Shown in pieces: positions 1 to 64,000 of a stretch of 64,000 nucleotides of DNA. The position numbers were made by a program, and so were the translations under genes. How positions within the stretch are numbered: position 1 is the first letter of the stretch; every line of letters begins with the position of its first letter. The notes beneath the pieces were generated by a model. That model saw only the letters and a program-made list of their open reading frames with translations, did not search any database and was not told the origin of the DNA. The stretch comes from Candidatus Nomurabacteria bacterium (GTDB lineage Bacteria > Patescibacteriota > Minisyncoccia > Phycocordibacterales > SBAW01): contig JADZGF010000003.1 in NCBI GenBank assembly GCA_020854065.1, positions 96,913 through 160,912 of the forward strand, in the 5' to 3' direction.

Positions 1-182
1 GATGCTCTTGCCACAATTTGTTGAGCTCAGAATTCATAACAGTAATTATACCTCCTCAGGAAACTTCCTAAGCTGTTGCCACTGGTATAGAGTTCCATCA
101 TTAAATTTGTAATCAATAAAACATCTGCTATATTGTGGTGGGCTCTGGCATAGTGTCGGAGCATGCATCACACGGTGAGAGC

Positions 183-365
183 ATGGGGAAGAAAAGGCAT
201 CTGCACAGTACAAAGCGTTTGAGCCGACCCAAGCACAATAAAAAGAAAGGTCGGATCCACTATTACGTTACGGCCGAAAACAAGGTCAGCATTGCTCCTC
301 CGCAGGAGAAAAGGGATATTCTTTGGGGCAGCGATCGAGAGTATCGCTCCCACGTCAATATTTGA
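183..365 (+). CDS. small highly basic hypothetical protein (60 aa from first ATG)
   Basis: ORF 135..365 begins at GTG; first ATG at 183 preceded by GGTGAGAG SD-like. N-terminus is K/R/H-rich. No family recognised. Confidence 0.25.
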   Translation: MGKKRHLHSTKRLSRPKHNKKKGRIHYYVTAENKVSIAPPQEKRDILWGSDREYRSHVNI

Positions 366-378
366 TACACTTGCCCGC

Positions 379-1413
379 ATGATGCGTTATGCGGGCATAT
401 TCTTTTGCGGGGTAGTGTTTGGTGTCGCTCTTTCTTTAATTTTTAAGGATCTGGGTGTAGCGCCACTCCAACTTTATGACGAAGGTACCTATGCACAGGT
501 GGTTGCCGAAAGTATCGCGCGGGGTGATTTTCTAACCTTTACCTATCAGGATCAATTGTTTTTTGATAAACCACCGCTCTATTTTTGGCTTGCCGGTATT
601 GCTACCGTTTTAACCGGGGATCCGGTTTTAGGCATCCGGTTACCTGCCGCGCTTGCGGCGATTGGAGTAGTGGCGATGGTTATGGTGCTTGCGCATCACT
701 GGTCACGTAATTATCTCACTGCGGCGCTTGCGGGTGGTCTTCTTGTTGCTATTCCGCCGTTTATGGTCGCTTCGCGTGAAGCACGGCTTGATGTACTTAT
801 CACCCTGTTTATCTTGTTGGCGCTCTATGCCGTGCTTACCAGACGTTGGTTTATGTGGGGTGCCATGGTCGCGCTTGCGGTCATGGCTAAAAGCGCCATA
901 GCTCTCTTTGCGATTCTCCCGGCACTTCCTTATATACGGAAGAAATGCTTTTGGCAGGGTTCGCTCGTATCCCTTTCTCTCATCGCCCCATGGCACTTTT
1001 ATGAATGGATACGCCACGGCAACGACTTCTGGTGGAGCTATCTGGGGTATCACGTGCTTGAACGCTACGCCACTAATGTGTTTTATAACCCTAATCTTCA
1101 AACGGACTATTGGGCGCGGTTAAACGAACAAGCGCCACAAGTATTAGGACTCTGTATCCTTATGACCGTGGTCGCGTTTGCACTGTGGCGTGAATTTAGT
1201 ACAGAAGAGCGTCACGCTCTTTTACTTCCGTTTGGATTAGGGGTGTGTATGATTGCACTCTTTTTTAGTGCGCAAACACGAGCGCTTTCATATTTAGTTC
1301 CACTCTATCCAATGGTCGCGCTTTTTGTCGCACTGTCGTGTTCATTCGCCGTTCAGCGCCTCCATGACAGGCTAGGGTATGCAGTATCAAAAAACGACAG
1401 CCGCACTTCTTAG
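379..1413 (+). CDS. GT39/GT83-type (ArnT/PMT-like) integral-membrane glycosyltransferase
   Basis: Multi-TM protein with the FFDKPPLYFW motif characteristic of the ArnT/PMT family. Track ORF starts at TTG 292; trimmed to ATG 379 (MMRYAG...). Confidence 0.65.
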   Translation: MMRYAGIFFCGVVFGVALSLIFKDLGVAPLQLYDEGTYAQVVAESIARGDFLTFTYQDQLFFDKPPLYFWLAGIATVLTGDPVLGIRLPAALAAIGVVAMVMVLAHHWSRNYLTAALAGGLLVAIPPFMVASREARLDVLITLFILLALYAVLTRRWFMWGAMVALAVMAKSAIALFAILPALPYIRKKCFWQGSLVSLSLIAPWHFYEWIRHGNDFWWSYLGYHVLERYATNVFYNPNLQTDYWARLNEQAPQVLGLCILMTVVAFALWREFSTEERHALLLPFGLGVCMIALFFSAQTRALSYLVPLYPMVALFVALSCSFAVQRLHDRLGYAVSKNDSRTS

Positions 1414-2872
1414 CATAACGTTCGCCACAGTTTTGTTCCTTCCTTCATTTGCACACGCCGCCGTGTCCGACTGGATACGAGGCGCATCGATCGTTCCCAT
1501 GGGCACCACCGATCTCTCGAGCGAGAATGCGCAACAATCATTGCGTGACTTAGCAGCAACAGGTGCAACCCACGTATCGTTTGTAGTTCCGTATTATCAA
1601 TCGAATCAATGGGCGACTGACGTGCAGCGGGGATGGAATACTCCCACTGACGAGTCTTTGGGTGCGGCAATAGATCATGCACACTCACTTGGTCTCTCGG
1701 TCATACTCAAAATGCATGTTGAGCCGTATGACGGCGCATGGCGTGCACATATTAACCCTGAGGATCGCGGTGCCTGGTTTAGCGCATATGGTGCTGCAGT
1801 GGTGCACACGGCAACCATTGGCGAAGCACATGGTGCAGAGATGCTCCAGATTGGGTCTGAGTTAGTGTCTATGGCCGCAAGTTCAATGAACAGCACAAAC
1901 ACGGGATATTGGCAGACACTCATTGGTCAGGTGCGAGATGTATATGGAGGAGATTTGGTATATGGAGCAAACTCTAACTCCAATGACAATGATCCGTTTA
2001 ACAACGAAAAGCGGTTCATTGAGTTTTGGGACTCACTCGACTATGTAGGAATTCATCCATATGTTGGGTTAAACAGTGACGATTCAGTCGAGGGTATGAA
2101 GAGTGCGTGGGATTTCTGGAATAATGACGGCATTGGCGCATTTGCACAGTCGGTGGGGAAGCCCGTCATTATTACCGAAGTCGGATATCGCAGCTTAGAT
2201 AACGCACGCCAAGATCCATGGAATTGGAGCAGAGGAGGATCGATTGACCTGCAAGAACAAGCCAATGCATACGACGCATTAATGGAGTACTGGAATGACT
2301 ACCCATATATTCAAGGGGTGATCTTCTGGGAGTGGAGCACGAATCCAAATGCGGGTGGCAACGACACTGCCTACACTCCGCAAAATAAACCAGCTGAAGA
2401 AGTAATGTCGCGATGGTTCGGAAATCCTGTTGCGCCGACAACTACACCAGCAACGACCACGCCACCAGTCGTCGAACCACCAGCTACCACGACTCCAACT
2501 ACGACACCGCCTGTTCCAACTACTCCTCCGGCGACAACAACCCCGACCACTACTCCCGAGCAACCATCTGAACCTACGCCGACAGAAGAAGAGCCAACTA
2601 CGGAACGCACCGATCGTGCACGCATGGATAGACCAGAGCGCACAGTACGTGGTGGTGAGCATCTCGACTTTGTAGGTCGCGAGTTTGGGAGAGAAGAAGA
2701 TATCAACGTCATGCTCAATGGCACACGAGTGCGTGGTGCGTATGCCGATGGTGGTGGAAACTTCTCTACCGGCTCAATGATCGCACCGCACGAACCAGGA
2801 GTGTATACGTATGAGTTTGTAGGGGAGCGCAGTAATGCTACGCAAGAGGTCATAGTTACCGTCACCGAATAA
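1379..2872 (+). CDS. secreted clan GH-A-like glycoside hydrolase with Pro/Thr-rich linker and C-terminal beta-sandwich-like domain
   Basis: N-terminal signal peptide (LFLPSFAHAAV). Candidate acid/base around HVEPYDG and nucleophile ITEVGY (GH5/GH113-like). PT-rich linker aa 351-408. Overlaps the upstream gene end by 35 nt. Confidence 0.55.
   Translation: MQYQKTTAALLSITFATVLFLPSFAHAAVSDWIRGASIVPMGTTDLSSENAQQSLRDLAATGATHVSFVVPYYQSNQWATDVQRGWNTPTDESLGAAIDHAHSLGLSVILKMHVEPYDGAWRAHINPEDRGAWFSAYGAAVVHTATIGEAHGAEMLQIGSELVSMAASSMNSTNTGYWQTLIGQVRDVYGGDLVYGANSNSNDNDPFNNEKRFIEFWDSLDYVGIHPYVGLNSDDSVEGMKSAWDFWNNDGIGAFAQSVGKPVIITEVGYRSLDNARQDPWNWSRGGSIDLQEQANAYDALMEYWNDYPYIQGVIFWEWSTNPNAGGNDTAYTPQNKPAEEVMSRWFGNPVAPTTTPATTTPPVVEPPATTTPTTTPPVPTTPPATTTPTTTPEQPSEPTPTEEEPTTERTDRARMDRPERTVRGGEHLDFVGREFGREEDINVMLNGTRVRGAYADGGGNFSTGSMIAPHEPGVYTYEFVGERSNATQEVIVTVTE
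2429..2602 (+). repeat. Pro/Thr-rich low-complexity linker coding repeat (TTTP/PATTTP units)
   Basis: Translated as PTTTPATTTPPVVEPPATTTPTTTPPVPTTPPATTTPTTTPEQPSEPTPT. Repetitive ACN/CCN codons produce the long antisense ORFs on the - strand. Confidence 0.7.
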
Positions 2873-2878
2873 AACACG

Positions 2879-3763
2879 TTGTATTATTGGTGCATGGATG
2901 TGGCATCGTTGGCAGTGTTTGTACTGCAGCAGTTAGGTATTGTCCTCGGTGTTGGCGCTGAAGCAATCATTGTGTATGTTGCTGCTGCACATTACATTGG
3001 TGCACACCACGGACAACTGCCCGATTTTCACCGACAATCATTAGCGCGCTCTGCTCGGCATGTCCAAGTGGGTGCGCTTTTGCTTATCGCACTCTCTGGT
3101 GCGGCAGCTATAGGTATTCATCTCAATGGAGAGAACATCCAAGCGTTGGCGGAATCTGCGTTTATATATAAATGGATACTGATTGCGATAGTGACTGGTG
3201 CCTTTTTTATCGATCCCTATATTCCATTCCGATATACATGGACTGCGCGAGGGTTTGCCGCTGTCTCGTGGGCATCGCTGTGCATCTTGCACGTGGTTGC
3301 ACCTATTGTGCCGTGGTGGGTTATCGCCCTCGCTCATATATTGTTTGTCGCAATATGGATGGCGCTTTGGCAGGGTGTTGCACGATTGGCACATCCGCCA
3401 GTGGTGAAACCAACACCACCATCTCCACCAAAACCAGTGGCTCCAAAACCTGCTCCGCCACCTCCGCCAAAGCCTGTTCCGCCTCAACCAAAACCCACTC
3501 CGCCGCCACCTCCAAAACCAACACCTCCCCCGGCACCTCTTCCGGTGGTTAAGCCTGTTGAACTTCCTCCTGTTCAACCAAAACCAATGGCTCCACCGCC
3601 GCCTCCACCAAAACCGGTCCCGCCACCTCCGCCAAAACCTGCGCCGGTTGTAGCGCCTGCACAAGACAACAACCCTGATTTACCCGCGATGCGCATTATG
3701 CCCAAGAGTGCACAGGATATTCCGAACCAGTTTCGTAGCGGCGCGGTAGAATTGGGACAGTAA
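2879..3763 (+). CDS. integral membrane protein with long Pro-rich (PPPPKP) C-terminal region
   Basis: About 5 hydrophobic helices in the N-terminal 170 aa, then roughly 90 aa of PPPPKPxP repeats (TonB-like spacer). No catalytic motifs recognised. Confidence 0.5.
   Translation: MYYWCMDVASLAVFVLQQLGIVLGVGAEAIIVYVAAAHYIGAHHGQLPDFHRQSLARSARHVQVGALLLIALSGAAAIGIHLNGENIQALAESAFIYKWILIAIVTGAFFIDPYIPFRYTWTARGFAAVSWASLCILHVVAPIVPWWVIALAHILFVAIWMALWQGVARLAHPPVVKPTPPSPPKPVAPKPAPPPPPKPVPPQPKPTPPPPPKPTPPPAPLPVVKPVELPPVQPKPMAPPPPPPKPVPPPPPKPAPVVAPAQDNNPDLPAMRIMPKSAQDIPNQFRSGAVELGQ
3392..3655 (+). repeat. proline-rich coding repeat (PPPPKPVP/KPTPPPP units)
   Basis: CCN-rich periodic DNA that also generates the Arg/Trp-rich antisense ORF 3041..3664. 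Confidence 0.7.
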
Positions 3764-3775
3764 CAAGACGATCGA

Positions 3776-4390
3776 ATGAAATTTTTTAGTGATCATACGC
3801 CACGGAAGATCTTTGTGCTCGTCGGCCACCCCGACGAGTCGGCAACGCTCACGGCTGAAATGGCGCTTTTGTATGAGACCGCAGCCCGCAAAGCAGGACA
3901 TGAGGTGCGTAAGATGCATCTTGCGAAAATGCACTTTGATCCCATCTTGCATAAGGGATACAAAGCGATTCAGCAACTTGAGCCTGACTTAAAAACATTT
4001 CAGGACAATATAAAATGGGCCGATCATACGGTGATCCTCTATCCCAACTGGTGGTGCACGATGCCCGCACTCTTAAAAGGTCTTTTTGATCGCGCATGGC
4101 TGCCGGGCTTTTGCTTTAATATGCGCAAAGATAAGCAGGGACGACTCACGATGGGGTGGATTAAGCGGCTCAAAGGCAAAAGTGCACGGGTAATAGTGCT
4201 CTCTGGTACGCACCCACTCCTTATCCGTCTTATCTTTGGTGATTACACGAACGAAATCAAAAAGGGCATCCTATGGTTTGCCGGTTTTAAGGTGAAAGTC
4301 ACTCGCATGGGACCAACGGACACAGCGCCTGAGTGGCTTAAAAATGTATGGCGTCGCAAAATGGTGCGCATGGGCACCTTGGGTGAGTAG
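3776..4390 (+). CDS. flavodoxin-like fold NAD(P)H-dependent oxidoreductase (Flavodoxin_2 / NAD(P)H:quinone oxidoreductase family)
   Basis: KIFVLVGHP...LYPNWWCTMPALLKGLFDRA is typical of the MdaB/KefF-like Flavodoxin_2 family. Confidence 0.55.
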   Translation: MKFFSDHTPRKIFVLVGHPDESATLTAEMALLYETAARKAGHEVRKMHLAKMHFDPILHKGYKAIQQLEPDLKTFQDNIKWADHTVILYPNWWCTMPALLKGLFDRAWLPGFCFNMRKDKQGRLTMGWIKRLKGKSARVIVLSGTHPLLIRLIFGDYTNEIKKGILWFAGFKVKVTRMGPTDTAPEWLKNVWRRKMVRMGTLGE

Positions 4391-4415
4391 GAAAAATAAG
4401 GTATAGTCGTCTCTT

Positions 4416-5357
4416 ATGGCTTTAAGTATAGGTATTGTCGGTCTGCCAAACGTGGGGAAGTCCACGCTTTTTAATGCACTCACCAAAAAGAGTGTCCTCA
4501 TCGCTAACTATCCATTTGCCACGATCGATCCATCAGTCGGAGTGGTGGCAGTACCTGATCCACGTCGCGAAAAGCTTGCTGCGTTCAGCAACTCTAAAAA
4601 AGATGTACCGGCTGCGGTGGAGTTTGTGGATATTGCAGGGTTGGTAAAAGGAGCGAGTGAGGGTGAGGGATTGGGTAACCAATTTTTGCAACACATCCGC
4701 GAGGTTGATGCGATTGCGCACGTGGTACGTATTTTCGACAACCCCAACATTACTTCAACGCAGGAGCATATTGATCCGATGTCAGATATCGAGCTTATTA
4801 ACACTGAGCTTGAGTTGGCTGATTTAAATACTAAGGATCCGGCCATGCATGTAAGCAAGAAGCCGGTGCTCTATGTGTTGAACAAAGAAGCAGGCGGACA
4901 TAATCTTGATGAAGTAAAAGATGGCCGATGGGAGCGGCTTATGGAATTTTTGGCTGATAAAAAGTGGGTAATCGTTGATGCGCATGTTGAGCACGAGCTC
5001 AAAGACTTAGGAGGAGATGATAAACAAAGTTTTCGCCAAGAGTATGGGGTATTTGAGGACGGTATCAATGATTTGATCCGCACTGGCTACGAACTCCTTG
5101 GCCTCATCAGCTTCTTTACCACCGGTGAAGATGAGACTCGTGCATGGACCGTTAAACGGGGCAGCATGGCACCGCGTGCAGGTGCTGCAATCCATAGTGA
5201 TTTTGAAACAAAGTTTATCCGCGCTGAGGTAATTGAATGGGATAAATTGATTGCTGCAGGAAGTCGTGGCAAAGCGCGTGAGTTGGGACAGATTCGCACG
5301 GAGGGTAAAGAGTATGTCGTGAAAGACGGCGACGTCATTGAGTTTTTGCACGGATAG
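4416..5357 (+). CDS. ychF: redox-regulated ATPase YchF (Obg-like P-loop GTPase family)
   Basis: GIVGLPNVGKSTLFNAL P-loop, FATIDP switch region and C-terminal TGS-like region (KDGDVIEF). Confidence 0.85.
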   Translation: MALSIGIVGLPNVGKSTLFNALTKKSVLIANYPFATIDPSVGVVAVPDPRREKLAAFSNSKKDVPAAVEFVDIAGLVKGASEGEGLGNQFLQHIREVDAIAHVVRIFDNPNITSTQEHIDPMSDIELINTELELADLNTKDPAMHVSKKPVLYVLNKEAGGHNLDEVKDGRWERLMEFLADKKWVIVDAHVEHELKDLGGDDKQSFRQEYGVFEDGINDLIRTGYELLGLISFFTTGEDETRAWTVKRGSMAPRAGAAIHSDFETKFIRAEVIEWDKLIAAGSRGKARELGQIRTEGKEYVVKDGDVIEFLHG

Positions 5358-5360
5358 TAA

Positions 5361-5390
5361 AAAGGCGCCCATGGGCGCCTTTTGTGTTTG
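5361..5390 (+). terminator. rho-independent terminator (possibly bidirectional)
   Basis: AGGCGCCCATGGGCGCCT hairpin followed by TTTGTGTTT. Lies between convergent ychF and the - strand gene. Confidence 0.6.
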
Positions 5391-5404
5391 GTGAACGAGC
5401 ATGT

Positions 5405-6217
5405 CTAATCGACAGTCATGGCAGCGCGCTGGATCGACACGTCGAGCGTGCCAAACTGCGCATTGCGACAGAGGAAACCGATGGCCACGTCGATCTCACG
5501 CTTGAGTCGATCTTTGTCCGTCTTTTCTACATACGGCTTTTCCTGGGGAATGGTAAAAGTATCCCGCAGAAACTCCTCGACCGTATTTCTTTGAAGGAAA
5601 TAAGGATCTTGTGCATCGATGGCCTGCTTGAGTTCCTCTTTGGCTGCCCACAAAGGCAAATACCATTGTTCCCAGTACTCCCCCGACAGATTGCGCTGCG
5701 ATCGCAGACACACGAACCCCCATCGTGTGAGTTTTTCAGCTTCGCGGCAGTATCGCTCTGCCGTGTAGTTGTACCCGCACAGATGTTGAATGGTGATACA
5801 GGGCGAACACCACTCAGGCATTGGCTCGATCGAAAAGAGTGAGAGCTGTGTCTCGACTCCTTCTTGGGGTCGACGCCAGAACGGCAGCATCATCTCATCT
5901 TCTGTCGGCCCCGGCAGTTGTTTATAAGTGGGCACGTTTTCGATGCGACCATCTTTGCACGTCACCCAGTGGTGTCCGTGCATTGCTCCTTGCATGAGGT
6001 CGAGCTCTTTGCTGTCGAGCCCATGGATGTCGATATGCAGAGAGTTCCTCTGATGTGAGCCGCCGTAGGAAACAACCCGCACTTTTGGTTGATCGTCCGT
6101 ATCGGTACCGACAGTTTCTTGGTTTGTAGGAGAAGGAATGGTGTTTCTCGTGGTCATTGACTGCTCCGTATGTGCAAATTCCTTTGGCAGGGTAGCAGTA
6201 AGCATCCACAAGTGCAA
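5405..6217 (-). CDS. hypothetical protein with His-rich cluster (HIDIHG...MHGHHW), possible metal-dependent enzyme
   Basis: 270-aa ORF with complex composition and no recognised family. Start uncertain (alternative ATG at aa 21). Confidence 0.4.
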   Translation of the reverse strand: MHLWMLTATLPKEFAHTEQSMTTRNTIPSPTNQETVGTDTDDQPKVRVVSYGGSHQRNSLHIDIHGLDSKELDLMQGAMHGHHWVTCKDGRIENVPTYKQLPGPTEDEMMLPFWRRPQEGVETQLSLFSIEPMPEWCSPCITIQHLCGYNYTAERYCREAEKLTRWGFVCLRSQRNLSGEYWEQWYLPLWAAKEELKQAIDAQDPYFLQRNTVEEFLRDTFTIPQEKPYVEKTDKDRLKREIDVAIGFLCRNAQFGTLDVSIQRAAMTVD

Positions 6218-6265
6218 CGTGATATTGTGTAAGGGTTAACCGTTAACCCCGTCTTCATCTTTTAT

Positions 6266-7210
6266 ATGGATAAACCTAAAGCAACACCAAAGGATTTCTT
6301 CCTCTGGGCAGGGGCTATGCTCGCACTTTACGCAGGTGTGGTGGCCTTTATTGCCCTTATTTTCGACTATATTAACTACACCTTCCCGAACTCGCTTAAT
6401 TACTATGGCGATCCGTATGCGTCCGCAGCCTACGAGATGGCAGCACTGATCGTGCTTGCCCCAGTCTTCCTTATATTGATGCGGGCGATTCGCCGCGACA
6501 TTGCACGCGATAGCAGCCGCCAAGATATTTGGGTACGCCGCTGGGCGCTCTACCTTACCGTCTTTGTGGCAGGCGCAACGATTGTGATCGACCTCATTAC
6601 CCTCATCTACACCTTCCTTTCGGGCGAGGATCTCACTGCACGCTTCCTTCTTAAGGTATTAGTAGTGCTCCTTGTTGCAGGTGCAGGCTTCCTTCACTTC
6701 TACTCGGATATCAAGGGGTACTGGGTACGTGAGCCGCAGAAAGCAAAAATGGTTAATTGGGGGGTAGCAGTGGTTGTTATCGCCACTATTATCTCCGGTT
6801 TCTTTATCATCGGTACGCCAGGTGATGCGCGCGGATACCGCCTCGATGAGCAGAAGGTAAGTGACCTACAGACCATTCAATGGCAGCTGGTTAACTTCTG
6901 GCAGCAAAAAGAAGTGCTCCCTGCATCGCTCACTGAGCTTAATGATCCGATCTCTGGCTTTATACTTCCCGTTGATCCAGAAACAGGCGAGCCATACCGC
7001 TACGAGCGCACGAGCAACTCATCGTTCCGCCTTTGCGCTACCTTTAACGCTGAGGATCGCTACATTGAGCCAACCTACAGTCGTCCCGTTACCGCTATTC
7101 CTGAGGGAGAGAAGTATGGCGGCGACACATGGGAACACACAGCGGGTGAAGTCTGCTTTGATCGCACGATCGATCCAGAGCGCTACCCACCATATCGCCT
7201 GACTCGCTAA
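6266..7210 (+). CDS. DUF5671-like membrane protein with C-terminal pseudopilin (GspG/type IV pilin)-like region
   Basis: N-terminus KDFFLWAGAMLALYAGVVAFIALIFDYINYTFP plus about 4 TM helices matches the DUF5671 pattern common in Parcubacteria. C-terminal LPVDPETGEPYRYE...FRLCATF resembles the GspG DPWGxPY region. Confidence 0.55.
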   Translation: MDKPKATPKDFFLWAGAMLALYAGVVAFIALIFDYINYTFPNSLNYYGDPYASAAYEMAALIVLAPVFLILMRAIRRDIARDSSRQDIWVRRWALYLTVFVAGATIVIDLITLIYTFLSGEDLTARFLLKVLVVLLVAGAGFLHFYSDIKGYWVREPQKAKMVNWGVAVVVIATIISGFFIIGTPGDARGYRLDEQKVSDLQTIQWQLVNFWQQKEVLPASLTELNDPISGFILPVDPETGEPYRYERTSNSSFRLCATFNAEDRYIEPTYSRPVTAIPEGEKYGGDTWEHTAGEVCFDRTIDPERYPPYRLTR

Positions 7211-7217
7211 TGACGCA

Positions 7218-7246
7218 GAAGCCCGCTGACAAAGCGGGCTTTTTCG
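7218..7246 (+). terminator. rho-independent terminator
   Basis: GAAGCCCGCTGACAAAGCGGGCTTTTT. Confidence 0.65.
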
Positions 7247-7262
7247 TGGTATTTTAACGTTC

Positions 7263-10061
7263 ATGGCTGAGCAGTATGACCACGAGTCGATAGAAAAGAA
7301 ATGGCAAGAGCGTTGGCGCGAATCTGCTGCTTTTAAAACTACTGAAGATCCGAAGAAACCAAAAACCTATGTGCTCGATATGTTTCCGTATCCTTCTGGT
7401 GAAGGGTTGCATGTCGGACATCCAAAAGGCTACATAGCGACTGATATTTACTCGCGCTATAAACGTGCGCAAGGACACAACGTGCTCCATCCTATGGGAT
7501 GGGATGCATTTGGGTTGCCGGCAGAAAACTTTGCAATCAAAAACAAAATACATCCACGCGCGGCAGTTGAGAAAAACATTGCAAACTTTAAATCGCAGCT
7601 TTCACATATTGGATTTGACTATGACTGGTCGCGAGAGATAAATACTACTGATCCGGAGTACTACAAATGGACGCAGTGGATTTTCCTGCAATTGTATAAA
7701 AAAGGTCTGGCATATCAGAGCAACGAGCCTATCAATTGGTGCCCGTCGTGCATGACGGGTCTTGCAAACGAAGATCTTGATGGAAACGTGTGTGAGCGTT
7801 GTGGCAGCGTGGTGGAAAAGCGCGCACTGCCGCAATGGGTACTGAAGATTACGGAGTATGCAGATCGCATGCTCAACGATCTCTCTTTGTTGCAGTGGCC
7901 TGAGCATATTAAAGAGGCGCAGCGTAACTGGATAGGTCGCTCAGAGGGCGCAGAGATTACGTTCACCCTCACCGATGGAGGATCGCTTACCGTCTTTACC
8001 ACACGCCCTGACACGCTCTTTGGTGCAACCTACATGGTTATCGCTCCTGAGCATGCGTTGGTAGAGAAATATGCTGATGCGGCAGTACGTACGTATGTCG
8101 AGAGTATAAAGAATAAGACTGAACTTGAGCGTACGGCTGAAGGGAAAGAAAAGACAGGTGTTCTATTGCCGGGTGTCAAAGCACTCAATCCTGCTACTAA
8201 ACAAGAAATACCGATCTATATAGCCGACTATGTACTCGGTAGTTATGGCACTGGTGCCATTATGGCTGTGCCGGCGCATGATGAGCGCGACTATGAGTTT
8301 GCTAAAACGTTCAATCTTCCAGTGGTACAAGTGGTTGTACCGTGCGCACCTGATGCTATTAATCCACCGAAAGAAGGATTGGAGGAAGTAAAACGAGACA
8401 CTGTTATTGTGCACCTACGAGATAAGTCGACGGGTAAGTATGCATTGCTCGATTGGCACGGATCGCTTGAAGGAATAACTACTGTGATTATGGGTGGTGT
8501 TGAGGAGGGGCAGACTCCGGAAGATGCTGCATTGGCAGAAATTAAAGAGGAGGCAGCACTAGACGCTTCGATTGTAAGTTCAGTGCGGTGGATTACCGCT
8601 GCGCGATATTGCGCTTCTCATAAAAATCAAAATCGTTGCGCCCATACGTGGGGTTTTCTTGCTGAGGTAGAAAGTATCGAAAAACAAGGTGCTATCTCTG
8701 AGAAAGAACAAGGTCTCCACACATTGGTATGGGTAGATGAAAAAGAAGTAGCGTCCCGCCTTACCCCTGCGCATCAAAAGCAGGTATGGTATTTGCTCCA
8801 CCACGATGAGGCTCTTAGTGGTCCCGGGTATCTGATTAACTCAGGCGAGTTTGATGGCTTAGACAGCGAAGAGGCAAAGAAAAAGATAACCGGGTCTGTA
8901 GGTGGCAAAGCCGTGGTGCAGTACAAACTGCGTGACTGGGTTTTTAGCCGCCAACGGTACTGGGGTGAGCCTATTCCGATCGTGCATTGTCCAAAAGATG
9001 GCGCGGTAGCGGTGCCTGAGGATCAGTTGCCAGTGCTGTTGCCTGAGGTAGAGAGCTATGAGCCGTCGGGTACCGGTGAGTCACCGCTCGCGAATATTGC
9101 TGAGTGGGTGAACACGACGTGCCCACAATGTGGCGGACCAGCAAAGCGGGAGACAAACACCATGCCGCAATGGGCAGGCAGCAGTTGGTATTACCTGCGG
9201 TTTATGGATCCGCACAATAACTCTGCACTCGTGGGTAAAGATAAAGAAAAATACTGGGCACCGGTTGATGTATATGTGGGAGGTGATCATGCGGTGCGCC
9301 ACCTTATCTACGCGCGCTTCTGGCATAAATTTTTGTATGACATTGGGGTCGTTACGACCGTTGAACCTTTTGCTCGACTTGAGTTTTTGGGCTTTATCCT
9401 GGCCGAGGATGGTCGCAAGATGAGCAAACGCTATGGCAATATCATCAACCCTGATGACGTGGTTGCGCAGTACGGCGCGGATGCATTCCGAGTCTATGAG
9501 ATGTTTATGGGTCCGTTTGAAAATACGGTCGCATGGAGCACTGCTTCTATCAAAGGTACCGAGCGTTTCATCGAGCGGTTGTGGCGGGCAAAAGAATTGG
9601 TGCAGGAAGATCCTGTTGAGGCGTTAGAAGTAGAGTTGCACCGCACTATTAAAAAAGTGGGAGAGGACATTGAGGCATTTAAGTTCAATACTGCCGTGTC
9701 GCAGATGATGGTGTTTCTTAATGCACTTGAGAGTGCAAAAGGTATTGGCAAAGAGCAGTGGCAAAACTACCTCACGGTGCTTGCACCATATGCGCCACAT
9801 ATTGCACACGAGTTGGCCGAGCATCACGGGTTAGATATTAGCCAGTGGCCAACCTATGACCCTTCAAAGCTCACTTCAGCGCTCGTTACCGTTGCGGTGC
9901 AGGTAAATGGGAAGTCACGTACCACCATTGAACTTGCGCCTGATGCACCCGAAGCCGAGGCAATAGCGCTGGCGAAGGTTGCGGCGGCTAAATGGATAGG
10001 GGAGGGTGAACCTAAAAAAATCATCTACGTTCAAGGGAGGGTCATAAACGTGGTCGTTTGA
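7263..10061 (+). CDS. leuS: leucine--tRNA ligase with inserted Nudix-like domain
   Basis: HVGHPKGY (HIGH), CP1 editing-domain motifs (TTRPDTLFGATY, AVPAHDERDYEFA), KMSKRYGN (KMSKS) and C-terminal anticodon-binding region. A roughly 165-aa insertion at aa 355-522 contains a Nudix-box-like GGVEEGQTPEDAALAEIKEEAAL. Confidence 0.93.
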   Translation: MAEQYDHESIEKKWQERWRESAAFKTTEDPKKPKTYVLDMFPYPSGEGLHVGHPKGYIATDIYSRYKRAQGHNVLHPMGWDAFGLPAENFAIKNKIHPRAAVEKNIANFKSQLSHIGFDYDWSREINTTDPEYYKWTQWIFLQLYKKGLAYQSNEPINWCPSCMTGLANEDLDGNVCERCGSVVEKRALPQWVLKITEYADRMLNDLSLLQWPEHIKEAQRNWIGRSEGAEITFTLTDGGSLTVFTTRPDTLFGATYMVIAPEHALVEKYADAAVRTYVESIKNKTELERTAEGKEKTGVLLPGVKALNPATKQEIPIYIADYVLGSYGTGAIMAVPAHDERDYEFAKTFNLPVVQVVVPCAPDAINPPKEGLEEVKRDTVIVHLRDKSTGKYALLDWHGSLEGITTVIMGGVEEGQTPEDAALAEIKEEAALDASIVSSVRWITAARYCASHKNQNRCAHTWGFLAEVESIEKQGAISEKEQGLHTLVWVDEKEVASRLTPAHQKQVWYLLHHDEALSGPGYLINSGEFDGLDSEEAKKKITGSVGGKAVVQYKLRDWVFSRQRYWGEPIPIVHCPKDGAVAVPEDQLPVLLPEVESYEPSGTGESPLANIAEWVNTTCPQCGGPAKRETNTMPQWAGSSWYYLRFMDPHNNSALVGKDKEKYWAPVDVYVGGDHAVRHLIYARFWHKFLYDIGVVTTVEPFARLEFLGFILAEDGRKMSKRYGNIINPDDVVAQYGADAFRVYEMFMGPFENTVAWSTASIKGTERFIERLWRAKELVQEDPVEALEVELHRTIKKVGEDIEAFKFNTAVSQMMVFLNALESAKGIGKEQWQNYLTVLAPYAPHIAHELAEHHGLDISQWPTYDPSKLTSALVTVAVQVNGKSRTTIELAPDAPEAEAIALAKVAAAKWIGEGEPKKIIYVQGRVINVVV

Positions 10062-10098
10062 CAGTGTGATTTAGCGTGATATATTAGACCACACCAAT

Positions 10099-11145
10099 AT
10101 GGCAACCGCGACCGGAGAGAAAACCGACTTCAAACCGAAAGCTATCGTCAAAAAACTCCTTATGGCGCTCCCTGAGCGCTCTCGTACTGTTCTTGAGGCC
10201 CGTTTCGGGCTAGGTGCTTCCCCAGAGCGCGTAACGCTTGAAGCGATCGGCAAACGCTATGGCATTACCCGTGAGCGTGTTCGCCAGATCGAGAACCACG
10301 CCCTTGCATCGCTTAAGAAATCACCTGCATTCAACGCAGCAGAAGGCGCCTTCCAGGAATTGGAGCGCATTATCGACGGACTTGGCGGCATCGTCTGCGA
10401 AGATGATCTCTTGGACTACATGACCAAGGATCAGTCGATGCAAAACCATATCTACTTCCTTTTGGTGCTCGGCGATCCATTTAAATACCGCAAAGAGGAT
10501 GAGGAGGTTAACCGCTGCTGGTATGTCGACAAAGACCTTGCAGAGAAGGTTGAGAATGCACTTAAAAACCTCTACGCAGGACTCTCTGACGAGGATCTCA
10601 TCCCTGAAGGTGAGATGGTAGATCGTTTCCTTAAAGAGCTTCAGACTATCAACGACAAGCATCGCAATGATGAGGTCTTGCGCCGTTGGTTGCGTATCTC
10701 AAAAGGTTTGGGCAAGAACCCGTTGGGTGAGTGGGGTCCTGCGAAGTCGCCTAACGTAAAGACGAAGGGTGTTCGCGACTTTGCCTATTTGGCCGTTAAG
10801 AAGCATGGTTCTCCATTGCACTTCCGCGAGGTAGCAAAACTCATCGAAAAGATGTTTGATCGCACGGCACATGTTGCCACGACGCATAACGAGCTCATCA
10901 AAGACAACCGCTTTGTACTTGTTGGTCGCGGTATGTACGCGCTTAAAGAGTGGGGCTATACCCAAGGCGTAGTCCGCGATGTTATCCGCGAGGTATTGCG
11001 CAGTGGTGGTCCTATGACCAAAGAGGCAATCATCGAGAAGGTGCTTAAAGAGCGCCACGTAAAACCAGGCACGATTGTAGTGAACCTGCAGAACCAGAAA
11101 TATTTCAAACGAGGGAAGGACGGAAAATTCTCACTCGTTAAGTAA
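10099..11145 (+). CDS. sigma-70 region-4 (HTH) domain protein with C-terminal HARE-HTH-like domain
   Basis: N-terminus LEARFGLGASPERVTLEAIGKRYGITRERVRQIENHALASLKK is a classic sigma-70 region 4.2. C-terminus (aa 228-300: DFAYLAVKKHGSPLHFREVAKLIEKMF...FVLVGRGMYALKEW) matches the HARE-HTH / RpoE-delta N-domain pattern. Confidence 0.6.
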   Translation: MATATGEKTDFKPKAIVKKLLMALPERSRTVLEARFGLGASPERVTLEAIGKRYGITRERVRQIENHALASLKKSPAFNAAEGAFQELERIIDGLGGIVCEDDLLDYMTKDQSMQNHIYFLLVLGDPFKYRKEDEEVNRCWYVDKDLAEKVENALKNLYAGLSDEDLIPEGEMVDRFLKELQTINDKHRNDEVLRRWLRISKGLGKNPLGEWGPAKSPNVKTKGVRDFAYLAVKKHGSPLHFREVAKLIEKMFDRTAHVATTHNELIKDNRFVLVGRGMYALKEWGYTQGVVRDVIREVLRSGGPMTKEAIIEKVLKERHVKPGTIVVNLQNQKYFKRGKDGKFSLVK

Positions 11146-11170
11146 AAATCCCCATAGTGAGGATTTTTTA
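11145..11170. terminator. bidirectional rho-independent terminator
   Basis: AAAATCCCCATAGTGAGGATTTTTTAT between convergent genes. Confidence 0.55.
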
Positions 11171-11446
11171 TATCGTAAACAAGTTACCAATAGCTCTGAG
11201 TATTTGCCAGAGAGTAAAGAGGAATACCATTGCCCAAAAGCCCCAGGTGATATGGACGCGATTATGTTCGATATGCTCCTCGTGACTGGAGAGGGTAAAA
11301 AAGTGGGGCACACCTGCAAGTAATCCGCGCAAAAAGGTTAAAAAGGCGAGCGCTCCCAAGAAGGAGAACATGAGGCCTAGATACCACACAGGATCAGATA
11401 CGATACTCACGGCGAGTGCATCCATACTCAAGGTATACTGTAGCAT
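11168..11446 (-). CDS. small two-TM membrane protein (hypothetical)
   Basis: Track ORF 11168..11614 trimmed to ATG at 11446 (MLQYTLSMDALAV...). Two hydrophobic helices. The longer form would overlap the divergent gene. Confidence 0.3.
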   Translation of the reverse strand: MLQYTLSMDALAVSIVSDPVWYLGLMFSFLGALAFLTFLRGLLAGVPHFFTLSSHEEHIEHNRVHITWGFWAMVFLFTLWQILRAIGNLFTI

Positions 11447-11453
11447 ATAGACT

Positions 11454-12902
11454 ATGGCATCTCCCGGTGGTGGGTACAGTAAATTTCCGTGGTGGAAGAA
11501 AGTCCTCTTTGTGTGGACGCACGATGGTTCTGCGGCGTTTGCAAAATATATAAATGATTGGGCCTTTGATCCGCTTGCCGTTATCCCGGTAGCGTTTCTC
11601 TTTTTTATAAGCATTGCGGTTGCGGTCGATCCTCAAGCGGTAGAGGCGACATTGGCGATGGTGATATTCCTCTCACCAATATGGCTTCCACTGTTTCTCT
11701 TTGTGTTCTTCTGGGTGACGTGGATGCACTACATTCGCTTTTTGTTTTGGTTTAAAGCCGAAATGTGTCTCCTTGAGATTCAGTTGCCACCAGAGGTCAC
11801 CAAATCGCCGTTGGCCATGGAGCTCTTCTTGACCTCGCTTCATAACGCAGGAGGTGAAGCAACCTTTATCGCCCGTATTTGGAAAGGGAGCTTCCGTCCC
11901 ATTTGGTCGCTTGAGATAGCGAGCAATGAAGGACGAATCGGCTTTTATATCCATCTGCGACGCAATTGGCGCAGCATTATCGAAGCGCGTCTTTATGGTC
12001 AGTTTCCTGAGGCAAAAATCACTGAAGTTGAAGATTATGTACACAAAGTACCCTTTAATCTCGAGGAGTACGATATTTTTGGTGCCGAGTATAGCAAAGG
12101 AGAACCTCAGGCGCTGCCTATTAAAAGCTATATAGACTATGGGCTCGATAAAAACACAGACACGCCGGAGATACAGATCGACCCGATTACGAACTTGGTC
12201 GAGCTTTTGGGCAATATAGGCAAAGACCAATATTTCTGGATGCAGATTATTGTAAAACCGTTTAAGAAAGAGGAGTGGTACGGTTTTTATCGCTCCCACG
12301 ATCCATTTAAAGAGGGTGCAAAGAAAGGTATCGCTGATATCACTAATAAGGCAATTGCGCGTGCACAAGAGCTAACAGGGGATGAGGCCGAAAAGAAAAA
12401 AGTCGGTACCCGTGGCGCCATGCTTCTCTCTCCAGGAGAGAAAAACCAAGTTGAAGCAATTGAACGCTCCCTTACCAAACTGTTGTTTGAGTGTGGTGTC
12501 CGCGTACTCTATATCTCAAAAAATACAGTGAGTTCCCGTGATCCGTATCATGGCACTAACAACGGCGCGTTAATTCGCTTTTTTGATGCGTATAAGCAAC
12601 CAGGGTACAATGGCCTAGGTGTAACCAGCCGGCTGAGTACGTATTTTGATTATCCGTGGCAAGACTGGATGGATATCCGTCAAAATATCGAGAAGAGAAA
12701 TGCCTGGTTCCGGTACAAACATCGCGCATATTTTTATGTCCCGTATGATCAGGTGCCGGTCTATATGACCACTGAAGAATTGGCAACAATCTGGCACTTC
12801 CCAAGTTCTGTCGTCAAAACCCCTGCACTGGATCGTGTTCCTTCTCGTCGTTCCGAAGCGCCCATCAATTTACCGACCGGGCCATCAAATTTACCTGTAT
12901 AG
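11454..12902 (+). CDS. membrane-anchored hypothetical protein (N-terminal TM helices plus roughly 400-aa soluble domain)
   Basis: Hydrophobic N-terminus then an uncharacterised domain (…YHGTNNGALIRFFDAYKQPGYNGLG…). Alternative start at ATG 11658 would avoid overlap with the - strand ORF. Confidence 0.5.
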   Translation: MASPGGGYSKFPWWKKVLFVWTHDGSAAFAKYINDWAFDPLAVIPVAFLFFISIAVAVDPQAVEATLAMVIFLSPIWLPLFLFVFFWVTWMHYIRFLFWFKAEMCLLEIQLPPEVTKSPLAMELFLTSLHNAGGEATFIARIWKGSFRPIWSLEIASNEGRIGFYIHLRRNWRSIIEARLYGQFPEAKITEVEDYVHKVPFNLEEYDIFGAEYSKGEPQALPIKSYIDYGLDKNTDTPEIQIDPITNLVELLGNIGKDQYFWMQIIVKPFKKEEWYGFYRSHDPFKEGAKKGIADITNKAIARAQELTGDEAEKKKVGTRGAMLLSPGEKNQVEAIERSLTKLLFECGVRVLYISKNTVSSRDPYHGTNNGALIRFFDAYKQPGYNGLGVTSRLSTYFDYPWQDWMDIRQNIEKRNAWFRYKHRAYFYVPYDQVPVYMTTEELATIWHFPSSVVKTPALDRVPSRRSEAPINLPTGPSNLPV

Positions 12903-12914
12903 TGTTACGATCGG

Positions 12915-13937
12915 ATGCCATTTCATCACACGCATTTCCCAACTTTTACCTCGTTCTACCACTCTTTCCGTGAGTGGTATGGTTCTCTGCGCTTTGTTGG
13001 AAAGTTCGCCGTTAATTTTGTTGTAACGGGTGCGATAGTGCTTCTTCTGTATTGGATATTTTTAAGTGCCCCACCAGATTTTCCAAGAGGGGCATATGTG
13101 CGTGTGCCACAAGGTGCAAGTCTGCAGTATATGGCCGAGACGTTTGAGGATCGGGCTGTAGTGCGCAATGGATTCTTATTCAAATTGGCCGTACGTGCGT
13201 TAGGGGATCACCGGAAGATTCCTGCAGGAGAATATTACTTCCCTCAGGGAGAAGGATTGGTACAAGTCGCTATCCGGTTAGTGTCCGGAGACTTTAATAC
13301 GACACCGGTGCGTATCACGGTGCCTGAAGGTGCTACGAACCGTGAGATAACGGCGCTCTTGGCGGAGCAATTACCTGAGTTTGATATTAGAGAGTTTATT
13401 GCGGCAACCAAAGATAAAGAAGGGTACCTCTTCCCAGACACCTACTTCTTTATGCCAGGGGAGTCGACTGAGGGAATACTTTCGGTGTTTAATAACGGAC
13501 TTCAGACACATCTCCAAAAAATTGAATCGAAAATTGAAGCGTCAGGGAAAACACTCCACGAAGTACTCACCATGGCTTCGATTTTAGAGAAGGAAGCTGC
13601 GAAGCTTGAAGATCGAAAACTTATCTCAGGGGTACTGTGGCATCGCATCGATATTGGTATGCTGCTTCAGGTTGATGCGGTCTTTCCATACTATTTAGGA
13701 CGCAACACGTTTGAAGTAACCATTGATGATCTTAAAGAAGATCATCCGTATAACACGTATGTAAATAAAGGCCTGCCTCCTGGCCCTATCGGCAACCCAT
13801 CGCTTGATGCCATCCTTGCGGCAGTAGAACCCACACCAAACAACTATGTGTACTTCCTCTCTGACCTCGACGGCAACTTCCACTTTGCCAACACCTATGA
13901 GCAGCATTTGGCCAACAAGGCTCGCTACTTAGATTAA
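12915..13937 (+). CDS. mltG: endolytic murein transglycosylase MltG (YceG family)
   Basis: N-terminal TM anchor, YYFPQGEGL, LTMASILEKEA and NTYVNKGLPPGPIGNP motifs typical of YceG/MltG. Confidence 0.85.
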   Translation: MPFHHTHFPTFTSFYHSFREWYGSLRFVGKFAVNFVVTGAIVLLLYWIFLSAPPDFPRGAYVRVPQGASLQYMAETFEDRAVVRNGFLFKLAVRALGDHRKIPAGEYYFPQGEGLVQVAIRLVSGDFNTTPVRITVPEGATNREITALLAEQLPEFDIREFIAATKDKEGYLFPDTYFFMPGESTEGILSVFNNGLQTHLQKIESKIEASGKTLHEVLTMASILEKEAAKLEDRKLISGVLWHRIDIGMLLQVDAVFPYYLGRNTFEVTIDDLKEDHPYNTYVNKGLPPGPIGNPSLDAILAAVEPTPNNYVYFLSDLDGNFHFANTYEQHLANKARYLD

Positions 13938-14036
13938 GGCTACATATTGTCTTTTTGTTAAAAATGTGCTATTTTGTCGCGTGGAAGCAAGCTACCTCAT
14001 GGTGAGGGAGCGTCCATACAACTAGAGAGAGTGCGC

Positions 14037-15563
14037 ATGACCTTTTACGGATACGGGTGGGGCCATCAGCCCTTTTGGTTTGGACATTTCCATCCCAAGC
14101 CCCACTTTGCTCTGAAGGAAAGTGTGTTCAAGTCCTCTCCATTCCGAAAGGATTGGATCCCGAACACAGAACTCGACGCAGTGCTCGATCCGACGGCTCA
14201 GGACGGCGGCTTCATGTTTGTCGGCAGCGGAAATTCCGTTGACGACTTCTTGATCCAAAGAAACCTCAGCCTCGACGTCGAGGGTGCGATCAAGGTCAAA
14301 TACAGACAAGGGCAGGACTTCGATCCTGAATCAGTTGGGCCTGGCGGTGTTCCGCACTACAGCGTTCCATCTGGTCCGCAGGTCGTCGATCCTGTGCACG
14401 GTGTCCCGGCGGCAAACGCCAACAGGGCAGCGTGGAGCTTCGATTTCTCGGTCAATTCCGGGATCGATGGGTCGAGCACGACACTTGCGCAGCTGCTGGT
14501 CAAATATACAGCAACACTCAAGTTCGATATCGACCCGAGCGACAAGGTCAACTACTACGAACTGACCTTGAAGAAAGCTCCGGTCGGGTATACGGCATCT
14601 GAATCTGGATACGTATGGACCGACAAGTTCGGAAACATCATCATCGGCGACGATGGCGGCAATGCGCAGGTGACGCAGAACAGCTTCAACTACGCGTTTA
14701 TCGCTAACAAGATCGATACGTCGTGGGCTCCGGGTATCCAACCCTACACCTTCGGCGCTGGCCAGTTCGATATCGAGCTCGAAGTCAAATCAAAATTTGG
14801 CTTCAACAAGTTACTCGACCTGCATACGATCGTGGATGTCGGCCAGGATGCCTCTCCGTGGGATGGTCCGCTCGTCTTCCTGAATGCGGATCTCGCCTCG
14901 ACGGCGCAGGAAACCCCAGGAAACATTTTCCAGGGCTCCGGCAACAACGAGGAGGACTTCCAGATCTCGCGCAACTCTGTGCATGACCTGGAAGCCGGTA
15001 TTAGGTTGCACTATCGCCAAGGTGAAAATATCGAGGCGTCATACCTCGACGACGATACGTTCCACTTCATTGTGCCGGATGGGCCCCAGGTGGTTGATCC
15101 TGCACATGGTGTCCCGGTGGCGAATGCCAATCGGGCGGCGTGGAGCTTCACCTTGTCGGTCGATTCGGGAATCGAGGGCAGTACGAAGACTATCGCAGAC
15201 CATCTGGACAGCGGCGCCGATATCTTCCTGCGGATCGACATGGATCCTCGGGTCGACCAGATCAAGTTCCTCAATATGGAGCTTGTCGAAGGTGGTGCTT
15301 CGCAGTCCGGGTATCAGTGGATCGCGGCGGACAACTTGTTCGTCCCGAAGGGAACGGTTCTCATTCCCGACGATGAAGGAAATGCACAGGTCACCCAAAA
15401 TGACCGAAACATTTCTTTCTACACTTCGTTCATCGATGCCAATCCGAATGTGCCCGGCCAACAAGCCTACACGTTCGGCCCCGGCGAGTTCGATATCGAG
15501 CTGGTTGGGTACAAGGGCTTCTCGACTCTCTTCGACGTCGACGCGGTCGTCCACGTTATCTAG
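14037..15563 (+). CDS. hypothetical protein built from two tandem copies of a roughly 220-aa unknown domain; GC-rich relative to flanks
   Basis: Repeat 1 about aa 84-288 and repeat 2 about aa 321-529 (track ORF numbering). Shared blocks GSGN..DF.I.RN, VP.GPQVVDP.HGVP.ANANRAAWSF..SV.SGI.GS and YTFG.G.FDIEL. Track start is TTG 13974; trimmed to ATG 14037. No signal peptide. Confidence 0.55.
   Translation: MTFYGYGWGHQPFWFGHFHPKPHFALKESVFKSSPFRKDWIPNTELDAVLDPTAQDGGFMFVGSGNSVDDFLIQRNLSLDVEGAIKVKYRQGQDFDPESVGPGGVPHYSVPSGPQVVDPVHGVPAANANRAAWSFDFSVNSGIDGSSTTLAQLLVKYTATLKFDIDPSDKVNYYELTLKKAPVGYTASESGYVWTDKFGNIIIGDDGGNAQVTQNSFNYAFIANKIDTSWAPGIQPYTFGAGQFDIELEVKSKFGFNKLLDLHTIVDVGQDASPWDGPLVFLNADLASTAQETPGNIFQGSGNNEEDFQISRNSVHDLEAGIRLHYRQGENIEASYLDDDTFHFIVPDGPQVVDPAHGVPVANANRAAWSFTLSVDSGIEGSTKTIADHLDSGADIFLRIDMDPRVDQIKFLNMELVEGGASQSGYQWIAADNLFVPKGTVLIPDDEGNAQVTQNDRNISFYTSFIDANPNVPGQQAYTFGPGEFDIELVGYKGFSTLFDVDAVVHVI
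14223..15560 (+). repeat. intragenic tandem duplication (two units of about 620 nt, roughly 75-80% DNA identity over conserved blocks)
   Basis: Compare ggtccgcaggtcgtcgatcctgtgcacggtgtcccggcggcaaacgccaac with gggccccaggtggttgatcctgcacatggtgtcccggtggcgaatgccaat. Confidence 0.7.
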
Positions 15564-15585
15564 GACGACATCGTCACAAATGGTG

Positions 15586-15618
15586 CCCCGGGGTTATTCC
15601 CCGGGGTTTCTTTTTTAT
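15586..15618 (+). terminator. strong rho-independent terminator
   Basis: CCCCGGGGTTATTCCCCGGGG (8-bp GC stem) followed by TTTCTTTTTTAT. Confidence 0.8.
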
Positions 15619-15642
15619 GTATTGCAACGTATAACAGACCAT

Positions 15643-16665
15643 ATGAACGTGTTTGTAGGACTCAGTGGCGGTGTCGACTCCGCAGTATCTGCCGCCTTGC
15701 TTAAAGAGCAGGGGCACGATGTTGTGGGTGTGTTTATTCGCATCTCGCTCCCTGGTTATCCGTGCACCGCAGGTGTCGACAAAGTGGATGCTATGCGAGT
15801 GGCAGCGCATCTAAAAATACCGTTTCAAGAAATTGATCTCTCAGAGGAATATGAGCAGCGTGTATTTAGAGCATCGGTTAAAGAGTTTGAGCAGGGGAGA
15901 ACTCCCAATCCTGATGTGCTGTGTAATCGGGAGATAAAGTTTGGCCTTTTCTATGACTGGGCGCGCGCACAGGGAGCTGAGATGGTTGCCACGGGCCACT
16001 ATGCGCAGGTAAAAAACAACTCGTTGTATGCCGGAGTGGATACGGAGAAGGATCAATCGTATTTCCTTTCTTTGGTACCGAAAGAAATATTTGCACACGT
16101 TTTGTTTCCTATCGGGCATCTTCAAAAGAGCGAAGTGCGCCGTCTGGCAAAGAAGTTCAAACTTCCGAATGCTGAGCGGCCCGACAGCCAAGGCTTATGT
16201 TTTCTTGGCCCCATCTCTATCACCGATATGCTCAAACACGAGACGAGTCCTCTTCCGGGAGAAGTCCTCGATGAAGAGGGAAATGTGGTGGGGACTCATG
16301 AAGGGGTTCAGCTTTACACACTCGGGCAGCGACATGGTTTTACCCTCACTGCGCACACGCCTGATACCAAGCCACACTATGTGATTGCGAAAGATCCGGA
16401 GTTCAACACGATTACCGTATCTGCGAACAAATTTCCGCAAGGGGCACAGAAAACAGAGATTGAACTTACTGAAAAAAATTGGTTTAGCGAAAATCCTACC
16501 GTTGCACGGTATCGATATCGACAGACGCTTATACCCGCCCACGTTGAAGGTGAGATCGTGGTGCTTGAGGAACCACATTATGCTCCCGAAGGGCAAATAC
16601 TTGCGCTGTATAACAAGGATGAGTGTATAGGTGCGGGGGTTATACAAAAAAGCCGCGTATACTAA
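15643..16665 (+). CDS. mnmA: tRNA-specific 2-thiouridylase MnmA
   Basis: Starts MNVFVGLSGGVDSAVSA (PP-loop SGGxDS); catalytic Cys region QGLCFLG. The upstream 253 codons of track ORF 14884..16665 are an out-of-frame read-through of the previous gene. Confidence 0.9.
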   Translation: MNVFVGLSGGVDSAVSAALLKEQGHDVVGVFIRISLPGYPCTAGVDKVDAMRVAAHLKIPFQEIDLSEEYEQRVFRASVKEFEQGRTPNPDVLCNREIKFGLFYDWARAQGAEMVATGHYAQVKNNSLYAGVDTEKDQSYFLSLVPKEIFAHVLFPIGHLQKSEVRRLAKKFKLPNAERPDSQGLCFLGPISITDMLKHETSPLPGEVLDEEGNVVGTHEGVQLYTLGQRHGFTLTAHTPDTKPHYVIAKDPEFNTITVSANKFPQGAQKTEIELTEKNWFSENPTVARYRYRQTLIPAHVEGEIVVLEEPHYAPEGQILALYNKDECIGAGVIQKSRVY

Positions 16666-16669
16666 ACGC

Positions 16670-17506
16670 ATGTCGGTGTTGGTCCGTAAAGCAGATGGCT
16701 TAACCGAGCCGTTTGCGCCACAAAAGTTGCTTGAGTCGCTGCATCGCGCAGGTGCCGAAGAGTCTTCCGCGCGCGAAGTGCTTGGTCGTGTTGAGCACGA
16801 TCTCTATCCGGGCATTACAACGCAAGAGATATATCGTCGCGCCTTTGGGTATTTGCGTGACCAGCGCAAAGGAGTCGCTGCCCGCTACAGCCTTAAGCGC
16901 TCAGTCATGGAGTTTGGTCCCTCAGGGTTTCCGTTCGAGGTATTCATCGCCGAGCTTTTGCGGACTGATGGATACACGGCAGTGACAGATCAGATCATCA
17001 AAGGCGCCTGCGTCGAACATGAGGTGGATGTGGTGGCAAAAAAGAAGAACGAGATTTTATATGTTGAAGCAAAGTTCCATAACGCACCCGCGTTTAAAAC
17101 TGATCTTAAGGTTACGCTGTATGTAAAAGCGCGTCTTGACGATATTGCAGCCGCTCGTGTTGCCACCAAAGCGAAAGGAGAAATGAAGGGACTTATTGTC
17201 ACCAACACCAAATTTACGGGACACGCAGTACGGTATGCGTCGTGCGCAGGTGTTGATCTTTTAGGTTGGGATGAGCCGCGCGGCGCAACACTGCATGAGC
17301 GTATTGTTGCCGCGAAACTCTATCCTGTTACTGCACTTACCTCCCTTACGCGCCGCGAAAAGATATCGCTTCTTGAAAAACAAGTCGTCCTTTGTAGTGC
17401 TCTTGCGGCAGACCATACAATTCTTGCAGGAATTGGAGTACACGGGGGACGTACCCAAGAAATATTGGACGAAGTGACCTCACTCTCCGGATGGGATAAG
17501 CCCTGA
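16670..17506 (+). CDS. ATP-cone domain fused to PD-(D/E)xK restriction-endonuclease-like (Mrr-cat-like) domain
   Basis: N-terminus MSVLVRKADGLTEPFAPQKLLESLHRAG...ITTQEIYRRAFGYL resembles the NrdR/RNR ATP-cone. Middle has TDGY...HEVDVVAKKKNEILYVEAKF (D…ExK nuclease core). Confidence 0.6.
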   Translation: MSVLVRKADGLTEPFAPQKLLESLHRAGAEESSAREVLGRVEHDLYPGITTQEIYRRAFGYLRDQRKGVAARYSLKRSVMEFGPSGFPFEVFIAELLRTDGYTAVTDQIIKGACVEHEVDVVAKKKNEILYVEAKFHNAPAFKTDLKVTLYVKARLDDIAAARVATKAKGEMKGLIVTNTKFTGHAVRYASCAGVDLLGWDEPRGATLHERIVAAKLYPVTALTSLTRREKISLLEKQVVLCSALAADHTILAGIGVHGGRTQEILDEVTSLSGWDKP

Positions 17507-17559
17507 TACAATAGATATAGTCGCTCGTTGGTCCGATTATTTATCTATATACGAATGGT

Positions 17560-18153
17560 ATGCAGGACACGGAGAAAGACAAAGAGAAGGCTGATTTATC
17601 ATGGACAAAACCAAGCTCTATTGTGGACGCGGTGACGGCAAAAACGTCTAGTGTACAACATGCAGAGCCGTCGGTAGCACGTTCTGTGGGCATATTTGCG
17701 GCAGGAGTTGTGGTGGGTGTACTTGTTGGTTGGGGCTTTTCCGTTATGAAGAGTGAGCCAGTCGCAACGAGTTTGAATGCTTCAGAAGGTGGGGCAGTGG
17801 CGCGCGCCGGCCTCTCCGTTGGTCCAAATGGCGAAGTGCAAGGTGCATTTGAAGTATCCGCTGAGCAGAAGGCGGGCAAAAAAGTTGTAATTACTCGTGC
17901 AGTGGTCAGTGCGCCTACGTGGATCGTGGTGTATGACTCAGTCGATGGTACGGTTGGTCGTGCATTAGGCGCATCGCTCTTTAGCCCCCAAAAACAAAGT
18001 GGCACGGTGACGCTTCTGCGCGCTACGGTTCCCGGTAAAAGTTATTTTGTAGGACAGGCTGTTGATAATGGGAATGGAACCTTCTCCATGAGTACCGATA
18101 CGCCGGTTATGGTGGGGGAAGAGCGTTTGTTACTTACCTTTACTGCCAATTAA
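17560..18153 (+). CDS. membrane-anchored hypothetical protein (single TM, extracytoplasmic Gly/Val-rich domain)
   Basis: TM helix IFAAGVVVGVLVGWGF then a probable beta-rich domain. No motifs recognised. Confidence 0.45.
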   Translation: MQDTEKDKEKADLSWTKPSSIVDAVTAKTSSVQHAEPSVARSVGIFAAGVVVGVLVGWGFSVMKSEPVATSLNASEGGAVARAGLSVGPNGEVQGAFEVSAEQKAGKKVVITRAVVSAPTWIVVYDSVDGTVGRALGASLFSPQKQSGTVTLLRATVPGKSYFVGQAVDNGNGTFSMSTDTPVMVGEERLLLTFTAN

Positions 18154-18161
18154 TATAAAAC

Positions 18162-18611
18162 ATGGATATGGAAACGAGTGTAATCATTGGAATGGTGTCT
18201 GCAACGGTGCTTGGATCACTACTTGGTCTTGAACGCTCCGTTTCAGGAAAGCATGCAGGTATGCGCACCTACGCATTGGTGAGTCTTGGTGCGGCACTGT
18301 TCTCCGCGGTGGGCGTTTTAGCATCGTATAAGCTTGCGTTATTTAGCGGCACTAATCCACTCCAGATTGCTGGTTCGGTTGCCATTGGTATCGGCTTTAT
18401 TGGCGCCGGCCTCTCAGCGATGCGTGGTGATCATGCGGAACTCACAACCGCTGCAGGTATTTGGCTTGCGGCAGCTGTCGGGGTTGCGTGTGGACTCGGC
18501 TTTTTTAGCATTGCAGTAGTCTCTACAGTACTCGGTATACTCATATTTTCGGTATTTACCCGTGTAGAGCATGCTATTTCTTCACGATACAGGACGCAGG
18601 GCGGAGAATAG
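18162..18611 (+). CDS. mgtC: MgtC/SapB family membrane protein
   Basis: VLGSLLGLERSVSGKHAGMRTYALVSLGAALF matches the MgtC N-terminal signature. Confidence 0.7.
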   Translation: MDMETSVIIGMVSATVLGSLLGLERSVSGKHAGMRTYALVSLGAALFSAVGVLASYKLALFSGTNPLQIAGSVAIGIGFIGAGLSAMRGDHAELTTAAGIWLAAAVGVACGLGFFSIAVVSTVLGILIFSVFTRVEHAISSRYRTQGGE

Positions 18612-18625
18612 GGTAAGATAGTTCG

Positions 18626-19477
18626 GTGAGCCAATACTACAAACCCAACCGCAATCCAGACTACAGTTACGGAGGAAGTAGATGGACCCTTTCGCGCTCA
18701 AAAATTGATCTCTTTCTAGAATGTGCGCGATGTTTTTATATCGACAATAAGCTTGGGGTGGCGCGACCACCTGGTTTTCCTTTTAACTTAAACTCAGCAG
18801 TCGATGCACTGTTAAAGAAAGAGCTTGATACGCATCGTGCCAATGGCACACGGCATCCGCTCGCAGAAGCGTATGGTCTTGATGCAATACCATTCAATCA
18901 CGAGCGTATGGATGAGTGGCGCGACGCACTGAAGCGAGGTGTCAAAGTATTCCACAAACCAACAGGACTCACCGTGCGTGGTGGTGTTGACGACCTATGG
19001 GTTAATCCTGCCGGAGAGATTATCGTTATCGACTATAAAGCGACGAGTAAAGATGGTCGTATTGAATCGCTTGATGAAGAATGGCATCGAGGGTATAAGC
19101 GCCAACTCGAGGTGTATCAATGGCTCTTGCGAGAGAATGGTTTTAAAGTCTCTGATATGGGTTATTGGTTTTACGCGAACGCTACGAAAGATCGCAATGC
19201 ATTCGATGCTCGACTCGACTTTGAGATGACGCTCGTGCCGTATAAAGGCAATGCTGATTGGGTTGAACCAACATTGATAGAGCTAAAGGCGTGCCTCGAC
19301 TCGGATGCGGTGCCAACAGCGGGGGCAGATTGTGACTATTGCCGATACCGTGAAGCGGCAGGTAAAGCGCTTCTTGCAACAGTGCCGAGGAGAGTCCCTC
19401 AGCCTGAGAAACCAGTAGTGCCACAGAGTAAGGCTAAGAAAATCGCGTATGAAGAAAAAACTGGACAGCTTTTCTAA
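18626..19477 (+). CDS. Cas4/RecB-like PD-(D/E)xK nuclease with Fe-S cysteine cluster (DUF83-like), not CRISPR-associated here
   Basis: IIVIDYKATSK (D-x-K), QLEVYQWL (QxxxY), N-terminal CARC and C-terminal C...CDYC cysteines. No cas genes or array nearby. Confidence 0.6.
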   Translation: MSQYYKPNRNPDYSYGGSRWTLSRSKIDLFLECARCFYIDNKLGVARPPGFPFNLNSAVDALLKKELDTHRANGTRHPLAEAYGLDAIPFNHERMDEWRDALKRGVKVFHKPTGLTVRGGVDDLWVNPAGEIIVIDYKATSKDGRIESLDEEWHRGYKRQLEVYQWLLRENGFKVSDMGYWFYANATKDRNAFDARLDFEMTLVPYKGNADWVEPTLIELKACLDSDAVPTAGADCDYCRYREAAGKALLATVPRRVPQPEKPVVPQSKAKKIAYEEKTGQLF

Positions 19478-19763
19478 ACCGCAAAAAGGAGTACCTACTA
19501 TTGCGCCGAGTGTGTTCGCAAAGCGTGTGTATGCGGTGGTGGCAAAAATCCCCAAAGGAAAAACCATGACGTACAAACAAGTTGCAGAAAAAGCAGGCAA
19601 TCCTGCTGCGGCACGCGCCGTGGGAACGCTTATGTCTCATAACTATGATCCAAAGATTCCGTGTCATCGTGTGGTGCGCAGCGACGGCAAAATTGGCAAC
19701 TACAACCGTGGTGGCCCTGCAAAGAAGTTTGAGCTTTTGATGATGGAAGGGTATCGCGTGTAA
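19449..19763 (+). CDS. MGMT-family (methylated-DNA--protein-cysteine methyltransferase C-terminal domain) protein
   Basis: NPAAARAVG...IPCHRVV with the active-site PCHR motif. Short single-domain form. Overlaps upstream gene by 29 nt; start uncertain. Confidence 0.65.
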   Translation: MKKKLDSFSKPQKGVPTIAPSVFAKRVYAVVAKIPKGKTMTYKQVAEKAGNPAAARAVGTLMSHNYDPKIPCHRVVRSDGKIGNYNRGGPAKKFELLMMEGYRV

Positions 19764-19768
19764 AAGGT

Positions 19769-20434
19769 ATGGAGGTAAAGTTAGAGCCGAGTTGGAAAGA
19801 GGCTCTGCAAGAAGAATTTGATAAGGAGTATTTTACGCAGCTCGCAGAGTTCGTACGCACAGAGTACACACAAGGAATTGTGTACCCACCTCCAAAATTT
19901 GTCTTTCGTGCCTTTGAACTAACACCGTTTGAGAAAGTAAAAGTAGTTATCTTAGGCCAAGACCCATATCATGGAGTCGGCCAAGCGAATGGGCTTTGTT
20001 TTGCGGTGAATGAAGGAGTGACGCTGCCGCCGTCTCTTCAAAACATTTATAAAGAGATTGAGTCTGATATAGGTAGTGCACCACACCGCGCTGGTGACCT
20101 TGAGCGATGGGCTGCGCAAGGAGTGCTACTCCTTAATGCAACCCTTACCGTGCGCGCTAAATTGGCGGGATCGCACCAAAATAAAGGATGGGAGCAGTTT
20201 ACCGACGCCGCGATTGCAGCACTCTCAGAGAAACGAGACGGTTTGGTGTTTATACTCTGGGGCAATTATGCCAAAGCGAAGGGCGCGCATATTGATCGCA
20301 CCAAACATTTGGTTATCGAATCAGCACACCCGTCACCCTTTTCTGCATACAATGGTTTTTTTGGCAGCAAACCATTTAGTAAGACAAACGAGTACTTAGA
20401 GAAGCACGGAAAAGAACCTATTACTTGGCTCTAG
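19769..20434 (+). CDS. ung: uracil-DNA glycosylase (family 1)
   Basis: VVILGQDPYHGVGQANGLCF and HPSPFSA motifs. Confidence 0.9.
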   Translation: MEVKLEPSWKEALQEEFDKEYFTQLAEFVRTEYTQGIVYPPPKFVFRAFELTPFEKVKVVILGQDPYHGVGQANGLCFAVNEGVTLPPSLQNIYKEIESDIGSAPHRAGDLERWAAQGVLLLNATLTVRAKLAGSHQNKGWEQFTDAAIAALSEKRDGLVFILWGNYAKAKGAHIDRTKHLVIESAHPSPFSAYNGFFGSKPFSKTNEYLEKHGKEPITWL

Positions 20435-20436
20435 AT

Positions 20437-22383
20437 CTACCAAATCTCTGCACGCTCCTTGGGATCTCGATATAGTTTGTCTCTTTTTTTAACCTCAAGC
20501 ATTTCAATAAACGGTGTGAAGTTTGAGAGTGGGTTATTGATGCGGAAGGATGCTTCGGCGTGTGGGTCGGTGAGTGCCGCGAGCTTTGCAGACTCAGGAC
20601 GGCGCAACTCGCGTTCCATCTGTGCGTAGGCAAGGAAGAATCGCTGCTCAGGGGAGAGTCCTTCAATATCATAGCGACCCGTCTTATCAAGATGTTTCTG
20701 ATAGGCATCCCATGCAATAACTAATCCTCCAAGGTCAGCAATATTCTCTCCCAAGGTAAGTTTGCCGTTCATATGCACTCCGGGCTCCACTTCGTGTTTG
20801 TCTGCCTGTGCAACGATAAGTTCTGCGCGCTTCTCAAACCGTGCACGATCATCTGCACTCCACCAGTTACGCAAATTGCCGTTGTGGTCATATTTTGATC
20901 CTTCGTCGTCAAAGCCATGGGTCATCTCATGGCCAATAACACTGCCAATACCTGCGTAGTTGAGTGCCGCATCAGCAACACTGTCGAAGAATGGCCACTG
21001 CAATATTGCTGCAGGGAAGACGATCTCGTTCATCGGAGGATTAAAATAAGCATTCACGGTCTGTGGCGTCATGAGCCACTCGTGCCTATCAATAGGGCGC
21101 CCGAGTTTACGCAACTCACGCTTGTGTTCAAACTCCGTTGCACGCAATACGTTGCCTGCATAATCATCCTTTTTAATGACGAGGCCTTTGTAGTTCTTCC
21201 AACGCTTCGGATATGCAATCTTGCGCTCCATAGCACGGAGCTTCTTGATTGCTTTCTTTTTCGTAGGACCACTCATCCACGACAAAGCTTTTATGCGGCT
21301 CTCATACACTGTAAATAGGTCGCTCACTAACTCGTCCGTAGCTTTCTTTGCTGCGGGAGGGAAGTGTTTGGCAACATATGCTTTGCCCAAGAGTTCGCCC
21401 AAGGTGCCGCCCGTGGCACCGAGTGCGCGGCGCCATAGCGGTTTCATCTTTTTGGTGCCGGCTAGTACTTGGGAGTAGAACCAAAAGTTTTCTTTTACAA
21501 ACTGCTCCGAAAGCATGCCTGCTGCATTGTTAAGCAGATGGAAATCGAGATAGGTTTGCCATTCAGAAAGCGGAATCTCTTTTAGCATCTGTGAGATCTC
21601 CTTAAAGAACTCAGGCTGGCCTACTAATACGTACGGAATTTTCGGCACACCAAGTCCAGTGAGGAAAGTACGCCACTCAATAGCAGGGGAGAGACGCTGC
21701 AGGGTTTTGAAGGTGTACTTGTGATAGATCTTATGTGGATCGCGCATATCCTCTTTCGGCATAGATGCTTTCGCAAGACGTGTTTCAATGCGCATGACCA
21801 CATCCGCAACGCGTGATGCCTCTTTTGCACTACCGCCACCAAGGCGCACGATGTTTTTAATGTGTTTTATGTAGGCAGTGCGAACGCGTACCTGCTCTGG
21901 TTTATCAAGCAGATAGTAGTCACGATCCGGCATACCCAAACCACCTTGCCAGAGAAACAATGCGTAGCGTGTTGTGTTCTTTAGATCTTGTTCAATCATT
22001 TCGCCCCACATGCCCCCAAGTCCTCTGCGGCTGAGTGTGATGAGGGTTTTCTGCAATTGAGCAGGCGTCTTAATGGCCGCAATCTCTTTACGGAGACCTT
22101 CAATTGGTTTAATTCCTTTTTTATTACGTAGCGGCATGTTAAGTGCTGATGCATACATATTTCGTATCTGTGCCTCTTTGGTTGTTTCAACCAAGGTTTT
22201 TAGTTGTAGTTCGGTATCGTATCGGAGCGTGATAAAGCTACCCCAGCGGGATTCCTCTGGCGGGATCTTTGCATTTTTCAGCCATGAGCCGTTGGCGTAA
22301 TGGTAGAAATCGTCCTCGGGTCGCACGCTTCTGTCTATGGCACTGGTGTCAAAACCCCACCCTTTTTTTAGTCTTTTCTGCAT
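20437..22383 (-). CDS. M13 family zinc metallopeptidase (PepO/neprilysin-like)
   Basis: VIGHEMTHGFDDEG (HExxH), ENIADLGG and NAYY motifs. Track start is TTG 22437; trimmed to ATG at 22383 (MQKRLKK...). No signal peptide. Confidence 0.85.
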   Translation of the reverse strand: MQKRLKKGWGFDTSAIDRSVRPEDDFYHYANGSWLKNAKIPPEESRWGSFITLRYDTELQLKTLVETTKEAQIRNMYASALNMPLRNKKGIKPIEGLRKEIAAIKTPAQLQKTLITLSRRGLGGMWGEMIEQDLKNTTRYALFLWQGGLGMPDRDYYLLDKPEQVRVRTAYIKHIKNIVRLGGGSAKEASRVADVVMRIETRLAKASMPKEDMRDPHKIYHKYTFKTLQRLSPAIEWRTFLTGLGVPKIPYVLVGQPEFFKEISQMLKEIPLSEWQTYLDFHLLNNAAGMLSEQFVKENFWFYSQVLAGTKKMKPLWRRALGATGGTLGELLGKAYVAKHFPPAAKKATDELVSDLFTVYESRIKALSWMSGPTKKKAIKKLRAMERKIAYPKRWKNYKGLVIKKDDYAGNVLRATEFEHKRELRKLGRPIDRHEWLMTPQTVNAYFNPPMNEIVFPAAILQWPFFDSVADAALNYAGIGSVIGHEMTHGFDDEGSKYDHNGNLRNWWSADDRARFEKRAELIVAQADKHEVEPGVHMNGKLTLGENIADLGGLVIAWDAYQKHLDKTGRYDIEGLSPEQRFFLAYAQMERELRRPESAKLAALTDPHAEASFRINNPLSNFTPFIEMLEVKKRDKLYRDPKERAEIW

Positions 22384-22429
22384 AATGAATTTGATAATAA
22401 CAGAACCTACCTTTTTCAGCAGTAAATTA

Positions 22430-22460
22430 TTGACCAAACATTAATTTCATGTTATTTTAC
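22430..22460 (+). promoter_or_regulatory. candidate sigma-70-type promoter for the HEAR-repeat/ParB-like operon
   Basis: TTGACC, 17-nt spacer, TATTTT. AGGAG SD sits 7 nt before ATG 22507. Confidence 0.3.
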
Positions 22461-22506
22461 TTCATAGGTAGAACGTTGAAAATTCTCACTTAATTAGGAG
22501 TAAGTA

Positions 22507-23583
22507 ATGCCCAGAAAGTGGAGCAAAGAGATTGTGGTCCGCCACATCTTAAAGCGACACCGGAGTGGCAAGAAGCTTAACTCCGGATACATGCAAACGC
22601 GCTGCGTTCCTCTCTATCAAGCAGGATGTCTACACTACGGGAATTGGCAGAAAGCCATAGAGGCTGCCGGGCTCAAATATGAAAATATAAAAATCAATAA
22701 GAGTCGGTGGTATCGCCCAAAGTGGAATAAAGAGAAAGTTGTCGTAGTTATTCGAAATCGATATAAGCGCAGTCTTCCTCTTAATTCAAACCATATTCAA
22801 ACAAGATTGGGACGATTATACGCCGCTGCTATTAAATATCACGGGAGTTGGCCTCAGGCTGTAGCCGCTGCTGGACTTGATTATGCGAAGTTCAGAAAAG
22901 TGACTATGCGTTACTGGTCAAAGAAGGCTATTGTAGCGGAAATCTTACGTCGTTCTGACACTAAGCTCTCTATTCGTGGCGGTGATGTTGCAAACGAAGA
23001 CCCAAGTCTTTATCGAGCGTCTATTCGACACTTCGGAAGGCGAGGGTGGACTAAAGCAAGGATGCTCGCTGGATTCCCGCCAATCGACCCTTCGCCACTG
23101 ATCATATGGAGTAAAGAAACGGTAATACAAGAAATCCTTCAGCTTCATGAAAATGGAGTCCCGCTCAATACGGGCGCACTCGGAGAAACGTATGGTTACA
23201 TTCGTAGCGCTGGCGAAAAACACTTTGGGTCGTGGGGGAAAGCCATTACTGCGGCTGGCCTCGATTATCTAACGATCTGCAAGAACAAACCGAGAGGCTG
23301 GTGGACAAAATCTCGTCTTATTCAAGCAATACAAAACTTGGATAAACAAGGTCTTCGTCTGAGCTCTAAAAGCATAAAGGAGTCTCATGGAGATATCTTT
23401 GGCTCTGCACTCTCTAAGTTTGGAAGTTGGAGTCAGGCAGTCGAAGCTGCAGGTATATCATATAGGCTTCATACGCGGGTATGGTCGACCAAGGCTTGGA
23501 TGCGTAGAATGCAAGAAGACGAATACAACATAACGCTCGAAAGAGCACAAACCCACGCAAAGAAACGAAGGAGAATTGCATGA
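22507..23583 (+). CDS. tandem-repeat protein (5 x about 65 aa) resembling homing-endonuclease-associated repeats (HEAR-like)
   Basis: Repeats share W-x-KE-vv--I--R---G-xLN...LY-AA---GSW--A--AAGLDY (e.g. YHGSWPQAVAAAGLDY, HFGSWGKAITAAGLDY, KFGSWSQAVEAAGISY). No catalytic domain. Confidence 0.55.
   Translation: MPRKWSKEIVVRHILKRHRSGKKLNSGYMQTRCVPLYQAGCLHYGNWQKAIEAAGLKYENIKINKSRWYRPKWNKEKVVVVIRNRYKRSLPLNSNHIQTRLGRLYAAAIKYHGSWPQAVAAAGLDYAKFRKVTMRYWSKKAIVAEILRRSDTKLSIRGGDVANEDPSLYRASIRHFGRRGWTKARMLAGFPPIDPSPLIIWSKETVIQEILQLHENGVPLNTGALGETYGYIRSAGEKHFGSWGKAITAAGLDYLTICKNKPRGWWTKSRLIQAIQNLDKQGLRLSSKSIKESHGDIFGSALSKFGSWSQAVEAAGISYRLHTRVWSTKAWMRRMQEDEYNITLERAQTHAKKRRRIA
22516..23460 (+). repeat. five tandem roughly 195-nt coding repeats (HEAR-like units)
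   Basis: Periodicity seen in the translation at aa 4-58, 72-126, 137-191 (degenerate), 200-254 and 266-318. Confidence 0.6.
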
Positions 23584-24620
23584 GCTTGCCGCAGTCGCTG
23601 ACTTCAATTTTGAAGCAGATGCCACGTATCCCGGTCAACAAGATCCGAGAAAACTTGGTTACGCTTCGAACTGAATACGAGCCGGAATCTCTCGGTGAGT
23701 TGGGGGATTCGATGGATGAGAAAGGTCAGCTACAACCCATTATCGTCCAACCAGCCAATGACGAAAATTATTTCGATCTCGTCATTGGTTCGCGCCGACT
23801 TCGGGCTGCAAAATCGAAAGGGCATCAAGATGTGGTCGCATATGTCATCGACAGGCGCGATCCCGTCGAGTTGCTCTTCATCGCTTTGGCCGAAAACCTT
23901 CATCGTCGTGATCTGAATCCTTTTGAGGAGGCGCAGGGCTTCCTGCGGCTCATGAAGGAATTCAATCTCGATCTGAAGGCTGTTGCTAAAGGAGTTAATA
24001 AGCCTGAGTCCCATGTCCGCAGTCGTCTCCAGCTGCTCAGTATGCCGGAGGAAGTTGTGGAGATGGTTGCGGAACACCAGCTTCCGATCCATCATGTTCG
24101 AACACTTGCACGGCTGCCAACTGGCGAAGGTCAGGTTCGGCTCGCTCGATCGGCGGTTGAGAATCGCCTCAGTCAATCAGAACTGAGTGCACAAGTACGA
24201 CAGGAGCTCTCCGAACCACCCCGTAAGGAGCGGGAGTCCCATGAACTTACGCCTGTAAAGCTGCAAGCTCGGGTTGGTGAGTTCGTCACCTTCCTACAAA
24301 AAGTGCCGCGCCGTCTTAACTTGCGTCGCATGAACGCATCTGAAAAAACAAGCCTGGTAAATTGCTTGCAATCTTTATCAGATGAAGCCCGGGCACTCCT
24401 GTCTACTGTAAAGGATGCAACATCACCTGCTGCGAAGACGCACCCGAACCTTACAAGAAGCCATACTGACCCAAATAATCACGGTCAGGAATGGACAATT
24501 CAGGATCTCAGGAGAATCCACGCGAAGCGTCGACCGTCTGATGGAGAACTTGCAGTTGAACTTGGTCGCACTGTTGGTGCGATAAAAGTAATGAGAAGTC
24601 TGTCAAAAGACAGAGCATAA
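23580..24620 (+). CDS. ParB-like nuclease (ParB/Srx N-terminal) domain protein with HTH and unknown C-terminal region
   Basis: IIVQPANDENYFDLVIGSRRLRAAK...ALAENLHRRDLNPFEEAQGF is the ParB N-domain signature. ATGA overlap with the upstream gene (translational coupling). Confidence 0.65.
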   Translation: MSLPQSLTSILKQMPRIPVNKIRENLVTLRTEYEPESLGELGDSMDEKGQLQPIIVQPANDENYFDLVIGSRRLRAAKSKGHQDVVAYVIDRRDPVELLFIALAENLHRRDLNPFEEAQGFLRLMKEFNLDLKAVAKGVNKPESHVRSRLQLLSMPEEVVEMVAEHQLPIHHVRTLARLPTGEGQVRLARSAVENRLSQSELSAQVRQELSEPPRKERESHELTPVKLQARVGEFVTFLQKVPRRLNLRRMNASEKTSLVNCLQSLSDEARALLSTVKDATSPAAKTHPNLTRSHTDPNNHGQEWTIQDLRRIHAKRRPSDGELAVELGRTVGAIKVMRSLSKDRA

Positions 24621-24627
24621 AAACACA

Positions 24628-24657
24628 GGGTCCCGTACGCGGGGCCCTTTTTCTTTT
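24628..24657 (+). terminator. rho-independent terminator
   Basis: GGGTCCCGTACGCGGGGCCC followed by TTTTTCTTTT. Confidence 0.7.
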
Positions 24658-24684
24658 GTAAAAAATGTTGTATTTTGATACTCA

Positions 24685-26547
24685 ATGACTCCGAATCAGG
24701 TGCGGGAGAAATATCTCAAGTTTTTTGCTGAACGCGGGCATACCGTTATCCCTTCGGCGCCGCTTGTGCCAGAAAACGATCCAACCACTCTTTTCACCGG
24801 CTCAGGCATGCAGCCGCTCATCCCATATCTTCTTGGGAAGAATCATCCTGCAGGAAATCGACTCACTGATTCGCAAAAATCATTCCGTGCAATGGACATT
24901 GAAGAGGTTGGTGACAATCGCCATACAACCTTTTTTGAAATGTTGGGCAACTGGTCATTAGGTGACTATTTCAAGCAAGAACAACTTCCGTGGTTCTTTG
25001 AATTTCTTACAAAGGAAATCGGTCTCGATCCGAAGCGTTTGTATGTGAGCGTCTATGCAGGGGATGAAACAGCAGGAGTACCGCGCGATACAGAATCAGC
25101 TGAGGTGTGGAAGAAGCTTTTTAGTGACGCAGGAATTGATGCGAAAGACATTGAACTGATAACTGAAGAGAACGGAGCAGAGTTGGGTATGCAGGGTGGC
25201 CGCATCTTCTACTACCGCGATAAAAACTGGTGGAGTCGTGCCGGAGTACCCGAGAAAATGCCTGCAGGGGAACCAGGTGGTCCTGATTCCGAAGTCTTCT
25301 ATGAGTTTGAGCATATAGCGCACGATCCGAAGTTTGGTGCCCACTGCCATCCAAACTGTGATTGTGGTCGTTATCTCGAAATCGGTAACTCAGTATTTAT
25401 GGAGTTTATTAAAAATGCCGATGGGACCTTCGGCAAACTCCCGAAGCGTAACGTCGACTTTGGTGGCGGACTTGAGCGCATTGCTGCAGCAAGCCAAGGC
25501 AAAGATGATGTCTTTTTGGTAAACCACAGCTACCTCATCGAAGCGCTTGAGCAATCGACAGGCACTACGTATGCAGATCATATTCGCGCATATCGCGTTA
25601 TTGCTGACCATATAAAAGCTGCCGTCTTCCTTATCGGCGATGGTGTACTTCCTGGCAACAAAGACCAAGGTTATTTTGTACGCAGACTCTTGCGTCGCAG
25701 CATACTTGCGGCAAGCAAGCTTGGGACCATCTCTGTCGCATCTTTAGTTGGAGCAATTGTTGAGAACTATAAAGATCAATATCCAGAACTACACACAAAA
25801 AGCGCTGAGATTGAGTCTTCGATCCGCGATGAAGAAAATCGCTTCACCGCAACACTTGCCCGCGGCATGAAAGAACTCGAGCGCTATATCGGCAAAGGTT
25901 CACTTTCGGCTCAAGAGGCGTATGAACTGGTTACCACATACGGCTTTCCCCTCGAACTCATTCTTGAAGAGATCGGGGAGCGCGGTATTACGCAAATTGA
26001 TATTGAGGGCTTTAAAGAATTGTTGAAACAACACCAAGATCTCTCCCGTGCAGGAAGTGAGCAGAAGTTTAAAGGCGGTCTTGCAGATACCTCTGAGGCA
26101 ACCACGCGCCTCCATACCGCCCACCATCTTCTCCTTAAAGCACTTCAAGTCGTTCTGGGGCCCGAGGTACACCAGCGCGGTAGCAATATCACTCAGGAGC
26201 GTCTGCGCATCGACTTTAACTATGGGCAAAAGATGACCGATGAGCAGAAAAAGGAAGTCGAGCGGATTGTAAACGAAAAGATTCAAGAGAATCTTCCTGT
26301 CATTCGTACTGAAATGAGTAAAGACGAGGCAGAGAAGCTCGGTGCAGAACATGAGTTTGGTGCTAAATACCCAGATCGTGTTTCGGTGTACTCAGTTGGT
26401 CCACTTGAAAACGCATTTTCAATCGAGTTTTGTGGTGGTCCGCATGTTGAACAAACAAGCGAGCTAACCAAAGCAGGTACTTTTAAGATTCTTAAAGAAG
26501 AAGCAGTGGCGCAGGGTATCCGCCGCATTCGCGCAGTGCTGCAATAA
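24685..26547 (+). CDS. alaS: alanine--tRNA ligase (short form: catalytic plus editing domains, no C-Ala domain)
   Basis: N-terminus FFAERGHTVIPSAPLVPENDPTTLFTGSGM (class II AlaRS). Editing-domain HTAHHLL and CGGPHV motifs. 620 aa versus about 870 aa typical. Confidence 0.85.
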   Translation: MTPNQVREKYLKFFAERGHTVIPSAPLVPENDPTTLFTGSGMQPLIPYLLGKNHPAGNRLTDSQKSFRAMDIEEVGDNRHTTFFEMLGNWSLGDYFKQEQLPWFFEFLTKEIGLDPKRLYVSVYAGDETAGVPRDTESAEVWKKLFSDAGIDAKDIELITEENGAELGMQGGRIFYYRDKNWWSRAGVPEKMPAGEPGGPDSEVFYEFEHIAHDPKFGAHCHPNCDCGRYLEIGNSVFMEFIKNADGTFGKLPKRNVDFGGGLERIAAASQGKDDVFLVNHSYLIEALEQSTGTTYADHIRAYRVIADHIKAAVFLIGDGVLPGNKDQGYFVRRLLRRSILAASKLGTISVASLVGAIVENYKDQYPELHTKSAEIESSIRDEENRFTATLARGMKELERYIGKGSLSAQEAYELVTTYGFPLELILEEIGERGITQIDIEGFKELLKQHQDLSRAGSEQKFKGGLADTSEATTRLHTAHHLLLKALQVVLGPEVHQRGSNITQERLRIDFNYGQKMTDEQKKEVERIVNEKIQENLPVIRTEMSKDEAEKLGAEHEFGAKYPDRVSVYSVGPLENAFSIEFCGGPHVEQTSELTKAGTFKILKEEAVAQGIRRIRAVLQ

Positions 26548-26576
26548 GAGGCTTTTTAGTGCGCTATACTTTTCGT

Positions 26577-27527
26577 ATGGCACTGTTTGGCTCAAAAAAG
26601 CCCACGCCTAAGACTTTTGTCGTACTTGATATCGAGACCGGCTCGGTTGGTGGGGTATTAGTGCACCGCACTCCCGGAGAAGCTCCTCGATTATTTGGAG
26701 AAACGCGCGTTGATCTTGCGATTGGTACCACTCGCGATGCGCATACACTGCGTGAACGAGCTGCGCATGCGCTTGAGCGTGTAGCTCAATCACTTTCGCA
26801 TGTTGCTGCCCGTGTTCGCGGCAACGAAGCGACTGCGCATATGGGGAATGCTTCCCATGCAGTTGCATTTCTTGCAGCACCTTGGGGTACTCCTAATCTC
26901 GAGTCAGGTGCTCCTCAATTTTCAGCCGATATGGTGGGGAGCGTACAATCTGCACTGGCAAGCACCTTTGCCGTACCGCTCTCAGTCCATGCACGTGCTT
27001 CCGCGACACTCCATGGCGCACGGCTCCTTTTTCCGTATGAAGAGAATTACATCATTGGTATGCCGCATGGCGAGGTGTCCGAAGTGCTTGAGATAGTGGG
27101 AGGCAATGCACGCAGTCATGGCACACTTCCGGTGGGACGAAATACTATGGTTCGTACCTTTATGAGCCATGGCGGGCTGCACGAAAATGAGGGACGCTCC
27201 GCACTTAAAGCACTTTCGCTCGGACATGTACCGGCACATCTCAGTGAACCTGTTCGTCATACCTATGAGCATGTGGCGACACATTTTAATGATCTTGCGA
27301 CTTCTCATGGATGGCATGAACATGGTCGGGTATATTCTTTTGCCCATGATGGTGATTGGTTTGCGCGTGCACTTGCACACAGTTCTGCTGCAAAGAAATT
27401 CCCTGATGGAGCAGTGGTGACTGCAATTCGTGCAGAACACTTCTCTCCCTACGTTGCAGGCCATGCACAGGTACCCGATTTAGGGTTGATGCTTGGGGGT
27501 CTCTTTGTTGATAGCCATTATCGATAA
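26577..27527 (+). CDS. His-rich hypothetical protein, possibly actin-like ATPase fold (FtsA/PilM-like N-terminus)
   Basis: FVVLDIETGSVGGVLV resembles the phosphate-1 motif of the actin/Hsp70 fold. The rest is divergent with many His. Track start GTG 26559; first ATG used. Confidence 0.35.
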   Translation: MALFGSKKPTPKTFVVLDIETGSVGGVLVHRTPGEAPRLFGETRVDLAIGTTRDAHTLRERAAHALERVAQSLSHVAARVRGNEATAHMGNASHAVAFLAAPWGTPNLESGAPQFSADMVGSVQSALASTFAVPLSVHARASATLHGARLLFPYEENYIIGMPHGEVSEVLEIVGGNARSHGTLPVGRNTMVRTFMSHGGLHENEGRSALKALSLGHVPAHLSEPVRHTYEHVATHFNDLATSHGWHEHGRVYSFAHDGDWFARALAHSSAAKKFPDGAVVTAIRAEHFSPYVAGHAQVPDLGLMLGGLFVDSHYR

Positions 27528-27544
27528 GTGATAGACTAGATTTT

Positions 27545-28804
27545 ATGCGAGATATTAACCCCGGATACGGTGGGGCACCTGAGCACCGCTCTATCCGCAA
27601 TGTTCAGGTAGGGGGACGCCGTACACACCAGGAGCACGAGGAACACCACGTACCCCAGAGTCGGCCTCCACGTCGCCGGGGAAGAGGGCGTTTTTGGCTT
27701 ATTGCCACCGGAGTGGTTATCCTCTGTGCAATAGCGGGCGTATTACTCTCAACTACCTTTGCGGGAGCAACAGTCACCGTGCATCCTCGCCAAGTGGTGG
27801 TTCAAGCTCCTCGTTCGATTGAGGCAAAACTCACGGCCGCGGTGGGTGAGTTGGAATATCGCACCATCTCTTCAACACGTGAAGCAAGTCTGACCGTTGA
27901 TGCGGAAGGAACAAAGCAGGTAAGTCGCCAAGCATCCGGTCCGGTTACTATTTCAAATACTTTTTCTGCTGAGCCACAACGACTCATTGCAAACACTCGC
28001 TTTGAAGCGCCTGACGGCAAGATTTATCGCATCCGCGACTCCGTAACGGTTCCCGGCATGGTGGGAAGTAAAGCAGGGACAATCGTTTCAGTGGTATACG
28101 CTGATTCTCCCGGTGCAAGCTACAACAAAACGGGCGCTATCGGCTTTACCGTCCCTGGGTTTAAAAACGACCCTCGATTTGAGGGCATCACCGCACAATC
28201 CCAAGGCCCTATTTCTGGTGGTTTTGTAGGGGAAGAGCCTGCAGTATCAGACGAAGACCTTGCTGAGGCAAAAACACGCCTCACTGAGCAACTCGAAACC
28301 GAGGCAACCGCCGCACTCAATCAGTCGATCCCGGAAGGATACGGACTTCTTCCTGGAACGGTGAAAGTAACGTATTCGGAGATTGCACAAGTCGCAGAGG
28401 GAGATAGTCGTGCAAAACTCACACAGAGTGCAACCGCACAAGGCGCAATCGTACAAGGTAGTGCTATGGGTACCGCTATCGCACGACTCCAGGTGCAAGG
28501 ATATAAAGGTGAGGCAGTCGCACTTATTCCAGACAATCTCACCGTCTCCGCTTCTTCAACTGAGGAGGGAATTATCGAAATCTCCATGCAGGGCGAAGCA
28601 GGACTGGTGTGGCAGTTTGATCCGATAGCAGTGCAGCAGGCCTTGCTTGGTAAATCGAAGAAAGACTTCCAAGACATCGTAGGATCATTTGCGCCAGCAA
28701 TTGAGTGTACTGATGCACGTCCGTGCGATGCGCGACTACGTCCATTCTGGTCAGGAAACTTTCCTTCCAATCCCGATAAAATCGAGGTTGTTATAGGAAA
28801 TTAG
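27545..28804 (+). CDS. membrane-anchored hypothetical protein (Arg-rich cytoplasmic N-terminus, single TM, large extracytoplasmic domain)
   Basis: RRRGRGRFWLIATGVVILCAIAGVLL then a roughly 340-aa probable beta-rich domain. Confidence 0.45.
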   Translation: MRDINPGYGGAPEHRSIRNVQVGGRRTHQEHEEHHVPQSRPPRRRGRGRFWLIATGVVILCAIAGVLLSTTFAGATVTVHPRQVVVQAPRSIEAKLTAAVGELEYRTISSTREASLTVDAEGTKQVSRQASGPVTISNTFSAEPQRLIANTRFEAPDGKIYRIRDSVTVPGMVGSKAGTIVSVVYADSPGASYNKTGAIGFTVPGFKNDPRFEGITAQSQGPISGGFVGEEPAVSDEDLAEAKTRLTEQLETEATAALNQSIPEGYGLLPGTVKVTYSEIAQVAEGDSRAKLTQSATAQGAIVQGSAMGTAIARLQVQGYKGEAVALIPDNLTVSASSTEEGIIEISMQGEAGLVWQFDPIAVQQALLGKSKKDFQDIVGSFAPAIECTDARPCDARLRPFWSGNFPSNPDKIEVVIGN

Positions 28805-28903
28805 AAATGTACTTTTGTCAAATTTTGGGGGAAGGGAAAACCGCCAAAAACATCTGACTTTACAGGCATAAACAGATAGGGTAGGATAAGGAACGTCGCC
28901 TAA

Positions 28904-29116
28904 ATGGAGGACAAGCAACCTGAAATACAGGGCCTTGTAGAAGAGGCCTTGCCTAATACCTTGTTCCGCGTAACCGTCGAAGGTGCCGAGGAACCGATAT
29001 TGGCATATCTTGCGGGTAAGATGCGATTACATCGCATTAAAGTACTCGTCGGGGATAAGGTGTTGCTTAAACTCGATCCATATGGCGGCAAAGCACGTAT
29101 CACACGGAGACTCTAG
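28904..29116 (+). CDS. infA: translation initiation factor IF-1
   Basis: [20 protein letters not shown]...[13 protein letters not shown] (S1-like OB fold). Confidence 0.85.
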
Positions 29117-29117
29117 T

Positions 29118-29231
29118 ATGAAAATTAAGGCATCGATCAAAACCCGTTGCGCCAACTGCAAAATGCTCCGCCGCAAAGGACGGATCTATGTCATCTGCAG
29201 CAATCCGCGTCATAAGCAGCGCCAAGGCTAA
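29118..29231 (+). CDS. rpmJ: 50S ribosomal protein L36
   Basis: [37 protein letters not shown] (37 aa). Lies within track ORF 28983..29231. Confidence 0.85.
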
Positions 29232-29242
29232 TCAAAACACTC

Positions 29243-29620
29243 ATGCGTATCTCAGGTATCACCATTCCTAATAAACAAGTACCCTACGCGCTCACGGCGC
29301 TTTATGGTATCGGTGTATCACGTGCAAAATCGATTGTTACGCAGGCAAAAGTAGATCCTTCGAAGCGTGCTGATGATCTTTCGGCAGACGAAGAGGCAGC
29401 ACTCCGCAAAATCATTGAGACTCTTAAACTTGAAGGCGACCTTAAACGTGAGGTTGCAGGAAACATTAAGCGCCTCAAAGATATCGGCAGCTACCGTGGC
29501 ACCCGCCACAACAAGCACATGCCGGTTCGCGGTCAGCGCACCAAGACGAACTCCCGCACGGTCCGTGGCAACGTCCGCAAGACCATGGGTAGCGGTCGCC
29601 GTAAGGAAAGCAAGACATAA
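29243..29620 (+). CDS. rpsM: 30S ribosomal protein S13
   Basis: MRISGITIPNKQVPYALTALYGIG. Confidence 0.95.
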   Translation: MRISGITIPNKQVPYALTALYGIGVSRAKSIVTQAKVDPSKRADDLSADEEAALRKIIETLKLEGDLKREVAGNIKRLKDIGSYRGTRHNKHMPVRGQRTKTNSRTVRGNVRKTMGSGRRKESKT

Positions 29621-29625
29621 TTAAT

Positions 29626-30054
29626 ATGGGTAAGAAACGTATAGTTAAAAAAGGAGGTGAGTCTGGCGCTACAGGTGCTGCATCTTCGTCGCGCTCGGGT
29701 AAGCGCAAGATGGACACTGGTGTCCTTTATGTCGAGGCAACCTACAACAACACCAAAGTATCCCTTACGGATGATCGCGGTGGTGTCGTTACCTGGAGCT
29801 CTTCTGGTTCCTTGGGCTTTGCAGGGGCAAAAAAGGGTACACCCTTTGCTGCTGCCAAAGTAGGGGAGCTTATCGGTGAGCGCGCAGCAGGTATGGGCGT
29901 GAAGGAAGTTTCGGTCGTGGTATCCGGTGTAGGCGCAGGACGCGAGTCGTCAATCCGCGCATTTGCAACCAAAGGTATTCATATTAATTCGATCAAAGAC
30001 ACGACTCCGGTACCGCACAACGGTCCTCGTGCTCCAAAAGCGCGCCGCGTATAA
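29626..30054 (+). CDS. rpsK: 30S ribosomal protein S11
   Basis: GVLYVEATYNNTKVSLTDDRGGVVTWSSSG. Confidence 0.95.
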   Translation: MGKKRIVKKGGESGATGAASSSRSGKRKMDTGVLYVEATYNNTKVSLTDDRGGVVTWSSSGSLGFAGAKKGTPFAAAKVGELIGERAAGMGVKEVSVVVSGVGAGRESSIRAFATKGIHINSIKDTTPVPHNGPRAPKARRV

Positions 30055-30063
30055 AATATATTT

Positions 30064-30669
30064 ATGTTAGTCGGACCAAAATACAAAATTTGTAAGCGCC
30101 TTGGCTCCTCAGTCTTTGAGAAGTGCCAGACGCAGAAGTTCCAGCTTGCCGAGGCACGTGCCCCGCGCAAGACTCGTGGTCGCGGTCGTGGTTCCGACTT
30201 CGGCGCACAACTCCTTGAGAAGCAGAAAGCTCGCTTTACGTACGGTCTTACCGAAACACAGTTCAGCCGCTACGCACACGAGGCAATGGAGAAGAAGGGT
30301 GCAAGCACGACTGGTCTTCTTGCACGCCTTGAAGGTCGCCTTGATAACGTCGTATACCGTGCTGGCTTCACCAAAACCCGCCGCGCCGCACGCCAACTTG
30401 TCTCTCATGGTCACGTGATGGTGAATGGTCGCCGCTCTATGGTGCCATCGCATCAGGTGGATGAGGGTGATGTAGTGTCTATTCGCCCTGAGTCTCGTGG
30501 TTCTGCGCTCTTTGCAAACCGCGCCGAAGCAGTGGCTGAGTCGAAGACACCTGCATGGATTGCTCTTGAAGATCAAGGTTTTGCTGCAAAGATTGCAGAG
30601 AAGCCTATGGTTGAAGAGACATCGGCGCCGTTTAATGCGGCAACGGTGATTCAGTTCTATAGCCGTTAA
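30064..30669 (+). CDS. rpsD: 30S ribosomal protein S4
   Basis: GPKYKICKRLG...SRYAHEAMEK...SHGHVMVNGRR (S4 domain). Confidence 0.95.
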   Translation: MLVGPKYKICKRLGSSVFEKCQTQKFQLAEARAPRKTRGRGRGSDFGAQLLEKQKARFTYGLTETQFSRYAHEAMEKKGASTTGLLARLEGRLDNVVYRAGFTKTRRAARQLVSHGHVMVNGRRSMVPSHQVDEGDVVSIRPESRGSALFANRAEAVAESKTPAWIALEDQGFAAKIAEKPMVEETSAPFNAATVIQFYSR

Positions 30670-30704
30670 TATTATTAGTGCGTTCCTAACGATTGAGTTG
30701 CGAT

Positions 30705-31655
30705 ATGATGGAATATTCTATAACACTCCCTTCGAAGCCACGTGTGGTTTCTGAGTCGGAGACCGAGGGCATTTACGAAATAGATGGGCTCTACCCAGGC
30801 TACGGTCACACGCTTGGAAACAGCCTCCGCCGCATTATCCTTTCCTCTCTCCCTGGTGCGGCTATCACCTCCGTTAAAATCGACGGGGTTGAGCATGAAT
30901 TTTCAACTATGGCAGGTGTCCGTGAGGATATCGTCACTCTCTTGCTTAACCTTAAGAAATTGCGCTTTGAGGTACTTTCCGGCGAAGCACAGAAGGTAAC
31001 ATTGAATGCAAAGGGTCCAAAGAAAGTAACGGGTGCAGACCTTGTCGTTCCTGGCCAGGTTCGTCTCCTTACCCCAAACAGCTACCTCTGCGAGCTTACT
31101 GACAAGACTTCACTTGATATTGAGTGCACCGTTGAGCGGGGCTTAGGCTACGTACCACGTGACCTCCTTAAGAAGGAGCGCGTTGAGATCGGCGAGATTT
31201 CTCTTGATGCAGCATTCAGCCCAATCCGCCGTGCAAACTACGAGGTAGAGAACATGCGCGTTGGTGACCGTACTGACTTCAATCGTCTCCGCATCATGCT
31301 TGAGACTGACGGCACCCTTTCTCCTCGTGCAGCACTTGAGCAGTCGCTCGAGATCATGATCACCCAGCTTAAATCCATTGTCGGCTTCCGCGAGGAGACC
31401 CTTGAGCAGTCACAAGCTCCTGTTGCCGAGTCTATGGCACCTGCAGTTGATAGCTCTGAGGCTCTCAAGACTCGTATCGAGGACTTGGAGCTTGGAAGTC
31501 GCACTGTAGCTGCTTTGGAAAAGGCCAACATTCGCACGGTAGGGGGTCTTGCACGCAAGAAAGAGCAAGATCTTATGGAGATTGAGGGTCTTGGTCCTAA
31601 ATCGATCCAGGAGATCAAGCGGGCTTTGGCAAACTTCGGAATTGTGCTTAAGTAA
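30705..31655 (+). CDS. rpoA: DNA-directed RNA polymerase subunit alpha
   Basis: GHTLGNSLRRIILSSLPG and C-terminal alphaCTD. Track start TTG 30693 trimmed to ATG 30705. Confidence 0.9.
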   Translation: MMEYSITLPSKPRVVSESETEGIYEIDGLYPGYGHTLGNSLRRIILSSLPGAAITSVKIDGVEHEFSTMAGVREDIVTLLLNLKKLRFEVLSGEAQKVTLNAKGPKKVTGADLVVPGQVRLLTPNSYLCELTDKTSLDIECTVERGLGYVPRDLLKKERVEIGEISLDAAFSPIRRANYEVENMRVGDRTDFNRLRIMLETDGTLSPRAALEQSLEIMITQLKSIVGFREETLEQSQAPVAESMAPAVDSSEALKTRIEDLELGSRTVAALEKANIRTVGGLARKKEQDLMEIEGLGPKSIQEIKRALANFGIVLK

Positions 31656-31661
31656 ACCACC

Positions 31662-32009
31662 ATGCGTCACGGAAATGTAAATCGTAAATTTGGGCGGGAG
31701 CGGGGACAGCGGAAAGCGATGCTTTCTTCGCTTGCCCGAAACCTCATCATTAAGGGTCGTATTAAGACGACCGAGGCCCGCGCAAAGGAGATTCGCCCAC
31801 TCGTAGAAAAGATGGTCACCAAGGGCAAATCTGCAACGCTTGCAAGCCGCCGTGCCCTTATCTCTTCGCTTCATGATGAGCGCGTGGTCCGGAAGCTCAT
31901 CAAGACTGCAGAGAACTATACTGAACGCTCAGGTGGATACCTTCGCATCGTAAAGATGGGACCACGTAAGGGTGATGCTGCACCGATGGCTATCATTGAA
32001 TTTGTATAA
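31662..32009 (+). CDS. rplQ: 50S ribosomal protein L17
   Basis: MRHGNVNRKFGRERGQRKAMLSSLA. Confidence 0.9.
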   Translation: MRHGNVNRKFGRERGQRKAMLSSLARNLIIKGRIKTTEARAKEIRPLVEKMVTKGKSATLASRRALISSLHDERVVRKLIKTAENYTERSGGYLRIVKMGPRKGDAAPMAIIEFV

Positions 32010-32013
32010 CCGT

Positions 32014-32355
32014 ATGACTACTATTGACGCACAAGACAAAACGCTCGGCCGTGTCGCATCTGCGGCAGCAAAGGCATTGCTCAATAAGCACTCCGTTGAT
32101 TTCGCTAAGAATGTCGTACGCACTGATGGTGTAGAGGTTATTAATGCCTCGAAGGTACGCATCTCGGGTGATAAAGCACGCGACAAGGAGTATGTCCGTT
32201 ACTCAGGCTACCCAGGTGGCCAGAAGATCCAGTCATACCAAATGTTGGTTGACCGTAAGGGTCACAAAGAGGCAATCCGTAAAGCAATCTTGGGAATGCT
32301 TCCAAAAAACAAGCTCCAGGCACTCCGGATAAAACTCCTTACCATTAAAGACTAA
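32014..32355 (+). CDS. rplM: 50S ribosomal protein L13
   Basis: MTTIDAQDKTLGRVAS... Trimmed from track ORF 31972 (which overlaps the L17 end). Confidence 0.9.
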   Translation: MTTIDAQDKTLGRVASAAAKALLNKHSVDFAKNVVRTDGVEVINASKVRISGDKARDKEYVRYSGYPGGQKIQSYQMLVDRKGHKEAIRKAILGMLPKNKLQALRIKLLTIKD

Positions 32356-32359
32356 TTGT

Positions 32360-32767
32360 ATGGCTACCAAGAAAAACAGCGGATATATCGAAACGGTTGG
32401 ACGTCGCAAGACCGCTATTGCCCGCGCACGTCTTGTCCCTGCACCTCGCACGGGTGTGTTGGTGAACAACAAGGATGTGAACGCCTATTTCCCAACCGAC
32501 ACTCTTCGCACGACTGCTCTTGAGCCGTTTCTTAAGATTACGCTCCCTGGCCAATTTGAGGTCACCATACGCGTTACCGGTGGTGGTATTGCCGGGCAAG
32601 CTGTCGCCGTACGTCATGCAATTTCACGCGCACTCATTGAGCATGACATTTCACTGCGTGGTGCACTTAAATCCGCAGGCTACCTCAAGCGTGACCCACG
32701 TGCCAAAGAGCGCCGCAAGCCAGGACTCCTAAAGGCTCGCAAGCGCAAGCAGTGGAGCAAGCGCTAA
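32360..32767 (+). CDS. rpsI: 30S ribosomal protein S9
   Basis: ETVGRRKTAIARARLVPA...KRDPRAKERRKPG. Confidence 0.95.
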   Translation: MATKKNSGYIETVGRRKTAIARARLVPAPRTGVLVNNKDVNAYFPTDTLRTTALEPFLKITLPGQFEVTIRVTGGGIAGQAVAVRHAISRALIEHDISLRGALKSAGYLKRDPRAKERRKPGLLKARKRKQWSKR

Positions 32768-32782
32768 GCGCACTACACCACA

Positions 32783-32812
32783 AAAGCCCCCACTCGGGGG
32801 TTTTTTGTTTTT
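32783..32812 (+). terminator. rho-independent terminator ending the ribosomal operon
   Basis: AAAAGCCCCCACTCGGGGGTTTTTTGTTTTT. Confidence 0.8.
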
Positions 32813-32826
32813 GATAAGATACGGGT

Positions 32827-33090
32827 ATGCATCCCTTAGTGCCCGCGCTTGCTAATTTTTTTGTCCACGGGCTTGGCTACCTCCTTATCCGCAAACGTAT
32901 GGTATTTGGGGTAATGGTGTTAGTCGCTTCTGTGCTTGGATGGGCATGGAGTATCCGTCATCCACTCCCTGATACTTTTTTTGCAGGGGAATCACTCTTT
33001 TTGTGTGTCGCAGTCTATTTGCTTATGTCGCTGGCGTTTGCATACGATGCCTATACGGAGGCAAAAAAATTGACTAATCTCCATTTTTGA
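32827..33090 (+). CDS. small membrane protein (hypothetical, about 3 TM)
   Basis: Hydrophobic 87-aa ORF immediately upstream of and overlapping the grpE start. Confidence 0.35.
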   Translation: MHPLVPALANFFVHGLGYLLIRKRMVFGVMVLVASVLGWAWSIRHPLPDTFFAGESLFLCVAVYLLMSLAFAYDAYTEAKKLTNLHF

Positions 33091-33587
33091 TTACAATACT
33101 TCGACGTATGGAGACTTCAGATGACGAATTTGTCTCCGAAGAGGAGGCAGAAGAGGGTCCTGCGCTTATCAAGCGTCTGCGGGAGCGGCTCAAAAAAGCA
33201 GTTGGAGAGAAACAAGAGTATCTCGAAGGATGGCAACGTGCCCGAGCAGACTTTGCGAACTATAAAAAAGAGGAGGCGACAATGCATACCGATCGCGAAG
33301 CTCGTATCAAGGCACAAGTCATAGAAGATCTCTTGCCTGCACTCGATGCACTTGAACTTTCCCTTAAACACGAGGACACTCCTGCACTTCGGATGATTGA
33401 AAAGCAGTTTTTAGACGCCTTAAAGAGGATGGGGGTAGAGCGGTTTGGGGCGGTGGGCGAAGAGTTTGATCCCGCGATACACGAAGCATTAGCAAAGAAT
33501 GGAGAGGACCACACGATAACTGAAATTGCACGGTCCGGATACAAAATAGATGAAACCATTATTAGAGCAGCGCAGGTAATCCTATAA
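33087..33587 (+). CDS. grpE: nucleotide exchange factor GrpE
   Basis: [11 protein letters not shown]...[17 protein letters not shown] and C-terminal beta-domain. Sits upstream of dnaK. Confidence 0.8.
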
Positions 33588-33592
33588 ACGAT

Positions 33593-35467
33593 ATGGCAAA
33601 AATACTTGGTATAGATTTAGGCACCACAAACTCCGCAATGGCAATCATGCGTGGTGGGGAGCCTCAGATATTGGAAAATGCAGAAGGCGCGCGCACGATG
33701 CCTTCAGTTGCGGCGGTGGGTAAATCAGGTGAGCGCCTGGTTGGCCTTATCGCACGCCGCCAAGCAGTCACCAATCCCAAAAATACGATCTATCAGATCA
33801 AACGCTTCATCGGCCACACGTTTGATGAGCCGGGTGTACAGAAAGATGCTGCAGCAGTGCCGTTTGAAACCCGTAAAGGAGCAACAGGCGGCATTGAGGT
33901 GAAGATGGGGGAGCAATGGATGCGTCCTGAAGAGGTCTCAGCCATGATCTTGGGTAAATTGAAGGCTGATGCAGAAAAACGCTTGGGTGAGACTATTACC
34001 GAAGCGGTCATCACGGTGCCTGCATATTTCAACGACGCCCAGCGTGCAGCAACCCGTGATGCAGGAAAGATCGCAGGACTTGAAGTAAAGCGCATCATTA
34101 ACGAACCGACTGCAGCAGCGCTCGCATACGGATTCAACAAAAAAAAGGATGAAAAGGTAGTCGTCTTTGATTTTGGCGGCGGTACGTTCGATATCTCAGT
34201 CCTTGAGGTAGTCATGGCAGGGGAGCAAGAAGGTTCTATCGAGGTCCGTTCAACTGATGGTGATGCACACTTAGGCGGTAAAGATATTGACCAGAAAATT
34301 ATTGACTGGATTGCAAGTGAGTTCCAGAAAGAGTCCGGTATTGATGTGCGCAAAGATCCCCTTGCACGTCAGCGTCTAGACGAAGCGGCAGAGAAAGCAA
34401 AGATTGAACTCTCAACTGCTTCTGAGACGGAGATAAACATTCCGTTTATCACTTCTGATGCATCGGGTCCACGACACCTTCTTATCAAGATGTCCCGTGC
34501 AAAGCTTGAGGAACTTGCTGCTGAGTTTATCGAACGCGCTATCGCTATCACCAAGCGTGCCATGGAAGCGTCTCCTTTTAAAGTGGGGGATATCAATGAG
34601 GTTATCTTAGTTGGTGGTCAAACTCGTATGCCCGCAATGCAGGCGGCTGTGGAGCAATTCTTTGGCAAGAAGCCAAACATGAGCGTGAACCCCGATGAGG
34701 TAGTGGCTATGGGTGCCGCAATCCAGGGCGGCATCTTGGGTGGCGAGGTACGCGACGTACTCTTGCTCGATGTCATTCCACTCTCTTTGGGTATCGAGAC
34801 TATGGGTGGTGTTGCCACTAAACTCATTGAGCGCAACACGACCATTCCAACCAGCCGTTCACAGATATTCTCCACTGCAGCAGACAATCAGACGTCGGTA
34901 GAGATCCATATTACGCAAGGTGAGCGTGCTATGGCGGCTGATAACAAGTCATTGGGGAAGTTCGTGCTCGATGGTATTCCACCGGCACCACGCGGGCTTC
35001 CACAGGTCGAAGTTACCTTCGATGTTGATGCAAACGGCATTCTCACGGTTAAAGCAAAGGATAAAGCGACGAATAAAGAGCAGTCCATCCGCATCGAAGG
35101 CTCTTCAGGTCTCTCAGAAGCTGACATTGAGCGTATGCGCAAAGACGCTGATGCGAACGCTGCAGCGGATAAACAAAAGATGGAGCTTGTGGAAGCGCGT
35201 AACCTCGCAGAACAAGCGGTGTATGCGGCACGCAAATCACTCACTGATAACAAAGGCAAGATACCGGCTGAGTTGGAGACTGAGATCAATACAAAAATTA
35301 CCGCTGTAGAGGGGAAGAAGACGAGTGAGAATGTTGCTGAAATAAAGGCAGCAACCGAGGATCTCTCGAAAGAACTCTCCAAAGTCTACGAAGCAGTGCA
35401 GAAGAATCAAACTCCTCCACCTCAGGAGCCAGGTTCTCAGTCCGCGCCAAGCGACAATCCAGAGTAA
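33593..35467 (+). CDS. dnaK: molecular chaperone DnaK (Hsp70)
   Basis: [33 protein letters not shown]. Confidence 0.97.
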
Positions 35468-35485
35468 AAAAGTTAGGATAGAGAA

Positions 35486-37333
35486 ATGCCCACTCACTCG
35501 AACAAAAAAATAGCTCCCGCAGGGAGTGTATTGCGCATGTATTGGGCTGCAGTGATAAGATACCCATATCATCTTATCGCTGCTGTTATTGGTATCCTGA
35601 TCATTCAGGCAGGATATGTATTGTCTCCCATATATCTTAGCCAATTTATTACCCAATTGGCTCAATTGGAGCCCTCTCCTCAAAATGCCGCCATCCTTTT
35701 AACTCCACTCTTTTTATATGCGACATTAGAGTTGCTCGCCTGGATAGGCCATCGAATTGAAATGCTCGCAGGAGTGCGGTTGACTCCAAAAGTCATGGCC
35801 GACCTCACTAACCAGGCATTTAGCCATTTATTACACCATTCGTATCAATTTTTCACTTCATCATTCGCGGGAGCTCTTACGCGCCGCGTGACCCGATACG
35901 CCCATGCATTTGATAAATTATATGACTCAATAGCACATTCACTCGGCCCAGCGCTGCTCTACATAGTCGGTATCATCATCGTCCTTGGGACCCGCAGTGC
36001 ATTGCTGAGCGTTATCCTTTTGGTATGGACGGTACTATTCGTCTTTATCCAATGGTGGCTTATCCGTTGGCAACAACCATTACGGCGCGCTCGTGCCGAA
36101 GAAGATAGCAATGTGACTGCGGCTGTTGCTGATTCAATTTCTAATCAAACAACTATTCAGTTGTTTTCTGGTAATCAGTATGAAAACGGGTTAGTACATA
36201 ATGCTGCGCGTAAATGGCAAAACGCACTCACGCGAGTGTGGATGTCTGAGTGGTGGATCTATGGCACGCTTGGTCTTTTTGCCCTTGCGATAAACGTAGT
36301 ACTTCTATGGGTTGCATTACAGTACTGGCAACAAGGACTTCTTGTGGTGGGTGATTTTGTACTTATCCAAGCATATGTGTTCCGTCTTATGAATCATATT
36401 TGGAGCATTGGACGCGAGTTCCGCAGTATCTACACTTCTATCGCTGATGCGGGAGAAATGGTCGCCTTACTTGAAACCCCGCACGAGGTTACTAATAAAA
36501 AAGGAGCGAAGCCATTGGCCACAAAAAATGGAGAAGTATGGTTTGACGACGTGTCGTTCCGTTTTGGAGATGGGAAAAACGTACTTCATCAATTTAACCT
36601 CCGCATTGCTCCGGGAGAAAAAGTAGCCTTGGTTGGACCCTCGGGCGCAGGCAAATCAACTGTTACAAAGCTTCTTTTACGTTTATACGATGTCGACAAA
36701 GGAAATATCAATATCGATGGACAAAACATTGCAGAAGTAACACAAGATAGCGTGCGGGACGCTATTGCCTTCGTGCCGCAAGAACCAATACTCTTCCACC
36801 GTACCTTGATGGAAAACATCCGTTATGGGCGTCGTGATGCGACAGATGCAGAAGTCATTGAGGCAGCCAAAGCAGCACACTGCCATGAGTTTATCGACGC
36901 ACTGCCGCAAAAATACGAAACGTATGTCGGGGAGCGAGGTATTAAACTCTCTGGGGGTGAGCGTCAACGTGTCGCAATTGCCCGCGCCATACTTAAAGAT
37001 GCCCCTATACTCGTGCTCGATGAAGCAACCTCTTCTTTGGATAGTGAAAGCGAGGCATACATTCAAGATGCACTCGAGACGTTGATGGAGGGTAAGACGG
37101 TGATCACGGTAGCGCACCGACTCTCTACCATTATGAAAATGGATCGTATTGTCGTCATGCAGGGTGGCGCCATTGTCGCTATGGGCACGCACCTAGAACT
37201 AATCCGTGAGCAAGGACTGTATCAAAAACTATGGTCAATCCAGGCAGGAGGTTTTTTGGGTGATGGAGAGAAGCCAAAAGAGATTACGCAGGAGGATACG
37301 GTGCCGCTTGCAGAAGAAGAGGAGGATCAGTAA
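35486..37333 (+). CDS. ABC exporter, fused permease/ATP-binding (MsbA/ABCB-like)
   Basis: 6-TM N-terminal domain. Walker A GPSGAGKST, signature LSGGERQRVAIARA, Walker B ILVLDEATS. Confidence 0.85.
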   Translation: MPTHSNKKIAPAGSVLRMYWAAVIRYPYHLIAAVIGILIIQAGYVLSPIYLSQFITQLAQLEPSPQNAAILLTPLFLYATLELLAWIGHRIEMLAGVRLTPKVMADLTNQAFSHLLHHSYQFFTSSFAGALTRRVTRYAHAFDKLYDSIAHSLGPALLYIVGIIIVLGTRSALLSVILLVWTVLFVFIQWWLIRWQQPLRRARAEEDSNVTAAVADSISNQTTIQLFSGNQYENGLVHNAARKWQNALTRVWMSEWWIYGTLGLFALAINVVLLWVALQYWQQGLLVVGDFVLIQAYVFRLMNHIWSIGREFRSIYTSIADAGEMVALLETPHEVTNKKGAKPLATKNGEVWFDDVSFRFGDGKNVLHQFNLRIAPGEKVALVGPSGAGKSTVTKLLLRLYDVDKGNINIDGQNIAEVTQDSVRDAIAFVPQEPILFHRTLMENIRYGRRDATDAEVIEAAKAAHCHEFIDALPQKYETYVGERGIKLSGGERQRVAIARAILKDAPILVLDEATSSLDSESEAYIQDALETLMEGKTVITVAHRLSTIMKMDRIVVMQGGAIVAMGTHLELIREQGLYQKLWSIQAGGFLGDGEKPKEITQEDTVPLAEEEEDQ

Positions 37334-37347
37334 GATAGGTTAAATCT

Positions 37348-38433
37348 ATGTCTCAAAAACGCGACTATTACGAAGTGCTCGGAATCGCCAAAAGCGCAAC
37401 CAAGGAAGAGATTAAAAAAGCATTCCATAAACTTGCGCACAAGTATCACCCTGATAAAAGTAGTGGGGATAATGACAAGTTTAAGGAAGTCTCTGAAGCA
37501 TATTCGGTATTAGGAGATGATAAAAAGCGTGCCGAATATGACAGCTACGGCCGCGTCTTTGGTGGAGGAGGGGGAGCAGGAGGATTTGGCGGTGGAAGCG
37601 CCGCAGGATTTGATTTTAGCCAGTTCCAGGAAGCCTTCCAGCAGGGAGGTTTTGATATGGGCGATATCTTTAGTGAGTTTTTTGCCTCTCAGGCAGGGGT
37701 AGGGCGTACTCGTCGTGGCCGTGACATCTCTATCGACCTCGAAATTAGCTTTAAAGAATCGGTATTTGGTACAAAACGCACGGTGTTGCTTGCAAAGACT
37801 GCAGTATGTGAAGCATGCCAAGGATCTGGTGCCACGATGGGAACTGACATGATCACCTGCGATCATTGCAACGGCACAGGCAAAGTGCACGAGTCGCAAA
37901 ACTCCTTCTTTGGCACCATCACTATGGTACAGCCTTGCCGCAAATGCCGCGGATCAGGAAAAATTCCAAAAGAGAAGTGCGTAACCTGCCGTGGTGAAGG
38001 AGTGTATAAAAAACAAGAAGAAATTGAAATTGCAGTCCCTGCGGGTATTGATGGAGGTGAGATGATGCGCCTCCAAGGTCAAGGGGAAGCGGTCTCAGGA
38101 GGAGTCTCGGGAGATTTGTATGTAAAGATCCATGTACAACCTGATAGCCGGTTTAAGAAAGATGGACCGAACTTGGTGACCGAGCTTTCAATCAAACTCT
38201 CTGACGCGCTCCTAGGTACCAGCTATAAAATTGTCACGCTTGAAGGGGATGAGACCCTTGAAATCCCTGCCGGGGTTACGCATGGCGAAATGCTCAAGGT
38301 AAAAGGCAAAGGCGTGCCGGTTGCTCGCGGCAAGCGTGGCGATTTGTTTGTAAAAGTACGGATTCAACTCCCGCAGAAACTGTCCCGCTCCGCTCGCACA
38401 TTGATTGAGAAACTCAAAGAAGAAGGGATCTAA
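37348..38433 (+). CDS. dnaJ: molecular chaperone DnaJ
   Basis: J-domain with HPD (KYHPDK), G/F-rich region, four CxxCxGxG zinc-finger repeats. Confidence 0.95.
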
Positions 38434-38567
38434 ACAGTTCACTAAAGACGCTTGCACCGCAATCGTGTAGGTGTACACTAAGAGTAATGCCTTCCTTTAT
38501 CGACATAATCTTACGGTGGCTCGGATATCAAGAGCCAGTACCCGTAGAGATCGCTGCCGAGGAGTAG

Positions 38568-38597
38568 AAAACCGCCTACAGAAGGGCGGTTTTTCTG
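38568..38597 (+). terminator. rho-independent terminator 12-15 nt upstream of the trpS start (dnaK-operon terminator and/or attenuator)
   Basis: AAAACCGCCTACAGAAGGGCGGTTTTTCTGTT. Confidence 0.6.
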
Positions 38598-38612
38598 TTA
38601 TGATAGGCGCTA

Positions 38613-39542
38613 ATGAAGCGATTATTTACAGGACTCCAGTCTTCTGGGCAACTCCATATTGGTAACTACTTTGGTGCACTAAAGCCTTTTGCGGATATGT
38701 ACGCAGGGTATGAGAGCTTTTTAATGGTCGCTGACTATCATTCCCTTACCTCCCTGAAAGATGCCGCGCAGGTTCGCACCAACACGATTGAAGTCGTGAA
38801 GGCATACATTGCAGCGGGCGTAGATCCTGCCAAAGCAATAATCTTTAAACAATCTGATGTTCCCGCACACACCGAACTTGCGTGGGTACTTGAATGCCAG
38901 GTAACAGTGCCGTTTTTGATGCAGGCACATGCGTATAAAGACAAAGTAGCGAAAGGACTTGAAGCAAATGCAGGACTCTTCAACTATCCGATGCTCATGG
39001 CCGCAGATATTCTCCTCTATGACGCCGATGTCGTCCCTGTGGGTGCAGATCAGCGCCAACATGTGGAGTATGCACGCGAAGCAGCAGCAAAGTTTAATCT
39101 TGCATACGGTGAGACCTTAAAGGAACCTCAAGAATTAATTGCTGAAGAAGTTGCAGTAGTGCCAGGTACCGATGGGCAGAAGATGAGTAAGAGCTACAAA
39201 AATACGATTCCACTTTTTGCGACTCCCGAAGAAACTACCGCTGCTGTTATGAGTATCGTTACCGACTCTTCAGGCGAGCGACCAGAAAATGTATACCAGA
39301 TCCACAAACTATTTCGCCAAGACATTGATGGACTCTACGCAGAGAATAAAGGTAAATACAAAGTATTGAAGGAAGCGTTGGCTGCAGATATCAATACCTA
39401 TCTTGCGCCGATGCGTGAAAAGTTTAATTCGCTCACTGACCAAGATGTACAGAAAATCCTATCTGATGGTGCAGCAAAGGCAGCTCCTATTGCTTCAGCA
39501 AAACTGGTAGGGGTTCGCCAAAAGGTTGGAGTTACGCTATAA
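38613..39542 (+). CDS. trpS: tryptophan--tRNA ligase
   Basis: TGLQSSGQLHIGNYFGAL (HIGH-type) and KMSKSYKNTI (KMSKS). Class Ic size (309 aa). Confidence 0.85.
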   Translation: MKRLFTGLQSSGQLHIGNYFGALKPFADMYAGYESFLMVADYHSLTSLKDAAQVRTNTIEVVKAYIAAGVDPAKAIIFKQSDVPAHTELAWVLECQVTVPFLMQAHAYKDKVAKGLEANAGLFNYPMLMAADILLYDADVVPVGADQRQHVEYAREAAAKFNLAYGETLKEPQELIAEEVAVVPGTDGQKMSKSYKNTIPLFATPEETTAAVMSIVTDSSGERPENVYQIHKLFRQDIDGLYAENKGKYKVLKEALAADINTYLAPMREKFNSLTDQDVQKILSDGAAKAAPIASAKLVGVRQKVGVTL

Positions 39543-39552
39543 CTGAGACGCT

Positions 39553-40875
39553 ATGCAACGCACACTCATTGGAGATTTAGGGCAACAGATTGGGCAGGAA
39601 GTAACCATTAAAGGATGGGTATCTGTCCGTCGTGACCAGGGCAAGATGGTCTTTTTCGACTTTCGTGACCGCACCGGAACCGTACAAGGTGTAGCCCTTC
39701 CAGCTTCCCCGGCAATCGAGGTGGCGAAAGAAACCCGCAACGAATATGTAGTTGCCGTCACGGGCAAAGTGAACGAGCGTCCAGAAAAGAATAAAAACGC
39801 TAAGGTTCAAAACGGCGACATCGAGCTTGAGATCACTGGCATTGATATTTTGAGCAAAGCAGAAGCGTTGCCATTTGATATGTCGGCCGATGGATACAAC
39901 CTCGAGCTTCCCACTGAACTTGATCACCGCGCATTAACACTGCGTCATCCCCGCGTGCAGGCAATCTTTAAAGTGCAGGCAACTATCATCGACTCCTTCC
40001 GTGAGTTTATGAAGCAAGAGGGCTTCTTTGAATTCCAAGCACCGGCAATTGTGCCTGCAACTGCAGAAGGTGGGGCAGAGGTGTTTGAGGTAAAGTACTT
40101 TGATAAAAAAGCGTTCCTCTCTCAATCACCTCAACTCTACAAGCAAATTGTCATGACCGCGTTTGAGCGTGTCTTTAGCGTCAACAAAGTATTCCGTGCA
40201 GAGCCATCCGTAACGACTCGTCACTTAACAGAAGTTGTTTCGCTCGATGCCGAAATGGCTTTCATCGACTCTTGGCGCGATGTACGTGATATGTCAGAAG
40301 CCTGCGTGCGCTACATCTTAGAACAAGTAGCAGAGAAGAATGCAAAAGAGTTGGAACTCCTTGGCGCAACGATGCCAAGCATGATCGCTGAGACACCAAC
40401 ACTTTCGTTAACCGAAGCGCTTGAGAAGTTGGGCGCACCAGCGGATAAAGATCTCAATCCAGAACAAGAGCGTCGTCTGTGCGAAATGATCAAAGAGGAG
40501 ACAGGCAGCGACTTTGTATATGTCTATGGCTATCCAACCAAGCAAAAGCCGTTCTATGTCTATCCAAATCCAGAAAACCCAGAATTTAACGAAGGCATGG
40601 ATCTTTTATGCCGCGGCGTTGAATGGCTCTCGGGCGGTCGTCGCATTAATGACTACACACAACTCATGGAGCATGTGGAGCAGTGGGGAATGGATCCAAA
40701 GAAGATCGAAATGTTCCTCGAAGCATTCCGCTATGGCGCACCACCTGAAGGAGGGTTTGCTTTTGGTGCAGAGCGTATGACTATGCAGATACTTGGTCTT
40801 AAAAACATTCGCGAAGCAACTATGTTTGTGCGGGATATGAACCGGATCGATCAGTCTTTGTCCGAAGAAATCTAA
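39553..40875 (+). CDS. aspS: aspartate--tRNA ligase, archaeal/eukaryal-type (class IIb; possibly non-discriminating)
   Basis: FLSQSPQLYKQ, FRAEPSVTTRHLTEVVSLDAEMAF and GGRR motifs match archaeal-type AspRS better than AsnRS. 440 aa. Confidence 0.75.
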   Translation: MQRTLIGDLGQQIGQEVTIKGWVSVRRDQGKMVFFDFRDRTGTVQGVALPASPAIEVAKETRNEYVVAVTGKVNERPEKNKNAKVQNGDIELEITGIDILSKAEALPFDMSADGYNLELPTELDHRALTLRHPRVQAIFKVQATIIDSFREFMKQEGFFEFQAPAIVPATAEGGAEVFEVKYFDKKAFLSQSPQLYKQIVMTAFERVFSVNKVFRAEPSVTTRHLTEVVSLDAEMAFIDSWRDVRDMSEACVRYILEQVAEKNAKELELLGATMPSMIAETPTLSLTEALEKLGAPADKDLNPEQERRLCEMIKEETGSDFVYVYGYPTKQKPFYVYPNPENPEFNEGMDLLCRGVEWLSGGRRINDYTQLMEHVEQWGMDPKKIEMFLEAFRYGAPPEGGFAFGAERMTMQILGLKNIREATMFVRDMNRIDQSLSEEI

Positions 40876-40948
40876 TTACTCAACGATCTTCTGAGTATTT
40901 GTCAACCCGTTGAAAAAACAGGGATTTTTGGTATGGTAGCAGCCTCAT

Positions 40949-42325
40949 ATGGCTATCAACTACACGACCGAGACAGCCGAAAAAAGCATTAAAACAAGCC
41001 TTATAGAAGGCTCGCTGAGCCGTTTTACTGGCACCGAGCTCCTTGTGGGCATGGGCTCCAAAAAGACGCTCACACGCCGCCAGGTAACGCTTCTGGCACG
41101 TAAGGTGGTAGCCCTTGCCCGCCAAAACCAGATCAAAGACCTTGCGCTCGCATGGAAGGAATTCCGCAAAGTCACAGAGAAAAAAGTAAGTGATGCAGAT
41201 CTTGCCGAACTTCTCGCAACTGCATTCGAGATGGCCAACTACGAGCACACGACCTATAAAACTGCTGCACGCGAGTACAACGGTGTTGAGTCAGTCGCCA
41301 TTGACGTCACCCCAGTCATTTTTAAATCAATTGAACGTGGCGTCATTATCGGCGAGACCGTTAATCAATGCCGTGAGCTTTCAAACACACCAGGGAGCGA
41401 CATGACGCCTGAGATTTTGGCAGAAGCAGCAGTGAAAGCAGCACAAGAGACAAGTGTAAAAGTAAAAGTGCTTGGCCGTGCCGAAATGGAGCGCATGGGC
41501 ATGGGCGCAGTACTTGGCGTGGGGAAAGGCAGCGCCGAAGAGCCACAGTTTATCGTCATGGAATACTGGGGCACTGATCGCAATAAAAAGCCGATCGTAT
41601 TGGTAGGGAAGGGTGTCACGTTTGATACCGGCGGTATCCAAGTAAAACCAGGTGATCACATGTACGAAATGCACATGGATATGTCGGGCGGTGCTGCCGT
41701 TATCTTTGCCACCATCCTTGCGGCAAAACTTGGGGTGAAAAAGAATGTCATCGCACTCATTCCTGCAGTTGAAAACAATCTCTCCAACGGTATGCGCCCC
41801 GGAGATATTCTTAAATCTCTTTCAGGAAAAACCATTGAGATACTCCACACCGATGCAGAAGGTCGTGTCATTCTTGCAGACGCGCTGACATACGCAAAAC
41901 GCTACAACCCACAGACCGTAGTTGATGTTGCAACCTTAACCGGCGCTTCCCTCACCACACTTGGGCAGGTCGCCTCCGCGTTTATGACCAACAAGGATAG
42001 TTCCGTCCCTGAGATTATGGATATGGCTGAAGTATCCGGTGACTATATGTGGCCACTGCCACTCTGGGAGGAGTACGACGATATGGTGAAGGGTAAATTT
42101 GGTGATGTGCCTAACATCTCAACTATGGGTAACAGCCGCTATGGCGGTGTTATCGCCGGCGGTAAATTCCTTGAAGTGTTTGCGAAAGAACTTGAGTGCC
42201 CATGGATTCATATCGATATGGCGCCTCGTATGACTTCATATCCAGGCGAACATTTGGCGAAAGGTGCCGCGGGTGCACCAGTGCGCTTTTTGCTTAAACT
42301 TATTGAGCAAAACAAGGTAAAATAG
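40949..42325 (+). CDS. pepA: leucyl aminopeptidase (M17)
   Basis: HTDAEGRVILADAL and NTDAEGRL-type motifs; VGKGVTFDTGG. Confidence 0.85.
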   Translation: MAINYTTETAEKSIKTSLIEGSLSRFTGTELLVGMGSKKTLTRRQVTLLARKVVALARQNQIKDLALAWKEFRKVTEKKVSDADLAELLATAFEMANYEHTTYKTAAREYNGVESVAIDVTPVIFKSIERGVIIGETVNQCRELSNTPGSDMTPEILAEAAVKAAQETSVKVKVLGRAEMERMGMGAVLGVGKGSAEEPQFIVMEYWGTDRNKKPIVLVGKGVTFDTGGIQVKPGDHMYEMHMDMSGGAAVIFATILAAKLGVKKNVIALIPAVENNLSNGMRPGDILKSLSGKTIEILHTDAEGRVILADALTYAKRYNPQTVVDVATLTGASLTTLGQVASAFMTNKDSSVPEIMDMAEVSGDYMWPLPLWEEYDDMVKGKFGDVPNISTMGNSRYGGVIAGGKFLEVFAKELECPWIHIDMAPRMTSYPGEHLAKGAAGAPVRFLLKLIEQNKVK

Positions 42326-42328
42326 GGC

Positions 42329-43042
42329 ATGCCTATTGCGGTAAAGACGGCTGCCTATGAAGGGCCGCTTGATGTGCTTCTTGAACTTATCGAGAAGCGT
42401 AAACTCCTCATCAACGACATCTCACTCTCTCAAGTCGCTGATGACTTCATCGCATACGTTGAAACACACCCAGAATTGCCGGTAGAGGAGACTGCTGAAT
42501 TTATTTCACTCGCCTCAACGCTTCTGTTGATTAAATCCCGTTCACTTCTTCCTGCGCTCGACTTAACCCCCGAAGAATCACGCGACATCAAGCAGCTTGA
42601 ATACCGCCTGGCGGTATACCAGCTCATGAAAGCGGCCTCCAAAGGGCTGGAGCGGCTTAATAATCCATACCTCCCTGAAGGAGCCGAGCCTACCGAAGAA
42701 CCCCTTTTTATCCCTGACGCATCTATAACCATCGCAAACCTCCGATCTGCTGCACAAACGCTCATTGAAGGGTTCCCATCGGTGCGCACACTTCCAAAAG
42801 TTGAGGTACGGAAGATCCGTTCGCTTGAAGAGACCATTCAAGACCTCGCAACCCGTATCGGAACCGCTTTCCGCATGAATTTTAAAGACTTCACCAAAGG
42901 TGAACGCCACACCGTTATTGTGAGCTTCCTCGCGCTCTTAGAGCTTGTAAAACAAGGTATAATTAAGGCAACGCAGGATGAGGGCGGCGATATCGTCATG
43001 GAGGCGGACGCGGTCGGCACCCCTACGTATGGCAATGAGTAA
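42329..43042 (+). CDS. scpA: segregation and condensation protein A
   Basis: YEGPLDVLLELIEKRKLLINDISLSQVADDF. Confidence 0.8.
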   Translation: MPIAVKTAAYEGPLDVLLELIEKRKLLINDISLSQVADDFIAYVETHPELPVEETAEFISLASTLLLIKSRSLLPALDLTPEESRDIKQLEYRLAVYQLMKAASKGLERLNNPYLPEGAEPTEEPLFIPDASITIANLRSAAQTLIEGFPSVRTLPKVEVRKIRSLEETIQDLATRIGTAFRMNFKDFTKGERHTVIVSFLALLELVKQGIIKATQDEGGDIVMEADAVGTPTYGNE

Positions 43043-43580
43043 TCTGGCAGGGCAACTACACGCACTTCTCTTTGCACTCGGGCGACCGCTTGGTCGTAGC
43101 GAGCTTGCCACCTTACTTGCTGCACCTGCCTCTGATATTGAAGATGCAATCGTTGAATTGAGTGGTATTGAGGGCGGGGTAGTGGTCGTTGATGATGGGA
43201 AAGAAATAGCGCTTCGTGTTGCTCCGGCATCCTCTGCGTTGATCGAACGCATCCGCAAGGAAGAATACAGTCGTGATATTGGTCGTGCAGGACTTGAAGT
43301 ACTTGCTGCAGTCCTATACCGAGGACCACTTACGCGTGCAGAAATTGACTTCATTCGTGGCGTAAATTCTTCCCAGATCCTCCGCACACTTACACTCCGC
43401 GGACTATTGCGGCGCATTCCAAACCCAAAGGATGAACGCTCATTCTTGTATGAGCCAACGACGGAAATCTTGGCTGAGCTTGGGGTAGCGAGCGCAAAGT
43501 CACTTCCTGAATACGATGAGGTGCGCAATAAATTGACCGAGCTTGAAGCACAGTATCGTGCACGAGAACAACAGGCATGA
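43035..43580 (+). CDS. scpB: segregation and condensation protein B
   Basis: LHALLFALGRPL...GVNSSQILRTLTLRGLL winged helices. Trimmed to the ATG overlapping the scpA stop (ATGAGTAA). Confidence 0.8.
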   Translation: MSNLAGQLHALLFALGRPLGRSELATLLAAPASDIEDAIVELSGIEGGVVVVDDGKEIALRVAPASSALIERIRKEEYSRDIGRAGLEVLAAVLYRGPLTRAEIDFIRGVNSSQILRTLTLRGLLRRIPNPKDERSFLYEPTTEILAELGVASAKSLPEYDEVRNKLTELEAQYRAREQQA

Positions 43581-44449
43581 GTACTTTTTTAAAAACATTC
43601 TTTGTAGGAGCACTCTCAATTGGCCTTATTGGTGGTGCATTCGCGACCGGCACTCTTGCGGTTGTACTTTTACCTTCTCGACCTGCAATACCAGAAAATA
43701 CCGCTATGGTGCGAAATGTTTCGGTGCTTGCGAAGACTGCCATCCTCTACGATGTAAATTCTAGTACCGTTCTCTATCAGAAAAATGCGAATCGTGAGAT
43801 GCCGCTTGCATCGCTCACAAAACTCATGGGCGCCTATTCAGTTCTTGCATCACGCGATGGCAGCACGGTAGTTGAAATTACTCCGGATAGTATTGCAACC
43901 GAAGGAGATACGGGGCTTCGTGCTGGTGAAGCGTATGAGTTAACTGACTTAGTGCGCTTAGCGCTCGTTGCATCCTCAAATGACGCAGCAGCAGCGGTCG
44001 CCACATCGCTCGGCGATGATTATCTTTTGGCCATGAATAGTGCTGCACAGCATTTAGGACTCACCAAAACACGTTTTCTCAATCCAACAGGCCTTGATCT
44101 AGGTCCTGAGACCGCTGGTGGATACGGTTCAGCGTATGATGTTGCGCGATTGGCTGCCGCGTTCTTTAAAGCGCATCCTGCACTGTTTGAGGAGACTGTG
44201 CATGCTGATGTCTCAGTCTCAAACGCAGGAGGAGATTTAGTTGCAGCAGCTACTGCGGCACCATTACGTGATATTCCGGGCCTTATCGGCGGCAAAACAG
44301 GCTTTACGGACCTTGCAGGAGGCAACCTGGTGGTGGCATTTGATCTTGAGGTAGGGCGTCCGGTTATCGCAGTTGTCTTAGGATCAACCCGCGAAGGCCG
44401 CTTTAGCGACATTCGTGCCCTTATATCAGCCGCACGCGCACAACTATGA
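43577..44449 (+). CDS. D-alanyl-D-alanine carboxypeptidase (S11, low-molecular-weight PBP)
   Basis: ASLTKLM (SxxK), SSND (SxN), GKTGFT (KTG). Confidence 0.75.
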   Translation: MSTFLKTFFVGALSIGLIGGAFATGTLAVVLLPSRPAIPENTAMVRNVSVLAKTAILYDVNSSTVLYQKNANREMPLASLTKLMGAYSVLASRDGSTVVEITPDSIATEGDTGLRAGEAYELTDLVRLALVASSNDAAAAVATSLGDDYLLAMNSAAQHLGLTKTRFLNPTGLDLGPETAGGYGSAYDVARLAAAFFKAHPALFEETVHADVSVSNAGGDLVAAATAAPLRDIPGLIGGKTGFTDLAGGNLVVAFDLEVGRPVIAVVLGSTREGRFSDIRALISAARAQL

Positions 44450-45504
44450 TATTCACTCCTGACGTACTCTCAGTGTTCTTGCCCGCAATGCTCGCCTTTT
44501 TGATTGGCGTTGGATTAACCCCATTCCTTACGCACATCTTGTATGCAAAGCGTATGTGGAAACAGAAGGCAGGGAAGGTGGCACTCGATGGCACTGACGC
44601 CCTCGTCTTTAATGAACTGCATAAGGAGAAGGAGGTAGGTACACCACGCTTTGGCGGCATTATCGTGTGGGCAAGCGTTCTTATCACTGCTGATCTTCTC
44701 TCGGTGTTGGCACGACTGTATCCGGATCCTTTTTTCAGTTTGGCGTTTATCAGCCGTGAACAAACGTGGGTTCCTTTGGCTGCCTTTGCCGCAGGTGCGT
44801 TTGTCGGGTTCTTGGACGATATCTTTGAAGTGCGCGAGGGTAAAGGGTTGCGGTTGCGTGTGCGACTTATACTGGTTGCAATCGTCTCAGCGCTCTGTGC
44901 CTGGTGGTTTTATGACAAGCTCGAAGTTACCTCAGTATCGGTTCTGTTTTTGAATAATCCGCTTGAGCTAGGATCTCTCTTCATTCCGTTCTTTATCCTA
45001 GTCACCTTGTTTGTGTACGCAGGTGGAGTGATTGATGGTCTCGATGGACTTGCGGGAGGTGTGTTCTCTGCAATCTTTGCCGCATATGCAGGTATTGCAT
45101 TCTTCCAAAATCAGCTCGACTTGGCAGCGCTCTGTGCTGCAATTGCAGGTGGTCTCTTAGCTTTCTTGTGGTTTAACATTCCGCCCGCACGGTTTTACTT
45201 ATCCGAGACTGGTTCCATGGCACTCACACTCGTCTTAGTGGTGGTTGCCTTCTTAACAGACACGATCGTTGAAGGGGAAGGGGTTAAGGTACTTCCAATC
45301 ATCGCGCTCCCGCTGGTGGCAACAGTTCTCTCAAACATCCTGCAAATCATCTGGAAGCGTGTGTTTGGCAAGAAACTCTTCCGCATTGCACCACTCCACC
45401 ATCATTTTGAAGCGATTGGCTGGCCTGCGTCTAAAGTAGTGATGCGGTATTGGGTTGTTGCTGTAGTTGTTGCCATAATCGGTCTTATCATCGCTATCGT
45501 ATGA
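44446..45504 (+). CDS. mraY: phospho-N-acetylmuramoyl-pentapeptide transferase
   Basis: 10-TM protein; DDxxE-like FVGFLDDIFEVREGKG; GLDGLAGG. Confidence 0.9.
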   Translation: MIFTPDVLSVFLPAMLAFLIGVGLTPFLTHILYAKRMWKQKAGKVALDGTDALVFNELHKEKEVGTPRFGGIIVWASVLITADLLSVLARLYPDPFFSLAFISREQTWVPLAAFAAGAFVGFLDDIFEVREGKGLRLRVRLILVAIVSALCAWWFYDKLEVTSVSVLFLNNPLELGSLFIPFFILVTLFVYAGGVIDGLDGLAGGVFSAIFAAYAGIAFFQNQLDLAALCAAIAGGLLAFLWFNIPPARFYLSETGSMALTLVLVVVAFLTDTIVEGEGVKVLPIIALPLVATVLSNILQIIWKRVFGKKLFRIAPLHHHFEAIGWPASKVVMRYWVVAVVVAIIGLIIAIV

Positions 45505-46598
45505 AGCGTGCACCGCTCGACACACCGTTTTTGCTCACGGCCAGTTTGTTGCTTGCCTTTGGGCTTCTTATCTTTACCTCAGCTGCCTTAGGGCTTCTCG
45601 CACGCGATGGCGCAACCTTTACCTCAGTTGCAACTTCACAGCTTCTCTTAGGCTTCCTCATGGGCGGTGTCGCCATGGTCATACTGTCCCGGATTGATTA
45701 CCGCACCTGGCGACCCTATACACCCTATTTCTTTGCCGGTGCAGTTGGACTTACCTTACTTACCTTCGTCCCAGGCATCGGACTTGAACTGAAAGGTGCA
45801 TCACGCTGGATCGAAATTGGACCAATCACCTTCCAACCCGAAGAGTTGTTGAAGTTTGCTTCAGTCATGTTCTTAGCCGCACTCTATTCCTCCCGTCTGC
45901 GCGAAGTGCCGACACTGCAAGGAGGTTTACTGCCTTTCATGCTCATTGGTGGCGGTGGAGCGGCACTCTTACTTTTGCAGCCCAATACCGATGGTGCAGT
46001 ATTGCTTGCAGGAGCATGTGCAGCGGTACTCTTTGCCGCAGGAGGGAAGATCCGGCATCTTGCACTCTTGGGCATTCTCGGACTCATGGCATTAGCCATA
46101 GCGGCACTCGCATATCCGCACGTGATGTCGCGTTTTGCCACTTTCTTTGACCAAGACTCAGATCTCCAAGGTGCAGGGTGGCAAATCCATCAATCACTCA
46201 TTGCGGTTGGTTCAGGTGAGCTCTTTGGGCGCGGTTTTGGACAAAGTATTGAAAAGTTTTCCTATCTTCCTGAGCCAATTGGTGACTCAATATTTGCCGT
46301 TGCGGCCGAAGAGTTTGGCTTTATAGGCTCCGGACTCCTTGTGGTGCTTTATGCAACTTTTGCGCTCTTAGGACTACGTATTGCCGCTCGTGCACCAGAT
46401 CCCTTTGGTGGGCTTATCGTTGTTGGATTAGTGACCTTGATCGTGGTGCAGTCGTTTGTGAACATCGGATCAGTGTTAGGGCTTATCCCACTCTCCGGAT
46501 TACCTCTTATTTTCGTGTCGCACGGAGGCACCGCTTTGGCTGTTTCCTTAGCCGAGGTGGGTGTTATATTAAGCGTATCCAGGAGGATGAAGTCTTAG
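45501..46598 (+). CDS. ftsW: SEDS-family peptidoglycan glycosyltransferase FtsW/RodA
   Basis: MKRAPLDTPFLL...; PDSDLQGAGWQIHQSLIAVGSGELFGRGFGQS; FIG motif. Trimmed from track ORF 45450 to the ATGA overlap with mraY. Confidence 0.85.
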   Translation: MKRAPLDTPFLLTASLLLAFGLLIFTSAALGLLARDGATFTSVATSQLLLGFLMGGVAMVILSRIDYRTWRPYTPYFFAGAVGLTLLTFVPGIGLELKGASRWIEIGPITFQPEELLKFASVMFLAALYSSRLREVPTLQGGLLPFMLIGGGGAALLLLQPNTDGAVLLAGACAAVLFAAGGKIRHLALLGILGLMALAIAALAYPHVMSRFATFFDQDSDLQGAGWQIHQSLIAVGSGELFGRGFGQSIEKFSYLPEPIGDSIFAVAAEEFGFIGSGLLVVLYATFALLGLRIAARAPDPFGGLIVVGLVTLIVVQSFVNIGSVLGLIPLSGLPLIFVSHGGTALAVSLAEVGVILSVSRRMKS

Positions 46599-46603
46599 AC
46601 TAT

Positions 46604-47734
46604 ATGAAGATACTTTTTACGGGAGGAGGTTCAGGTGGCCATTTTTACCCCATCATTGCCACTGCAGAAGCTATTAACGACGCGGTACGCGAGCGGAAGT
46701 TAATCGAGCCGAAACTCTACTACGCCGCACCTGAGCCATACGACAAAGAGATGCTCATTGCGAACAACATCACCTTTGTGCCGACTTCGGCAGGGAAGAT
46801 GCGCAATTACTTTTCAATTCTTAACTTTTTTGATTCGTTTAAAACGGCGTGGGGAATCTTCCGGTCAATTTTGCGTGTGTTCTTTTTATACCCAGACGTT
46901 GTATTTGGTACCGGAGGCTACGCGAGCTTCCCAACACTCTTAGCCGCAAAACTATTCCGTATTCCGGTGGTGATTTATGCAACCGATGCAGAACCTTCTC
47001 GCGTGAACCGCTGGGCAGGGAAGTTTGCGGAGAAGATTGCGGTCTCATACGCAAGTGCATCAGAGTTTTTTCCCAAAGAGAAGGTAGCGCATACGGGAAA
47101 TCCGGTGCGCAAAGCATTGCTGTTACCTGCACGTGAAGGATCGTTCGAATTCTTGGGATTCAAACGAGAGATACCTGTCTTATTGGTGGTTGGTGGTTCG
47201 CAAGGTGCACAGACCGTGAACGAGGCGATACTCGCTGCACTTCCACAGTTATTGGAAAAATACCAAGTGGTGCATCAAACAGGGGAGGCAAACCTCAAGG
47301 ATGTTGAAGGACGCGCACGCGTTGCGTTGGGTAACACCCTCCTTATGGAGCGGTATAAGGCATATGGATATTTAAATGACCTTGCCACACGTATGGCAGC
47401 GGGTGCTGCGTCCATGGTCATTGCGCGCGCAGGTTCTGGCACCATCTTTGAAATAGCATCCTGGGGGTTGCCGTCCATTCTTGTTCCCATTCCAGAACCT
47501 ATATCGCATGACCAGAAGAAAAACGCCTTCGACTATGCACGTACCGGCGCATGTGTGGTGATTGAACAAAACAACCTCACTCCCGGCCTTTTGGTATCAG
47601 AGGTTGATCGGATCATGGGGGATGAGCACCTCAAAATGAAAATGGGTAACGCGGCTCGAAGCTTCTCCCGTCCCGACTCGGCAAAACTTATCGCTGATGC
47701 CATCTTAGACATCGCCCTTTCCCACGAGGTATAG
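46604..47734 (+). CDS. murG: UDP-N-acetylglucosamine--N-acetylmuramyl-(pentapeptide) pyrophosphoryl-undecaprenol GlcNAc transferase
   Basis: FTGGGSGGHFYPIIA (G-loop), GGYASFP and C-terminal GT-B motifs. Confidence 0.9.
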   Translation: MKILFTGGGSGGHFYPIIATAEAINDAVRERKLIEPKLYYAAPEPYDKEMLIANNITFVPTSAGKMRNYFSILNFFDSFKTAWGIFRSILRVFFLYPDVVFGTGGYASFPTLLAAKLFRIPVVIYATDAEPSRVNRWAGKFAEKIAVSYASASEFFPKEKVAHTGNPVRKALLLPAREGSFEFLGFKREIPVLLVVGGSQGAQTVNEAILAALPQLLEKYQVVHQTGEANLKDVEGRARVALGNTLLMERYKAYGYLNDLATRMAAGAASMVIARAGSGTIFEIASWGLPSILVPIPEPISHDQKKNAFDYARTGACVVIEQNNLTPGLLVSEVDRIMGDEHLKMKMGNAARSFSRPDSAKLIADAILDIALSHEV

Positions 47735-47735
47735 G

Positions 47736-49052
47736 GTGGAGTATAGTCCTTTCATGTCTACCGTTATTACACGCTTTCCTCCCTCGCCAACCGGACATCT
47801 CCATATCGGGAGTGTACGGACGGCACTCTTTAACTATCTCTACGCCGCAAAAAACGGCGGCACGATGGTACTGCGATTTGAAGATACCGATAAAGAGCGC
47901 TCCAAACCTGAATTTGAAGAGGATATCTTAGCGGGACTTAACTGGCTCTCTATTCCCTATACGCTTGCGGACAATCCACGGCAATCAGAACGAGGAGCAC
48001 TCTATCAGCCGCATATTGCGCGCCTTATCGAAAGCGGTCATGCATACGAGGCAGAGGAGGGGAAAGATGGTTCGGGGAAAAAAGTAGTGCGGTTTAAAAA
48101 CCCGAACACGACACTGGTATTTACCGATGAAATACGCGGAGAAGTATCATTCGATACCACCGATTTGGGAGATTTCGTCATTGCAAAAAACGTAGATGAA
48201 CCGCTCTACCATTTGGCGGTTGTGATCGATGACCATGAGATGGGGGTAACGCATGTCATCCGCGGCGAAGATCATATTTCAAATACACCCCGTCAGATCC
48301 TCATACTCGAAGCACTTGGCTTTACCCGTCCCTCCTATGCACACATTCCGCTCATCTTGGCACCTGATCGATCCAAGCTCTCGAAGCGCCATGGCGCGGT
48401 CTCAGTCAATGAATACCAGTCACAGGGAATCATTGCCGAAGCATTGATCAACTATCTTGCACTCCTTGGATGGAATCCAGGAGGGGAGCAGGAAATATAT
48501 ACTCTTTCGGAATTAGAGAACCTCTTCACGCTTGAGCGGGTACACAAAGGCGGGGCAATCTTCGATATGGAGAAGTTGGTGTGGTTTAACCACGAACATC
48601 TCAAGCGTTTAAGCGATGAGGAATTTGCGAAGCGGTTGAAACATTTTAGACACAGTGATACCGATCCACGCCTCATCCCCCTTATCAAAGAGCGCGCAAA
48701 GACCTTAACTGAGGCAGAGGCGTTGATAGAGGAGTACGATTTCCTTAATCCGGTATCACACACCGTGGAACTCTTAACCCAAAACGGGAAGATTGCTGCC
48801 GCTGATGCGTCTACACACTTGCATGCACTGCAAGAATTACTTGGCGGCGTAGCGGATGATGACTTCACTCCTGAACGCGTTAAAGAAGCTCTATGGCCCT
48901 ATGCAGAGGCACAGGGGAGAGGTGCTGTACTGTGGCCACTACGTACTACGCTCTCGGGAAGAGAGAAATCTCCTGATCCCTTCACCCTCGCAGCCCTCCT
49001 TGGAAAGAAGACTGTACTCGAGCGCATTGAGGCTGCTCAAAAAGTGCTTTAA
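47736..49052 (+). CDS. gltX: glutamate--tRNA ligase (short form, 438 aa)
   Basis: VITRFPPSPTGHLHIGSVRTALFN (HIGH) and KLSKRHG (KMSKS). Confidence 0.9.
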   Translation: MEYSPFMSTVITRFPPSPTGHLHIGSVRTALFNYLYAAKNGGTMVLRFEDTDKERSKPEFEEDILAGLNWLSIPYTLADNPRQSERGALYQPHIARLIESGHAYEAEEGKDGSGKKVVRFKNPNTTLVFTDEIRGEVSFDTTDLGDFVIAKNVDEPLYHLAVVIDDHEMGVTHVIRGEDHISNTPRQILILEALGFTRPSYAHIPLILAPDRSKLSKRHGAVSVNEYQSQGIIAEALINYLALLGWNPGGEQEIYTLSELENLFTLERVHKGGAIFDMEKLVWFNHEHLKRLSDEEFAKRLKHFRHSDTDPRLIPLIKERAKTLTEAEALIEEYDFLNPVSHTVELLTQNGKIAAADASTHLHALQELLGGVADDDFTPERVKEALWPYAEAQGRGAVLWPLRTTLSGREKSPDPFTLAALLGKKTVLERIEAAQKVL

Positions 49053-49062
49053 AATAGAGGTA

Positions 49063-50310
49063 ATGCACCGTATTGCTTCGGTTTTTATCGTGTTGCTCCT
49101 TTCGGTGGCTATCTTTGCTCCTGCGAGTATGGTTGTCGCACAAGATGCAAACGCCATACAAGCTCAGATTGATAAGATCCGGAAGGAGATTGAAGCACTC
49201 CAGAAAGAATTAAAGACCACCACGACCCAGAAGCAAACACTCCAGAACGCGATCAAGGAGCTTGATCTACAGATACAAAAACTCCAAAAGAGTATTTCAC
49301 TCACCTCAACGCAGATAGGACAGAAGGATAAAGAGATCGTAACGATTGGGAGTACTATTTTAACGACTGAAGAAAAGATTGACCTACACGAAAGCGGGGT
49401 AGCGGAGTCACTACGAGAACTCGACACGATGGATGAAAAAGGTCTTGCGGCAGCGCTCCTGGGAGGCGCTACCTTGGCAAGCTTTTTTGATGAAGCAGTC
49501 GCACTTGGTTCAATCCGTGATGATCTTGGTACCAAAATACGCGAATTGAGTTCTCTCAAAGAGAATCTTGCGAAGAATAAAAACGTAGCTGAGAGCAAGC
49601 GTAAAGAGTTGGCGAGTCTCCAGTCGCAGCTCTCCACGCAGCGCAAAGGGTTAGCAACAACCCGCAGCTCGCAGACCGAACTACTGAAAGAGACACAGAA
49701 TAAAGAAGCACAATACCAAGCCCTTATCGCACAGAAACAGGCTGAACAGTCTGCGTTTGAGAGCGCCTTGGTGAAAGCAGCACGTGATTTAGGGAGTGCT
49801 GACACGACCGGAGTGCCGTCACCGTATCGCGGACTCCTTAACTGGCCTATTGATAATGTGTTTTTGACACAGACATTCGGCAACACAGATTTTGCAGCGT
49901 CCGGTGCATACAATGGACAAGGACATAACGGTGTCGACTTCCGCGCATCGATAGGCACACCAATCAAGTCGGCTCTTTCAGGTACAGTCCAAGAAGTGAA
50001 CCAAGGTGCGGTGAAATACTGCCAGTATGGCAAATGGGTATTGGTGCGACACAACAATGGATTGACCACACTCTACGCACACCTCTCTTCGATATCGGTA
50101 ACGAAAGGGCAAGCAGTAGGGAGCGGAGATGTTATAGGCTACGCAGGTGATACGGGCTATGCAACAGGACCGCACCTTCACTTTACGGTCTATGCATCGA
50201 GCGGTGTGACGTTTAAAAGCTACACCTGCAACAGCGGATACACCGCTTACATTCCTATCGCTCCATTAAACGGATATCTCAACCCGATGCAGTACTTGCC
50301 AACGCTCTAG
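49063..50310 (+). CDS. M23 family metallopeptidase with N-terminal signal/TM and coiled-coil region
   Basis: Coiled-coil (QAQIDKIRKEIEALQKELK...) then HNGVDF...HLHF (LytM HxxxD/HxH). Track start 48856 overlaps gltX; trimmed to ATG 49063. Confidence 0.8.
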   Translation: MHRIASVFIVLLLSVAIFAPASMVVAQDANAIQAQIDKIRKEIEALQKELKTTTTQKQTLQNAIKELDLQIQKLQKSISLTSTQIGQKDKEIVTIGSTILTTEEKIDLHESGVAESLRELDTMDEKGLAAALLGGATLASFFDEAVALGSIRDDLGTKIRELSSLKENLAKNKNVAESKRKELASLQSQLSTQRKGLATTRSSQTELLKETQNKEAQYQALIAQKQAEQSAFESALVKAARDLGSADTTGVPSPYRGLLNWPIDNVFLTQTFGNTDFAASGAYNGQGHNGVDFRASIGTPIKSALSGTVQEVNQGAVKYCQYGKWVLVRHNNGLTTLYAHLSSISVTKGQAVGSGDVIGYAGDTGYATGPHLHFTVYASSGVTFKSYTCNSGYTAYIPIAPLNGYLNPMQYLPTL

Positions 50311-50415
50311 ATATCCCCAAGAGGGAAGGGGGAGCAGTTGAACATACGTCATACTTATAGACATGCGGATGAAGGTCGAACCGCACCATTTCAGTACCTC
50401 TCATAAGCTTACTCT

Positions 50416-50619
50416 ATGAAATCAGTTGGACTTATCGGTTACATCCTCGTTGTCGTAGGCGCCCTTAACTGGGGTCTCGTCGGTGTTGGCTACTTTATGA
50501 GCCAAGACCTCAACGTGGTGCACATGATTCTTGGCCCTGTTTCGATGGACCTTGAAGCAATTGTGTATATCCTCGTCGGCGTTGCTGGCGTTTGGATGCT
50601 GATGAAGCGCCGTCCGTAA
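50416..50619 (+). CDS. DUF378 family small membrane protein
   Basis: GYILVVVGALNWGLVGV...YILVGVAGVW. Confidence 0.55.
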   Translation: MKSVGLIGYILVVVGALNWGLVGVGYFMSQDLNVVHMILGPVSMDLEAIVYILVGVAGVWMLMKRRP

Positions 50620-50635
50620 TCGCTACGGTTTGGCC

Positions 50636-50663
50636 CAAAAAGCCCCCTCTGGGGGCTTTTTGT
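50636..50663 (+). terminator. rho-independent terminator
   Basis: AAAAGCCCCCTCTGGGGGCTTTTTGT. Confidence 0.75.
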
Positions 50664-50693
50664 ATGGTCATTGTGGTATGATGGTCACATTGT

Positions 50694-51449
50694 ATGCACG
50701 CCATAGCCGTTAAGGGCCTACGCAAGACCTACGCGCCCCAGAAAGGGCAGGGAGAGGGCACGGAAGCACTAAAGGGAGTGAGTCTCACGGTAGAGGAGGG
50801 GGACTTTTTTGCCCTCCTCGGCCCCAACGGGGCAGGCAAAACTACCCTTATCGGCATAACCTCCAGCTTGGTTAATAAGAGCGATGGGGAAGTAAAGGTC
50901 TTTGGGGTCGATATTGATAAAGATCGCTCACTCGCCAAGACTCATATCGGTTTGGTACCGCAGGAGTTTAACTTCAATATTTTTGAAAAGGTCATTGATA
51001 TTGTGACTACCCAAGCCGGCTACTACGGCATCCCACGCGCCGAAGCACTCTCACGTGCTGAGAAACTTTTGAAAGATCTCGGACTTTGGGAGAAAAAGGA
51101 TATGCCGTCGCAAACACTCTCTGGTGGTATGAAGCGACGCTTGATGATCGCACGTGGACTCGTACACAATCCGAAACTTTTGATATTGGATGAACCAACG
51201 GCAGGTGTTGATGTTGAAATGCGCCATGGCATGTGGGAGTTTCTTAAAAAACTCAATGCAGAGGGCACGACTATTATTCTGACTACCCATTACCTAGAAG
51301 AAGCTGAGGCGCTCTGCCGCAATATCGCCATCATCAACAAAGGAACGATTGTCGTGAATGAGCCGATGCAGCAGCTTTTAGAGAGCCGTGGCCATGCCAA
51401 GCTCGAGCAGATTTATCTTGATTTAATTAAGCAGGAATCACCCGCATGA
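50694..51449 (+). CDS. ABC transporter ATP-binding protein (ABC-2 type)
   Basis: GPNGAGKTT, LSGGMKRRL, LILDEPTAGVD. Confidence 0.85.
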   Translation: MHAIAVKGLRKTYAPQKGQGEGTEALKGVSLTVEEGDFFALLGPNGAGKTTLIGITSSLVNKSDGEVKVFGVDIDKDRSLAKTHIGLVPQEFNFNIFEKVIDIVTTQAGYYGIPRAEALSRAEKLLKDLGLWEKKDMPSQTLSGGMKRRLMIARGLVHNPKLLILDEPTAGVDVEMRHGMWEFLKKLNAEGTTIILTTHYLEEAEALCRNIAIINKGTIVVNEPMQQLLESRGHAKLEQIYLDLIKQESPA

Positions 51450-52219
51450 CACCCGACAGAATGCTCATCGCCTATAGCACGATGCTCCGCAACGAATTGG
51501 TGCGGATCTTCCGCATTTGGTCGCAGACCCTACTTCCTCCAGTTGTTACGACCTCGCTTTACTTTGTGGTCTTCGGTGCCTTTATTGGCAGCCAAATTGC
51601 CCCAATAGACGGGTTTACCTACATGCAGTTCATTGTGCCTGGCCTCATCATGATGTCAGTCATTACCTCAAGCTACATGAACACCGTATCCATGTTCTAT
51701 TTTGCGAAATGGACCAAGACGCTCGACGAAATGCTCGTGAGCCCTATGCCGGAGTGGGTCATCGTCGCAGGATATGTGAGCGGGGGAGTATTGCGTGGAC
51801 TTTTGGTTGGCGCGTTGGTACTTGCGGTATCACTCTTCTTTACGCATCTCGCAATATTTAATGCCTTTGTTTTGGTTGCTGCACTGGTGTTAACCTCGGT
51901 GCTCTTTAGCTTGGGAGGGCTTATCAACGGCGTCTTCGCAAAGGGCTTTGACGGCATCTCGATTGTGCCTACCTTCGTGTTAACTCCTCTTACGTACCTC
52001 GGTGGTATTTTCTACTCCGTAGAGATGCTGCCAGAGTTCTGGCAGAAGGTGAGCCTCTTTAACCCGATCCTGTATATGGTGAATGCATTCCGCTACGGCT
52101 TCCTCGGCATTAGCGACATACCACTCTGGCAGTGCTTCGCTGTACTCTTTGCGTTTTTAGGTATCTTTATAATCGTATTGATGTACCTGTTTAAGCAGGG
52201 GATCGGGGTCAAGAACTAG
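51446..52219 (+). CDS. ABC-2 family transporter permease
   Basis: 6-TM. ATGA overlap with the ATPase gene. Confidence 0.8.
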   Translation: MTPDRMLIAYSTMLRNELVRIFRIWSQTLLPPVVTTSLYFVVFGAFIGSQIAPIDGFTYMQFIVPGLIMMSVITSSYMNTVSMFYFAKWTKTLDEMLVSPMPEWVIVAGYVSGGVLRGLLVGALVLAVSLFFTHLAIFNAFVLVAALVLTSVLFSLGGLINGVFAKGFDGISIVPTFVLTPLTYLGGIFYSVEMLPEFWQKVSLFNPILYMVNAFRYGFLGISDIPLWQCFAVLFAFLGIFIIVLMYLFKQGIGVKN

Positions 52220-52222
52220 GAA

Positions 52223-52894
52223 CTATTTCCTTTTCTTCTTTGCGCGTGGCTCTGGCCACTCCATTAATCCTGCCGCTTTTATTTCAATCTTGTTTGCTTT
52301 GCGCAAAAACTTTTCCTGATCTTTGGGCAGAGCAGGGTAGTGGGGCACCGTGTCGAGTCTCTCGCCCAGCCAATCAAGGTCGCCTCCCGACCACCACTTT
52401 TTAGGATGGTACGCGGTGAGACTAAATGGTTTGGAATATTCAAGCATAGTCTTGCGGCCACCGTTCCGATCATTGAGCGGCCAAAAATATTCATGGAAAT
52501 AACTCATGCATAATTCGCGTACTGTTTTATACACTGGGTCTCGCCAGCGCAAGACCGGATAGTTTGTCTTACTTATCGCACCCCAGTATCCGTTTTGCTG
52601 AAACGGTGCGATGACGTGATCGAGATCGTACGCTGCGGATCGTAGATCAATTAAAAGAGGTTGCTTGCCGTGATAGGCGAGGGCAGCGGCAGCTAAAACT
52701 GCCCCCTCAATGCAATGTGCTTTTTTAGTAGCAAGAACTTGAGACGGATTTTGGATAGGGTCCCCTATTGGAGCAAAATTTTCGGGGAAGTGGTCTAGGA
52801 AGTCCTGAATCTTAATTGGCGTCGATAATTTTTTTAACGTGGCGCGCTCGGTGGGGGAAAGAGTAGAAATTAATTTTTTTTGATATTCAGTCAT
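52223..52894 (-). CDS. hypothetical protein with candidate Cys-His catalytic pair (papain/transglutaminase/NAT-like fold?)
   Basis: KKAHCIEGAVLAAAALAYHG ... DLDHVIAP. No confident family assignment. Confidence 0.45.
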   Translation of the reverse strand: MTEYQKKLISTLSPTERATLKKLSTPIKIQDFLDHFPENFAPIGDPIQNPSQVLATKKAHCIEGAVLAAAALAYHGKQPLLIDLRSAAYDLDHVIAPFQQNGYWGAISKTNYPVLRWRDPVYKTVRELCMSYFHEYFWPLNDRNGGRKTMLEYSKPFSLTAYHPKKWWSGGDLDWLGERLDTVPHYPALPKDQEKFLRKANKIEIKAAGLMEWPEPRAKKKRK

Positions 52895-53101
52895 AGGGTT
52901 GGGAAGCCGCTTCGCTCAAGGTCATAAGGGTCGCACAATATACATTTTCCGACCCTTATATCCTTTAACACTAAGGGGAGCCTTTGAACCTCGGCTCCCG
53001 CACTGCTGCTTCCCTCCTTGTATTCTACTCCAACCTTGAGGTGTTCTTTTTGTCTGTATTTTTATTTCTCTCTGTTCCCTCTAGTGCTGGTTGCAGGTTT
53101 T

Positions 53102-53149
53102 TAGCCGAGTTCCCGAGATTTGTTGTATTCAAAGGGTATCTAGCCGAGT
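53102..53149. promoter_or_regulatory. direct repeat TAGCCGAGT (x2, 39 nt apart) plus CCGAG/CTCGG inverted repeat in a 330-nt pyrimidine-rich divergent intergenic region
   Basis: Seen at about 53102-53110 and 53141-53149. Sits upstream of the TIR-like gene (+) and the 52223..52894 gene (-). Confidence 0.25.
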
Positions 53150-53226
53150 CCTTTCTTTTTCTCGGTTAAACGGGGGAGGCGCTTCCCTATTTACCATACG
53201 CATGGACTGAGATACCGTATGTCTAT

Positions 53227-54504
53227 ATGGCACGTACAGTATTTTTTTCTTGGCAGTCGGATACGCCACCCGCTGTGGGACGTCGTTTTATTGAAGATAT
53301 TCTGACAGAGATCTGCGCCGGTGTATCAGGAGAGACAACTGTCGATGATTCTCCACGCGACAACCTATTAGTCGATAGCGATACTAAGAACGTTGCGGGA
53401 CACCCCCCAATATTTCCAATCATACTAGATAAGATTGATCGTTCCGCGGTCTTTGTTGCAGATTTAACAGCTGTGGGCGTGCGAAACAACGGCTCAGGGC
53501 TAATAGCCAATCCAAATGTACTTATCGAATACGGTTACGCAATAAAGACACATGGGTATGAACGGATAGTCTACTTACTTAACACAGCGTACGGGGAACC
53601 AGGTAAATTTGGAGAGAATCTTCCTTTTGATCTACGGCACGCACGTCATCCAATCACTTTTCATCTTCCAAACAATGCAACAAAAATAGCCGCACAAAAA
53701 GAAAAGGCGAGACTCCTCCCTCTTCTTGAGCGCGCAATACGCGCAAGCCTCACCAAAACCCCAACGGACGAGAGGATTGAGCAACCTTCTTATCGTGAAA
53801 GAAAGACTTGGATTGACCCGTCCCGCTTCCGTGCGCCAGGTATAGAACTGGGCATAAAGGATGATTGGTTTTTCAGTGAAAAGAAAACTCAAAAAGTCTT
53901 CCTGGACGAGGGTCCTGCCGCTTGGTTGAGACTCATACCAACTCTCAGCTCAGAGAAGAAATTTCGCACAGCAGAGTTAAAAAAAATCATTCAAGGCCAA
54001 TCCGGAGCCAGGTTTCCAACCTTGATTGATAGGGGTGGTGGGTATGATTACGTCCGGGCCGAAGATGGGATGGGTTTATACTACTCCGTTGGTCAAGACA
54101 CAGATGATTTAGTCAGAACTCCTACTGTTGCCTATATGTTCAACACTGGAGAAATCTGGAGTATAGATACTGCTCGGCTTAGTTACGGCCAGAATATTCC
54201 TTTTTTAGAAGAGGAATTTAAAGCCTCCCTCGAGGCGTACGCGAATACCTTGGCAAGTTTGGGTATACCTGGACCTTATAAGTGGAAAGTGGGCATGACG
54301 GGTCTAAAAGACAAAAAAATAAGTATGCCTCCACCTGCGCCGGGAAAGGGTTATATATCAAATACTGGCCCCACCTGTGTCACTGATACTATAGAAATGG
54401 AAGGTGTCTATCAAACCGGCCAAAAGTCCGCAGATGCACTCAGGCCATTTTTCGAAGAACTCTTTGATCAGTGCGGAATGACTCGTCCTGCGCATCTCCA
54501 ATAA
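53227..54504 (+). CDS. TIR-like/SLOG-type (ThsB/DUF1863- or NDT-like) N-terminal domain fused to a roughly 290-aa uncharacterised C-terminal domain; candidate defence/signalling protein
   Basis: Begins RTVFFSWQSD (cf. TIR betaA F-x-S-x-x-x-x-D). ILDKIDRSAVFVADLT ... NPNVLIEYGYAI matches the conserved-Glu motif of TIR-like and nucleoside 2-deoxyribosyltransferase-like folds. The C-terminal domain has no recognised motifs. Confidence 0.5.
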   Translation: MARTVFFSWQSDTPPAVGRRFIEDILTEICAGVSGETTVDDSPRDNLLVDSDTKNVAGHPPIFPIILDKIDRSAVFVADLTAVGVRNNGSGLIANPNVLIEYGYAIKTHGYERIVYLLNTAYGEPGKFGENLPFDLRHARHPITFHLPNNATKIAAQKEKARLLPLLERAIRASLTKTPTDERIEQPSYRERKTWIDPSRFRAPGIELGIKDDWFFSEKKTQKVFLDEGPAAWLRLIPTLSSEKKFRTAELKKIIQGQSGARFPTLIDRGGGYDYVRAEDGMGLYYSVGQDTDDLVRTPTVAYMFNTGEIWSIDTARLSYGQNIPFLEEEFKASLEAYANTLASLGIPGPYKWKVGMTGLKDKKISMPPPAPGKGYISNTGPTCVTDTIEMEGVYQTGQKSADALRPFFEELFDQCGMTRPAHLQ

Positions 54505-54582
54505 AAACGGACTTTGTATCTATTCCCATGTTTTCATTCATACAAAAACTCCCCCATTTCTGGAGGAGTCTTTGTGTAGGAG

Positions 54583-55002
54583 TTAGTTAGACTTCGCGAG
54601 GTGGGTGCCCTTGCTCCAGCATGCCTTAGAGGCATTCCAGGGTTTGGTACCCTCCTTCTCATAAAGATAGCGAGCGTACTCTAAGTTACCCTGGACTGAA
54701 AGGATATCCATATCCATCTTAGCTGCCGTATCTTTGTGGAGAGACGACATGATCTGGAAGATACCCATTGCGGTACTGTTTGGGTTTTTAACCACATTCC
54801 CCTTCTTATCAAACTGGCGGAACTGCGACTCGCAGCGCGCAATATTGACCATGACAGGGGCATCGGCAAAGTATATTTCAACGTACTCCTTAACGGTCTG
54901 GGCAGCGGGCATGGTAGCCGGAACGTTGCCAACCGATGGCTGCGGGGCCATAAAGGCCGAGAGCGCAAGGGCGACAGAGGCTGCAGAAGTGGTAAGAGGC
55001 AT
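54583..55002 (-). CDS. small secreted lytic transglycosylase-like (SLT/lysozyme-like fold) protein
   Basis: Signal peptide, then ARCESQF (catalytic Glu-Ser) ... STAMGIFQI (SLT GLMQ-type motif). Confidence 0.55.
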   Translation of the reverse strand: MPLTTSAASVALALSAFMAPQPSVGNVPATMPAAQTVKEYVEIYFADAPVMVNIARCESQFRQFDKKGNVVKNPNSTAMGIFQIMSSLHKDTAAKMDMDILSVQGNLEYARYLYEKEGTKPWNASKACWSKGTHLAKSN

Positions 55003-55117
55003 GTATTTGTATTAAGTGGTTATGAACCTAGAGAACAAAAAGGCCCGGGCGAGAACCGCCTGGGCGTAAGACAATGGTAGTCTATTTTCGTCAATAGGTC
55101 AAGGCGAAAGCTTGACA

Positions 55118-55152
55118 ATATAAAAGGGGGTCTGGAATTGCCCAGATCCCCT
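55118..55152 (-). terminator. rho-independent terminator on the - strand (a second weaker hairpin at about 55042-55066)
   Basis: - strand reads GGGGATCTGGGCAATTCCAGACCCCC followed by TTTTATATT. Confidence 0.5.
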
Positions 55153-55185
55153 TATTTGACAACGTATTTTATTGTTGTACTGCGT

Positions 55186-55875
55186 TTAGGCCACCTGGGG
55201 CACTAAACCTGCGAGCGCCCGGAGTGCATGGGGGAGAAGTTCCTCCATCCGCTTCTCTTCCATCCAGACTTTGACCGCCTCATCACCAATGAGGAGGTAG
55301 TCCTTCCAGAAGTCGCCCTTTTCTTGGAGCAGAGACGAGAGAGACGGCGGCCTGCCCACAAAGGAGTGATAGACGCAGAAAAGGTTGTCTTTGTGCACGT
55401 CCTTCTCTTCAAACGGAGCAAAGTGGCCGTGCGGATGGACGAACCCTTCAATGTAGGCTCCGACCGGAAGCGTCAGCATATTGAAGGTATGATCCTTCCG
55501 AAGGATGAGGTTGGGACCACTGAGTATGCCCATGCGATAGGCTTCTCGTTCCTCCGTATCCCAGCCGAACCCAAAGCGGTGGCGGGTACATTCGCGCGAA
55601 GGGTAGCAGATAAGTACCAGCTCCCCTGTCCTTCCCTCCATGGCGGCTTCAACGGCGCGACATCGATCTTCAAGCTCAGGCCAGTAGCCGGCGTAGGAGA
55701 TAACCAGGTCGCGGAGCCGATCGCCCGTGCCGACACCCGCCGCAACCAACGCACGGAGTTCATTACTCCGTCTATTGATCTGCTCATCAATTTCTTTGAG
55801 CCGGGCGTGTACGTCTTCTTTTTGCTTGCGGAGCCCTTCCAGGCTATTGATAAACGTCTTGGCAGTTTCGTTCAT
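55186..55875 (-). CDS. hypothetical protein (coiled-coil N-terminus); fully overlapped by antisense ORF 55228..55914
   Basis: Codon third-position pattern (gaa/gag, aaa/aag, GC3-rich) looks coding on the - strand. No family recognised. Confidence 0.4.
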   Translation of the reverse strand: MNETAKTFINSLEGLRKQKEDVHARLKEIDEQINRRSNELRALVAAGVGTGDRLRDLVISYAGYWPELEDRCRAVEAAMEGRTGELVLICYPSRECTRHRFGFGWDTEEREAYRMGILSGPNLILRKDHTFNMLTLPVGAYIEGFVHPHGHFAPFEEKDVHKDNLFCVYHSFVGRPPSLSSLLQEKGDFWKDYLLIGDEAVKVWMEEKRMEELLPHALRALAGLVPQVA

Positions 55876-55948
55876 CGCACCCTCTCTGTTGGAACAATGC
55901 TAGCGCAAGCGTAGCAGAATACGATATCTTGGTAAAGATAAAGAAATA

Positions 55949-56022
55949 CGGGCTGTAGTATACCGGTAGTACGCATGCATGGGGTGCATGTAGACCGGGT
56001 TCGATTCCCGGCAGCCCGACCA
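55949..56022 (+). tRNA. tRNA-Pro (anticodon GGG)
   Basis: Hand-folded cloverleaf: acceptor CGGGCTG/CAGCCCG, U8, D-stem GTAT/GTAC with GG in loop, anticodon stem CATGC/GCATG, loop AU-GGG-GU, T-arm CCGGG-TTCGATT-CCCGG, discriminator A, encoded CCA. 74 nt. Confidence 0.8.
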
Positions 56023-56089
56023 TACATTGACCATTCGTATAAAAAACTGTATTGTAAATCTTGGAACAACCCCATATATAGGAGTATTT

Positions 56090-56197
56090 ATGACTGTGAC
56101 CTGGGTTGATCATATTTGGGTCATCGTTTTGCTCGTCGTAGCAATAGGTGGCGGGTACCTTGCAGGCAAGAGTATCGAGCGCGCCGGGAAATTATAG
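56090..56197 (+). CDS. small hydrophobic peptide (35 aa) downstream of the tRNA
   Basis: AGGAG SD 7 nt upstream; MTVTWVDHIWVIVLLVVAIGGGYLAGKSIERAGKL; followed by a terminator. Confidence 0.3.
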   Translation: MTVTWVDHIWVIVLLVVAIGGGYLAGKSIERAGKL

Positions 56198-56217
56198 GCG
56201 CACGACACAAAAACTCT

Positions 56218-56248
56218 CGAGCCGCCCTGAAAAAGGGCGGCTTTTAAT
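56218..56248 (+). terminator. rho-independent terminator
   Basis: GCCGCCCTGAAAAAGGGCGGCTTTT. Confidence 0.7.
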
Positions 56249-56269
56249 CTAAACTCATAGGAGGTTTGC

Positions 56270-56761
56270 ATGTGGCCTAGTGATATCGTGTATCTCCAAA
56301 CGATCTTCAGTATCGTGTTCTATGTATTTGGTATTGGAGCCGCTATTGTTGCCTTCGCTTCGCTTCGGGCTAATCGACAAAATCAGCGCGAAGCCAACGC
56401 AAGAAGAGCGTATCTCGACTACGCACGACTTGGGATCGAATACCCAGAATTTGCTTTCCCTCGACATCTTGAAATAAATCTCGAGAAACAAACGATAAAA
56501 GAAAGTAGGCTGGAATTCGAACGATACGAATGGTTCATATCGATACTTCTTGGGACTGTTCGATTCTTCCTCGAGTCGACAAGCAGGAAAGGAATGTGGC
56601 GCAAGATGATGATCTTACAACTTGCGTACCATTGGGAATATCTCGACAAGTATCGGAATGAAAAGGAATACCTAAAGCAGTGGGCTTTAGAATTAAAGTC
56701 TGAGTTTAACGAAGCAATAGCCTTAGGAAAAAGGTTATATCCACCCAACCGAACCACATAG
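56270..56761 (+). CDS. AT-rich hypothetical membrane protein (N-terminal TM, coiled C-terminus)
   Basis: AGGAGG SD. IFSIVFYVFGIGAAIVAFASL TM. Lower GC than the surroundings. Confidence 0.45.
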   Translation: MWPSDIVYLQTIFSIVFYVFGIGAAIVAFASLRANRQNQREANARRAYLDYARLGIEYPEFAFPRHLEINLEKQTIKESRLEFERYEWFISILLGTVRFFLESTSRKGMWRKMMILQLAYHWEYLDKYRNEKEYLKQWALELKSEFNEAIALGKRLYPPNRTT

Positions 56762-56769
56762 AACCTTCA

Positions 56770-56803
56770 AATCGCCCCTTCACACATTGGGGCGATTTTT
56801 TAT
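56770..56803. terminator. bidirectional rho-independent terminator between convergent genes
   Basis: AATCGCCCCTTCACACATTGGGGCGATTTTTTAT. Confidence 0.7.
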
Positions 56804-57427
56804 TTACAACCACGGAATGGCGTATTGCTCAAACTCCGGAAGGAGTTTTTTGTCATACAAAAGGCGTGAAATAACTTCGGCATTATATTTCGCACCCGTG
56901 AGTGCGTTATGCGGTTCTGGCTCCTCAGGCATACCGCAATAGACGGCAATTGCTTTAAGTCCAAGCGCCGTGTGGTGTTTATCCGGATCAATTGGGGGAG
57001 TCATTCCCCTCTTTATCATATGCTCATAGGCAAGGGAGTGGATATCGATAATCCGATGTGCAAACGGCCAGGCAGTATGCCCAGCGCGACGTGCGGCTGC
57101 CTGGAGGAAATAGGTATCCGTAAAGACATTTTGACCAGCAATGGTGTGATCCTGCATACCCACACCAAAGGCAATAAACTTCTGGACCAACTCAGCTTCA
57201 GACTGCTTCGAAGGGTCTGTTGCCTGCTCGCGGGTAAAGCCACAGACTGCCAAAGCCTCGTCTTCGATCTTTGCCCCATCCCACGCACGGCACTCTTCGT
57301 ATAACTGCCGTGACGGATTATCTAAATCAACCGCCCCTACACTCAAAATCGAGTGGAGAGTCGGCTCAAGCCCGGTCATTTCGCAATCAACGACTAACAT
57401 GCTGCGATTATACCTCAGGAGCGCCAA
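56804..57427 (-). CDS. DEDDh 3'-5' exonuclease (DnaQ/RNase T-like)
   Basis: LVVDCEMTGL (Exo I D-x-E), later H and D motifs (HNALTGAKYNAEV, Exo III). Confidence 0.75.
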   Translation of the reverse strand: MALLRYNRSMLVVDCEMTGLEPTLHSILSVGAVDLDNPSRQLYEECRAWDGAKIEDEALAVCGFTREQATDPSKQSEAELVQKFIAFGVGMQDHTIAGQNVFTDTYFLQAAARRAGHTAWPFAHRIIDIHSLAYEHMIKRGMTPPIDPDKHHTALGLKAIAVYCGMPEEPEPHNALTGAKYNAEVISRLLYDKKLLPEFEQYAIPWL

Positions 57428-57671
57428 ACACCTTAGTGGTCCAATCGTTTGCCTTCCCTACAAATCTATGGAGATTGGGATATTTAATCGTGTGTTTGTC
57501 CATCCATGCACGCAACCGTGGGCTATACATTGAAAAGAGGAGTGCCGAGATAGCTAAAAACAGCCACCCTTGGAGTACGGGCAACACCAGACCTGCCAAG
57601 CCCAATACAAAAAAGAAACTGGCCAAGGTCAGGATGAGAATTTTCTTTAGTTTTTTCTTAAGCATTGCCAT
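57408..57671 (-). CDS. DUF454 (YbaN-like) small inner-membrane protein
   Basis: LGLAGLVLPVLQGWLFLAISALLFSMYSPRLRAWM. Confidence 0.55.
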   Translation of the reverse strand: MAMLKKKLKKILILTLASFFFVLGLAGLVLPVLQGWLFLAISALLFSMYSPRLRAWMDKHTIKYPNLHRFVGKANDWTTKVFGAPEV

Positions 57672-57673
57672 AT

Positions 57674-58024
57674 CTATAATCCCGGACAGTTTGCTGCAGG
57701 CCCATACCCTGCTGCCTCTGCTGCAGTAGTCGAATCAAACCACACCTTGTTCTCCTCGTTTATACGGTTAGCCCCACCGCACGAAGGAAGGTAGTACTTA
57801 CTCCCATTTTTAGACGCCACGTACTTCCCTGCCCCTGAAGGAGCCGCGGAAGCCACCGAAGCTGCCTGGGTAGAGCTCCCAGGCATCACTGCGCCGTTAA
57901 TTACCAGACGGGGACCCTCCAACTGGCTTACCGAAAGCCTCCCAAGGCCAAAACAGGCAAGTCCTACCAGGGCCACCATGGCCGGGATGAGCAGGGGCTC
58001 AATGGTCTTGCTAAAGTCGTTCAT
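57674..58024 (-). CDS. membrane-anchored hypothetical protein with Cys-containing C-terminal motif
   Basis: TM helix, then [48 protein letters not shown]. Trimmed to ATG 58024 to avoid overlapping rpmA. Confidence 0.4.
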
Positions 58025-58044
58025 CCCTGCTATTGTACACGCAT

Positions 58045-58323
58045 ATGGCAAGTAAGAAAGCCGGCGGAACAGCGAAAAACCTGACCGATTCAAAGCCCAA
58101 ATATTTGGGCGTTAAACTCTATGCCGGAGAGGTTGCAAAGCCGGGCGATATCATCGTACGCCAGCGTGGTACCAAAATGATGCCGGGCAAGCATGTCGGA
58201 TTGGGTAAAGACCACACTCTTTTTGCACTCAAAGAGGGCGTTGTCTCCTTTAACTTCGTCCGCAAGACCGGCTTTACCGGTCGCACCGTTAAACGCTCCC
58301 GCGTCGACGTCTCCCCTCGCTAA
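58045..58323 (+). CDS. rpmA: 50S ribosomal protein L27
   Basis: [29 protein letters not shown]... Confidence 0.9.
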
Positions 58324-58337
58324 TATTTCTCACATAA

Positions 58338-58369
58338 CAAAAGCCCCTGCGCAGGGGCTTTTGTTTTTG
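58338..58369. terminator. bidirectional rho-independent terminator
   Basis: AAAAGCCCCTGCGCAGGGGCTTTTGTTTTT. Confidence 0.75.
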
Positions 58370-58371
58370 GG

Positions 58372-58602
58372 CTACTCTTCGCTTCCGTCATCCGAGTTAC
58401 GTCCTCCGCCCCTACTGTTCTGCCCTCCGATGCGCCCAGCCGCAGCTGCCTTCTCTCTATCGTTGGCAAAGTTCCCTGGATTGTTCTCTTTGCCTTGCGA
58501 CTTGCCACCTTTCGACGCTATCTCTCGTTGTCTATCTTCATCCATCGAGGCAAAGCCGCGATTGCTGGTGCCGTTATCGTCATCTCTTTCTAGCTCCTCC
58601 AT
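58372..58602 (-). CDS. KGG-repeat general stress protein (YciG/con-10-like)
   Basis: ASKGGKSQGKENNPGNFANDREKAAAAGRIGGQNSRGGG. Confidence 0.6.
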   Translation of the reverse strand: MEELERDDDNGTSNRGFASMDEDRQREIASKGGKSQGKENNPGNFANDREKAAAAGRIGGQNSRGGGRNSDDGSEE

Positions 58603-58719
58603 AGTGTTATGTAGGTTAGTGTGCGAGTAATGCTCGACCGCGGCCCGAGCCCTGTTGCGCAGACGGGCAGGCCTAACAAGCAGTATGCCGGAGTATGCAT
58701 GAACGCGAGGTTAAAGTGG

Positions 58720-59166
58720 CTATTGTGCTGACACCGATACGCTAAACGGTACCTTTTTGTGTGCGGAGTTTTGTAGCTCGATAGTATGCACCCCGACCGT
58801 CTTTATTGCCACAGCAATAACGATTGAGTCCTCAGGAATCTCAAGACTATGTTCCGCTCTGATTGCTTTAGCCACATCACGTGGGGTGATTGCTTTAAAA
58901 AGACCTCCTTTTTCGGTCGCACGTGCAGGAATCGTGACGGTTTTGCCGTTCAATGACTTAACTTTGCTATCAAGCTCTGCTGCTTGTTTCTTTGCTTCCT
59001 CAGCACGCGCTTCTGCTTGTGCCGCTACCTGGGCAATCTTTTCTTCCGTTGCCGGTTCAGCAAGCTTATGTGCAAAGAGATAGTTACGTGCAAAACCGTC
59101 TGCAACATCACAGACGGTGCCAATTTGTCCTACATTACGCACGTCTTTGAGCAGTATTACCTTCAT
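58720..59166 (-). CDS. rplI: 50S ribosomal protein L9
   Basis: MKVILLKDVRNVGQIGTVCDVADGFARNYL. Confidence 0.9.
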   Translation of the reverse strand: MKVILLKDVRNVGQIGTVCDVADGFARNYLFAHKLAEPATEEKIAQVAAQAEARAEEAKKQAAELDSKVKSLNGKTVTIPARATEKGGLFKAITPRDVAKAIRAEHSLEIPEDSIVIAVAIKTVGVHTIELQNSAHKKVPFSVSVSAQ

Positions 59167-59186
59167 AGAGGCAATAATACCCTTCT

Positions 59187-60389
59187 TTAGCGTCCTGCCA
59201 AGTATGCCTTTGCGGCTTCGAGTTGCGGATCACGCTCTGCAGCACGATCTTCAGAAGTACGCTCGACGACAATATCAGGGGTCAATCCTCCGTTGCTGAT
59301 TGAGGAACCATCTGGCGTGAGCCACTGCGCCACAGTTACTTTCAACTCTGCGCCACCACCAATATCAAGGAGTTGCTGCACAGAGCCTTTTCCGAACGTG
59401 CGCTCCCCTACGATCGTCGCAACACCATGCTGCTGCAGTGCTCCTGCCAAAATCTCAGAGGCAGAGGCGGAGCCTTGATTCACCAACACCACCATTTGAA
59501 GGCCTTTGCCCGCAAATACGTTATATCCAGCTGAGCGATGCACACCATTTGAGCGATTGCCTTGGTAGTCTTCCGTCACGACGACCTCACCCACGGGGAG
59601 GAAATAGCTTGCCATACTTACGGCTGCTTCGAGGTAGCCGCCTGGGTTGCCGCGGAGATCAAGAATGAGTTTCTTTTTGCCACTTTGTACAAACTCGCGC
59701 AATGCACCACGGAACAGTTCTGGTGAGTTGGCAGAGAAGCTATAGAGTTCGATGATAAAGACATCGCCGGAGACTTCAGTCTCAAGCAGTGGAATATTTA
59801 TAGTGTCACGCGTAAGGGTGGTCTCAATCGGCGCCGTGCGACCCGGACGACCAAACATGATGGTAACGGTGGTTCCTTTTTCACCGCGAATCAATTTAAC
59901 CGCTTCTTCAACAGGCATATCCGCAGATGGTTTGCCATCAATTGCGAGCACCTTGTCGCCACTTTGGACTCCTGCTCGATCTGCTGGCGTACCTTTAATT
60001 GGAGACACGACCGTGAGCACCTCGTCACGGATACCAAGCTCCATACCGACACCGCTAAAGGTGCCGCTAATTTCTTCGTTAAACGCTTCTGCTTCAGCTG
60101 GTGGGAAAAAGACGGTATATGGATCACCATAGCTCTCAGTCAAACCTTTGATTGCGCCGTGGATCTTTTCACGCTCCGTTGGGTCAGTCGATGAACCAGT
60201 CTTAATATAGTGCTCCTCTAAGAGCTCCCATGCACGCCAAAATTGTGCGAGATCTGCAGCAGAAGTGCCGGGAATGGCAGCCGTAGCAGAAGGACCCGCC
60301 CCACCAGAGACACCGGTAAAAAGCCCTGCACCAAACACAAGGACCACTATCGCAAACGCACCCGCCGCGAGGGCCTTGGCACTGTTCAT
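59187..60389 (-). CDS. ctpA: carboxyl-terminal processing protease (S41)
   Basis: PDZ domain (GDKVLAIDGK), LVNQGSASASE (catalytic Ser) and K motif; signal/TM N-terminus. Confidence 0.85.
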   Translation of the reverse strand: MNSAKALAAGAFAIVVLVFGAGLFTGVSGGAGPSATAAIPGTSAADLAQFWRAWELLEEHYIKTGSSTDPTEREKIHGAIKGLTESYGDPYTVFFPPAEAEAFNEEISGTFSGVGMELGIRDEVLTVVSPIKGTPADRAGVQSGDKVLAIDGKPSADMPVEEAVKLIRGEKGTTVTIMFGRPGRTAPIETTLTRDTINIPLLETEVSGDVFIIELYSFSANSPELFRGALREFVQSGKKKLILDLRGNPGGYLEAAVSMASYFLPVGEVVVTEDYQGNRSNGVHRSAGYNVFAGKGLQMVVLVNQGSASASEILAGALQQHGVATIVGERTFGKGSVQQLLDIGGGAELKVTVAQWLTPDGSSISNGGLTPDIVVERTSEDRAAERDPQLEAAKAYLAGR

Positions 60390-60434
60390 ATCACTGCACA
60401 GTATATCATAGAGCCTTGTTATACTGAGGAGTAC

Positions 60435-61916
60435 ATGGGGCTTTTATCATATCTCCGCGCACACCTTTTACGCACACAAACACCGGCACGCAATGATTTG
60501 CCTCCGTTGCGCTTCACGAACACGCTCTCGGGTGAACAAGAGGAGTTTAAGCCACTTGGTGGTCCGGTAAAAATGTACAACTGCGGACCGACCGTGTATG
60601 ACCGCCAACACATCGGCAACCTCCGTCCGTATGTATTTGCTGACACCCTTCGCCGCACCCTTAACACCTGGGGTCATCCCGTTGAACAAGTCATTAACAT
60701 CACCGACGTTGGACACCTAACCGGAGACAATGTGGGCGATGCTGATATTGGTGAAGATAAGTTAGAAGCCGCTGCTGCACGCAAAGGCCAGTCCGCTCAG
60801 ACGATTGCCGAGGAAGTAACCGGCTGGTGGTTCGATGATTTGGATGCACTCGGTATTGAACGCAAACGCATCACCTTCCCCAAAGCAACCGAATATATCG
60901 GTGAGATTATCGCACTGGTTAAAACACTTGAGCAGAAAGGATACGCATACCGCACCCCTGATGGCGTCTACTACGACACCGCTAAATTTAGTGGATACGG
61001 CAAACTCGGCAAAGTTAATATTGCTGGTCAATTGGCCGGTGCCCGCGTTGAAGAGAATCCGCATAAAAAGAATGCGCATGACTTTGCGCTTTGGAAGTTA
61101 AGCAAAGAGCACGAAAGCCGCCAGCAAGAATGGGAGAGCCCGTGGGGTGTTGGCTACCCTGGCTGGCACATTGAGTGCACCGCCATGATCTTTAAGCTCC
61201 TCGGCAAACAGATCGACATCCACACTGGTGGCGTCGACCATATTCCGGTGCACCACAACAACGAAATCGCACAAGCTGAAGTACTGACGCAAAAACAGTA
61301 CGTACGCTACTGGATGCACAATGAGTTCATTACGATTGAGGGTAAAAAGATTAGTAAATCGATTGGCAACACGATTTATCTCTACCAGATTACTGACCGT
61401 GGATACTCCCCTCGCGCACTACGTTACCTCTACTTAACTGCCCACTACCGCTCCCCTATGAACTTTACGTGGGCTGCAATCGAAGCTGCTGACCAGGCAC
61501 TACTGCGCCTCAATCGTATGTATCTGGAATTGCCACCCTCTGGTATGCCGGCAGACGAAAAATTTGCGAAAGGTTTCTATGCCGCACTCGCCGATGATTT
61601 AGACACACCGCTGGCTATCGCTCGTTTATGGGAAGCAGTCCGTGATCCTTCTATGCCCCCTACCGTGAAGCGTGCATGCCTTGCGATTGCGGATGAGGCA
61701 CTCGGTCTTGGATTAGCACTGCCACGCAAGCAGGTAAAACTAGAAGTCATTCCCCTCTCCCAGCTTCCTGAAGAAGTTACCGAATTGATTGATGAGCGCG
61801 AACAAGCACGACTTTCAAAAGACTTTGGTATTGCTGATGATCTGCGTGCAAAGATTGAACGGTTGGGATACACGGTGAAAGATTCTCCTGAGGGGCCTAA
61901 GGTATCAAAAAAATAA
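60435..61916 (+). CDS. cysS: cysteine--tRNA ligase
   Basis: MYNCGPTVYDRQHIGN (HIGH-type), zinc-binding Cys, KISKSIGN (KMSKS). The 64-aa track N-terminal extension overlaps ctpA and was trimmed. Confidence 0.9.
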   Translation: MGLLSYLRAHLLRTQTPARNDLPPLRFTNTLSGEQEEFKPLGGPVKMYNCGPTVYDRQHIGNLRPYVFADTLRRTLNTWGHPVEQVINITDVGHLTGDNVGDADIGEDKLEAAAARKGQSAQTIAEEVTGWWFDDLDALGIERKRITFPKATEYIGEIIALVKTLEQKGYAYRTPDGVYYDTAKFSGYGKLGKVNIAGQLAGARVEENPHKKNAHDFALWKLSKEHESRQQEWESPWGVGYPGWHIECTAMIFKLLGKQIDIHTGGVDHIPVHHNNEIAQAEVLTQKQYVRYWMHNEFITIEGKKISKSIGNTIYLYQITDRGYSPRALRYLYLTAHYRSPMNFTWAAIEAADQALLRLNRMYLELPPSGMPADEKFAKGFYAALADDLDTPLAIARLWEAVRDPSMPPTVKRACLAIADEALGLGLALPRKQVKLEVIPLSQLPEEVTELIDEREQARLSKDFGIADDLRAKIERLGYTVKDSPEGPKVSKK

Positions 61917-61950
61917 TTCCCATACAGCAGTTAAGCCGTATGGGAATTGT
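61916..61950. terminator. hairpin terminator (weak U-tract)
   Basis: AATTCCCATAC-N12-GTATGGGAATT. Confidence 0.4.
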
Positions 61951-61957
61951 GGGCGAT

Positions 61958-62266
61958 TTATTGCCCCATCTGGTTTTCTCTGGCGCGTTCTGCGCGCAAT
62001 TTTGCAATACGTTTTTCTCTTTCTTTACGCTTAAGCTCCCACAAATACAGGTGGCGAGTTCGGACAACACTCGGGGGTCGCTTTAACTTCAGCACCCACT
62101 CGCCGAACTGTTTTTCCGTCGGTGTTGATGTAGAGAGAAGCAATTCGTCGTCTTTCTTGCTCCACTTGGTGACTCCCTTGGAGCCTGCCTGGACTCCGAG
62201 TCCCCCGCCGTAGTGCGCATGGTACCGGCCTTTTGACACCTTCTCGATTCGCCCGTAACTCATCAT
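61958..62266 (-). CDS. hypothetical basic protein (102 aa)
   Basis: K/R-rich C-terminus; no family recognised; may be spurious. Confidence 0.3.
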   Translation of the reverse strand: MMSYGRIEKVSKGRYHAHYGGGLGVQAGSKGVTKWSKKDDELLLSTSTPTEKQFGEWVLKLKRPPSVVRTRHLYLWELKRKEREKRIAKLRAERARENQMGQ

Positions 62267-62292
62267 TTCCCCCTGTGGGTTGAACTACCAAA

Positions 62293-62371
62293 GGGGATAA
62301 TACAACACAGATTATTTTTGTCTAGTATTTTCTATCCCCTATTTATCCACTTTGTGAGGGACCTATACACA
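62293..62371. promoter_or_regulatory. cluster of DnaA-box-like 9-mers in an AT-rich region upstream of dnaB
   Basis: TTATCCACT (62343-62351), CTATACACA (62363-62371) and GGGGATAAT, the reverse complement of ATTATCCCC (62293-62301), against consensus TTATNCACA. Confidence 0.25.
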
Positions 62372-62408
62372 AGTTGGACACGCGCCTCTGTGGGAGTACT
62401 CTTAAGCT

Positions 62409-63791
62409 ATGACTAAAGCCGGGTCTTCTATGCGTCTGCCACCACAGACACTCGAAAGCGAACGTGCGTTTTTAGGTGCGCTCATGATTCGCCCTGAGGC
62501 GATGATTGAAACGACCGATGTTATCACCGAAGATGCGTTCTATGCAGAAAAGCATCGGATCATATATCGTGCTGCATTGGCGCTCCACAACCGAGCTGAA
62601 CCAATCGACATTGAGTCTCTCCGTGCAAAACTCTCTGACCTCGGACAACTTGAACAGGTCGGTGGCGTTTCGTATCTGCAGGAGTTGGCAGCGGATGTGC
62701 CCGCTGCAAGCAATGCCCGCCACTATGCAAGCCAAGTGCAAAAGAAGCACATGCTCCGCCAACTTATCAACGCAGGTGAATATGTCGCAGAACTTGGGTT
62801 TGATGAAAGCGAAGAGTTGGACGAAACGCTGGATAAGGCGGAGAAAAAGATCTATGAAGTAACGTCGATGCCGACGCTCTCTAAGTTTGTTGCCCTTGGT
62901 GACTCACTTAAAGAAGCGTGGGTACGCCTTGAACACCTGCACGAGCATAAAGATGAGATACGCGGCGTACGCTCCGGCTTTAAAGACCTCGACAATATGT
63001 TGGCAGGTTTCCAAAAGTCGGATCTCATCATTCTTGCGGCACGTCCGAGTATGGGTAAGACCTCGCTCGCACTTGATATTGCACGCCAGGCGGCAATCAA
63101 TCACAAAGCAGTCGTCGGTATCTTCTCTCTCGAAATGGCAGCGCAGCAATTAATTGATCGTATGGTTGCTGCGGAAGCGAAAGTAAACTCATGGAATCTG
63201 CGTACGGGTCATATCAATGACCAAGAAGATTGGGGTCGCATCCGTGAAGCATATGAGCGCTTGGGTCAGGCTCCTATATACATTGATGACCAGCCGGGCA
63301 ACAACATCCTTAAAATGCGCGCCGTTGCACGCCGCCTCAAGCGTGAGCATGGACTCGACATGATTGTGATCGACTACCTCCAGCTCATGGTCCCCACCAA
63401 TTCGCGTGCACAGGATAACTTGGTGCAGCAAGTAACCGAGATCTCGCGCTCATTGAAGCAGCTTGCCCGCGAAATGGACGTTCCAGTCATTGCCCTCTCG
63501 CAGCTTAGCCGTGCGGTGGAGCAGCGCGGTGGCAAACCACGTCTCTCCGACTTGCGCGACTCCGGCTCTATTGAGCAGGACGCCGACGTCGTTATGTTCA
63601 TCCATCGCGACGACAAGATCAACAAAGAGTCAGATCGCCCTAACATTGCAGAGATCTTGGTGGAGAAGCACCGTAACGGCCCCGTGGGCAAAGTTGAACT
63701 CTTCTTCGATGACAAGCGCACCACCTTTATGTCTCTGGAGAAGGCCGACCTTGCAGCCTTCGATAACGCAAGCTCCTTTGATAGTTTCTAA
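62409..63791 (+). CDS. dnaB: replicative DNA helicase DnaB
   Basis: N-terminal domain, then Walker A ARPSMGKTS, IVIDYLQLM, RecA-like fold and SQLSR motif. Confidence 0.95.
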   Translation: MTKAGSSMRLPPQTLESERAFLGALMIRPEAMIETTDVITEDAFYAEKHRIIYRAALALHNRAEPIDIESLRAKLSDLGQLEQVGGVSYLQELAADVPAASNARHYASQVQKKHMLRQLINAGEYVAELGFDESEELDETLDKAEKKIYEVTSMPTLSKFVALGDSLKEAWVRLEHLHEHKDEIRGVRSGFKDLDNMLAGFQKSDLIILAARPSMGKTSLALDIARQAAINHKAVVGIFSLEMAAQQLIDRMVAAEAKVNSWNLRTGHINDQEDWGRIREAYERLGQAPIYIDDQPGNNILKMRAVARRLKREHGLDMIVIDYLQLMVPTNSRAQDNLVQQVTEISRSLKQLAREMDVPVIALSQLSRAVEQRGGKPRLSDLRDSGSIEQDADVVMFIHRDDKINKESDRPNIAEILVEKHRNGPVGKVELFFDDKRTTFMSLEKADLAAFDNASSFDSF

Positions 63792-64000
63792 ATGAACCCG
63801 ATTGATACGCTTACACAACTATTCGAGAAGTTCCCGGGGATAGGTCCTCGGCAGGCACGACGCTTCGTCCAATATCTATTGGTCTCTGGCCAAGGAACCC
63901 GACTTGAGATTGCAGAGGTCATTAAAAACCTCGGGACTGAGACCAGTCAGTGCAAAAGATGCTATCGCTGGTTTGTGGGCAAAAGCGGTACCTGCACGAT
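63792..64000 (+). CDS. recR: recombination protein RecR (5' partial; runs off the window)
   Basis: MNPIDTLTQLFEKFPGIGPRQARRFVQYLL (HhH) then the start of the C4 zinc finger (CKRCYRWF...). Confidence 0.8.
   Translation, partial: MNPIDTLTQLFEKFPGIGPRQARRFVQYLLVSGQGTRLEIAEVIKNLGTETSQCKRCYRWFVGKSGTCT

Follow-up and report, generated by a model that had tools for sequence, protein, structure and literature searches.

The leuS gene and its nested domain

In the 64-kb window, by which we mean the whole stretch of Candidatus Nomurabacteria DNA that was analysed, the leuS gene (positions 7263..10061, plus strand) encodes a bacterial-type leucyl-tRNA synthetase (LeuRS) of 932 amino acids which carries the insert described here. 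The translated open reading frame scored 986 bits with the TIGR00396 leuS_bact equivalog, against a cut-off of 548, and the protein is identical to MCC7500325.1 by exact nr match. A full-length AF2 model (pLDDT 88.6) matched the E. coli and T. thermophilus LeuRS structures (TM 0.7-0.8; TMq 0.69-0.74). Identity to the canonical bacterial enzymes (T. thermophilus 1h3n/2bte, E. coli 4aq7) was approximately 38%, and common to all are the HIGH and KMSKS motifs, ZN1, CP1 with its Thr-rich and AHD editing motifs, and the C-terminal tRNA-binding domain. Unlike these enzymes, the window LeuRS has a 156-residue Nudix domain in place of an 11-residue CP1 loop, and it lacks the leucine-specific domain before KMSKS, with T. 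thermophilus residues 580-637 having no counterpart and window residues 714-720 spanning the gap. That domain characterizes the T. thermophilus and E. coli enzymes and is not universal.

The HIGH motif of the synthetic site reads HVGH (aa 50-53; 7410..7421, plus strand) and was invariant in alignment A2, as were K719, M720, S721 and K722 of the KMSKS motif, here KMSKR (aa 719-723; 9417..9431, plus strand). The first part of the CP1 editing domain (aa ~221-359; 7923..8339, plus strand) was recognized by PF13603 over aa 221-362, corresponding to profile positions 1-144 of 185, with a score of 208 bits. It contains the Thr-rich motif TTRPDT (aa 246-251; 7998-8015, plus strand), in which T246, T247, R248, D250 and T251 were at least 90% conserved in alignment A2, and the AHD editing motif AVPAHDERD (aa 335-343; 8265-8291, plus strand), in which D340 was invariant. 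The second part of CP1 and the re-entry to the catalytic core (aa 516-~560, including INSGEFDGL; 8808..8942, plus strand) were matched by a second PF13603/TIGR00396 stretch and align with T. thermophilus from residue 375 onward. Both synthetic and editing motifs of the enzyme are intact.

Between these two parts of CP1 lies the insert, a nested domain of aa 360-515 (8340..8807, plus strand) which replaces the loop at T. thermophilus 364-374. The initial annotation had placed it at the junction of the editing domain and the catalytic core; the Pfam split and the T. thermophilus alignment instead locate it in a loop within CP1. Nesting in this LeuRS is two levels deep, with Nudix inside CP1 and CP1 inside the Rossmann fold. 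That the insert is Nudix-like, as first proposed, was upheld both by the PF00293 match, which exceeded the gathering score of 21.1 with the whole protein (29.5 bits) and with the insert alone (33.2 bits, E 6e-8), and by structure, the insert having the Nudix alpha/beta/alpha-sandwich fold and the loop-helix-loop catalytic motif. It is a genuine Nudix-fold domain in a CP1 surface loop. No further copies of this Nudix subfamily were found within the window.

The Nudix box GGVEEGQTPEDAALAEIKEEAAL (aa 411-433; 8493..8561, plus strand) was delimited from sequence and family conservation, and it retains the metal-binding glutamates of the REUxEE helix (E426, E429, E430). Against the 23-residue consensus GX5EX7REUXEEXGU the window reads G-X5-Q-X7-A-E-I-K-E-E-A-A-L, and so departs from it at three positions (E to Q417, R to A425 and last G to A432). 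The comparison with the MutT box made earlier, with the EUxEE glutamates kept and the Arg and last Gly replaced, was thus accurate, with the Gln in place of the GX5E glutamate as one more change. Beyond the box, a subfamily signature HKxxNR (aa 453-458; 8619..8636, plus strand; K454 invariant, N457 and R458 near-invariant) is joined by W398 (8454-8456, plus strand) and by E482, H486 and W490 (8706-8732, plus strand). Every copy, whatever its LeuRS site, conserves this signature, W...HKxxNR...E...H...W, as do the stand-alone homologues, and its residues are presumed to form a putative substrate pocket.

Conservation and selection

Among the 120 closest LeuRS of independent assemblies in a full-length protein search, 107 carried the insert. 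Hundreds of ultra-small relatives share the Nudix-in-LeuRS arrangement, and across a large Patescibacteria clade it is the majority state, so that the module is not rare. Existing precomputed Pfam annotation already marks a Nudix domain in the LeuRS of relatives, and the PGAP name of some of them, class I tRNA ligase family protein, is attributable to the insert. Insert-bearing relatives were recovered by full-length query and profile search, and their taxonomy was taken from source names and the exact nr match. The insert alone gave no match at E <= 0.001 against an index of 5.8 billion proteins, a result which reflects the sensitivity limit of the word index and not absence.

The dN/dS of the Nudix insert was 0.044, equal to that of the LeuRS core, and the insert is therefore under purifying selection as strong as that on its host. 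Of the metal-binding glutamates, E426 and E430 were retained in all 107 LeuRS inserts and E429 in 105; together with K454, N457 and R458 they were essentially invariant over 270 domain copies, and free proteins likewise retain them, as do the copies at every LeuRS site. A fully canonical E/R/G box was found in 33 of the 107 close relatives and in approximately 127 of 218 copies at site C overall, and the changes at 417 and 425 (E to Q, R to A) co-varied across the family.

These data bear on the earlier suggestion that the insert may be inactive. If the domain were a catalytically dead structural or RNA-binding module, stabilizing CP1 or adding a tRNA contact, the three departures of the window box from consensus would be explained. 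This reading is nevertheless quite improbable, given the near-complete retention of the three glutamates and of the K454/N457/R458 signature, the canonical boxes in roughly one-third to one-half of relatives, the covariation at 417 and 425, selection equal to that on the LeuRS core and the existence of free-standing homologues. The invariant glutamate triad and the family signature make it likely that the insert is an active enzyme. The window protein itself might be less active, since its box is without the consensus E, R and last G.

The many insertion sites, rapid gain and loss, and a DUF559 endonuclease-like insert in one relative would suit a selfish or mobile in-frame element of intein-like character. 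No intein, Hint or homing-endonuclease Pfam match was obtained on the window protein or the insert, however, no flanking direct or inverted repeats or mobile-element scars were found around the insert, its composition equals that of its flanks, and its catalytic residues are under purifying selection. The insert was likewise in frame in more than 100 independent assemblies, and the sequencing or assembly artefact that the initial annotation had allowed for was dismissed on the presence of the insert in most of the closest LeuRS and on its dN/dS. Taken as one explanation, element or artefact is exceedingly unlikely.

Multiple sites, free homologues and loss

The same Nudix subfamily was found at five different LeuRS sites in relatives, with up to three copies per protein; sites A, D and E lie outside CP1. 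Copies sharing one LeuRS protein were 20-46% identical. Among the 150 best library matches examined, LeuRS was the sole host of the subfamily, which in addition occurs as stand-alone homologues of about 160 aa. The subfamily, defined by the EUxEE glutamates together with the W...HKxxNR...E...H...W signature, appears to be Patescibacteria-specific and to have entered LeuRS repeatedly.

A free Nudix gene lies directly upstream of leuS in some relatives, and one was present at the insert-less LeuRS loci L001 and L002. At three other insert-less loci with the same synteny no neighbouring Nudix gene was found, and because of these three loci strict split/fused complementarity of Nudix and LeuRS was rejected. 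More distant free homologues do not adjoin leuS: P0275 is followed by a gene for an epimerase-like Rossmann protein and not by LeuRS, and neither P0276 nor P0277 is linked to leuS. Insert-less and insert-bearing LeuRS were up to 91% identical in the core; close relatives have lost the insert, which is dispensable for LeuRS itself, and at this degree of core identity the coupling is likewise dispensable.

The initial annotation had raised a novel proofreading function, and the position of a Nudix domain inside the editing domain is compatible with hydrolysis of misactivated aminoacyl-adenylate or with help to CP1 post-transfer editing. Nudix chemistry is the cleavage of pyrophosphate linkages, and aminoacyl-AMP has no such linkage for it to act on. 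The CP1 editing motifs are intact without the Nudix domain, sites A, D and E, where the same domain occurs too, are not in CP1, and close relatives lacking the insert keep CP1 and function without it. A part in amino-acid proofreading therefore found no support and is very unlikely.

The same LeuRS loops in relatives hold other domains, namely a PF06821 serine hydrolase, HAD, Ham1/ITPase and DUF559; one further insert, with no Pfam match, is by our own reading an ASCH-like module. With such unrelated small hydrolases in the same loops, the Nudix domain may be an independent house-cleaning enzyme, functionally unconnected to leucylation, which sits in LeuRS because a few of its loops tolerate insertions and because Patescibacteria of small genome, by lodging small enzymes within an essential gene, gain assured co-expression. 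Loss of the insert in close relatives with no nearby replacement, the divergence of copies within one protein (expected if specificity diverged) and the distant free homologues unlinked to leuS all fit such opportunistic fusion. Against it stand the restriction of the subfamily to LeuRS hosts among the matches examined, entry at five sites and tandem copies, which suggest repeated selection for tethering, the free copies directly upstream of leuS, and a putative substrate-pocket signature that is the same in all copies. We regard an unconnected passenger as possible, though less likely than not.

Placement of the Nudix subfamily

No curated Nudix subfamily cut-off in NCBIfam was reached (MutT, RppH, NudC, YtkD, NudB and others). 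The window insert scored 12.8 bits against 97.9 for the MutT 8-oxo-dGTPase model TIGR00586, 14.0 bits against 148 for PRK10776, and 12-17 bits against cut-offs of 116-259 for the RppH/NudH equivalogs. Structural and sequence neighbours included ApnA hydrolases, DIPPs and RppH/decapping enzymes, the closest structure being 2azw, an uncharacterised E. faecalis protein. The nearest free Nudix hydrolases include Rv2985, T. thermophilus Ndx1, lupin Ap4A hydrolase 1f3y, E. coli RppH, flax-rust AvrM14 and 2azw. Identity to the ApnA hydrolase/DIPP/RppH-NudH group was only 15-22%, and the window Nudix differs from this group in having its own W...HKxxNR...E...H...W signature, in a box without the consensus E, R and last G, and in being nested and not free.

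Among NCBIfam models the commonest weak matches were to RppH, obtained with 37 of 40 inserts (best E 2e-9), and RppH, AvrM14 and other decapping enzymes were among the structural neighbours. All insertion sites lie in peripheral modules, and in LeuRS-tRNA structures such modules surround the acceptor-stem side of the enzyme. The tethered Nudix could on this basis act like RppH, taking pyrophosphate or a nucleotide cap off the 5' end of an RNA bound to LeuRS, whether tRNALeu or another. Scores far under the RppH cut-offs (16 bits against 116-259) count against such a role, as does the fact that bacterial tRNA 5' ends are normally monophosphates made by RNase P, so that no Nudix substrate would be left. 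A dedicated RNA-end enzyme is on balance improbable.

Discussion

We favour, tentatively and with somewhat less than even confidence, a joint proposal in which the insert is an active Nudix pyrophosphohydrolase on nucleoside-5'-polyphosphates, with LeuRS as its tether, outside amino-acid proofreading. E426, E429 and E430 would bind divalent metal, and the basic and aromatic signature residues would hold the nucleoside-5'-polyphosphate substrate that the domain hydrolyses. The likeliest substrates would be Ap4A-type dinucleoside polyphosphates, or related 5' ends of RNA, whether polyphosphorylated or with an Np(n)N cap, both of which RppH/NudH-type enzymes also cleave. Aminoacyl-tRNA synthetases make Ap4A-type compounds from aminoacyl-adenylate and ATP, and LeuRS may serve as tether and expression platform, keeping the hydrolase close to where such compounds arise; proofreading of the amino acid would not involve the domain. 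Against this proposal stand the weak production of Ap4A by E. coli LeuRS, the failure to reach any curated cut-off, the uncharacterised status of 2azw, the insert-less loci without a nearby Nudix gene, the dispensability of the coupling and the unlinked distant homologues. The unrelated hydrolases found in these loops of relatives also count against it, since they would be expected just as well from permissive loops and opportunistic fusion.

A broader and rather unlikely extension is that Parcubacteria-type LeuRS is a modular platform physically coupling aminoacylation to nucleotide or RNA-end surveillance, with the repeated, independent insertions at five sites reflecting selection for such coupling. 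The nested Nudix and the Ham1, HAD, serine-hydrolase and ASCH-like inserts of relatives would then have the synthetase's products or ligands as their targets, candidates being Ap(n)A, tRNALeu with an Np(n)N cap or a 5' triphosphate, and non-canonical NTPs. If true, this would represent an unrecognised quality-control or salvage step within a bacterial aminoacyl-tRNA synthetase. 

NadM-Nudix (nicotinamide-nucleotide adenylyltransferase/ADP-ribose pyrophosphatase, PRK05379), to which a few LeuRS inserts gave weak matches, likewise combines an adenylyl-transferring enzyme and a Nudix domain in one polypeptide, and the compound that its Nudix cleaves is of adenine dinucleotide type. The HxGH Rossmann fold of NadM falls in one superfamily with the class I synthetases. 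NadM-Nudix differs in being a terminal fusion with ADP-ribose as substrate, whereas the LeuRS Nudix is nested and its substrate is only proposed. An essential synthetase also acts as scaffold for an extra domain in NF040702 (IleRS with a GNAT domain, NCBIfam), and eukaryotic synthetases with GST, WHEP or EMAPII domains and the LysRS-Ap4A signalling axis provide examples of accessory domains not needed for aminoacylation. While these other accretions are mostly terminal, non-catalytic or eukaryotic, the LeuRS Nudix is a predicted catalytic hydrolase within a bacterial editing domain, and it is multi-copy, multi-site and often lost in relatives.

Bacterial aminoacyl-tRNA synthetases are usually seen as architecturally conservative, and domain accretion as a theme of eukaryotes. 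The window LeuRS, an essential bacterial synthetase, has within its editing domain a second enzyme that is apparently active. CP1, itself an insertion, was classed in a recent survey as 'insertion-exclusive', never a host (PMC13114784). In agreement with the initial annotation, no published description of a Nudix module in LeuRS was found in the literature searched (Nudix with LeuRS, aminoacyl-tRNA synthetases, Patescibacteria or CPR). Should Ap(n)A or RNA ends prove to be substrates of the Nudix domain, the main cellular source of dinucleoside polyphosphates would be linked, physically and directly, to their removal, and this in organisms whose metabolism is minimal. Otherwise the family would still be a striking natural experiment in domain insertion, offering matched pairs with and without the insert at 91% core identity, and it would usefully map where LeuRS is permissive.

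Host synthetase and position of the insert

The leuS gene (7263-10061, + strand) is a single long ORF whose 932-aa product is a bacterial-type leucyl-tRNA synthetase (LeuRS), identical to NCBI nr entry MCC7500325.1, leucine--tRNA ligase of Candidatus Nomurabacteria bacterium, which makes the source a metagenome-assembled genome of the Patescibacteria (Parcubacteria). TIGR00396 scored 986 bits (cut-off 548), with the match split over two stretches, and Pfam recognized tRNA-synt_1, the LeuRS editing domain PF13603 (CP1; 208 bits) and Anticodon_1. The AlphaFold2 model of the full-length protein (mean pLDDT 88.6, pTM 0.79) was superposed on the T. thermophilus, N. gonorrhoeae and E. coli enzymes with TMq 0.69-0.74. 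While LeuRS of T. thermophilus (residues 580-637) and of E. coli carry a leucine-specific domain before KMSKS, this domain is absent from the window protein and its relatives, and in alignment to the T. thermophilus enzyme only a bridge of aa 714-720 (9402-9422) stands in its position. The only tRNA gene in the whole 64-kb window was a tRNA-Pro with anticodon GGG (55949-56022).

Comparison with T. thermophilus LeuRS (1h3n) matched window aa 3-359 to residues 2-363 and aa 516-714 to residues 375-579; in place of the 11-residue Thermus loop 364-374, the window protein has aa 360-515 (nt 8340-8807, + strand). The insert described in the initial annotation is therefore real, with motif strings and coordinates off by a few residues at most, and its proposed Nudix-like character was borne out. 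The Pfam profile PF00293 exceeded its gathering score (21.1) both with the whole protein (29.5 bits) and with the insert taken by itself (33.2 bits, E 6e-8). An AF2 model based on an alignment of 40 inserts (pLDDT 94.8, pTM 0.88) matched Nudix proteins exclusively in a Foldseek search of the PDB (probability 1.00). The insert is a Nudix domain. Its site had been assigned to the junction of CP1 and the catalytic core; this was incorrect, as insertion occurs at approximately position 144 of 185 in the PF13603 profile and the remaining CP1 follows the insert. The result is a double nesting, with Nudix inside CP1 and CP1 inside the Rossmann fold.

Conservation of the insert

An insert of near-constant length was present at the same position in 107 of the 120 closest LeuRS (60-95% identity), which were drawn from independent NCBI, JGI, ENA and Logan assemblies. 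Its G+C content (0.47-0.48) was the same as that of the flanks, and no flanking repeats were found at the window leuS. Comparison with the orthologue at locus L009 (91% amino-acid identity) gave a dN/dS of 0.044 for the insert, compared with 0.040 and 0.043 for the N- and C-terminal cores; the ratios are rough because dS was high (0.8-1.6). Purifying selection clearly acts on the insert, with the same strength as on its essential host, and the domain is not decaying. That it represents a mobile element or an artefact is the least probable of the explanations considered; the artefact reading was refuted by its presence in LeuRS of independent assemblies.

The window Nudix box reads G-X5-Q-X7-A-E-I-K-E-E-A-A-L, where the consensus is GX5EX7REUXEEXGU. 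The first E, the R and the last G are replaced (Q417, A425 and A432), and all three glutamates of EUxEE are present. Over the 107 inserts G411, E426, E430 and K454 were invariant and E429 was found in 105. Positions 417 and 425 co-varied, being E/R in 33 inserts, all with a fully canonical box, and Q/A in approximately 43, so that they look like a second-shell pair replaced jointly rather than erosion. Near-invariant residues outside the box were W398, (H)K454-x-x-N457-R458, E468, E482, H486 and W490. The same conserved box and signature residues were retained in all 271 domain copies, at all LeuRS sites and in free-standing homologues. The insert is predicted from these residues to be a metal-dependent hydrolase with a basic/aromatic pocket, and the window's Q/A/A variant may have altered kinetics; that the domain is a dead structural module appears improbable.

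None of the curated Nudix subfamilies (MutT, RppH, NudC, YtkD and others) was matched, with scores of 12-17 bits against cut-offs of 98-259. Searched against PDB sequences, the insert profile found AvrM14-A/B best (E 1e-9, whole domain including the K..R motif), followed by lupin Ap4A hydrolase, and 37 of 40 inserts matched NCBIfam RppH models below cut-off. The substrates of AvrM14, lupin Ap4A hydrolase and RppH have long polyphosphate chains (ApnA, PP-InsP) or are 5' RNA ends, and the nearest relatives weakly agree as a clue to substrate class, not to family membership. RppH-like action on LeuRS-bound tRNA is one reading that these matches would allow, and we regard it as unlikely. Of the 40 aligned inserts, 25 weakly matched PDC-S07 (best E 4.9e-9), which stands in PADLOC for a candidate protein of phage defence, and the window insert did not; this probably reflects a Nudix fold in common and nothing more.

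Distribution, gain and loss

When 1.84 billion representative proteins were scored with the insert profile, 184 clusters reached E <= 1e-30 and 700 reached E <= 1e-10. Hosts of the top 150 matches were assigned with LeuRS N- and C-terminal probes, which matched 117; of 10 longer proteins not matched by the probes, a Pfam scan identified 7 as LeuRS editing-domain fragments. The remainder were short stand-alone proteins (126-207 aa), multi-Nudix proteins and a few others, and no host protein other than LeuRS was seen among those examined in the top 150. Within LeuRS the subfamily occupies at least five sites, which in window residues lie after approximately aa 209, approximately 238-241, 359 (the window's own and the commonest), approximately 577 and approximately 618-628. 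Two copies in tandem, or as many as three, were present in some LeuRS (P0121, P0122; the multi-site and multi-copy set includes P0121-P0132, P0146, P0200, P0205, P0225, P0269 and P0270). Copies sharing a protein were only 20-46% identical and often closer (50-63%) to free proteins or to copies that other organisms have at other sites, which points to several independent insertions or transfers.

Participation in amino-acid proofreading, as had been proposed, is very improbable: the CP1 motifs of the window LeuRS are intact, Nudix chemistry requires a pyrophosphate bond, and the same domain is also found outside CP1.

Free homologues retained even the linker residues. One (P0174, JGI 3300071358), on the same strand as leuS, ends 1 nt before an insert-bearing copy of that gene. 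Another (P0273, 163 aa; L001 8001-8492, L002 7246-7737) lies directly upstream of, and on the same strand as, a leuS encoding an 807-aa insert-less LeuRS (L001 9071-11494, or from 9023; L002 8316-10739), with no convincing ORF in the gap of approximately 530-580 nt in L001. The Thr-rich editing motif of the L001 enzyme is degenerate (YDSVPQTFMAQTF versus TTRPDTLFGATY in the window) and it has NCSAHDERD where the window has AVPAHDERD; judged from these motifs, its CP1 may be editing-defective. A neighbouring Nudix gene was absent at three other insert-less loci, and more distant free homologues were located away from leuS.

Gene order in the clade is YchF-type GTPase, DUF5671 membrane protein, leuS, Sigma70_r4/HARE-HTH, DUF8128, YceG and MnmA; the syntenic neighbours in the window lie at 6266-7210 and 10099-11145, and the arrangement recurs in L001/L002, L009, L010, L012 and L013. 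Insert-less and insert-bearing LeuRS were intermixed, with pairs of 87-91% core identity (P0069/P0020 and P0103/P0072, both 91%; P0100/P0051; P0081/P0014; insert-less member first). Insert-less proteins had unrelated fillers of 20-110 aa or a clean deletion at the site, and P0103 retains both insert flanks, indicating deletion. Domains are rapidly gained, lost and replaced at this hotspot. Insert-less loci without Nudix, unlinked free homologues and interspersed loss together speak against strict coupling and show that the module is accessory, dispensable and evolutionarily labile.

Discussion

Full-text literature searches turned up no account of a Nudix domain in LeuRS or in any Patescibacteria aminoacyl-tRNA synthetase, in agreement with the initial annotation. 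A 2026 domain-insertion survey recorded the LeuRS editing domain as exclusively inserted and never a host (PMC13114784). The architecture is already visible in precomputed Pfam annotation, but the names given to such proteins are just 'leucine--tRNA ligase' or 'class I tRNA ligase family protein'. It combines known kinds: a synthetase that has acquired an accessory domain, and a Nudix hydrolase, here in an unusual location.

Our favoured, still tentative, reading is that the insert is a Nudix pyrophosphohydrolase that is active, is tethered to LeuRS and acts on nucleoside-5'-polyphosphate compounds. Dinucleoside polyphosphates of the Ap4A type would be the most plausible substrates, or else related RNA 5' ends that are polyphosphorylated or capped. 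Ap4A is made by aminoacyl-tRNA synthetases from aminoacyl-AMP and ATP.

The same loops of relatives (including P0048, P0061, P0066, P0097, P0140, P0145, P0152, P0161, P0170, P0171, P0190 and P0195) contain other domains. Those identified by Pfam are a PF06821 serine hydrolase and HAD phosphatase-like, Ham1/ITPase and DUF559 endonuclease-like domains. Further divergent Nudix domains also occur in these loops, as do several unassigned inserts of 120-250 aa with no Pfam match. A loop module of approximately 133 aa with the motif TIETRALNPEEPERYFG, also without a Pfam match, appears ASCH-like on our reading. The main rival to a tethered hydrolase working with its host is an independent house-cleaning enzyme fused opportunistically into permissive LeuRS loops, which we consider a doubtful but serious candidate. 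In this clade, LeuRS evidently serves as a scaffold to which small hydrolases become added, many belonging to the nucleotide 'house-cleaning' group.

What the first reader, a model, noticed from the sequence alone, without database searches (positions are those of the whole stretch)
22384..24684. Self-contained two-gene cassette: HEAR-like tandem-repeat protein translationally coupled to a ParB-like nuclease-domain protein
The unit sits between the divergent pepO and alaS genes and has its own promoter-like element and terminator. Gene 1 (358 aa) consists solely of five repeats of about 65 aa with the signature ...LN...LY.AA...GSW..A..AAGLDY. Such repeats (homing-endonuclease-associated repeats) normally flank HNH nucleases of mobile introns and inteins. 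Gene 2 overlaps it by ATGA and encodes a ParB/Srx-type N-domain (GSRRLRAAK ... ALAENLHRRDLNPFEEAQGF). In non-partition contexts that domain acts as a nuclease/NTPase, as in DndB-like proteins and some homing endonucleases. No parA and no replication genes are present, so this is not a partition locus. A repeat DNA-binding module paired with a ParB-like nuclease looks like a split selfish-endonuclease, defence or addiction module. The ParB-like gene is slightly more GC-rich than its neighbours.
Basis: partly seen in the sequence, partly recalled or inferred. Interest (0 to 1): 0.65.

Follow-up and report, generated by a model that had tools for sequence, protein, structure and literature searches.

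The report
HEAR-repeat protein with orphan ParB clamp
A small two-gene insert in a Candidatus Nomurabacteria (CPR) genome pairs a very basic five-repeat helical protein with a ParA-less ParB-type CTP-switch DNA clamp; the pair always travels together in Patescibacteria, is absent from the closest relatives, and looks like an accessory DNA-regulating or DNA-organising module, not a nuclease.

Summary
Two translationally coupled genes (22507-23583 and 23580-24620, ATGA overlap) have their own promoter-like site and terminator. Gene 1 consists of five HEAR (PF18780) units. Gene 2 is not a bare "ParB-like nuclease domain". It is a full ParB/Spo0J-type protein (ParB_N + HTH_ParB, TIGR00180 above cut-off). 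Its CTP-contacting arginines are intact, but both residues known to catalyse CTP hydrolysis are replaced (QPR→TLR, GERR→GSRR). It lacks the ParA-binding motif and has a new C-terminus.

The pairing is strict. All 14 Patescibacteria reference loci with this ParB clade have a HEAR gene alongside, against 0 of 65 canonical ParB loci. ParA is absent.

The cassette is accessory. Four of the four closest relatives examined have an empty pepO-alaS site, and other genomes carry the pair at different core or island positions.

A conserved single-copy inverted repeat lies in the operon leader.

Best reading: a KorB/KorA- or BisD/BisC-like two-component clamp module. This is a new variant of the orphan-ParB kind. 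The nuclease, homing and defence readings have no direct support but are not fully excluded.

The parts
22410..22426 (+). Left copy of an imperfect 17-nt direct repeat (CCTTTTTCAGCAGTAAA) flanking the cassette. It aligns with the single copy in empty sites of relatives.
   Evidence: 13/17 identical to the right copy. 124 of 2000 shuffles reach this score, so it is suggestive only.
22430..22458 (+). Promoter-like site TTGACC-17 nt-TATTTT, with TG before the -10 hexamer
   Evidence: Equivalent TTGACT...TAxAAT sites precede the HEAR gene in related loci.
22470..22486 (+). Leader inverted repeat AGAACGTTGAAAATTCT. Candidate operator (or RNA hairpin) between promoter and ribosome-binding site.
   Evidence: The core C-N-TT-K-A lies 33-46 nt upstream of the start in 13 of 20 independent loci versus about 7% expected. 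The exact 15-mer GGTTCTTTGAGAACC is kept in four genomes whose HEAR proteins are 40-59% identical. It is single-copy in the window.
22496..22500 (+). Shine-Dalgarno AGGAG of gene 1
   Evidence: read from the sequence
22507..23583 (+). Gene 1: HEAR-repeat protein, 358 aa, pI 10.5. Five units (aa 1-66, 67-130, 131-194, 195-259, 260-325) plus a conserved tail WSTKAW...KKRRRIA.
23580..24620 (+). Gene 2: orphan ParB-family protein, 346 aa
23616..23903 (+). ParB N-terminal CTP-binding domain (aa 13-108) with TLR (for QPR), GSRRLRA (for GERRxRA) and ENLHR (for ENLQR)
23910..24206 (+). ParB HTH DNA-binding domain (aa 111-209)
24252..24422 (+). Two long helices (aa 225-281); possible dimerisation hairpin replacing the canonical ParB C-domain
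   Evidence: model. No PF23552, unlike the canonical hits. The dimerisation role is inferred.
24477..24617 (+). Clade-specific basic three-helix C-terminal domain (NHGQEWT..DLRRI....RPSD.ELA.ELGRT..AI..MR)
   Evidence: No significant Pfam match. Not related to a HEAR unit.
24627..24658 (+). Intrinsic terminator (stem 24627-24648, then a T tract)
   Evidence: The sub-threshold Rfam ctRNA hit at 24623-24659 is this hairpin.
24646..24662 (+). Right copy of the flanking direct repeat (CCTTTTTCTTTTGTAAA)

Best explanation
This is an accessory two-component DNA-clamp module of Patescibacteria. Gene 2 encodes a ParA-independent ParB-family protein. It most likely dimerises, recognises a specific DNA site through its ParB HTH domain, binds CTP through its intact GxRRxRA and ENxxR motifs, and closes into a DNA-entrapping sliding clamp. 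Because the two residues that catalyse CTP hydrolysis in chromosomal ParB are replaced (Gln to Thr, Glu to Ser), the clamp is expected to be slow to reopen. Gene 1 is made in fixed proportion through translational coupling. It encodes a very basic array of five small helical HEAR units that most likely binds nucleic acid and acts as the clamp's partner: targeting it, stalling it or locking it, as KorA does for KorB or BisC for BisD. The module probably represses its own promoter through the single inverted repeat in the leader. Its output is most likely local gene regulation or DNA organisation or maintenance, not DNA cleavage. Shown here: domain architecture, motif substitutions, strict gene pairing, absence of ParA and of the ParA-binding motif, accessory distribution, and the conserved leader element. 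Inferred: CTP binding, clamp formation, slow hydrolysis, physical HEAR-ParB interaction, which protein binds the leader element, and the biological output.
For: Architecture: ParB_N + HTH_ParB, TIGR00180 119 bits (cut-off 58). The protein aligns over residues 13-219 with CTP-bound M. xanthus, B. subtilis and C. crescentus ParB, Noc and KorB.

Motifs: GSRR in all 58 clade members, TLR or QLR for QPR, ENLHR for ENLQR, arginines retained. Q52 and E93 are the catalytic residues of MxParB; the alanine mutants still bind CTP and close, but release slowly and over-spread (bioRxiv 10.1101/2021.05.05.442810). VirB lacks one of the two residues, has a weak CTPase and acts as a regulator (PMC10770331).

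No ParA: (Fisher p = 6e-9). ParA-binding motif present in 0/58 versus 56/62.

Strict pairing: a HEAR gene is adjacent in 14/14 clade loci versus 0/65 canonical loci (Fisher p = 8e-16). In the reverse direction, 11 of 12 close HEAR relatives with enough contig have a ParB alongside, all with GSRR or GARR. The two genes co-diverge (r = 0.75).

Leader element.

Precedents for clamp plus partner: KorB-KorA (PMC11790492), KorB-TrbA (PMC13584720), BisD-BisC (PMC12409273).
Against: No biochemical data exist for any member. KorB naturally has GARRYR and still hydrolyses 60-90 CTP per dimer per hour (PMC11790492), so Glu to Ser does not prove slow hydrolysis. Nucleotide specificity of ParB-fold proteins cannot be predicted from sequence (Kaljevic et al. 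2025), so ATP or GTP is possible. No loading site beyond the single leader repeat was found, and no canonical parS. HEAR-DNA binding and HEAR-ParB contact are untested. Some HEAR-coupled ParBs lack the C-terminal domain, so that domain cannot be the universal docking site. In 7 of the 20 loci examined the core motif of the leader element was not found in the window searched, and the arm covariation could equally indicate an RNA hairpin.
Confidence: 0.5

Rival explanations
1. Maintenance or partition module of a mobile element (plasmid, phage or integrative element of CPR bacteria) that now also occurs as a solitary chromosomal remnant. ParB marks the element's DNA, and the HEAR protein replaces ParA as the adaptor that tethers or positions it.
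For: Three independent loci lie next to large serine recombinases, together with a rolling-circle Rep, CBASS, methylases, a DUF87 ATPase or a LexA-like repressor. Distribution is patchy and positions vary. Orphan ParBs are frequently linked to mobile elements (Kaljevic et al. 2025).
Against: In the window and in most loci there are no mobile-element genes nearby. No close relatives occur in 72,556 plasmids (best 34% identity, generic ParB). The viral-contig scan with the HEAR profile found only weak HEAR matches, none with a ParB nearby. The protein search of deposited phage genomes found a single HEAR unit in a Bacillus phage HNH endonuclease. No centromere-like repeat array was found. The HEAR protein has no NTPase motif.
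Confidence: 0.2
2. One reading: a selfish endonuclease, defence or addiction cassette, in which the HEAR array recognises a DNA target and the ParB-fold protein cuts or poisons DNA.
For: The cassette is present or absent at an otherwise identical site. An imperfect 17-nt direct repeat flanks it. HEAR units occur in HNH endonucleases and in an Mrr-helicase fusion. The CTPase catalytic residues are changed, so the chemistry may differ.
Against: No nuclease domain is present in either protein. There are no PADLOC hits. Gene 2 keeps the full clamp architecture, including the HTH. The flanking repeat is not significant (p about 0.06). The pair keeps the same neighbourhood across 42-76% protein identity (L008, L010, L011), which fits inheritance plus loss as well as it fits homing. 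Composition is native.
Confidence: 0.1
3. It is simply the host's chromosomal ParB for origin segregation or SMC loading, with a lineage-specific accessory protein.
For: TIGR00180 and Noc-like scores are high. It sits among housekeeping genes.
Against: It is absent from four of four closest relatives at the same site. It also appears absent from the long contigs (up to 750 kb) of more than 100 close relatives, judged from non-overlapping contig lengths in the hit lists. There is no ParA, no ParA-binding motif, no canonical C-domain and no parS. One locus carries a separate canonical-type ParB beside it.
Confidence: 0.05

Closest known systems
KorB-KorA (and KorB-TrbA) of plasmid RK2
   Same: A ParB-family CTP clamp without the catalytic Glu (GARRYR in KorB; GSRR or GARR here) works with a small, separately encoded DNA-binding partner that locks or stalls it. 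Its role is in gene regulation, not ParA-driven segregation (PMC11790492, PMC13584720). KorB is among the structural matches.
   Different: The partner here is a 358-aa five-repeat HEAR array unrelated to KorA or TrbA. KorB also serves IncC (ParA), whereas no ParA is present here. The C-terminal domain is different. The setting is CPR chromosomes, not a plasmid. No operator network has been identified.
BisD-BisC of ICEclc
   Same: A gene pair encoding a ParB-like CTP clamp with an extra C-terminal effector domain plus a DNA-binding partner. Both are needed together, they are autoregulated, and CTP hydrolysis is slow (PMC12409273).
   Different: There is no sequence relationship between the partners or between the C-terminal domains. 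BisDC is part of a large ICE regulon, whereas this pair is usually solitary.
VirB of Shigella
   Same: An orphan ParB-like clamp lacking one of the two hydrolysis residues, with a weak CTPase and a regulatory function (PMC10770331).
   Different: VirB derives from plasmid P1-type ParB and has no obligate co-encoded partner. Here both catalytic positions are changed in most members.
Canonical chromosomal ParB/Spo0J and Noc
   Same: These are the best sequence and structure matches (33-39% identity over the N-domain plus HTH). The GxRRxRA arginines and the ENxxR motif are shared.
   Different: It lacks the ParA-binding motif, the catalytic Gln and Glu, the PF23552 C-domain, an adjacent parA and parS. 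It also lacks the N-terminal membrane-targeting context of Noc (not analysed in detail).
HEAR repeats (PF18780) of HNH homing endonucleases
   Same: The same repeat family (E 2e-17). One unit matches a Bacillus phage HNH endonuclease.
   Different: No HNH or other nuclease is fused or adjacent. The protein is a stand-alone five-unit array with its own conserved tail, and it is coupled to ParB.

Membership tests
ParB/Spo0J family (PF02195 + PF17762; TIGR00180) | N-terminal ParB/Srx-fold nucleotide-binding domain followed by the ParB HTH domain | tested here: met
   PF02195 E 3e-16, PF17762 E 1e-19, TIGR00180 119 bits versus cut-off 58. Foldseek E 1e-15 to 7BNK, 6SDK and 6T1F.
ParB/Spo0J family (PF02195 + PF17762; TIGR00180) | Phosphate-binding GxRRxRA arginines and the ENxxR motif | tested here: met
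   GSRRLRA and ENLHR. R72, R73, E105, N106 and R109 are invariant in 52 sequences.
Canonical CTP-hydrolysing chromosomal ParB | Catalytic Gln (QPR) and Glu (GERR) | tested here: not met
   TLR, and GSRR in 58 of 58 members; a subclade keeps the Gln as QLR.
Canonical CTP-hydrolysing chromosomal ParB | N-terminal ParA-binding motif [LIFV]G[KR]G[LIFV] and an adjacent parA gene | tested here: not met
   Motif in 0/58 versus 56/62. ParA-like ORF near 1/16 versus 55/65 loci. None in the window.
Canonical CTP-hydrolysing chromosomal ParB | C-terminal dimerisation domain (PF23552) and parS sites | tested here: not met
   PF23552 is absent from all clade members but present in the canonical hits. The only near-parS match in 64 kb is at chance level.
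Canonical CTP-hydrolysing chromosomal ParB | CTP binding, CTP-dependent clamp closure and sliding | not testable with these tools
   Needs purified protein (DRaCALA or ITC, cross-linking, BLI on closed DNA).
HEAR / HNH_repeat (PF18780) | Tandem ~55-65-aa repeats matching the family profile | tested here: met
   E 2e-17, 63.7 bits versus cut-off 26. Five units are mutually homologous.
HEAR / HNH_repeat (PF18780) | Association with an HNH homing endonuclease domain | tested here: not met
   No HNH in gene 1, in gene 2, or in any of 120 listed homologs' precomputed Pfam domains. Neighbours of the pair carry none.
ParB-fold nucleases and defence proteins (DndB/DUF262-type, Osa-like) and known defence systems | Match to a defence-system profile or presence of a nuclease domain | tested here: not met
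   PADLOC gives 0 hits for both proteins at E up to 1. Pfam and NCBIfam show no nuclease domain.
Mobile or selfish cassette | Presence/absence polymorphism at a conserved site, and variable genomic positions | tested here: met
   Empty pepO-alaS sites (51-79 bp) in L177, L178, L179 and L180. The pair sits at other positions in L094-L096 and L001-L005.
Mobile or selfish cassette | Own mobility function (integrase, transposase or nuclease) or clear target-site duplication | tested here: inconclusive
   There is no recombinase in the cassette. A serine recombinase is nearby in only 3 independent loci. The flanking 17-nt repeat is 13/17 identical, p about 0.06.
KorB/KorA-type clamp plus partner regulators | Partner protein binds DNA and the clamp, and alters clamp residence and transcription | not testable with these tools
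   Only the strict co-occurrence, translational coupling and co-divergence are shown.

The most novel reading that the evidence does not exclude
The pair is an autonomous, recombinase-free selfish cassette of CPR bacteria. In this reading the HEAR array reads a DNA target, as it presumably does in homing endonucleases, and the Glu-less ParB fold has been repurposed from a CTP switch into the DNA-processing or DNA-capturing component. That would let the two genes insert themselves at intergenic sites such as pepO|alaS or mreC|pbp2.
Probability: 0.06. Interest if true: 0.85.

Novelty: new variant of a known kind. Interest (0 to 1): 0.5.

Why it matters
Orphan ParB-CTPase-fold proteins are now recognised as widespread, but only a handful (Noc, KorB, VirB, BisD) have known partners and functions. 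This pair adds a lineage-specific case in the poorly understood CPR/Patescibacteria. Its partner is obligate and of a fold with no solved relative, both hydrolysis residues are consistently substituted, the C-terminal domain is new, and there is a candidate operator. Together these make a compact system that could be reconstituted in vitro. It also gives the first non-endonuclease context for HEAR repeats. That family is large (about 5,500 cluster representatives) and almost unstudied, and the pairing suggests HEAR arrays are general DNA-targeting modules. If the cassette proved to be self-mobile, it would be a new kind of mobile element.

Tried and rejected
- Canonical parS search in the window: one near-match at 29314-29329, at chance level.
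- Recurring palindromes or 14-mers in the window: none.
- Shared perfect palindromes within 300 bp of the pair across loci: none.
- A rigid 8-N-8 'TT.AA' palindrome model for the leader element captured only 3 of 21 loci and was replaced by the core-anchored analysis. MAFFT columns could not score arm covariation because the register shifts between loci, so no count of structure pairs test was made.
- The idea that the ParB C-terminal domain is a cryptic HEAR unit was rejected by hhalign (probability below 1%). Its Myb/SANT-like look is by eye only, and Pfam gives nothing significant.
- Neighbours of distant, ParB-less HEAR proteins are unrelated housekeeping genes and gave no clue.
- Serine recombinase linkage holds for only 3 loci.
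- A shared contig length between an alaS hit and a HEAR hit (6,059 bp) was a coincidence, and that contig is another empty site.
- Rfam: only a sub-threshold ctRNA match, which is the terminator hairpin.
- Literature searches for PF18780/HEAR and for ParAB in CPR bacteria found nothing relevant.
- I could not determine whether carrier genomes also encode a canonical ParAB elsewhere.
Full report
**The object**

The window comes from a Candidatus Nomurabacteria (Patescibacteria/CPR) metagenome-assembled genome. Exact copies of both proteins are on record from a 165,723-bp contig.

Between the divergent genes pepO (M13 peptidase) and alaS lie two ORFs, at 22507-23583 (358 aa) and 23580-24620 (346 aa), overlapping by ATGA. 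A promoter-like site (TTGACC-17-TATTTT, 22430-22458) and an AGGAG ribosome-binding site precede gene 1. A 9-bp-stem terminator with a T tract (24627-24658) follows gene 2.

**Gene 1**

- It matches PF18780 (HNH_repeat/HEAR) at E 2e-17.
- It consists of five ~64-aa units that are mutually homologous (hhalign probability 99.5-99.9%). The third unit is degenerate. A conserved tail (WSTKAW...KKRRRIA) follows the fifth unit.
- AlphaFold with a 72-sequence alignment gives a confident model (pLDDT 90.9) of five four-helix units.
- The protein is extremely basic (pI 10.5; 67 K+R versus 25 D+E).
- The wider HEAR family is large: 5,499 representatives at E ≤ 1e-3 and 1,495 at E ≤ 1e-30. Its members include fusions to a MucR/Ros DNA-binding domain and to an Mrr nuclease plus SF2 helicase. 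A single unit occurs in a Bacillus phage HNH endonuclease.
- All of this fits a nucleic-acid-targeting module, but no member has been studied. Only one paper mentions the family, in a list.

**Gene 2**

The protein also carries the ParB HTH domain (PF17762, E 1e-19) and passes TIGR00180 (119 bits against a cut-off of 58).

It aligns over residues 13-219 with CTP/CDP-bound ParB of M. xanthus, B. subtilis and C. crescentus, with Thermus Spo0J, and with Noc; KorB also matches, over residues 33-162. The model superposes on these structures.

In an alignment of 58 clade members plus canonical ParBs:
- The CTP-contacting arginines (GxRRxRA) and the ENxxR motif are invariant.
- The Glu of GERR is Ser in every member.
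- The Gln of QPR is Thr (Gln in one subclade).
- ENLQR is ENLHR.

In M. xanthus ParB these two residues (Q52, E93) are catalytic. The alanine mutants still bind CTP and close, but release from DNA slowly and over-spread. VirB, which lacks one of the two, has a very weak CTPase. KorB has GARRYR and still hydrolyses CTP, so reduced hydrolysis is a reasonable inference but not proven.

The N-terminal ParA-binding motif is absent in 0 of 58 members, against 56 of 62 canonical hits. The canonical C-domain (PF23552) is replaced by two long helices, a disordered linker, and a basic three-helix domain with the near-invariant motif NHGQEWT..DIRRI....RPSDEELA.ELGRT..AIR.MR. That domain has no significant Pfam match and is not a HEAR unit. 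Neither protein hits any defence-system profile.

**The pairing is strict**

A scan of 185,579 species-representative genomes found full-length relatives of gene 2 only in Patescibacteria: Kaiser-, Adler-, Yonathbacteria, Paceibacterota and others.
- In 14 of 14 such loci a HEAR gene lies alongside, usually with a 4-bp overlap. In 0 of 65 canonical ParB loci retrieved by the same scan is there one (Fisher p = 8e-16).
- A ParA-type Walker A ORF lies within the flanks of 55 of 65 canonical loci, but of only 1 of 16 clade loci. That one is 6 kb away, beside fur.
- In the reverse direction, a metagenome scan with the HEAR profile showed a ParB next door for 11 of 12 close relatives of gene 1 with enough contig. 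These include short ParBs without the clade C-terminus, and all have GSRR or GARR.
- More distant, shorter HEAR proteins have no ParB and no common neighbour.
- Pairwise identities of the two genes across 13 loci correlate (r = 0.75).
- A variant locus in Uhrbacteria has the HEAR gene, a 460-aa GSRR ParB and, divergently, a canonical-type ParB (QPR, GERRLRA).

**The cassette is accessory**

The closest relatives by the adjacent alaS (74-82% identity) keep exactly the same neighbourhood: PD-(D/E)XK, MGMT, UDG, pepO | alaS, two hypotheticals, infA, S13 and onward. In them pepO and alaS are only 51-79 bp apart, in four of the four examined.

None of about 120 close alaS-bearing contigs, many of 100-750 kb, matches a HEAR or ParB contig by length, apart from one coincidence.

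More distant genomes carry the pair in the same neighbourhood but not at the identical junction (L010, L011, L008). Others carry it between L31/RF1 and an MFS gene, between mreC and pbp2, or in islands with serine recombinases, a rolling-circle Rep, CBASS and methylases.

An imperfect 17-nt direct repeat flanks the window's cassette, and both copies align with the single copy at the empty sites. This is not statistically compelling (13/17; 124 of 2000 shuffles). Base composition is native.

Insertion and ancestral presence with repeated loss cannot be told apart with these data.

**A cis element**

About 33-46 nt upstream of the HEAR start codon, between promoter and ribosome-binding site, 13 of 20 independent loci have the core C-N-TT-K-A, against about 7% expected by chance. 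The motif was defined after looking at the data.

In at least eight loci the core sits inside an inverted repeat whose arms differ but stay complementary: GGTTC/GAACC, GAAGTT/AACTTC, TGCTC/GAGCA, and AGAA/TTCT in the window at 22470-22486. The exact 15-mer GGTTCTTTGAGAACC is kept in four genomes whose HEAR proteins are only 40-59% identical. The element is single-copy per locus.

It is best read as an autoregulatory operator. An RNA hairpin in the 5' UTR is the alternative.

**Interpretation**

The evidence places gene 2 among the 'orphan' ParB-CTPase-fold proteins surveyed by Kaljevic et al. 2025. That survey does not mention HEAR repeats or Patescibacteria.

The closest functional analogues are KorB-KorA/TrbA and BisD-BisC: a ParB-type clamp, often with slow hydrolysis and an extra C-terminal domain, working with a separately encoded DNA-binding partner. 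I therefore favour, at about 0.5, a two-component clamp module that regulates or organises DNA and represses itself.

The rivals are:
- a mobile-element maintenance module, at about 0.2;
- a core chromosomal ParB, at about 0.05, which the empty sites contradict.

The remaining probability covers functions not considered here.

**Verdict**

This is a previously undescribed, lineage-specific variant of a known kind of system. It is of moderate interest, and its components can be tested directly in vitro.

Noticed in passing
window ~52000-60000: Cumulative GC skew peaks at about 57 kb, and the gene strand bias flips from + to - around the same place. This has the polarity of a replication terminus. 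The cassette lies about 33 kb from it.
   Followed up: no
window 24685-26547 (alaS) and its homologs P0241-P0360: The alanyl-tRNA synthetase is short (598-650 aa; only tRNA-synt_2c and tRNA_SAD domains) in this genome and in all about 120 close relatives. It appears to lack the usual C-terminal region.
   Followed up: partly
window 22383 / 22437: The mechanical ORF call starts pepO at a TTG (22437). The ATG at 22383 (MQKRLKKGW...) fits the pepO-alaS spacing seen in relatives.
   Followed up: partly
L177 10953-11966; L179 11099-11572: The stretch just downstream of alaS is also variable among close relatives: an FAD-dependent oxidoreductase in one and two small ORFs in another. The alaS neighbourhood may be a small insertion hotspot.
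   Followed up: no
L001/L002 1-21068: One HEAR-ParB pair lies in an island with CBASS (CD-NTase plus a Cap15-like effector), two DNA methylases, an SNF2 helicase, a NOV_C protein, a rolling-circle Rep and a large serine recombinase. This is probably an integrated element of a Paceibacterota genome.
   Followed up: partly
L006/L007/L097 (Uhrbacteria), L022: Variant arrangement: the HEAR gene with two ParB paralogs. One is a long (460-476 aa) GSRR type. The other is a divergently transcribed canonical-type ParB (QPR, GERRLRA) without a ParA-binding motif. In the Uhrbacteria locus (L006/L007) a sigma-70 gene lies next to them.
   Followed up: partly
window 29314-29329: The only parS-like sequence in the window (TGTATCACGTGCAAAA, 2-3 mismatches) lies just after infA. 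It is at chance level (61 of 100 shuffles give at least 2 matches).
   Followed up: yes
P0361, P0393: HEAR arrays occur fused to a MucR/Ros zinc-finger domain and to an Mrr-type nuclease plus SF2 helicase. The HEAR family has about 5,500 cluster representatives and is essentially uncharacterised.
   Followed up: partly
window 26559-28804 and homologs in L008, L010, L011, L177-L180: Two conserved hypothetical proteins (322 and 419 aa, the latter with a faint Baseplate_J hit in a relative) always sit between alaS and infA in this lineage. Their function is unknown.
   Followed up: no

Follow-up and report, generated by a model that had tools for sequence, protein, structure and literature searches.

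The gene described here, which we refer to as the TIR-like gene, lies within a window of 64,000 nucleotides (the whole stretch of DNA analysed) on contig JADZGF010000003.1 of a Candidatus Nomurabacteria assembly. An earlier reading of the same DNA, made from the sequence only, had reported an open reading frame of 425 codons with the motif RTVFFSWQSD near its start and a second motif about 100 residues further on; all three are present (Table 1), and the second motif, NPNVLIEYGYAI, begins 92 residues past the start of the first. The gene can be taken as real: a word-indexed search gave 752 or more homologues that are full-length (~410-440 aa), the 48-sequence family alignment has 36 invariant columns, and there is an orthologue of 97.8% nucleotide identity that differs by seven synonymous and five non-synonymous substitutions. 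This orthologue occupies the same place in a conspecific metagenome-assembled genome (GCA_964591995.1; 95.2% nucleotide identity over 9.7 kb), where it appears as two genes of 279 and 144 aa; the possibility that it is a pseudogene was rejected, as the split is an artefact of a stretch of N in the scaffold. The homologues are without exception unnamed or annotated as "hypothetical" or "nucleotide-binding protein," so that the protein is undescribed in the sense of belonging to no named family, although its relatives already have entries under these labels. In outline, a TIR/NDT-like N-terminal domain is followed by a helix and linker and then by a new alpha+beta domain.

Table 1. Features of the TIR-like gene and its surroundings (positions in the window).
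Feature	Position	Strand	Basis
CPR-C4 gene, upstream neighbour	52223-52894	-	
Strong hairpin/palindrome of the CPR-C4 upstream region	52918..52965	.	Fold z-scores -4.6 and -4.3
Upstream non-coding DNA that probably arrived with the TIR-like gene	52966..53226	+	Comparison with the Kaiserbacteria locus (L094)
TIR-like CDS, complete, 425 aa	53227..54504	+	ORF list; at least 752 full-length homologues; 48-sequence alignment; AF2 model, pLDDT 86.5
N-terminal domain, aa 1-176, flavodoxin-like TIR/nucleoside 2-deoxyribosyltransferase-like fold; presumed N-glycosidase (NADase-type) effector	53227..53754	+	
Beta-1 motif RTVFFSWQSD, aa 3-12; F6, S8, W9, Q10 invariant	53233..53262	+	Alignments
NPNVLIEYGYAI motif, aa 95-106; N95, N97, V98, E101, G103, A105 invariant	53509..53544	+	Alignments, AF2 model
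Glu101, presumed catalytic residue, start of helix 96-109	53527-53529	+	Invariance and AF2 model
C-terminal domain, aa 186-425, two-lobed alpha+beta fold, presumed sensor/regulatory module	53782..54501	+	
tRNA-Pro(GGG), the only one found	55949-56022		ARAGORN and Rfam

The direct neighbours of the gene encode CPR-C4, a core Candidate Phyla Radiation protease (PMC9108980), and an SLT-like protein. CPR-C4 assigns the window to Parcubacteria/Kaiserbacteria-like bacteria. A syntenic locus in a Kaiserbacteria genome (GCA_009691465.1; L094) has the conserved order L27 - p139 - DUF454 - RNase T - tRNA-Pro - AIRS - SLT-like - CPR-C4 - ABC2, with a gap of just 127 nt between the SLT-like and CPR-C4 genes and no TIR-like gene at this junction. 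Because it is absent there, the TIR-like gene together with ~260 nt of upstream DNA looks like a single-gene insertion, or else has been lost from the relative; the inserted segment would span approximately 52966-54550. The comparison also bears on two suggestions made from the sequence. The SLT-like neighbour, proposed as part of a functional unit, keeps its place beside CPR-C4 in the Kaiserbacteria genome, where the TIR-like gene is missing, and belongs to the backbone. Integration beside tRNA-Pro finds no support either: the tRNA gene is 1,444 nt downstream of the TIR-like gene with two genes between, and the conserved SLT-like gene separates them. The reported lack of an adjacent ThsA-like SIR2 or Macro partner was borne out, since Pfam and PADLOC searches found none in the flanking genes.

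The intergenic region upstream of the gene (52895-53226, 332 nt) had been read as a promoter region of its own, ~330 nt long, with a direct and an inverted repeat. The gap itself is real, but its hairpin belongs to the backbone gene CPR-C4 and not to the TIR-like gene, as CPR-C4 of the Kaiserbacteria genome is likewise preceded by a related ATATTGTGCGAC.CTTAT element. No Rfam family was found in the 332 nt, and a sigma-70 scan gave no sigma-70-like site on the plus strand upstream of the gene. The direct repeat TAGCCGAGT occurs twice (53102-53110 and 53141-53149) and is at chance level, given that 20% of shuffles of the region contain an exact 9-mer repeat of some kind and that the second copy carries two substitutions in the 95%-identical relative. 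CCGAG and CTCGG are both present upstream; as 5-mers they are trivial. Neither repeat can thus be upheld as regulatory.

The TIR/NDT-like N-terminal domain

The AF2 model of the protein (mean pLDDT 86.5) has a beta-alpha-beta N-terminal domain, and Foldseek matched this domain to the TIR of SfSTING (E 3.8e-5), to SPARTA TIR-APAZ, to DNPH1 and to NDTs. The predicted three-layer alpha/beta fold with its parallel sheet is superposable on those of the TIR/NDT flavodoxin-like superfamily (clans STIR and Nribosyltransf), which is the outcome that the sequence-only reading had anticipated for structure prediction. In structure the domain is as near to the nucleoside/nucleotide hydrolases (MilB, NDT, DNPH1) as it is to TIRs, and on the evidence of the model it sits on the border between TIR and NDT. 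By analogy we presume that it is an N-glycosidase, with NAD+ or, less likely, another nucleotide as its substrate.

At the level of sequence the relationships are more distant. Residues 89-118 match PF10137 (CAP12-PCTIR_TIR/Pycsar TIR) at 14.2 bits (E 0.045), below the gathering threshold of 24.7 bits; 45 of the 48 homologues match the same family at E<0.1, the best at 3.3e-5, and one protein with a related N-terminal domain scores 26.5 bits. Judged from these scores, the family is a divergent sister clade of PF10137 and not a clear member. The protein has no match in PADLOC-DB 2.0.0 (2023; E<=1), NCBIfam or PHROGs; PDB sequence searches with the N-domain profile and with a single PF10137-positive homologue gave no matches, and comparison of the N-domain profile with a canonical TIR_2 domain (hhalign) gave no sequence-level relation. 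Nitroreductase matches of the full-length profile in the PDB were discarded as spurious (E>0.1).

Glu101 is presumably the catalytic residue. In alignments it shows no variation across the 48 family members or across 18 N-domains drawn from mixed architectures, and together with N95, N97 and the FSWQ motif it is kept even across other architectures; it falls inside the stretch aligned to PF10137 and opens a helix in the model. At 30-49% identity, the N-domain precedes eight or more C-terminal regions that are unrelated to one another, encoded on plasmids, prophages and chromosomes, in proteins where PF10137 alone is detectable and the remaining regions have no Pfam match. The carriers include E. 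coli IncF, Providencia/Proteus MOBH and Sphingobium plasmids, as well as IMG/VR viral contigs and Alphaproteobacteria. As far as these sequences indicate, the N-domain is itself a mobile module.

The C-terminal domain and its interchangeable heads

The remainder of the protein had been described as a 290-aa domain that could not be recognised. It is indeed without a match in Pfam (2025), NCBIfam, PHROGs and PADLOC, but its length was overstated: in the AF2 model a long helix and a low-confidence linker (aa ~153-208) precede a folded domain of ~220-240 aa, hereafter the C-domain. Its conserved motifs are ARFR, WLRxxP, AEDGxG, TGEIWSxD, PYxWxAG and LxPFF..CG..RP. Pfam, a PDB profile search and structural comparison gave no significant match to any enzyme family, and structural comparison gave no SAVED, STING or cNMP-binding resemblance; a weak resemblance to AdoMetDC-like and TBP-like folds was seen. 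The C-terminal region of the Sphingobium N-domain protein is unrelated to it (hhalign with the C-domain profile).

A HMMER profile of the C-domain, run exhaustively on 1.84 billion cluster representatives, matched 886 of them at E<=1e-3, 525 of which reach E<=1e-10, so that the domain defines ~900 clusters at 50% identity. Most of these have the architecture of the TIR-like protein, many being N-terminally truncated fragments, and about 15 of the best 150 bear a different, longer N-terminal region. Pfam assigned the alternative heads, all above gathering thresholds, as TIR_2 (P0248, P0290), TIR_2/SEFIR (P0274, P0297, P0298, P0315), PNP_UDP_1 (P0257), dCMP/cytidine deaminase (P0260, P0304), caspase (P0282), Hypoth_Ymh (P0262), which we take to be a HEPN-type domain, Schlafen AlbA_2 (P0241) and HTH_3 (P0317). 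In PADLOC, the bSEFIR model recognises the SEFIR heads with E-values of 1e-67 to 1e-71, and effector models recognise those of the PNP and caspase type. The relatives with PNP and deaminase heads are likewise solitary, being found among transposases and Cas1, or adjoining a TIR-WD40 protein.

A constant domain behind interchangeable heads that destroy nucleotides, RNA or proteins is a familiar signature of a sensor or regulator in prokaryotic conflict systems. Given its fusion to so many effector heads, we presume that the C-domain is the shared sensor or regulator and the N-domain the effector that is swapped.

Distribution and proposed function

Relatives of the TIR-like protein are found in 473 of 185,579 GTDB species genomes, distributed over at least 10 phyla, and some genomes have two copies. 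The taxa represented are Patescibacteria, Acidobacteriota, Alpha-, Beta- and Gammaproteobacteria, Desulfobacterota, Nitrospirota, Verrucomicrobiota, Planctomycetota, Actinomycetota, Dependentiae and Bdellovibrionota; culturable carriers include Methylobacterium phyllosphaerae, Duganella, Gluconacetobacter liquefaciens and Nitrospirillum. Their settings vary. Many loci, including the one studied here, are flanked by housekeeping genes; one homologue accompanies a type I R-M system, DUF2130 and a serine recombinase, one is inside an integrative/conjugative element, and one is on a phage contig, where the small terminase and replication-type genes flank it and it is read from the other strand. 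Of the plasmid matches, 56 of 68 are on conjugative plasmids. On a Ruegeria plasmid an AbiEi-AbiEii pair directly precedes the homologue, the stop of the pair overlapping its start, and a Phaeobacter plasmid carries a homologue with the same AbiEii-adjacent annotation. By this distribution, and by its absence from the syntenic Kaiserbacteria site, the gene is accessory, as had been proposed, and mobile, and is not part of the core genome.

When all ORFs within 4 kb were clustered across 80 loci, no conserved neighbour family emerged, the commonest being a large serine recombinase at six loci. Among the 116 immediate neighbours no Pfam or PADLOC family occurred more than twice, and no SIR2, Macro, SLOG or TM effector recurred. 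The neighbourhoods thus agree with the earlier expectation that the gene has no partner. At loci L001/L002 and L003, small ORFs that follow the homologues were considered as partners and rejected, being mutually unrelated.

We propose, with a probability of about 0.55, that the TIR-like gene is a self-contained one-protein conflict system, most likely of the anti-phage abortive-infection type, with the C-domain as sensor and a TIR/NDT-like effector that uses Glu101. In the resting state the enzyme would presumably be held inactive. Binding of an infection cue by the C-domain, be it a phage protein, a nucleic acid or a nucleotide-derived ligand, would switch the protein on, and oligomerisation, which other TIR effectors undergo, would probably accompany this step; the TIR/NDT-like head would then cleave NAD+, or less likely another nucleotide, and depletion of an essential nucleotide would stop the growth of the infected cell. 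What speaks against this reading is that the PF10137 score falls below its threshold and PADLOC, NCBIfam and PHROGs give no match, that the N-domain is no closer to TIRs than to nucleotide hydrolases, so that NAD+ is a candidate substrate only, and that many loci have housekeeping flanks. The central call of the sequence-only reading (a TIR-like head, an unrecognised tail, no partner, a candidate for single-protein defence) was right, and the idea of single-protein defence is strengthened because the C-domain swaps effectors; the defence role, like the substrate, the trigger and the mode of activation, is what we infer from these features. A more far-reaching version, which we put at somewhat below even odds, would make the C-domain a previously unnamed infection-sensing module of a large one-protein immune family whose warheads, the PF10137-like TIR among them, are freely exchanged. 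Here it would control a nucleotide-depleting suicide switch for a genome-reduced CPR bacterium, and the head might act not on NAD+ but on a different nucleotide, in the manner of a MilB/DNPH1-like (d)NMP hydrolase.

Other explanations account for part of these observations. In ordinary metabolism, for nucleotide salvage or nucleoside modification, the protein could act as an N-glycosidase or transferase of the NDT/MilB/DNPH1 type that its C-domain regulates, and could serve a nucleotide-scavenging CPR bacterium. A salvage enzyme would, however, hardly show so patchy a distribution (473 of 185,579 species, in many phyla), be missing from a syntenic relative and be carried on plasmids, an integrative element and a phage, and caspase, Ymh (HEPN-type), SEFIR, TIR_2, PNP and deaminase heads on the same C-domain would make no sense in this role; we regard it as unlikely. 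Heads of this kind, or at least the caspase, Ymh/HEPN-type, PNP and deaminase ones, are also non-signalling terminal effectors, and that the C-domain accepts them in exchange argues against a Thoeris-like signal-generating TIR (a ThsB analogue) whose product would turn on an effector encoded at another locus of the genome. Such an analogue is very unlikely given also the lack of a conserved neighbour in 80 loci, with no SIR2, Macro, SLOG or TM effector recurring beside the gene, and the systematic Thoeris study explicitly put stand-alone TIR proteins aside as probable NAD+-depleting effectors.

A toxin, either directed against other cells or belonging to a toxin-antitoxin/addiction module that stabilises mobile elements, would fit the prevalence of conjugative plasmids among the plasmid matches (56 of 68) and the toxin-antitoxin genes that adjoin some loci (AbiEi/AbiEii, and RelE/ParE close to the N-domain relative in E. 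coli), and NADase toxins are known. Yet the sequence has no evident signal peptide or secretion-associated domain, no small neighbour recurs that could be an antitoxin or immunity protein, and a large conserved non-catalytic domain is better suited to sensing than to delivery, which leaves this explanation improbable. The roles of the two domains might also be reversed, so that the C-domain would be what acts, as an enzyme or by binding nucleic acid, while the N-domain would serve assembly or sensing only. Invariant R235, D280, E309 and W311, at least 90% conservation of R200, R202 and E328, the weak AdoMetDC-like and TBP-like resemblance and the many different C-terminal regions with which the N-domain combines would all be compatible with this; but every alternative N-terminal partner of the C-domain is a known catalytic effector, the N-domain retains an invariant Glu motif of the kind that active TIR/NDT enzymes have, and the C-domain has no significant enzyme-family match, so that we consider such a reversal quite unlikely.

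Should the one-protein conflict system be confirmed, the C-domain would represent a new type of sensor in bacterial innate immunity, to which at least nine effector chemistries are already wired, so that one trigger would have many read-outs. The stand-alone TIR-like proteins, a class as yet little explored, would gain a further family, and the Patescibacteria/CPR, in whose small genomes few defence systems have been recognised, would gain one more. Because the N-domain lies on the border between TIR NADases and nucleoside/nucleotide N-glycosidases, its substrate would bear on the evolutionary path from nucleotide hydrolases to immune enzymes that cleave NAD+.

Comparison with known systems

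In the literature we found no named system with the architecture of a TIR-like domain followed by the C-domain, only the analogues Swarozyc/DUF4062, Thoeris and Metis. With respect to CAP12 and PycTIR, the PF10137 effectors of CBASS and Pycsar, the protein differs in its score (14.2 vs 24.7 bits); the flanks of the gene contain no CD-NTase or Pycsar cyclase, a PycC-type model is matched by only two of the 116 immediate neighbours of the family loci, and, unlike the sensors of these systems, the C-domain includes no SAVED, STING or cNMP-binding domain. Thoeris ThsB is set apart by its effector, as no ThsA-type effector (SIR2-SLOG, Macro, TM or others) is found beside the TIR-like gene or in the 80 related loci. 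NDT, MilB and DNPH1 are small single-domain metabolic or biosynthetic enzymes, whereas the TIR-like protein adds a domain of 240 aa, has a mobile and patchy distribution, and has no sequence-level match to any PDB chain.

The bSEFIR system (PADLOC PDLC03957) is reportedly a single-gene defence in which a SEFIR domain with a C-terminal domain depletes NAD+. The likeness lies in the plan, a single polypeptide in which a STIR-clan effector at the N-terminus precedes a region that is not catalytic. The TIR-like protein itself, however, has no PADLOC match (E<=1), and its SEFIR-headed relatives match the model, which has 412 positions, only over 37-203, where the SEFIR domain lies; since the matches are limited to this part, the C-terminal half of bSEFIR is not the C-domain described here. 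By analogy, TIR-STING, TIR-SAVED (CAP12), bSEFIR and Swarozyc/DUF4062 are the functional counterparts of the protein, which falls outside each of them as they are defined.

Swarozyc/DUF4062 is a stand-alone TIR-like NADase activated by a phage protein, the portal, with an auxiliary domain needed for defence and a patchy distribution of the HGT type (bioRxiv 10.64898/2026.05.01.722283). DUF4062 is not matched by the TIR-like protein (Pfam, E<=1), nor is it among the only six Pfam families matched by any of the 48 members (E<=0.1), and the auxiliary region of Swarozyc is a helical stalk, in contrast to the two-lobed alpha+beta fold predicted for the C-domain. Both are nonetheless stand-alone TIR-like proteins placed between the TIR and NDT families, patchily distributed and with an auxiliary domain behind the head, and in both a Glu lies near residue 100: the catalytic E97 in Swarozyc and the presumed catalytic E101 here.

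Local surroundings of the TIR-like gene

The closely related locus of the public MAG GCA_964591995.1 (L093, contig CAZQDX010000021.1, 1146-2625) carries the orthologue of the TIR-like gene, which is split in the annotation into one gene for 279 aa and another for 144 aa. We rejected the reading of this split orthologue as a pseudogene: the two-gene call is an assembly or annotation artefact, caused by a 10-N scaffold gap together with 6 extra bases at the position corresponding to 53817 in the window.

Upstream of the TIR-like gene lies the gene for CPR-C4, a protease conserved in CPR whose structure has been solved (PMC9108980). A strong hairpin (52918-52965, z -4.6) is situated 25-70 nt upstream of the CPR-C4 start and is partially conserved in one relative; its role may be in the regulation of CPR-C4.

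The neighbourhood of tRNA-Pro(GGG) is a second variable spot, as seen by comparing window positions 55186-56022 with 3897-5178 of the syntenic Kaiserbacteria locus, L094. The window has a 229-aa gene of unknown kind here, and its tRNA-Pro and RNase T gene are oppositely oriented with a gene for a 163-aa protein between them, whereas in the Kaiserbacteria locus the two are co-oriented and followed by an AIRS-domain gene. The 163-aa protein is matched by the PADLOC model Drt1b|RTasTM (E 6.9e-17) and, judging by the name of that model, would be the small membrane component that accompanies a defence reverse transcriptase. No reverse transcriptase gene adjoins it: it is flanked by tRNA-Pro and by the gene for an RNase T-type exonuclease. 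The protein has no tblastn match in the syntenic Kaiserbacteria locus.

Coordinates of the genes and loci discussed (L-numbers in the table denote loci with relatives of the TIR-like gene or of its N-domain)
Feature	Locus	Position	Strand	Accession	Remark
CPR-C4 gene	window	52223-52894	-		upstream neighbour of TIR-like gene
229-aa gene, unknown	window	55186-55875			tRNA-Pro(GGG) neighbourhood
163-aa protein gene	window	56270-56761	+		one N-terminal TM helix; PADLOC match
Closest homologue	L001	8001-9290		GCA_041643395.1	54% identity
tRNAs upstream of closest homologue	L001	7296-7366, 7829-7904
Phage-contig homologue	L095	5989-7242		IMGVR_UViG_3300036819_000331	full-length; 37% identity
Ruegeria plasmid locus	L008	3252-6266		NZ_CP065363.1	AbiEi, AbiEii, full-length homologue
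E. coli pETEC_35 N-domain protein	L010	3656-4483		WP_000993597.1
Sphingobium plasmid N-domain protein	L011	4001-5659			full ORF 552 aa
Providencia plasmid N-domain protein	L012	3974-4981		WP_052219384.1

Phage, recombinase and tRNA settings of homologues

The flanking genes of the closest homologue all differ from those in the window; a tRNA-Asp is found 97 nt upstream of its start, with a tRNA-Met further upstream (~630 nt). The homologue on the phage contig is encoded on the strand opposite to the genes for portal, Mu-F and both terminase subunits (small and large), where these border on replication-type genes; this is a typical moron position. A large serine recombinase adjoins the TIR-like gene in six of the 80 loci (including L013, L017/L005 and L006), and in some lineages the gene may be carried by a small mobile cassette.

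Relatives on plasmids

In Enterobacterales and Sphingomonads, conjugative plasmids also carry the N-domain, recognizable by FSWQS...NPNV..E.G, there joined to quite different partner regions. On E. coli pETEC_35 it stands as a domain at the C-terminus of a 275-aa protein encoded near RepA and RelE/ParE, and on the Providencia plasmid a MobH relaxase is encoded close by. The Sphingobium gene appears to be mis-annotated, since the CDS in the record begins 333 nt downstream of the start of the full ORF.

Full-length homologues are present on roseobacter plasmids. The Ruegeria protein (~30% identity to the TIR-like protein) is encoded downstream of AbiEi and AbiEii, its start lying 4 nt before the stop of the AbiEii toxin gene; this overlap, with AbiEi upstream, suggests a three-gene operon of AbiEi, AbiEii and the TIR-like homologue, and a second plasmid, from Phaeobacter (CP104102.1), likewise has a homologue annotated next to AbiEii.
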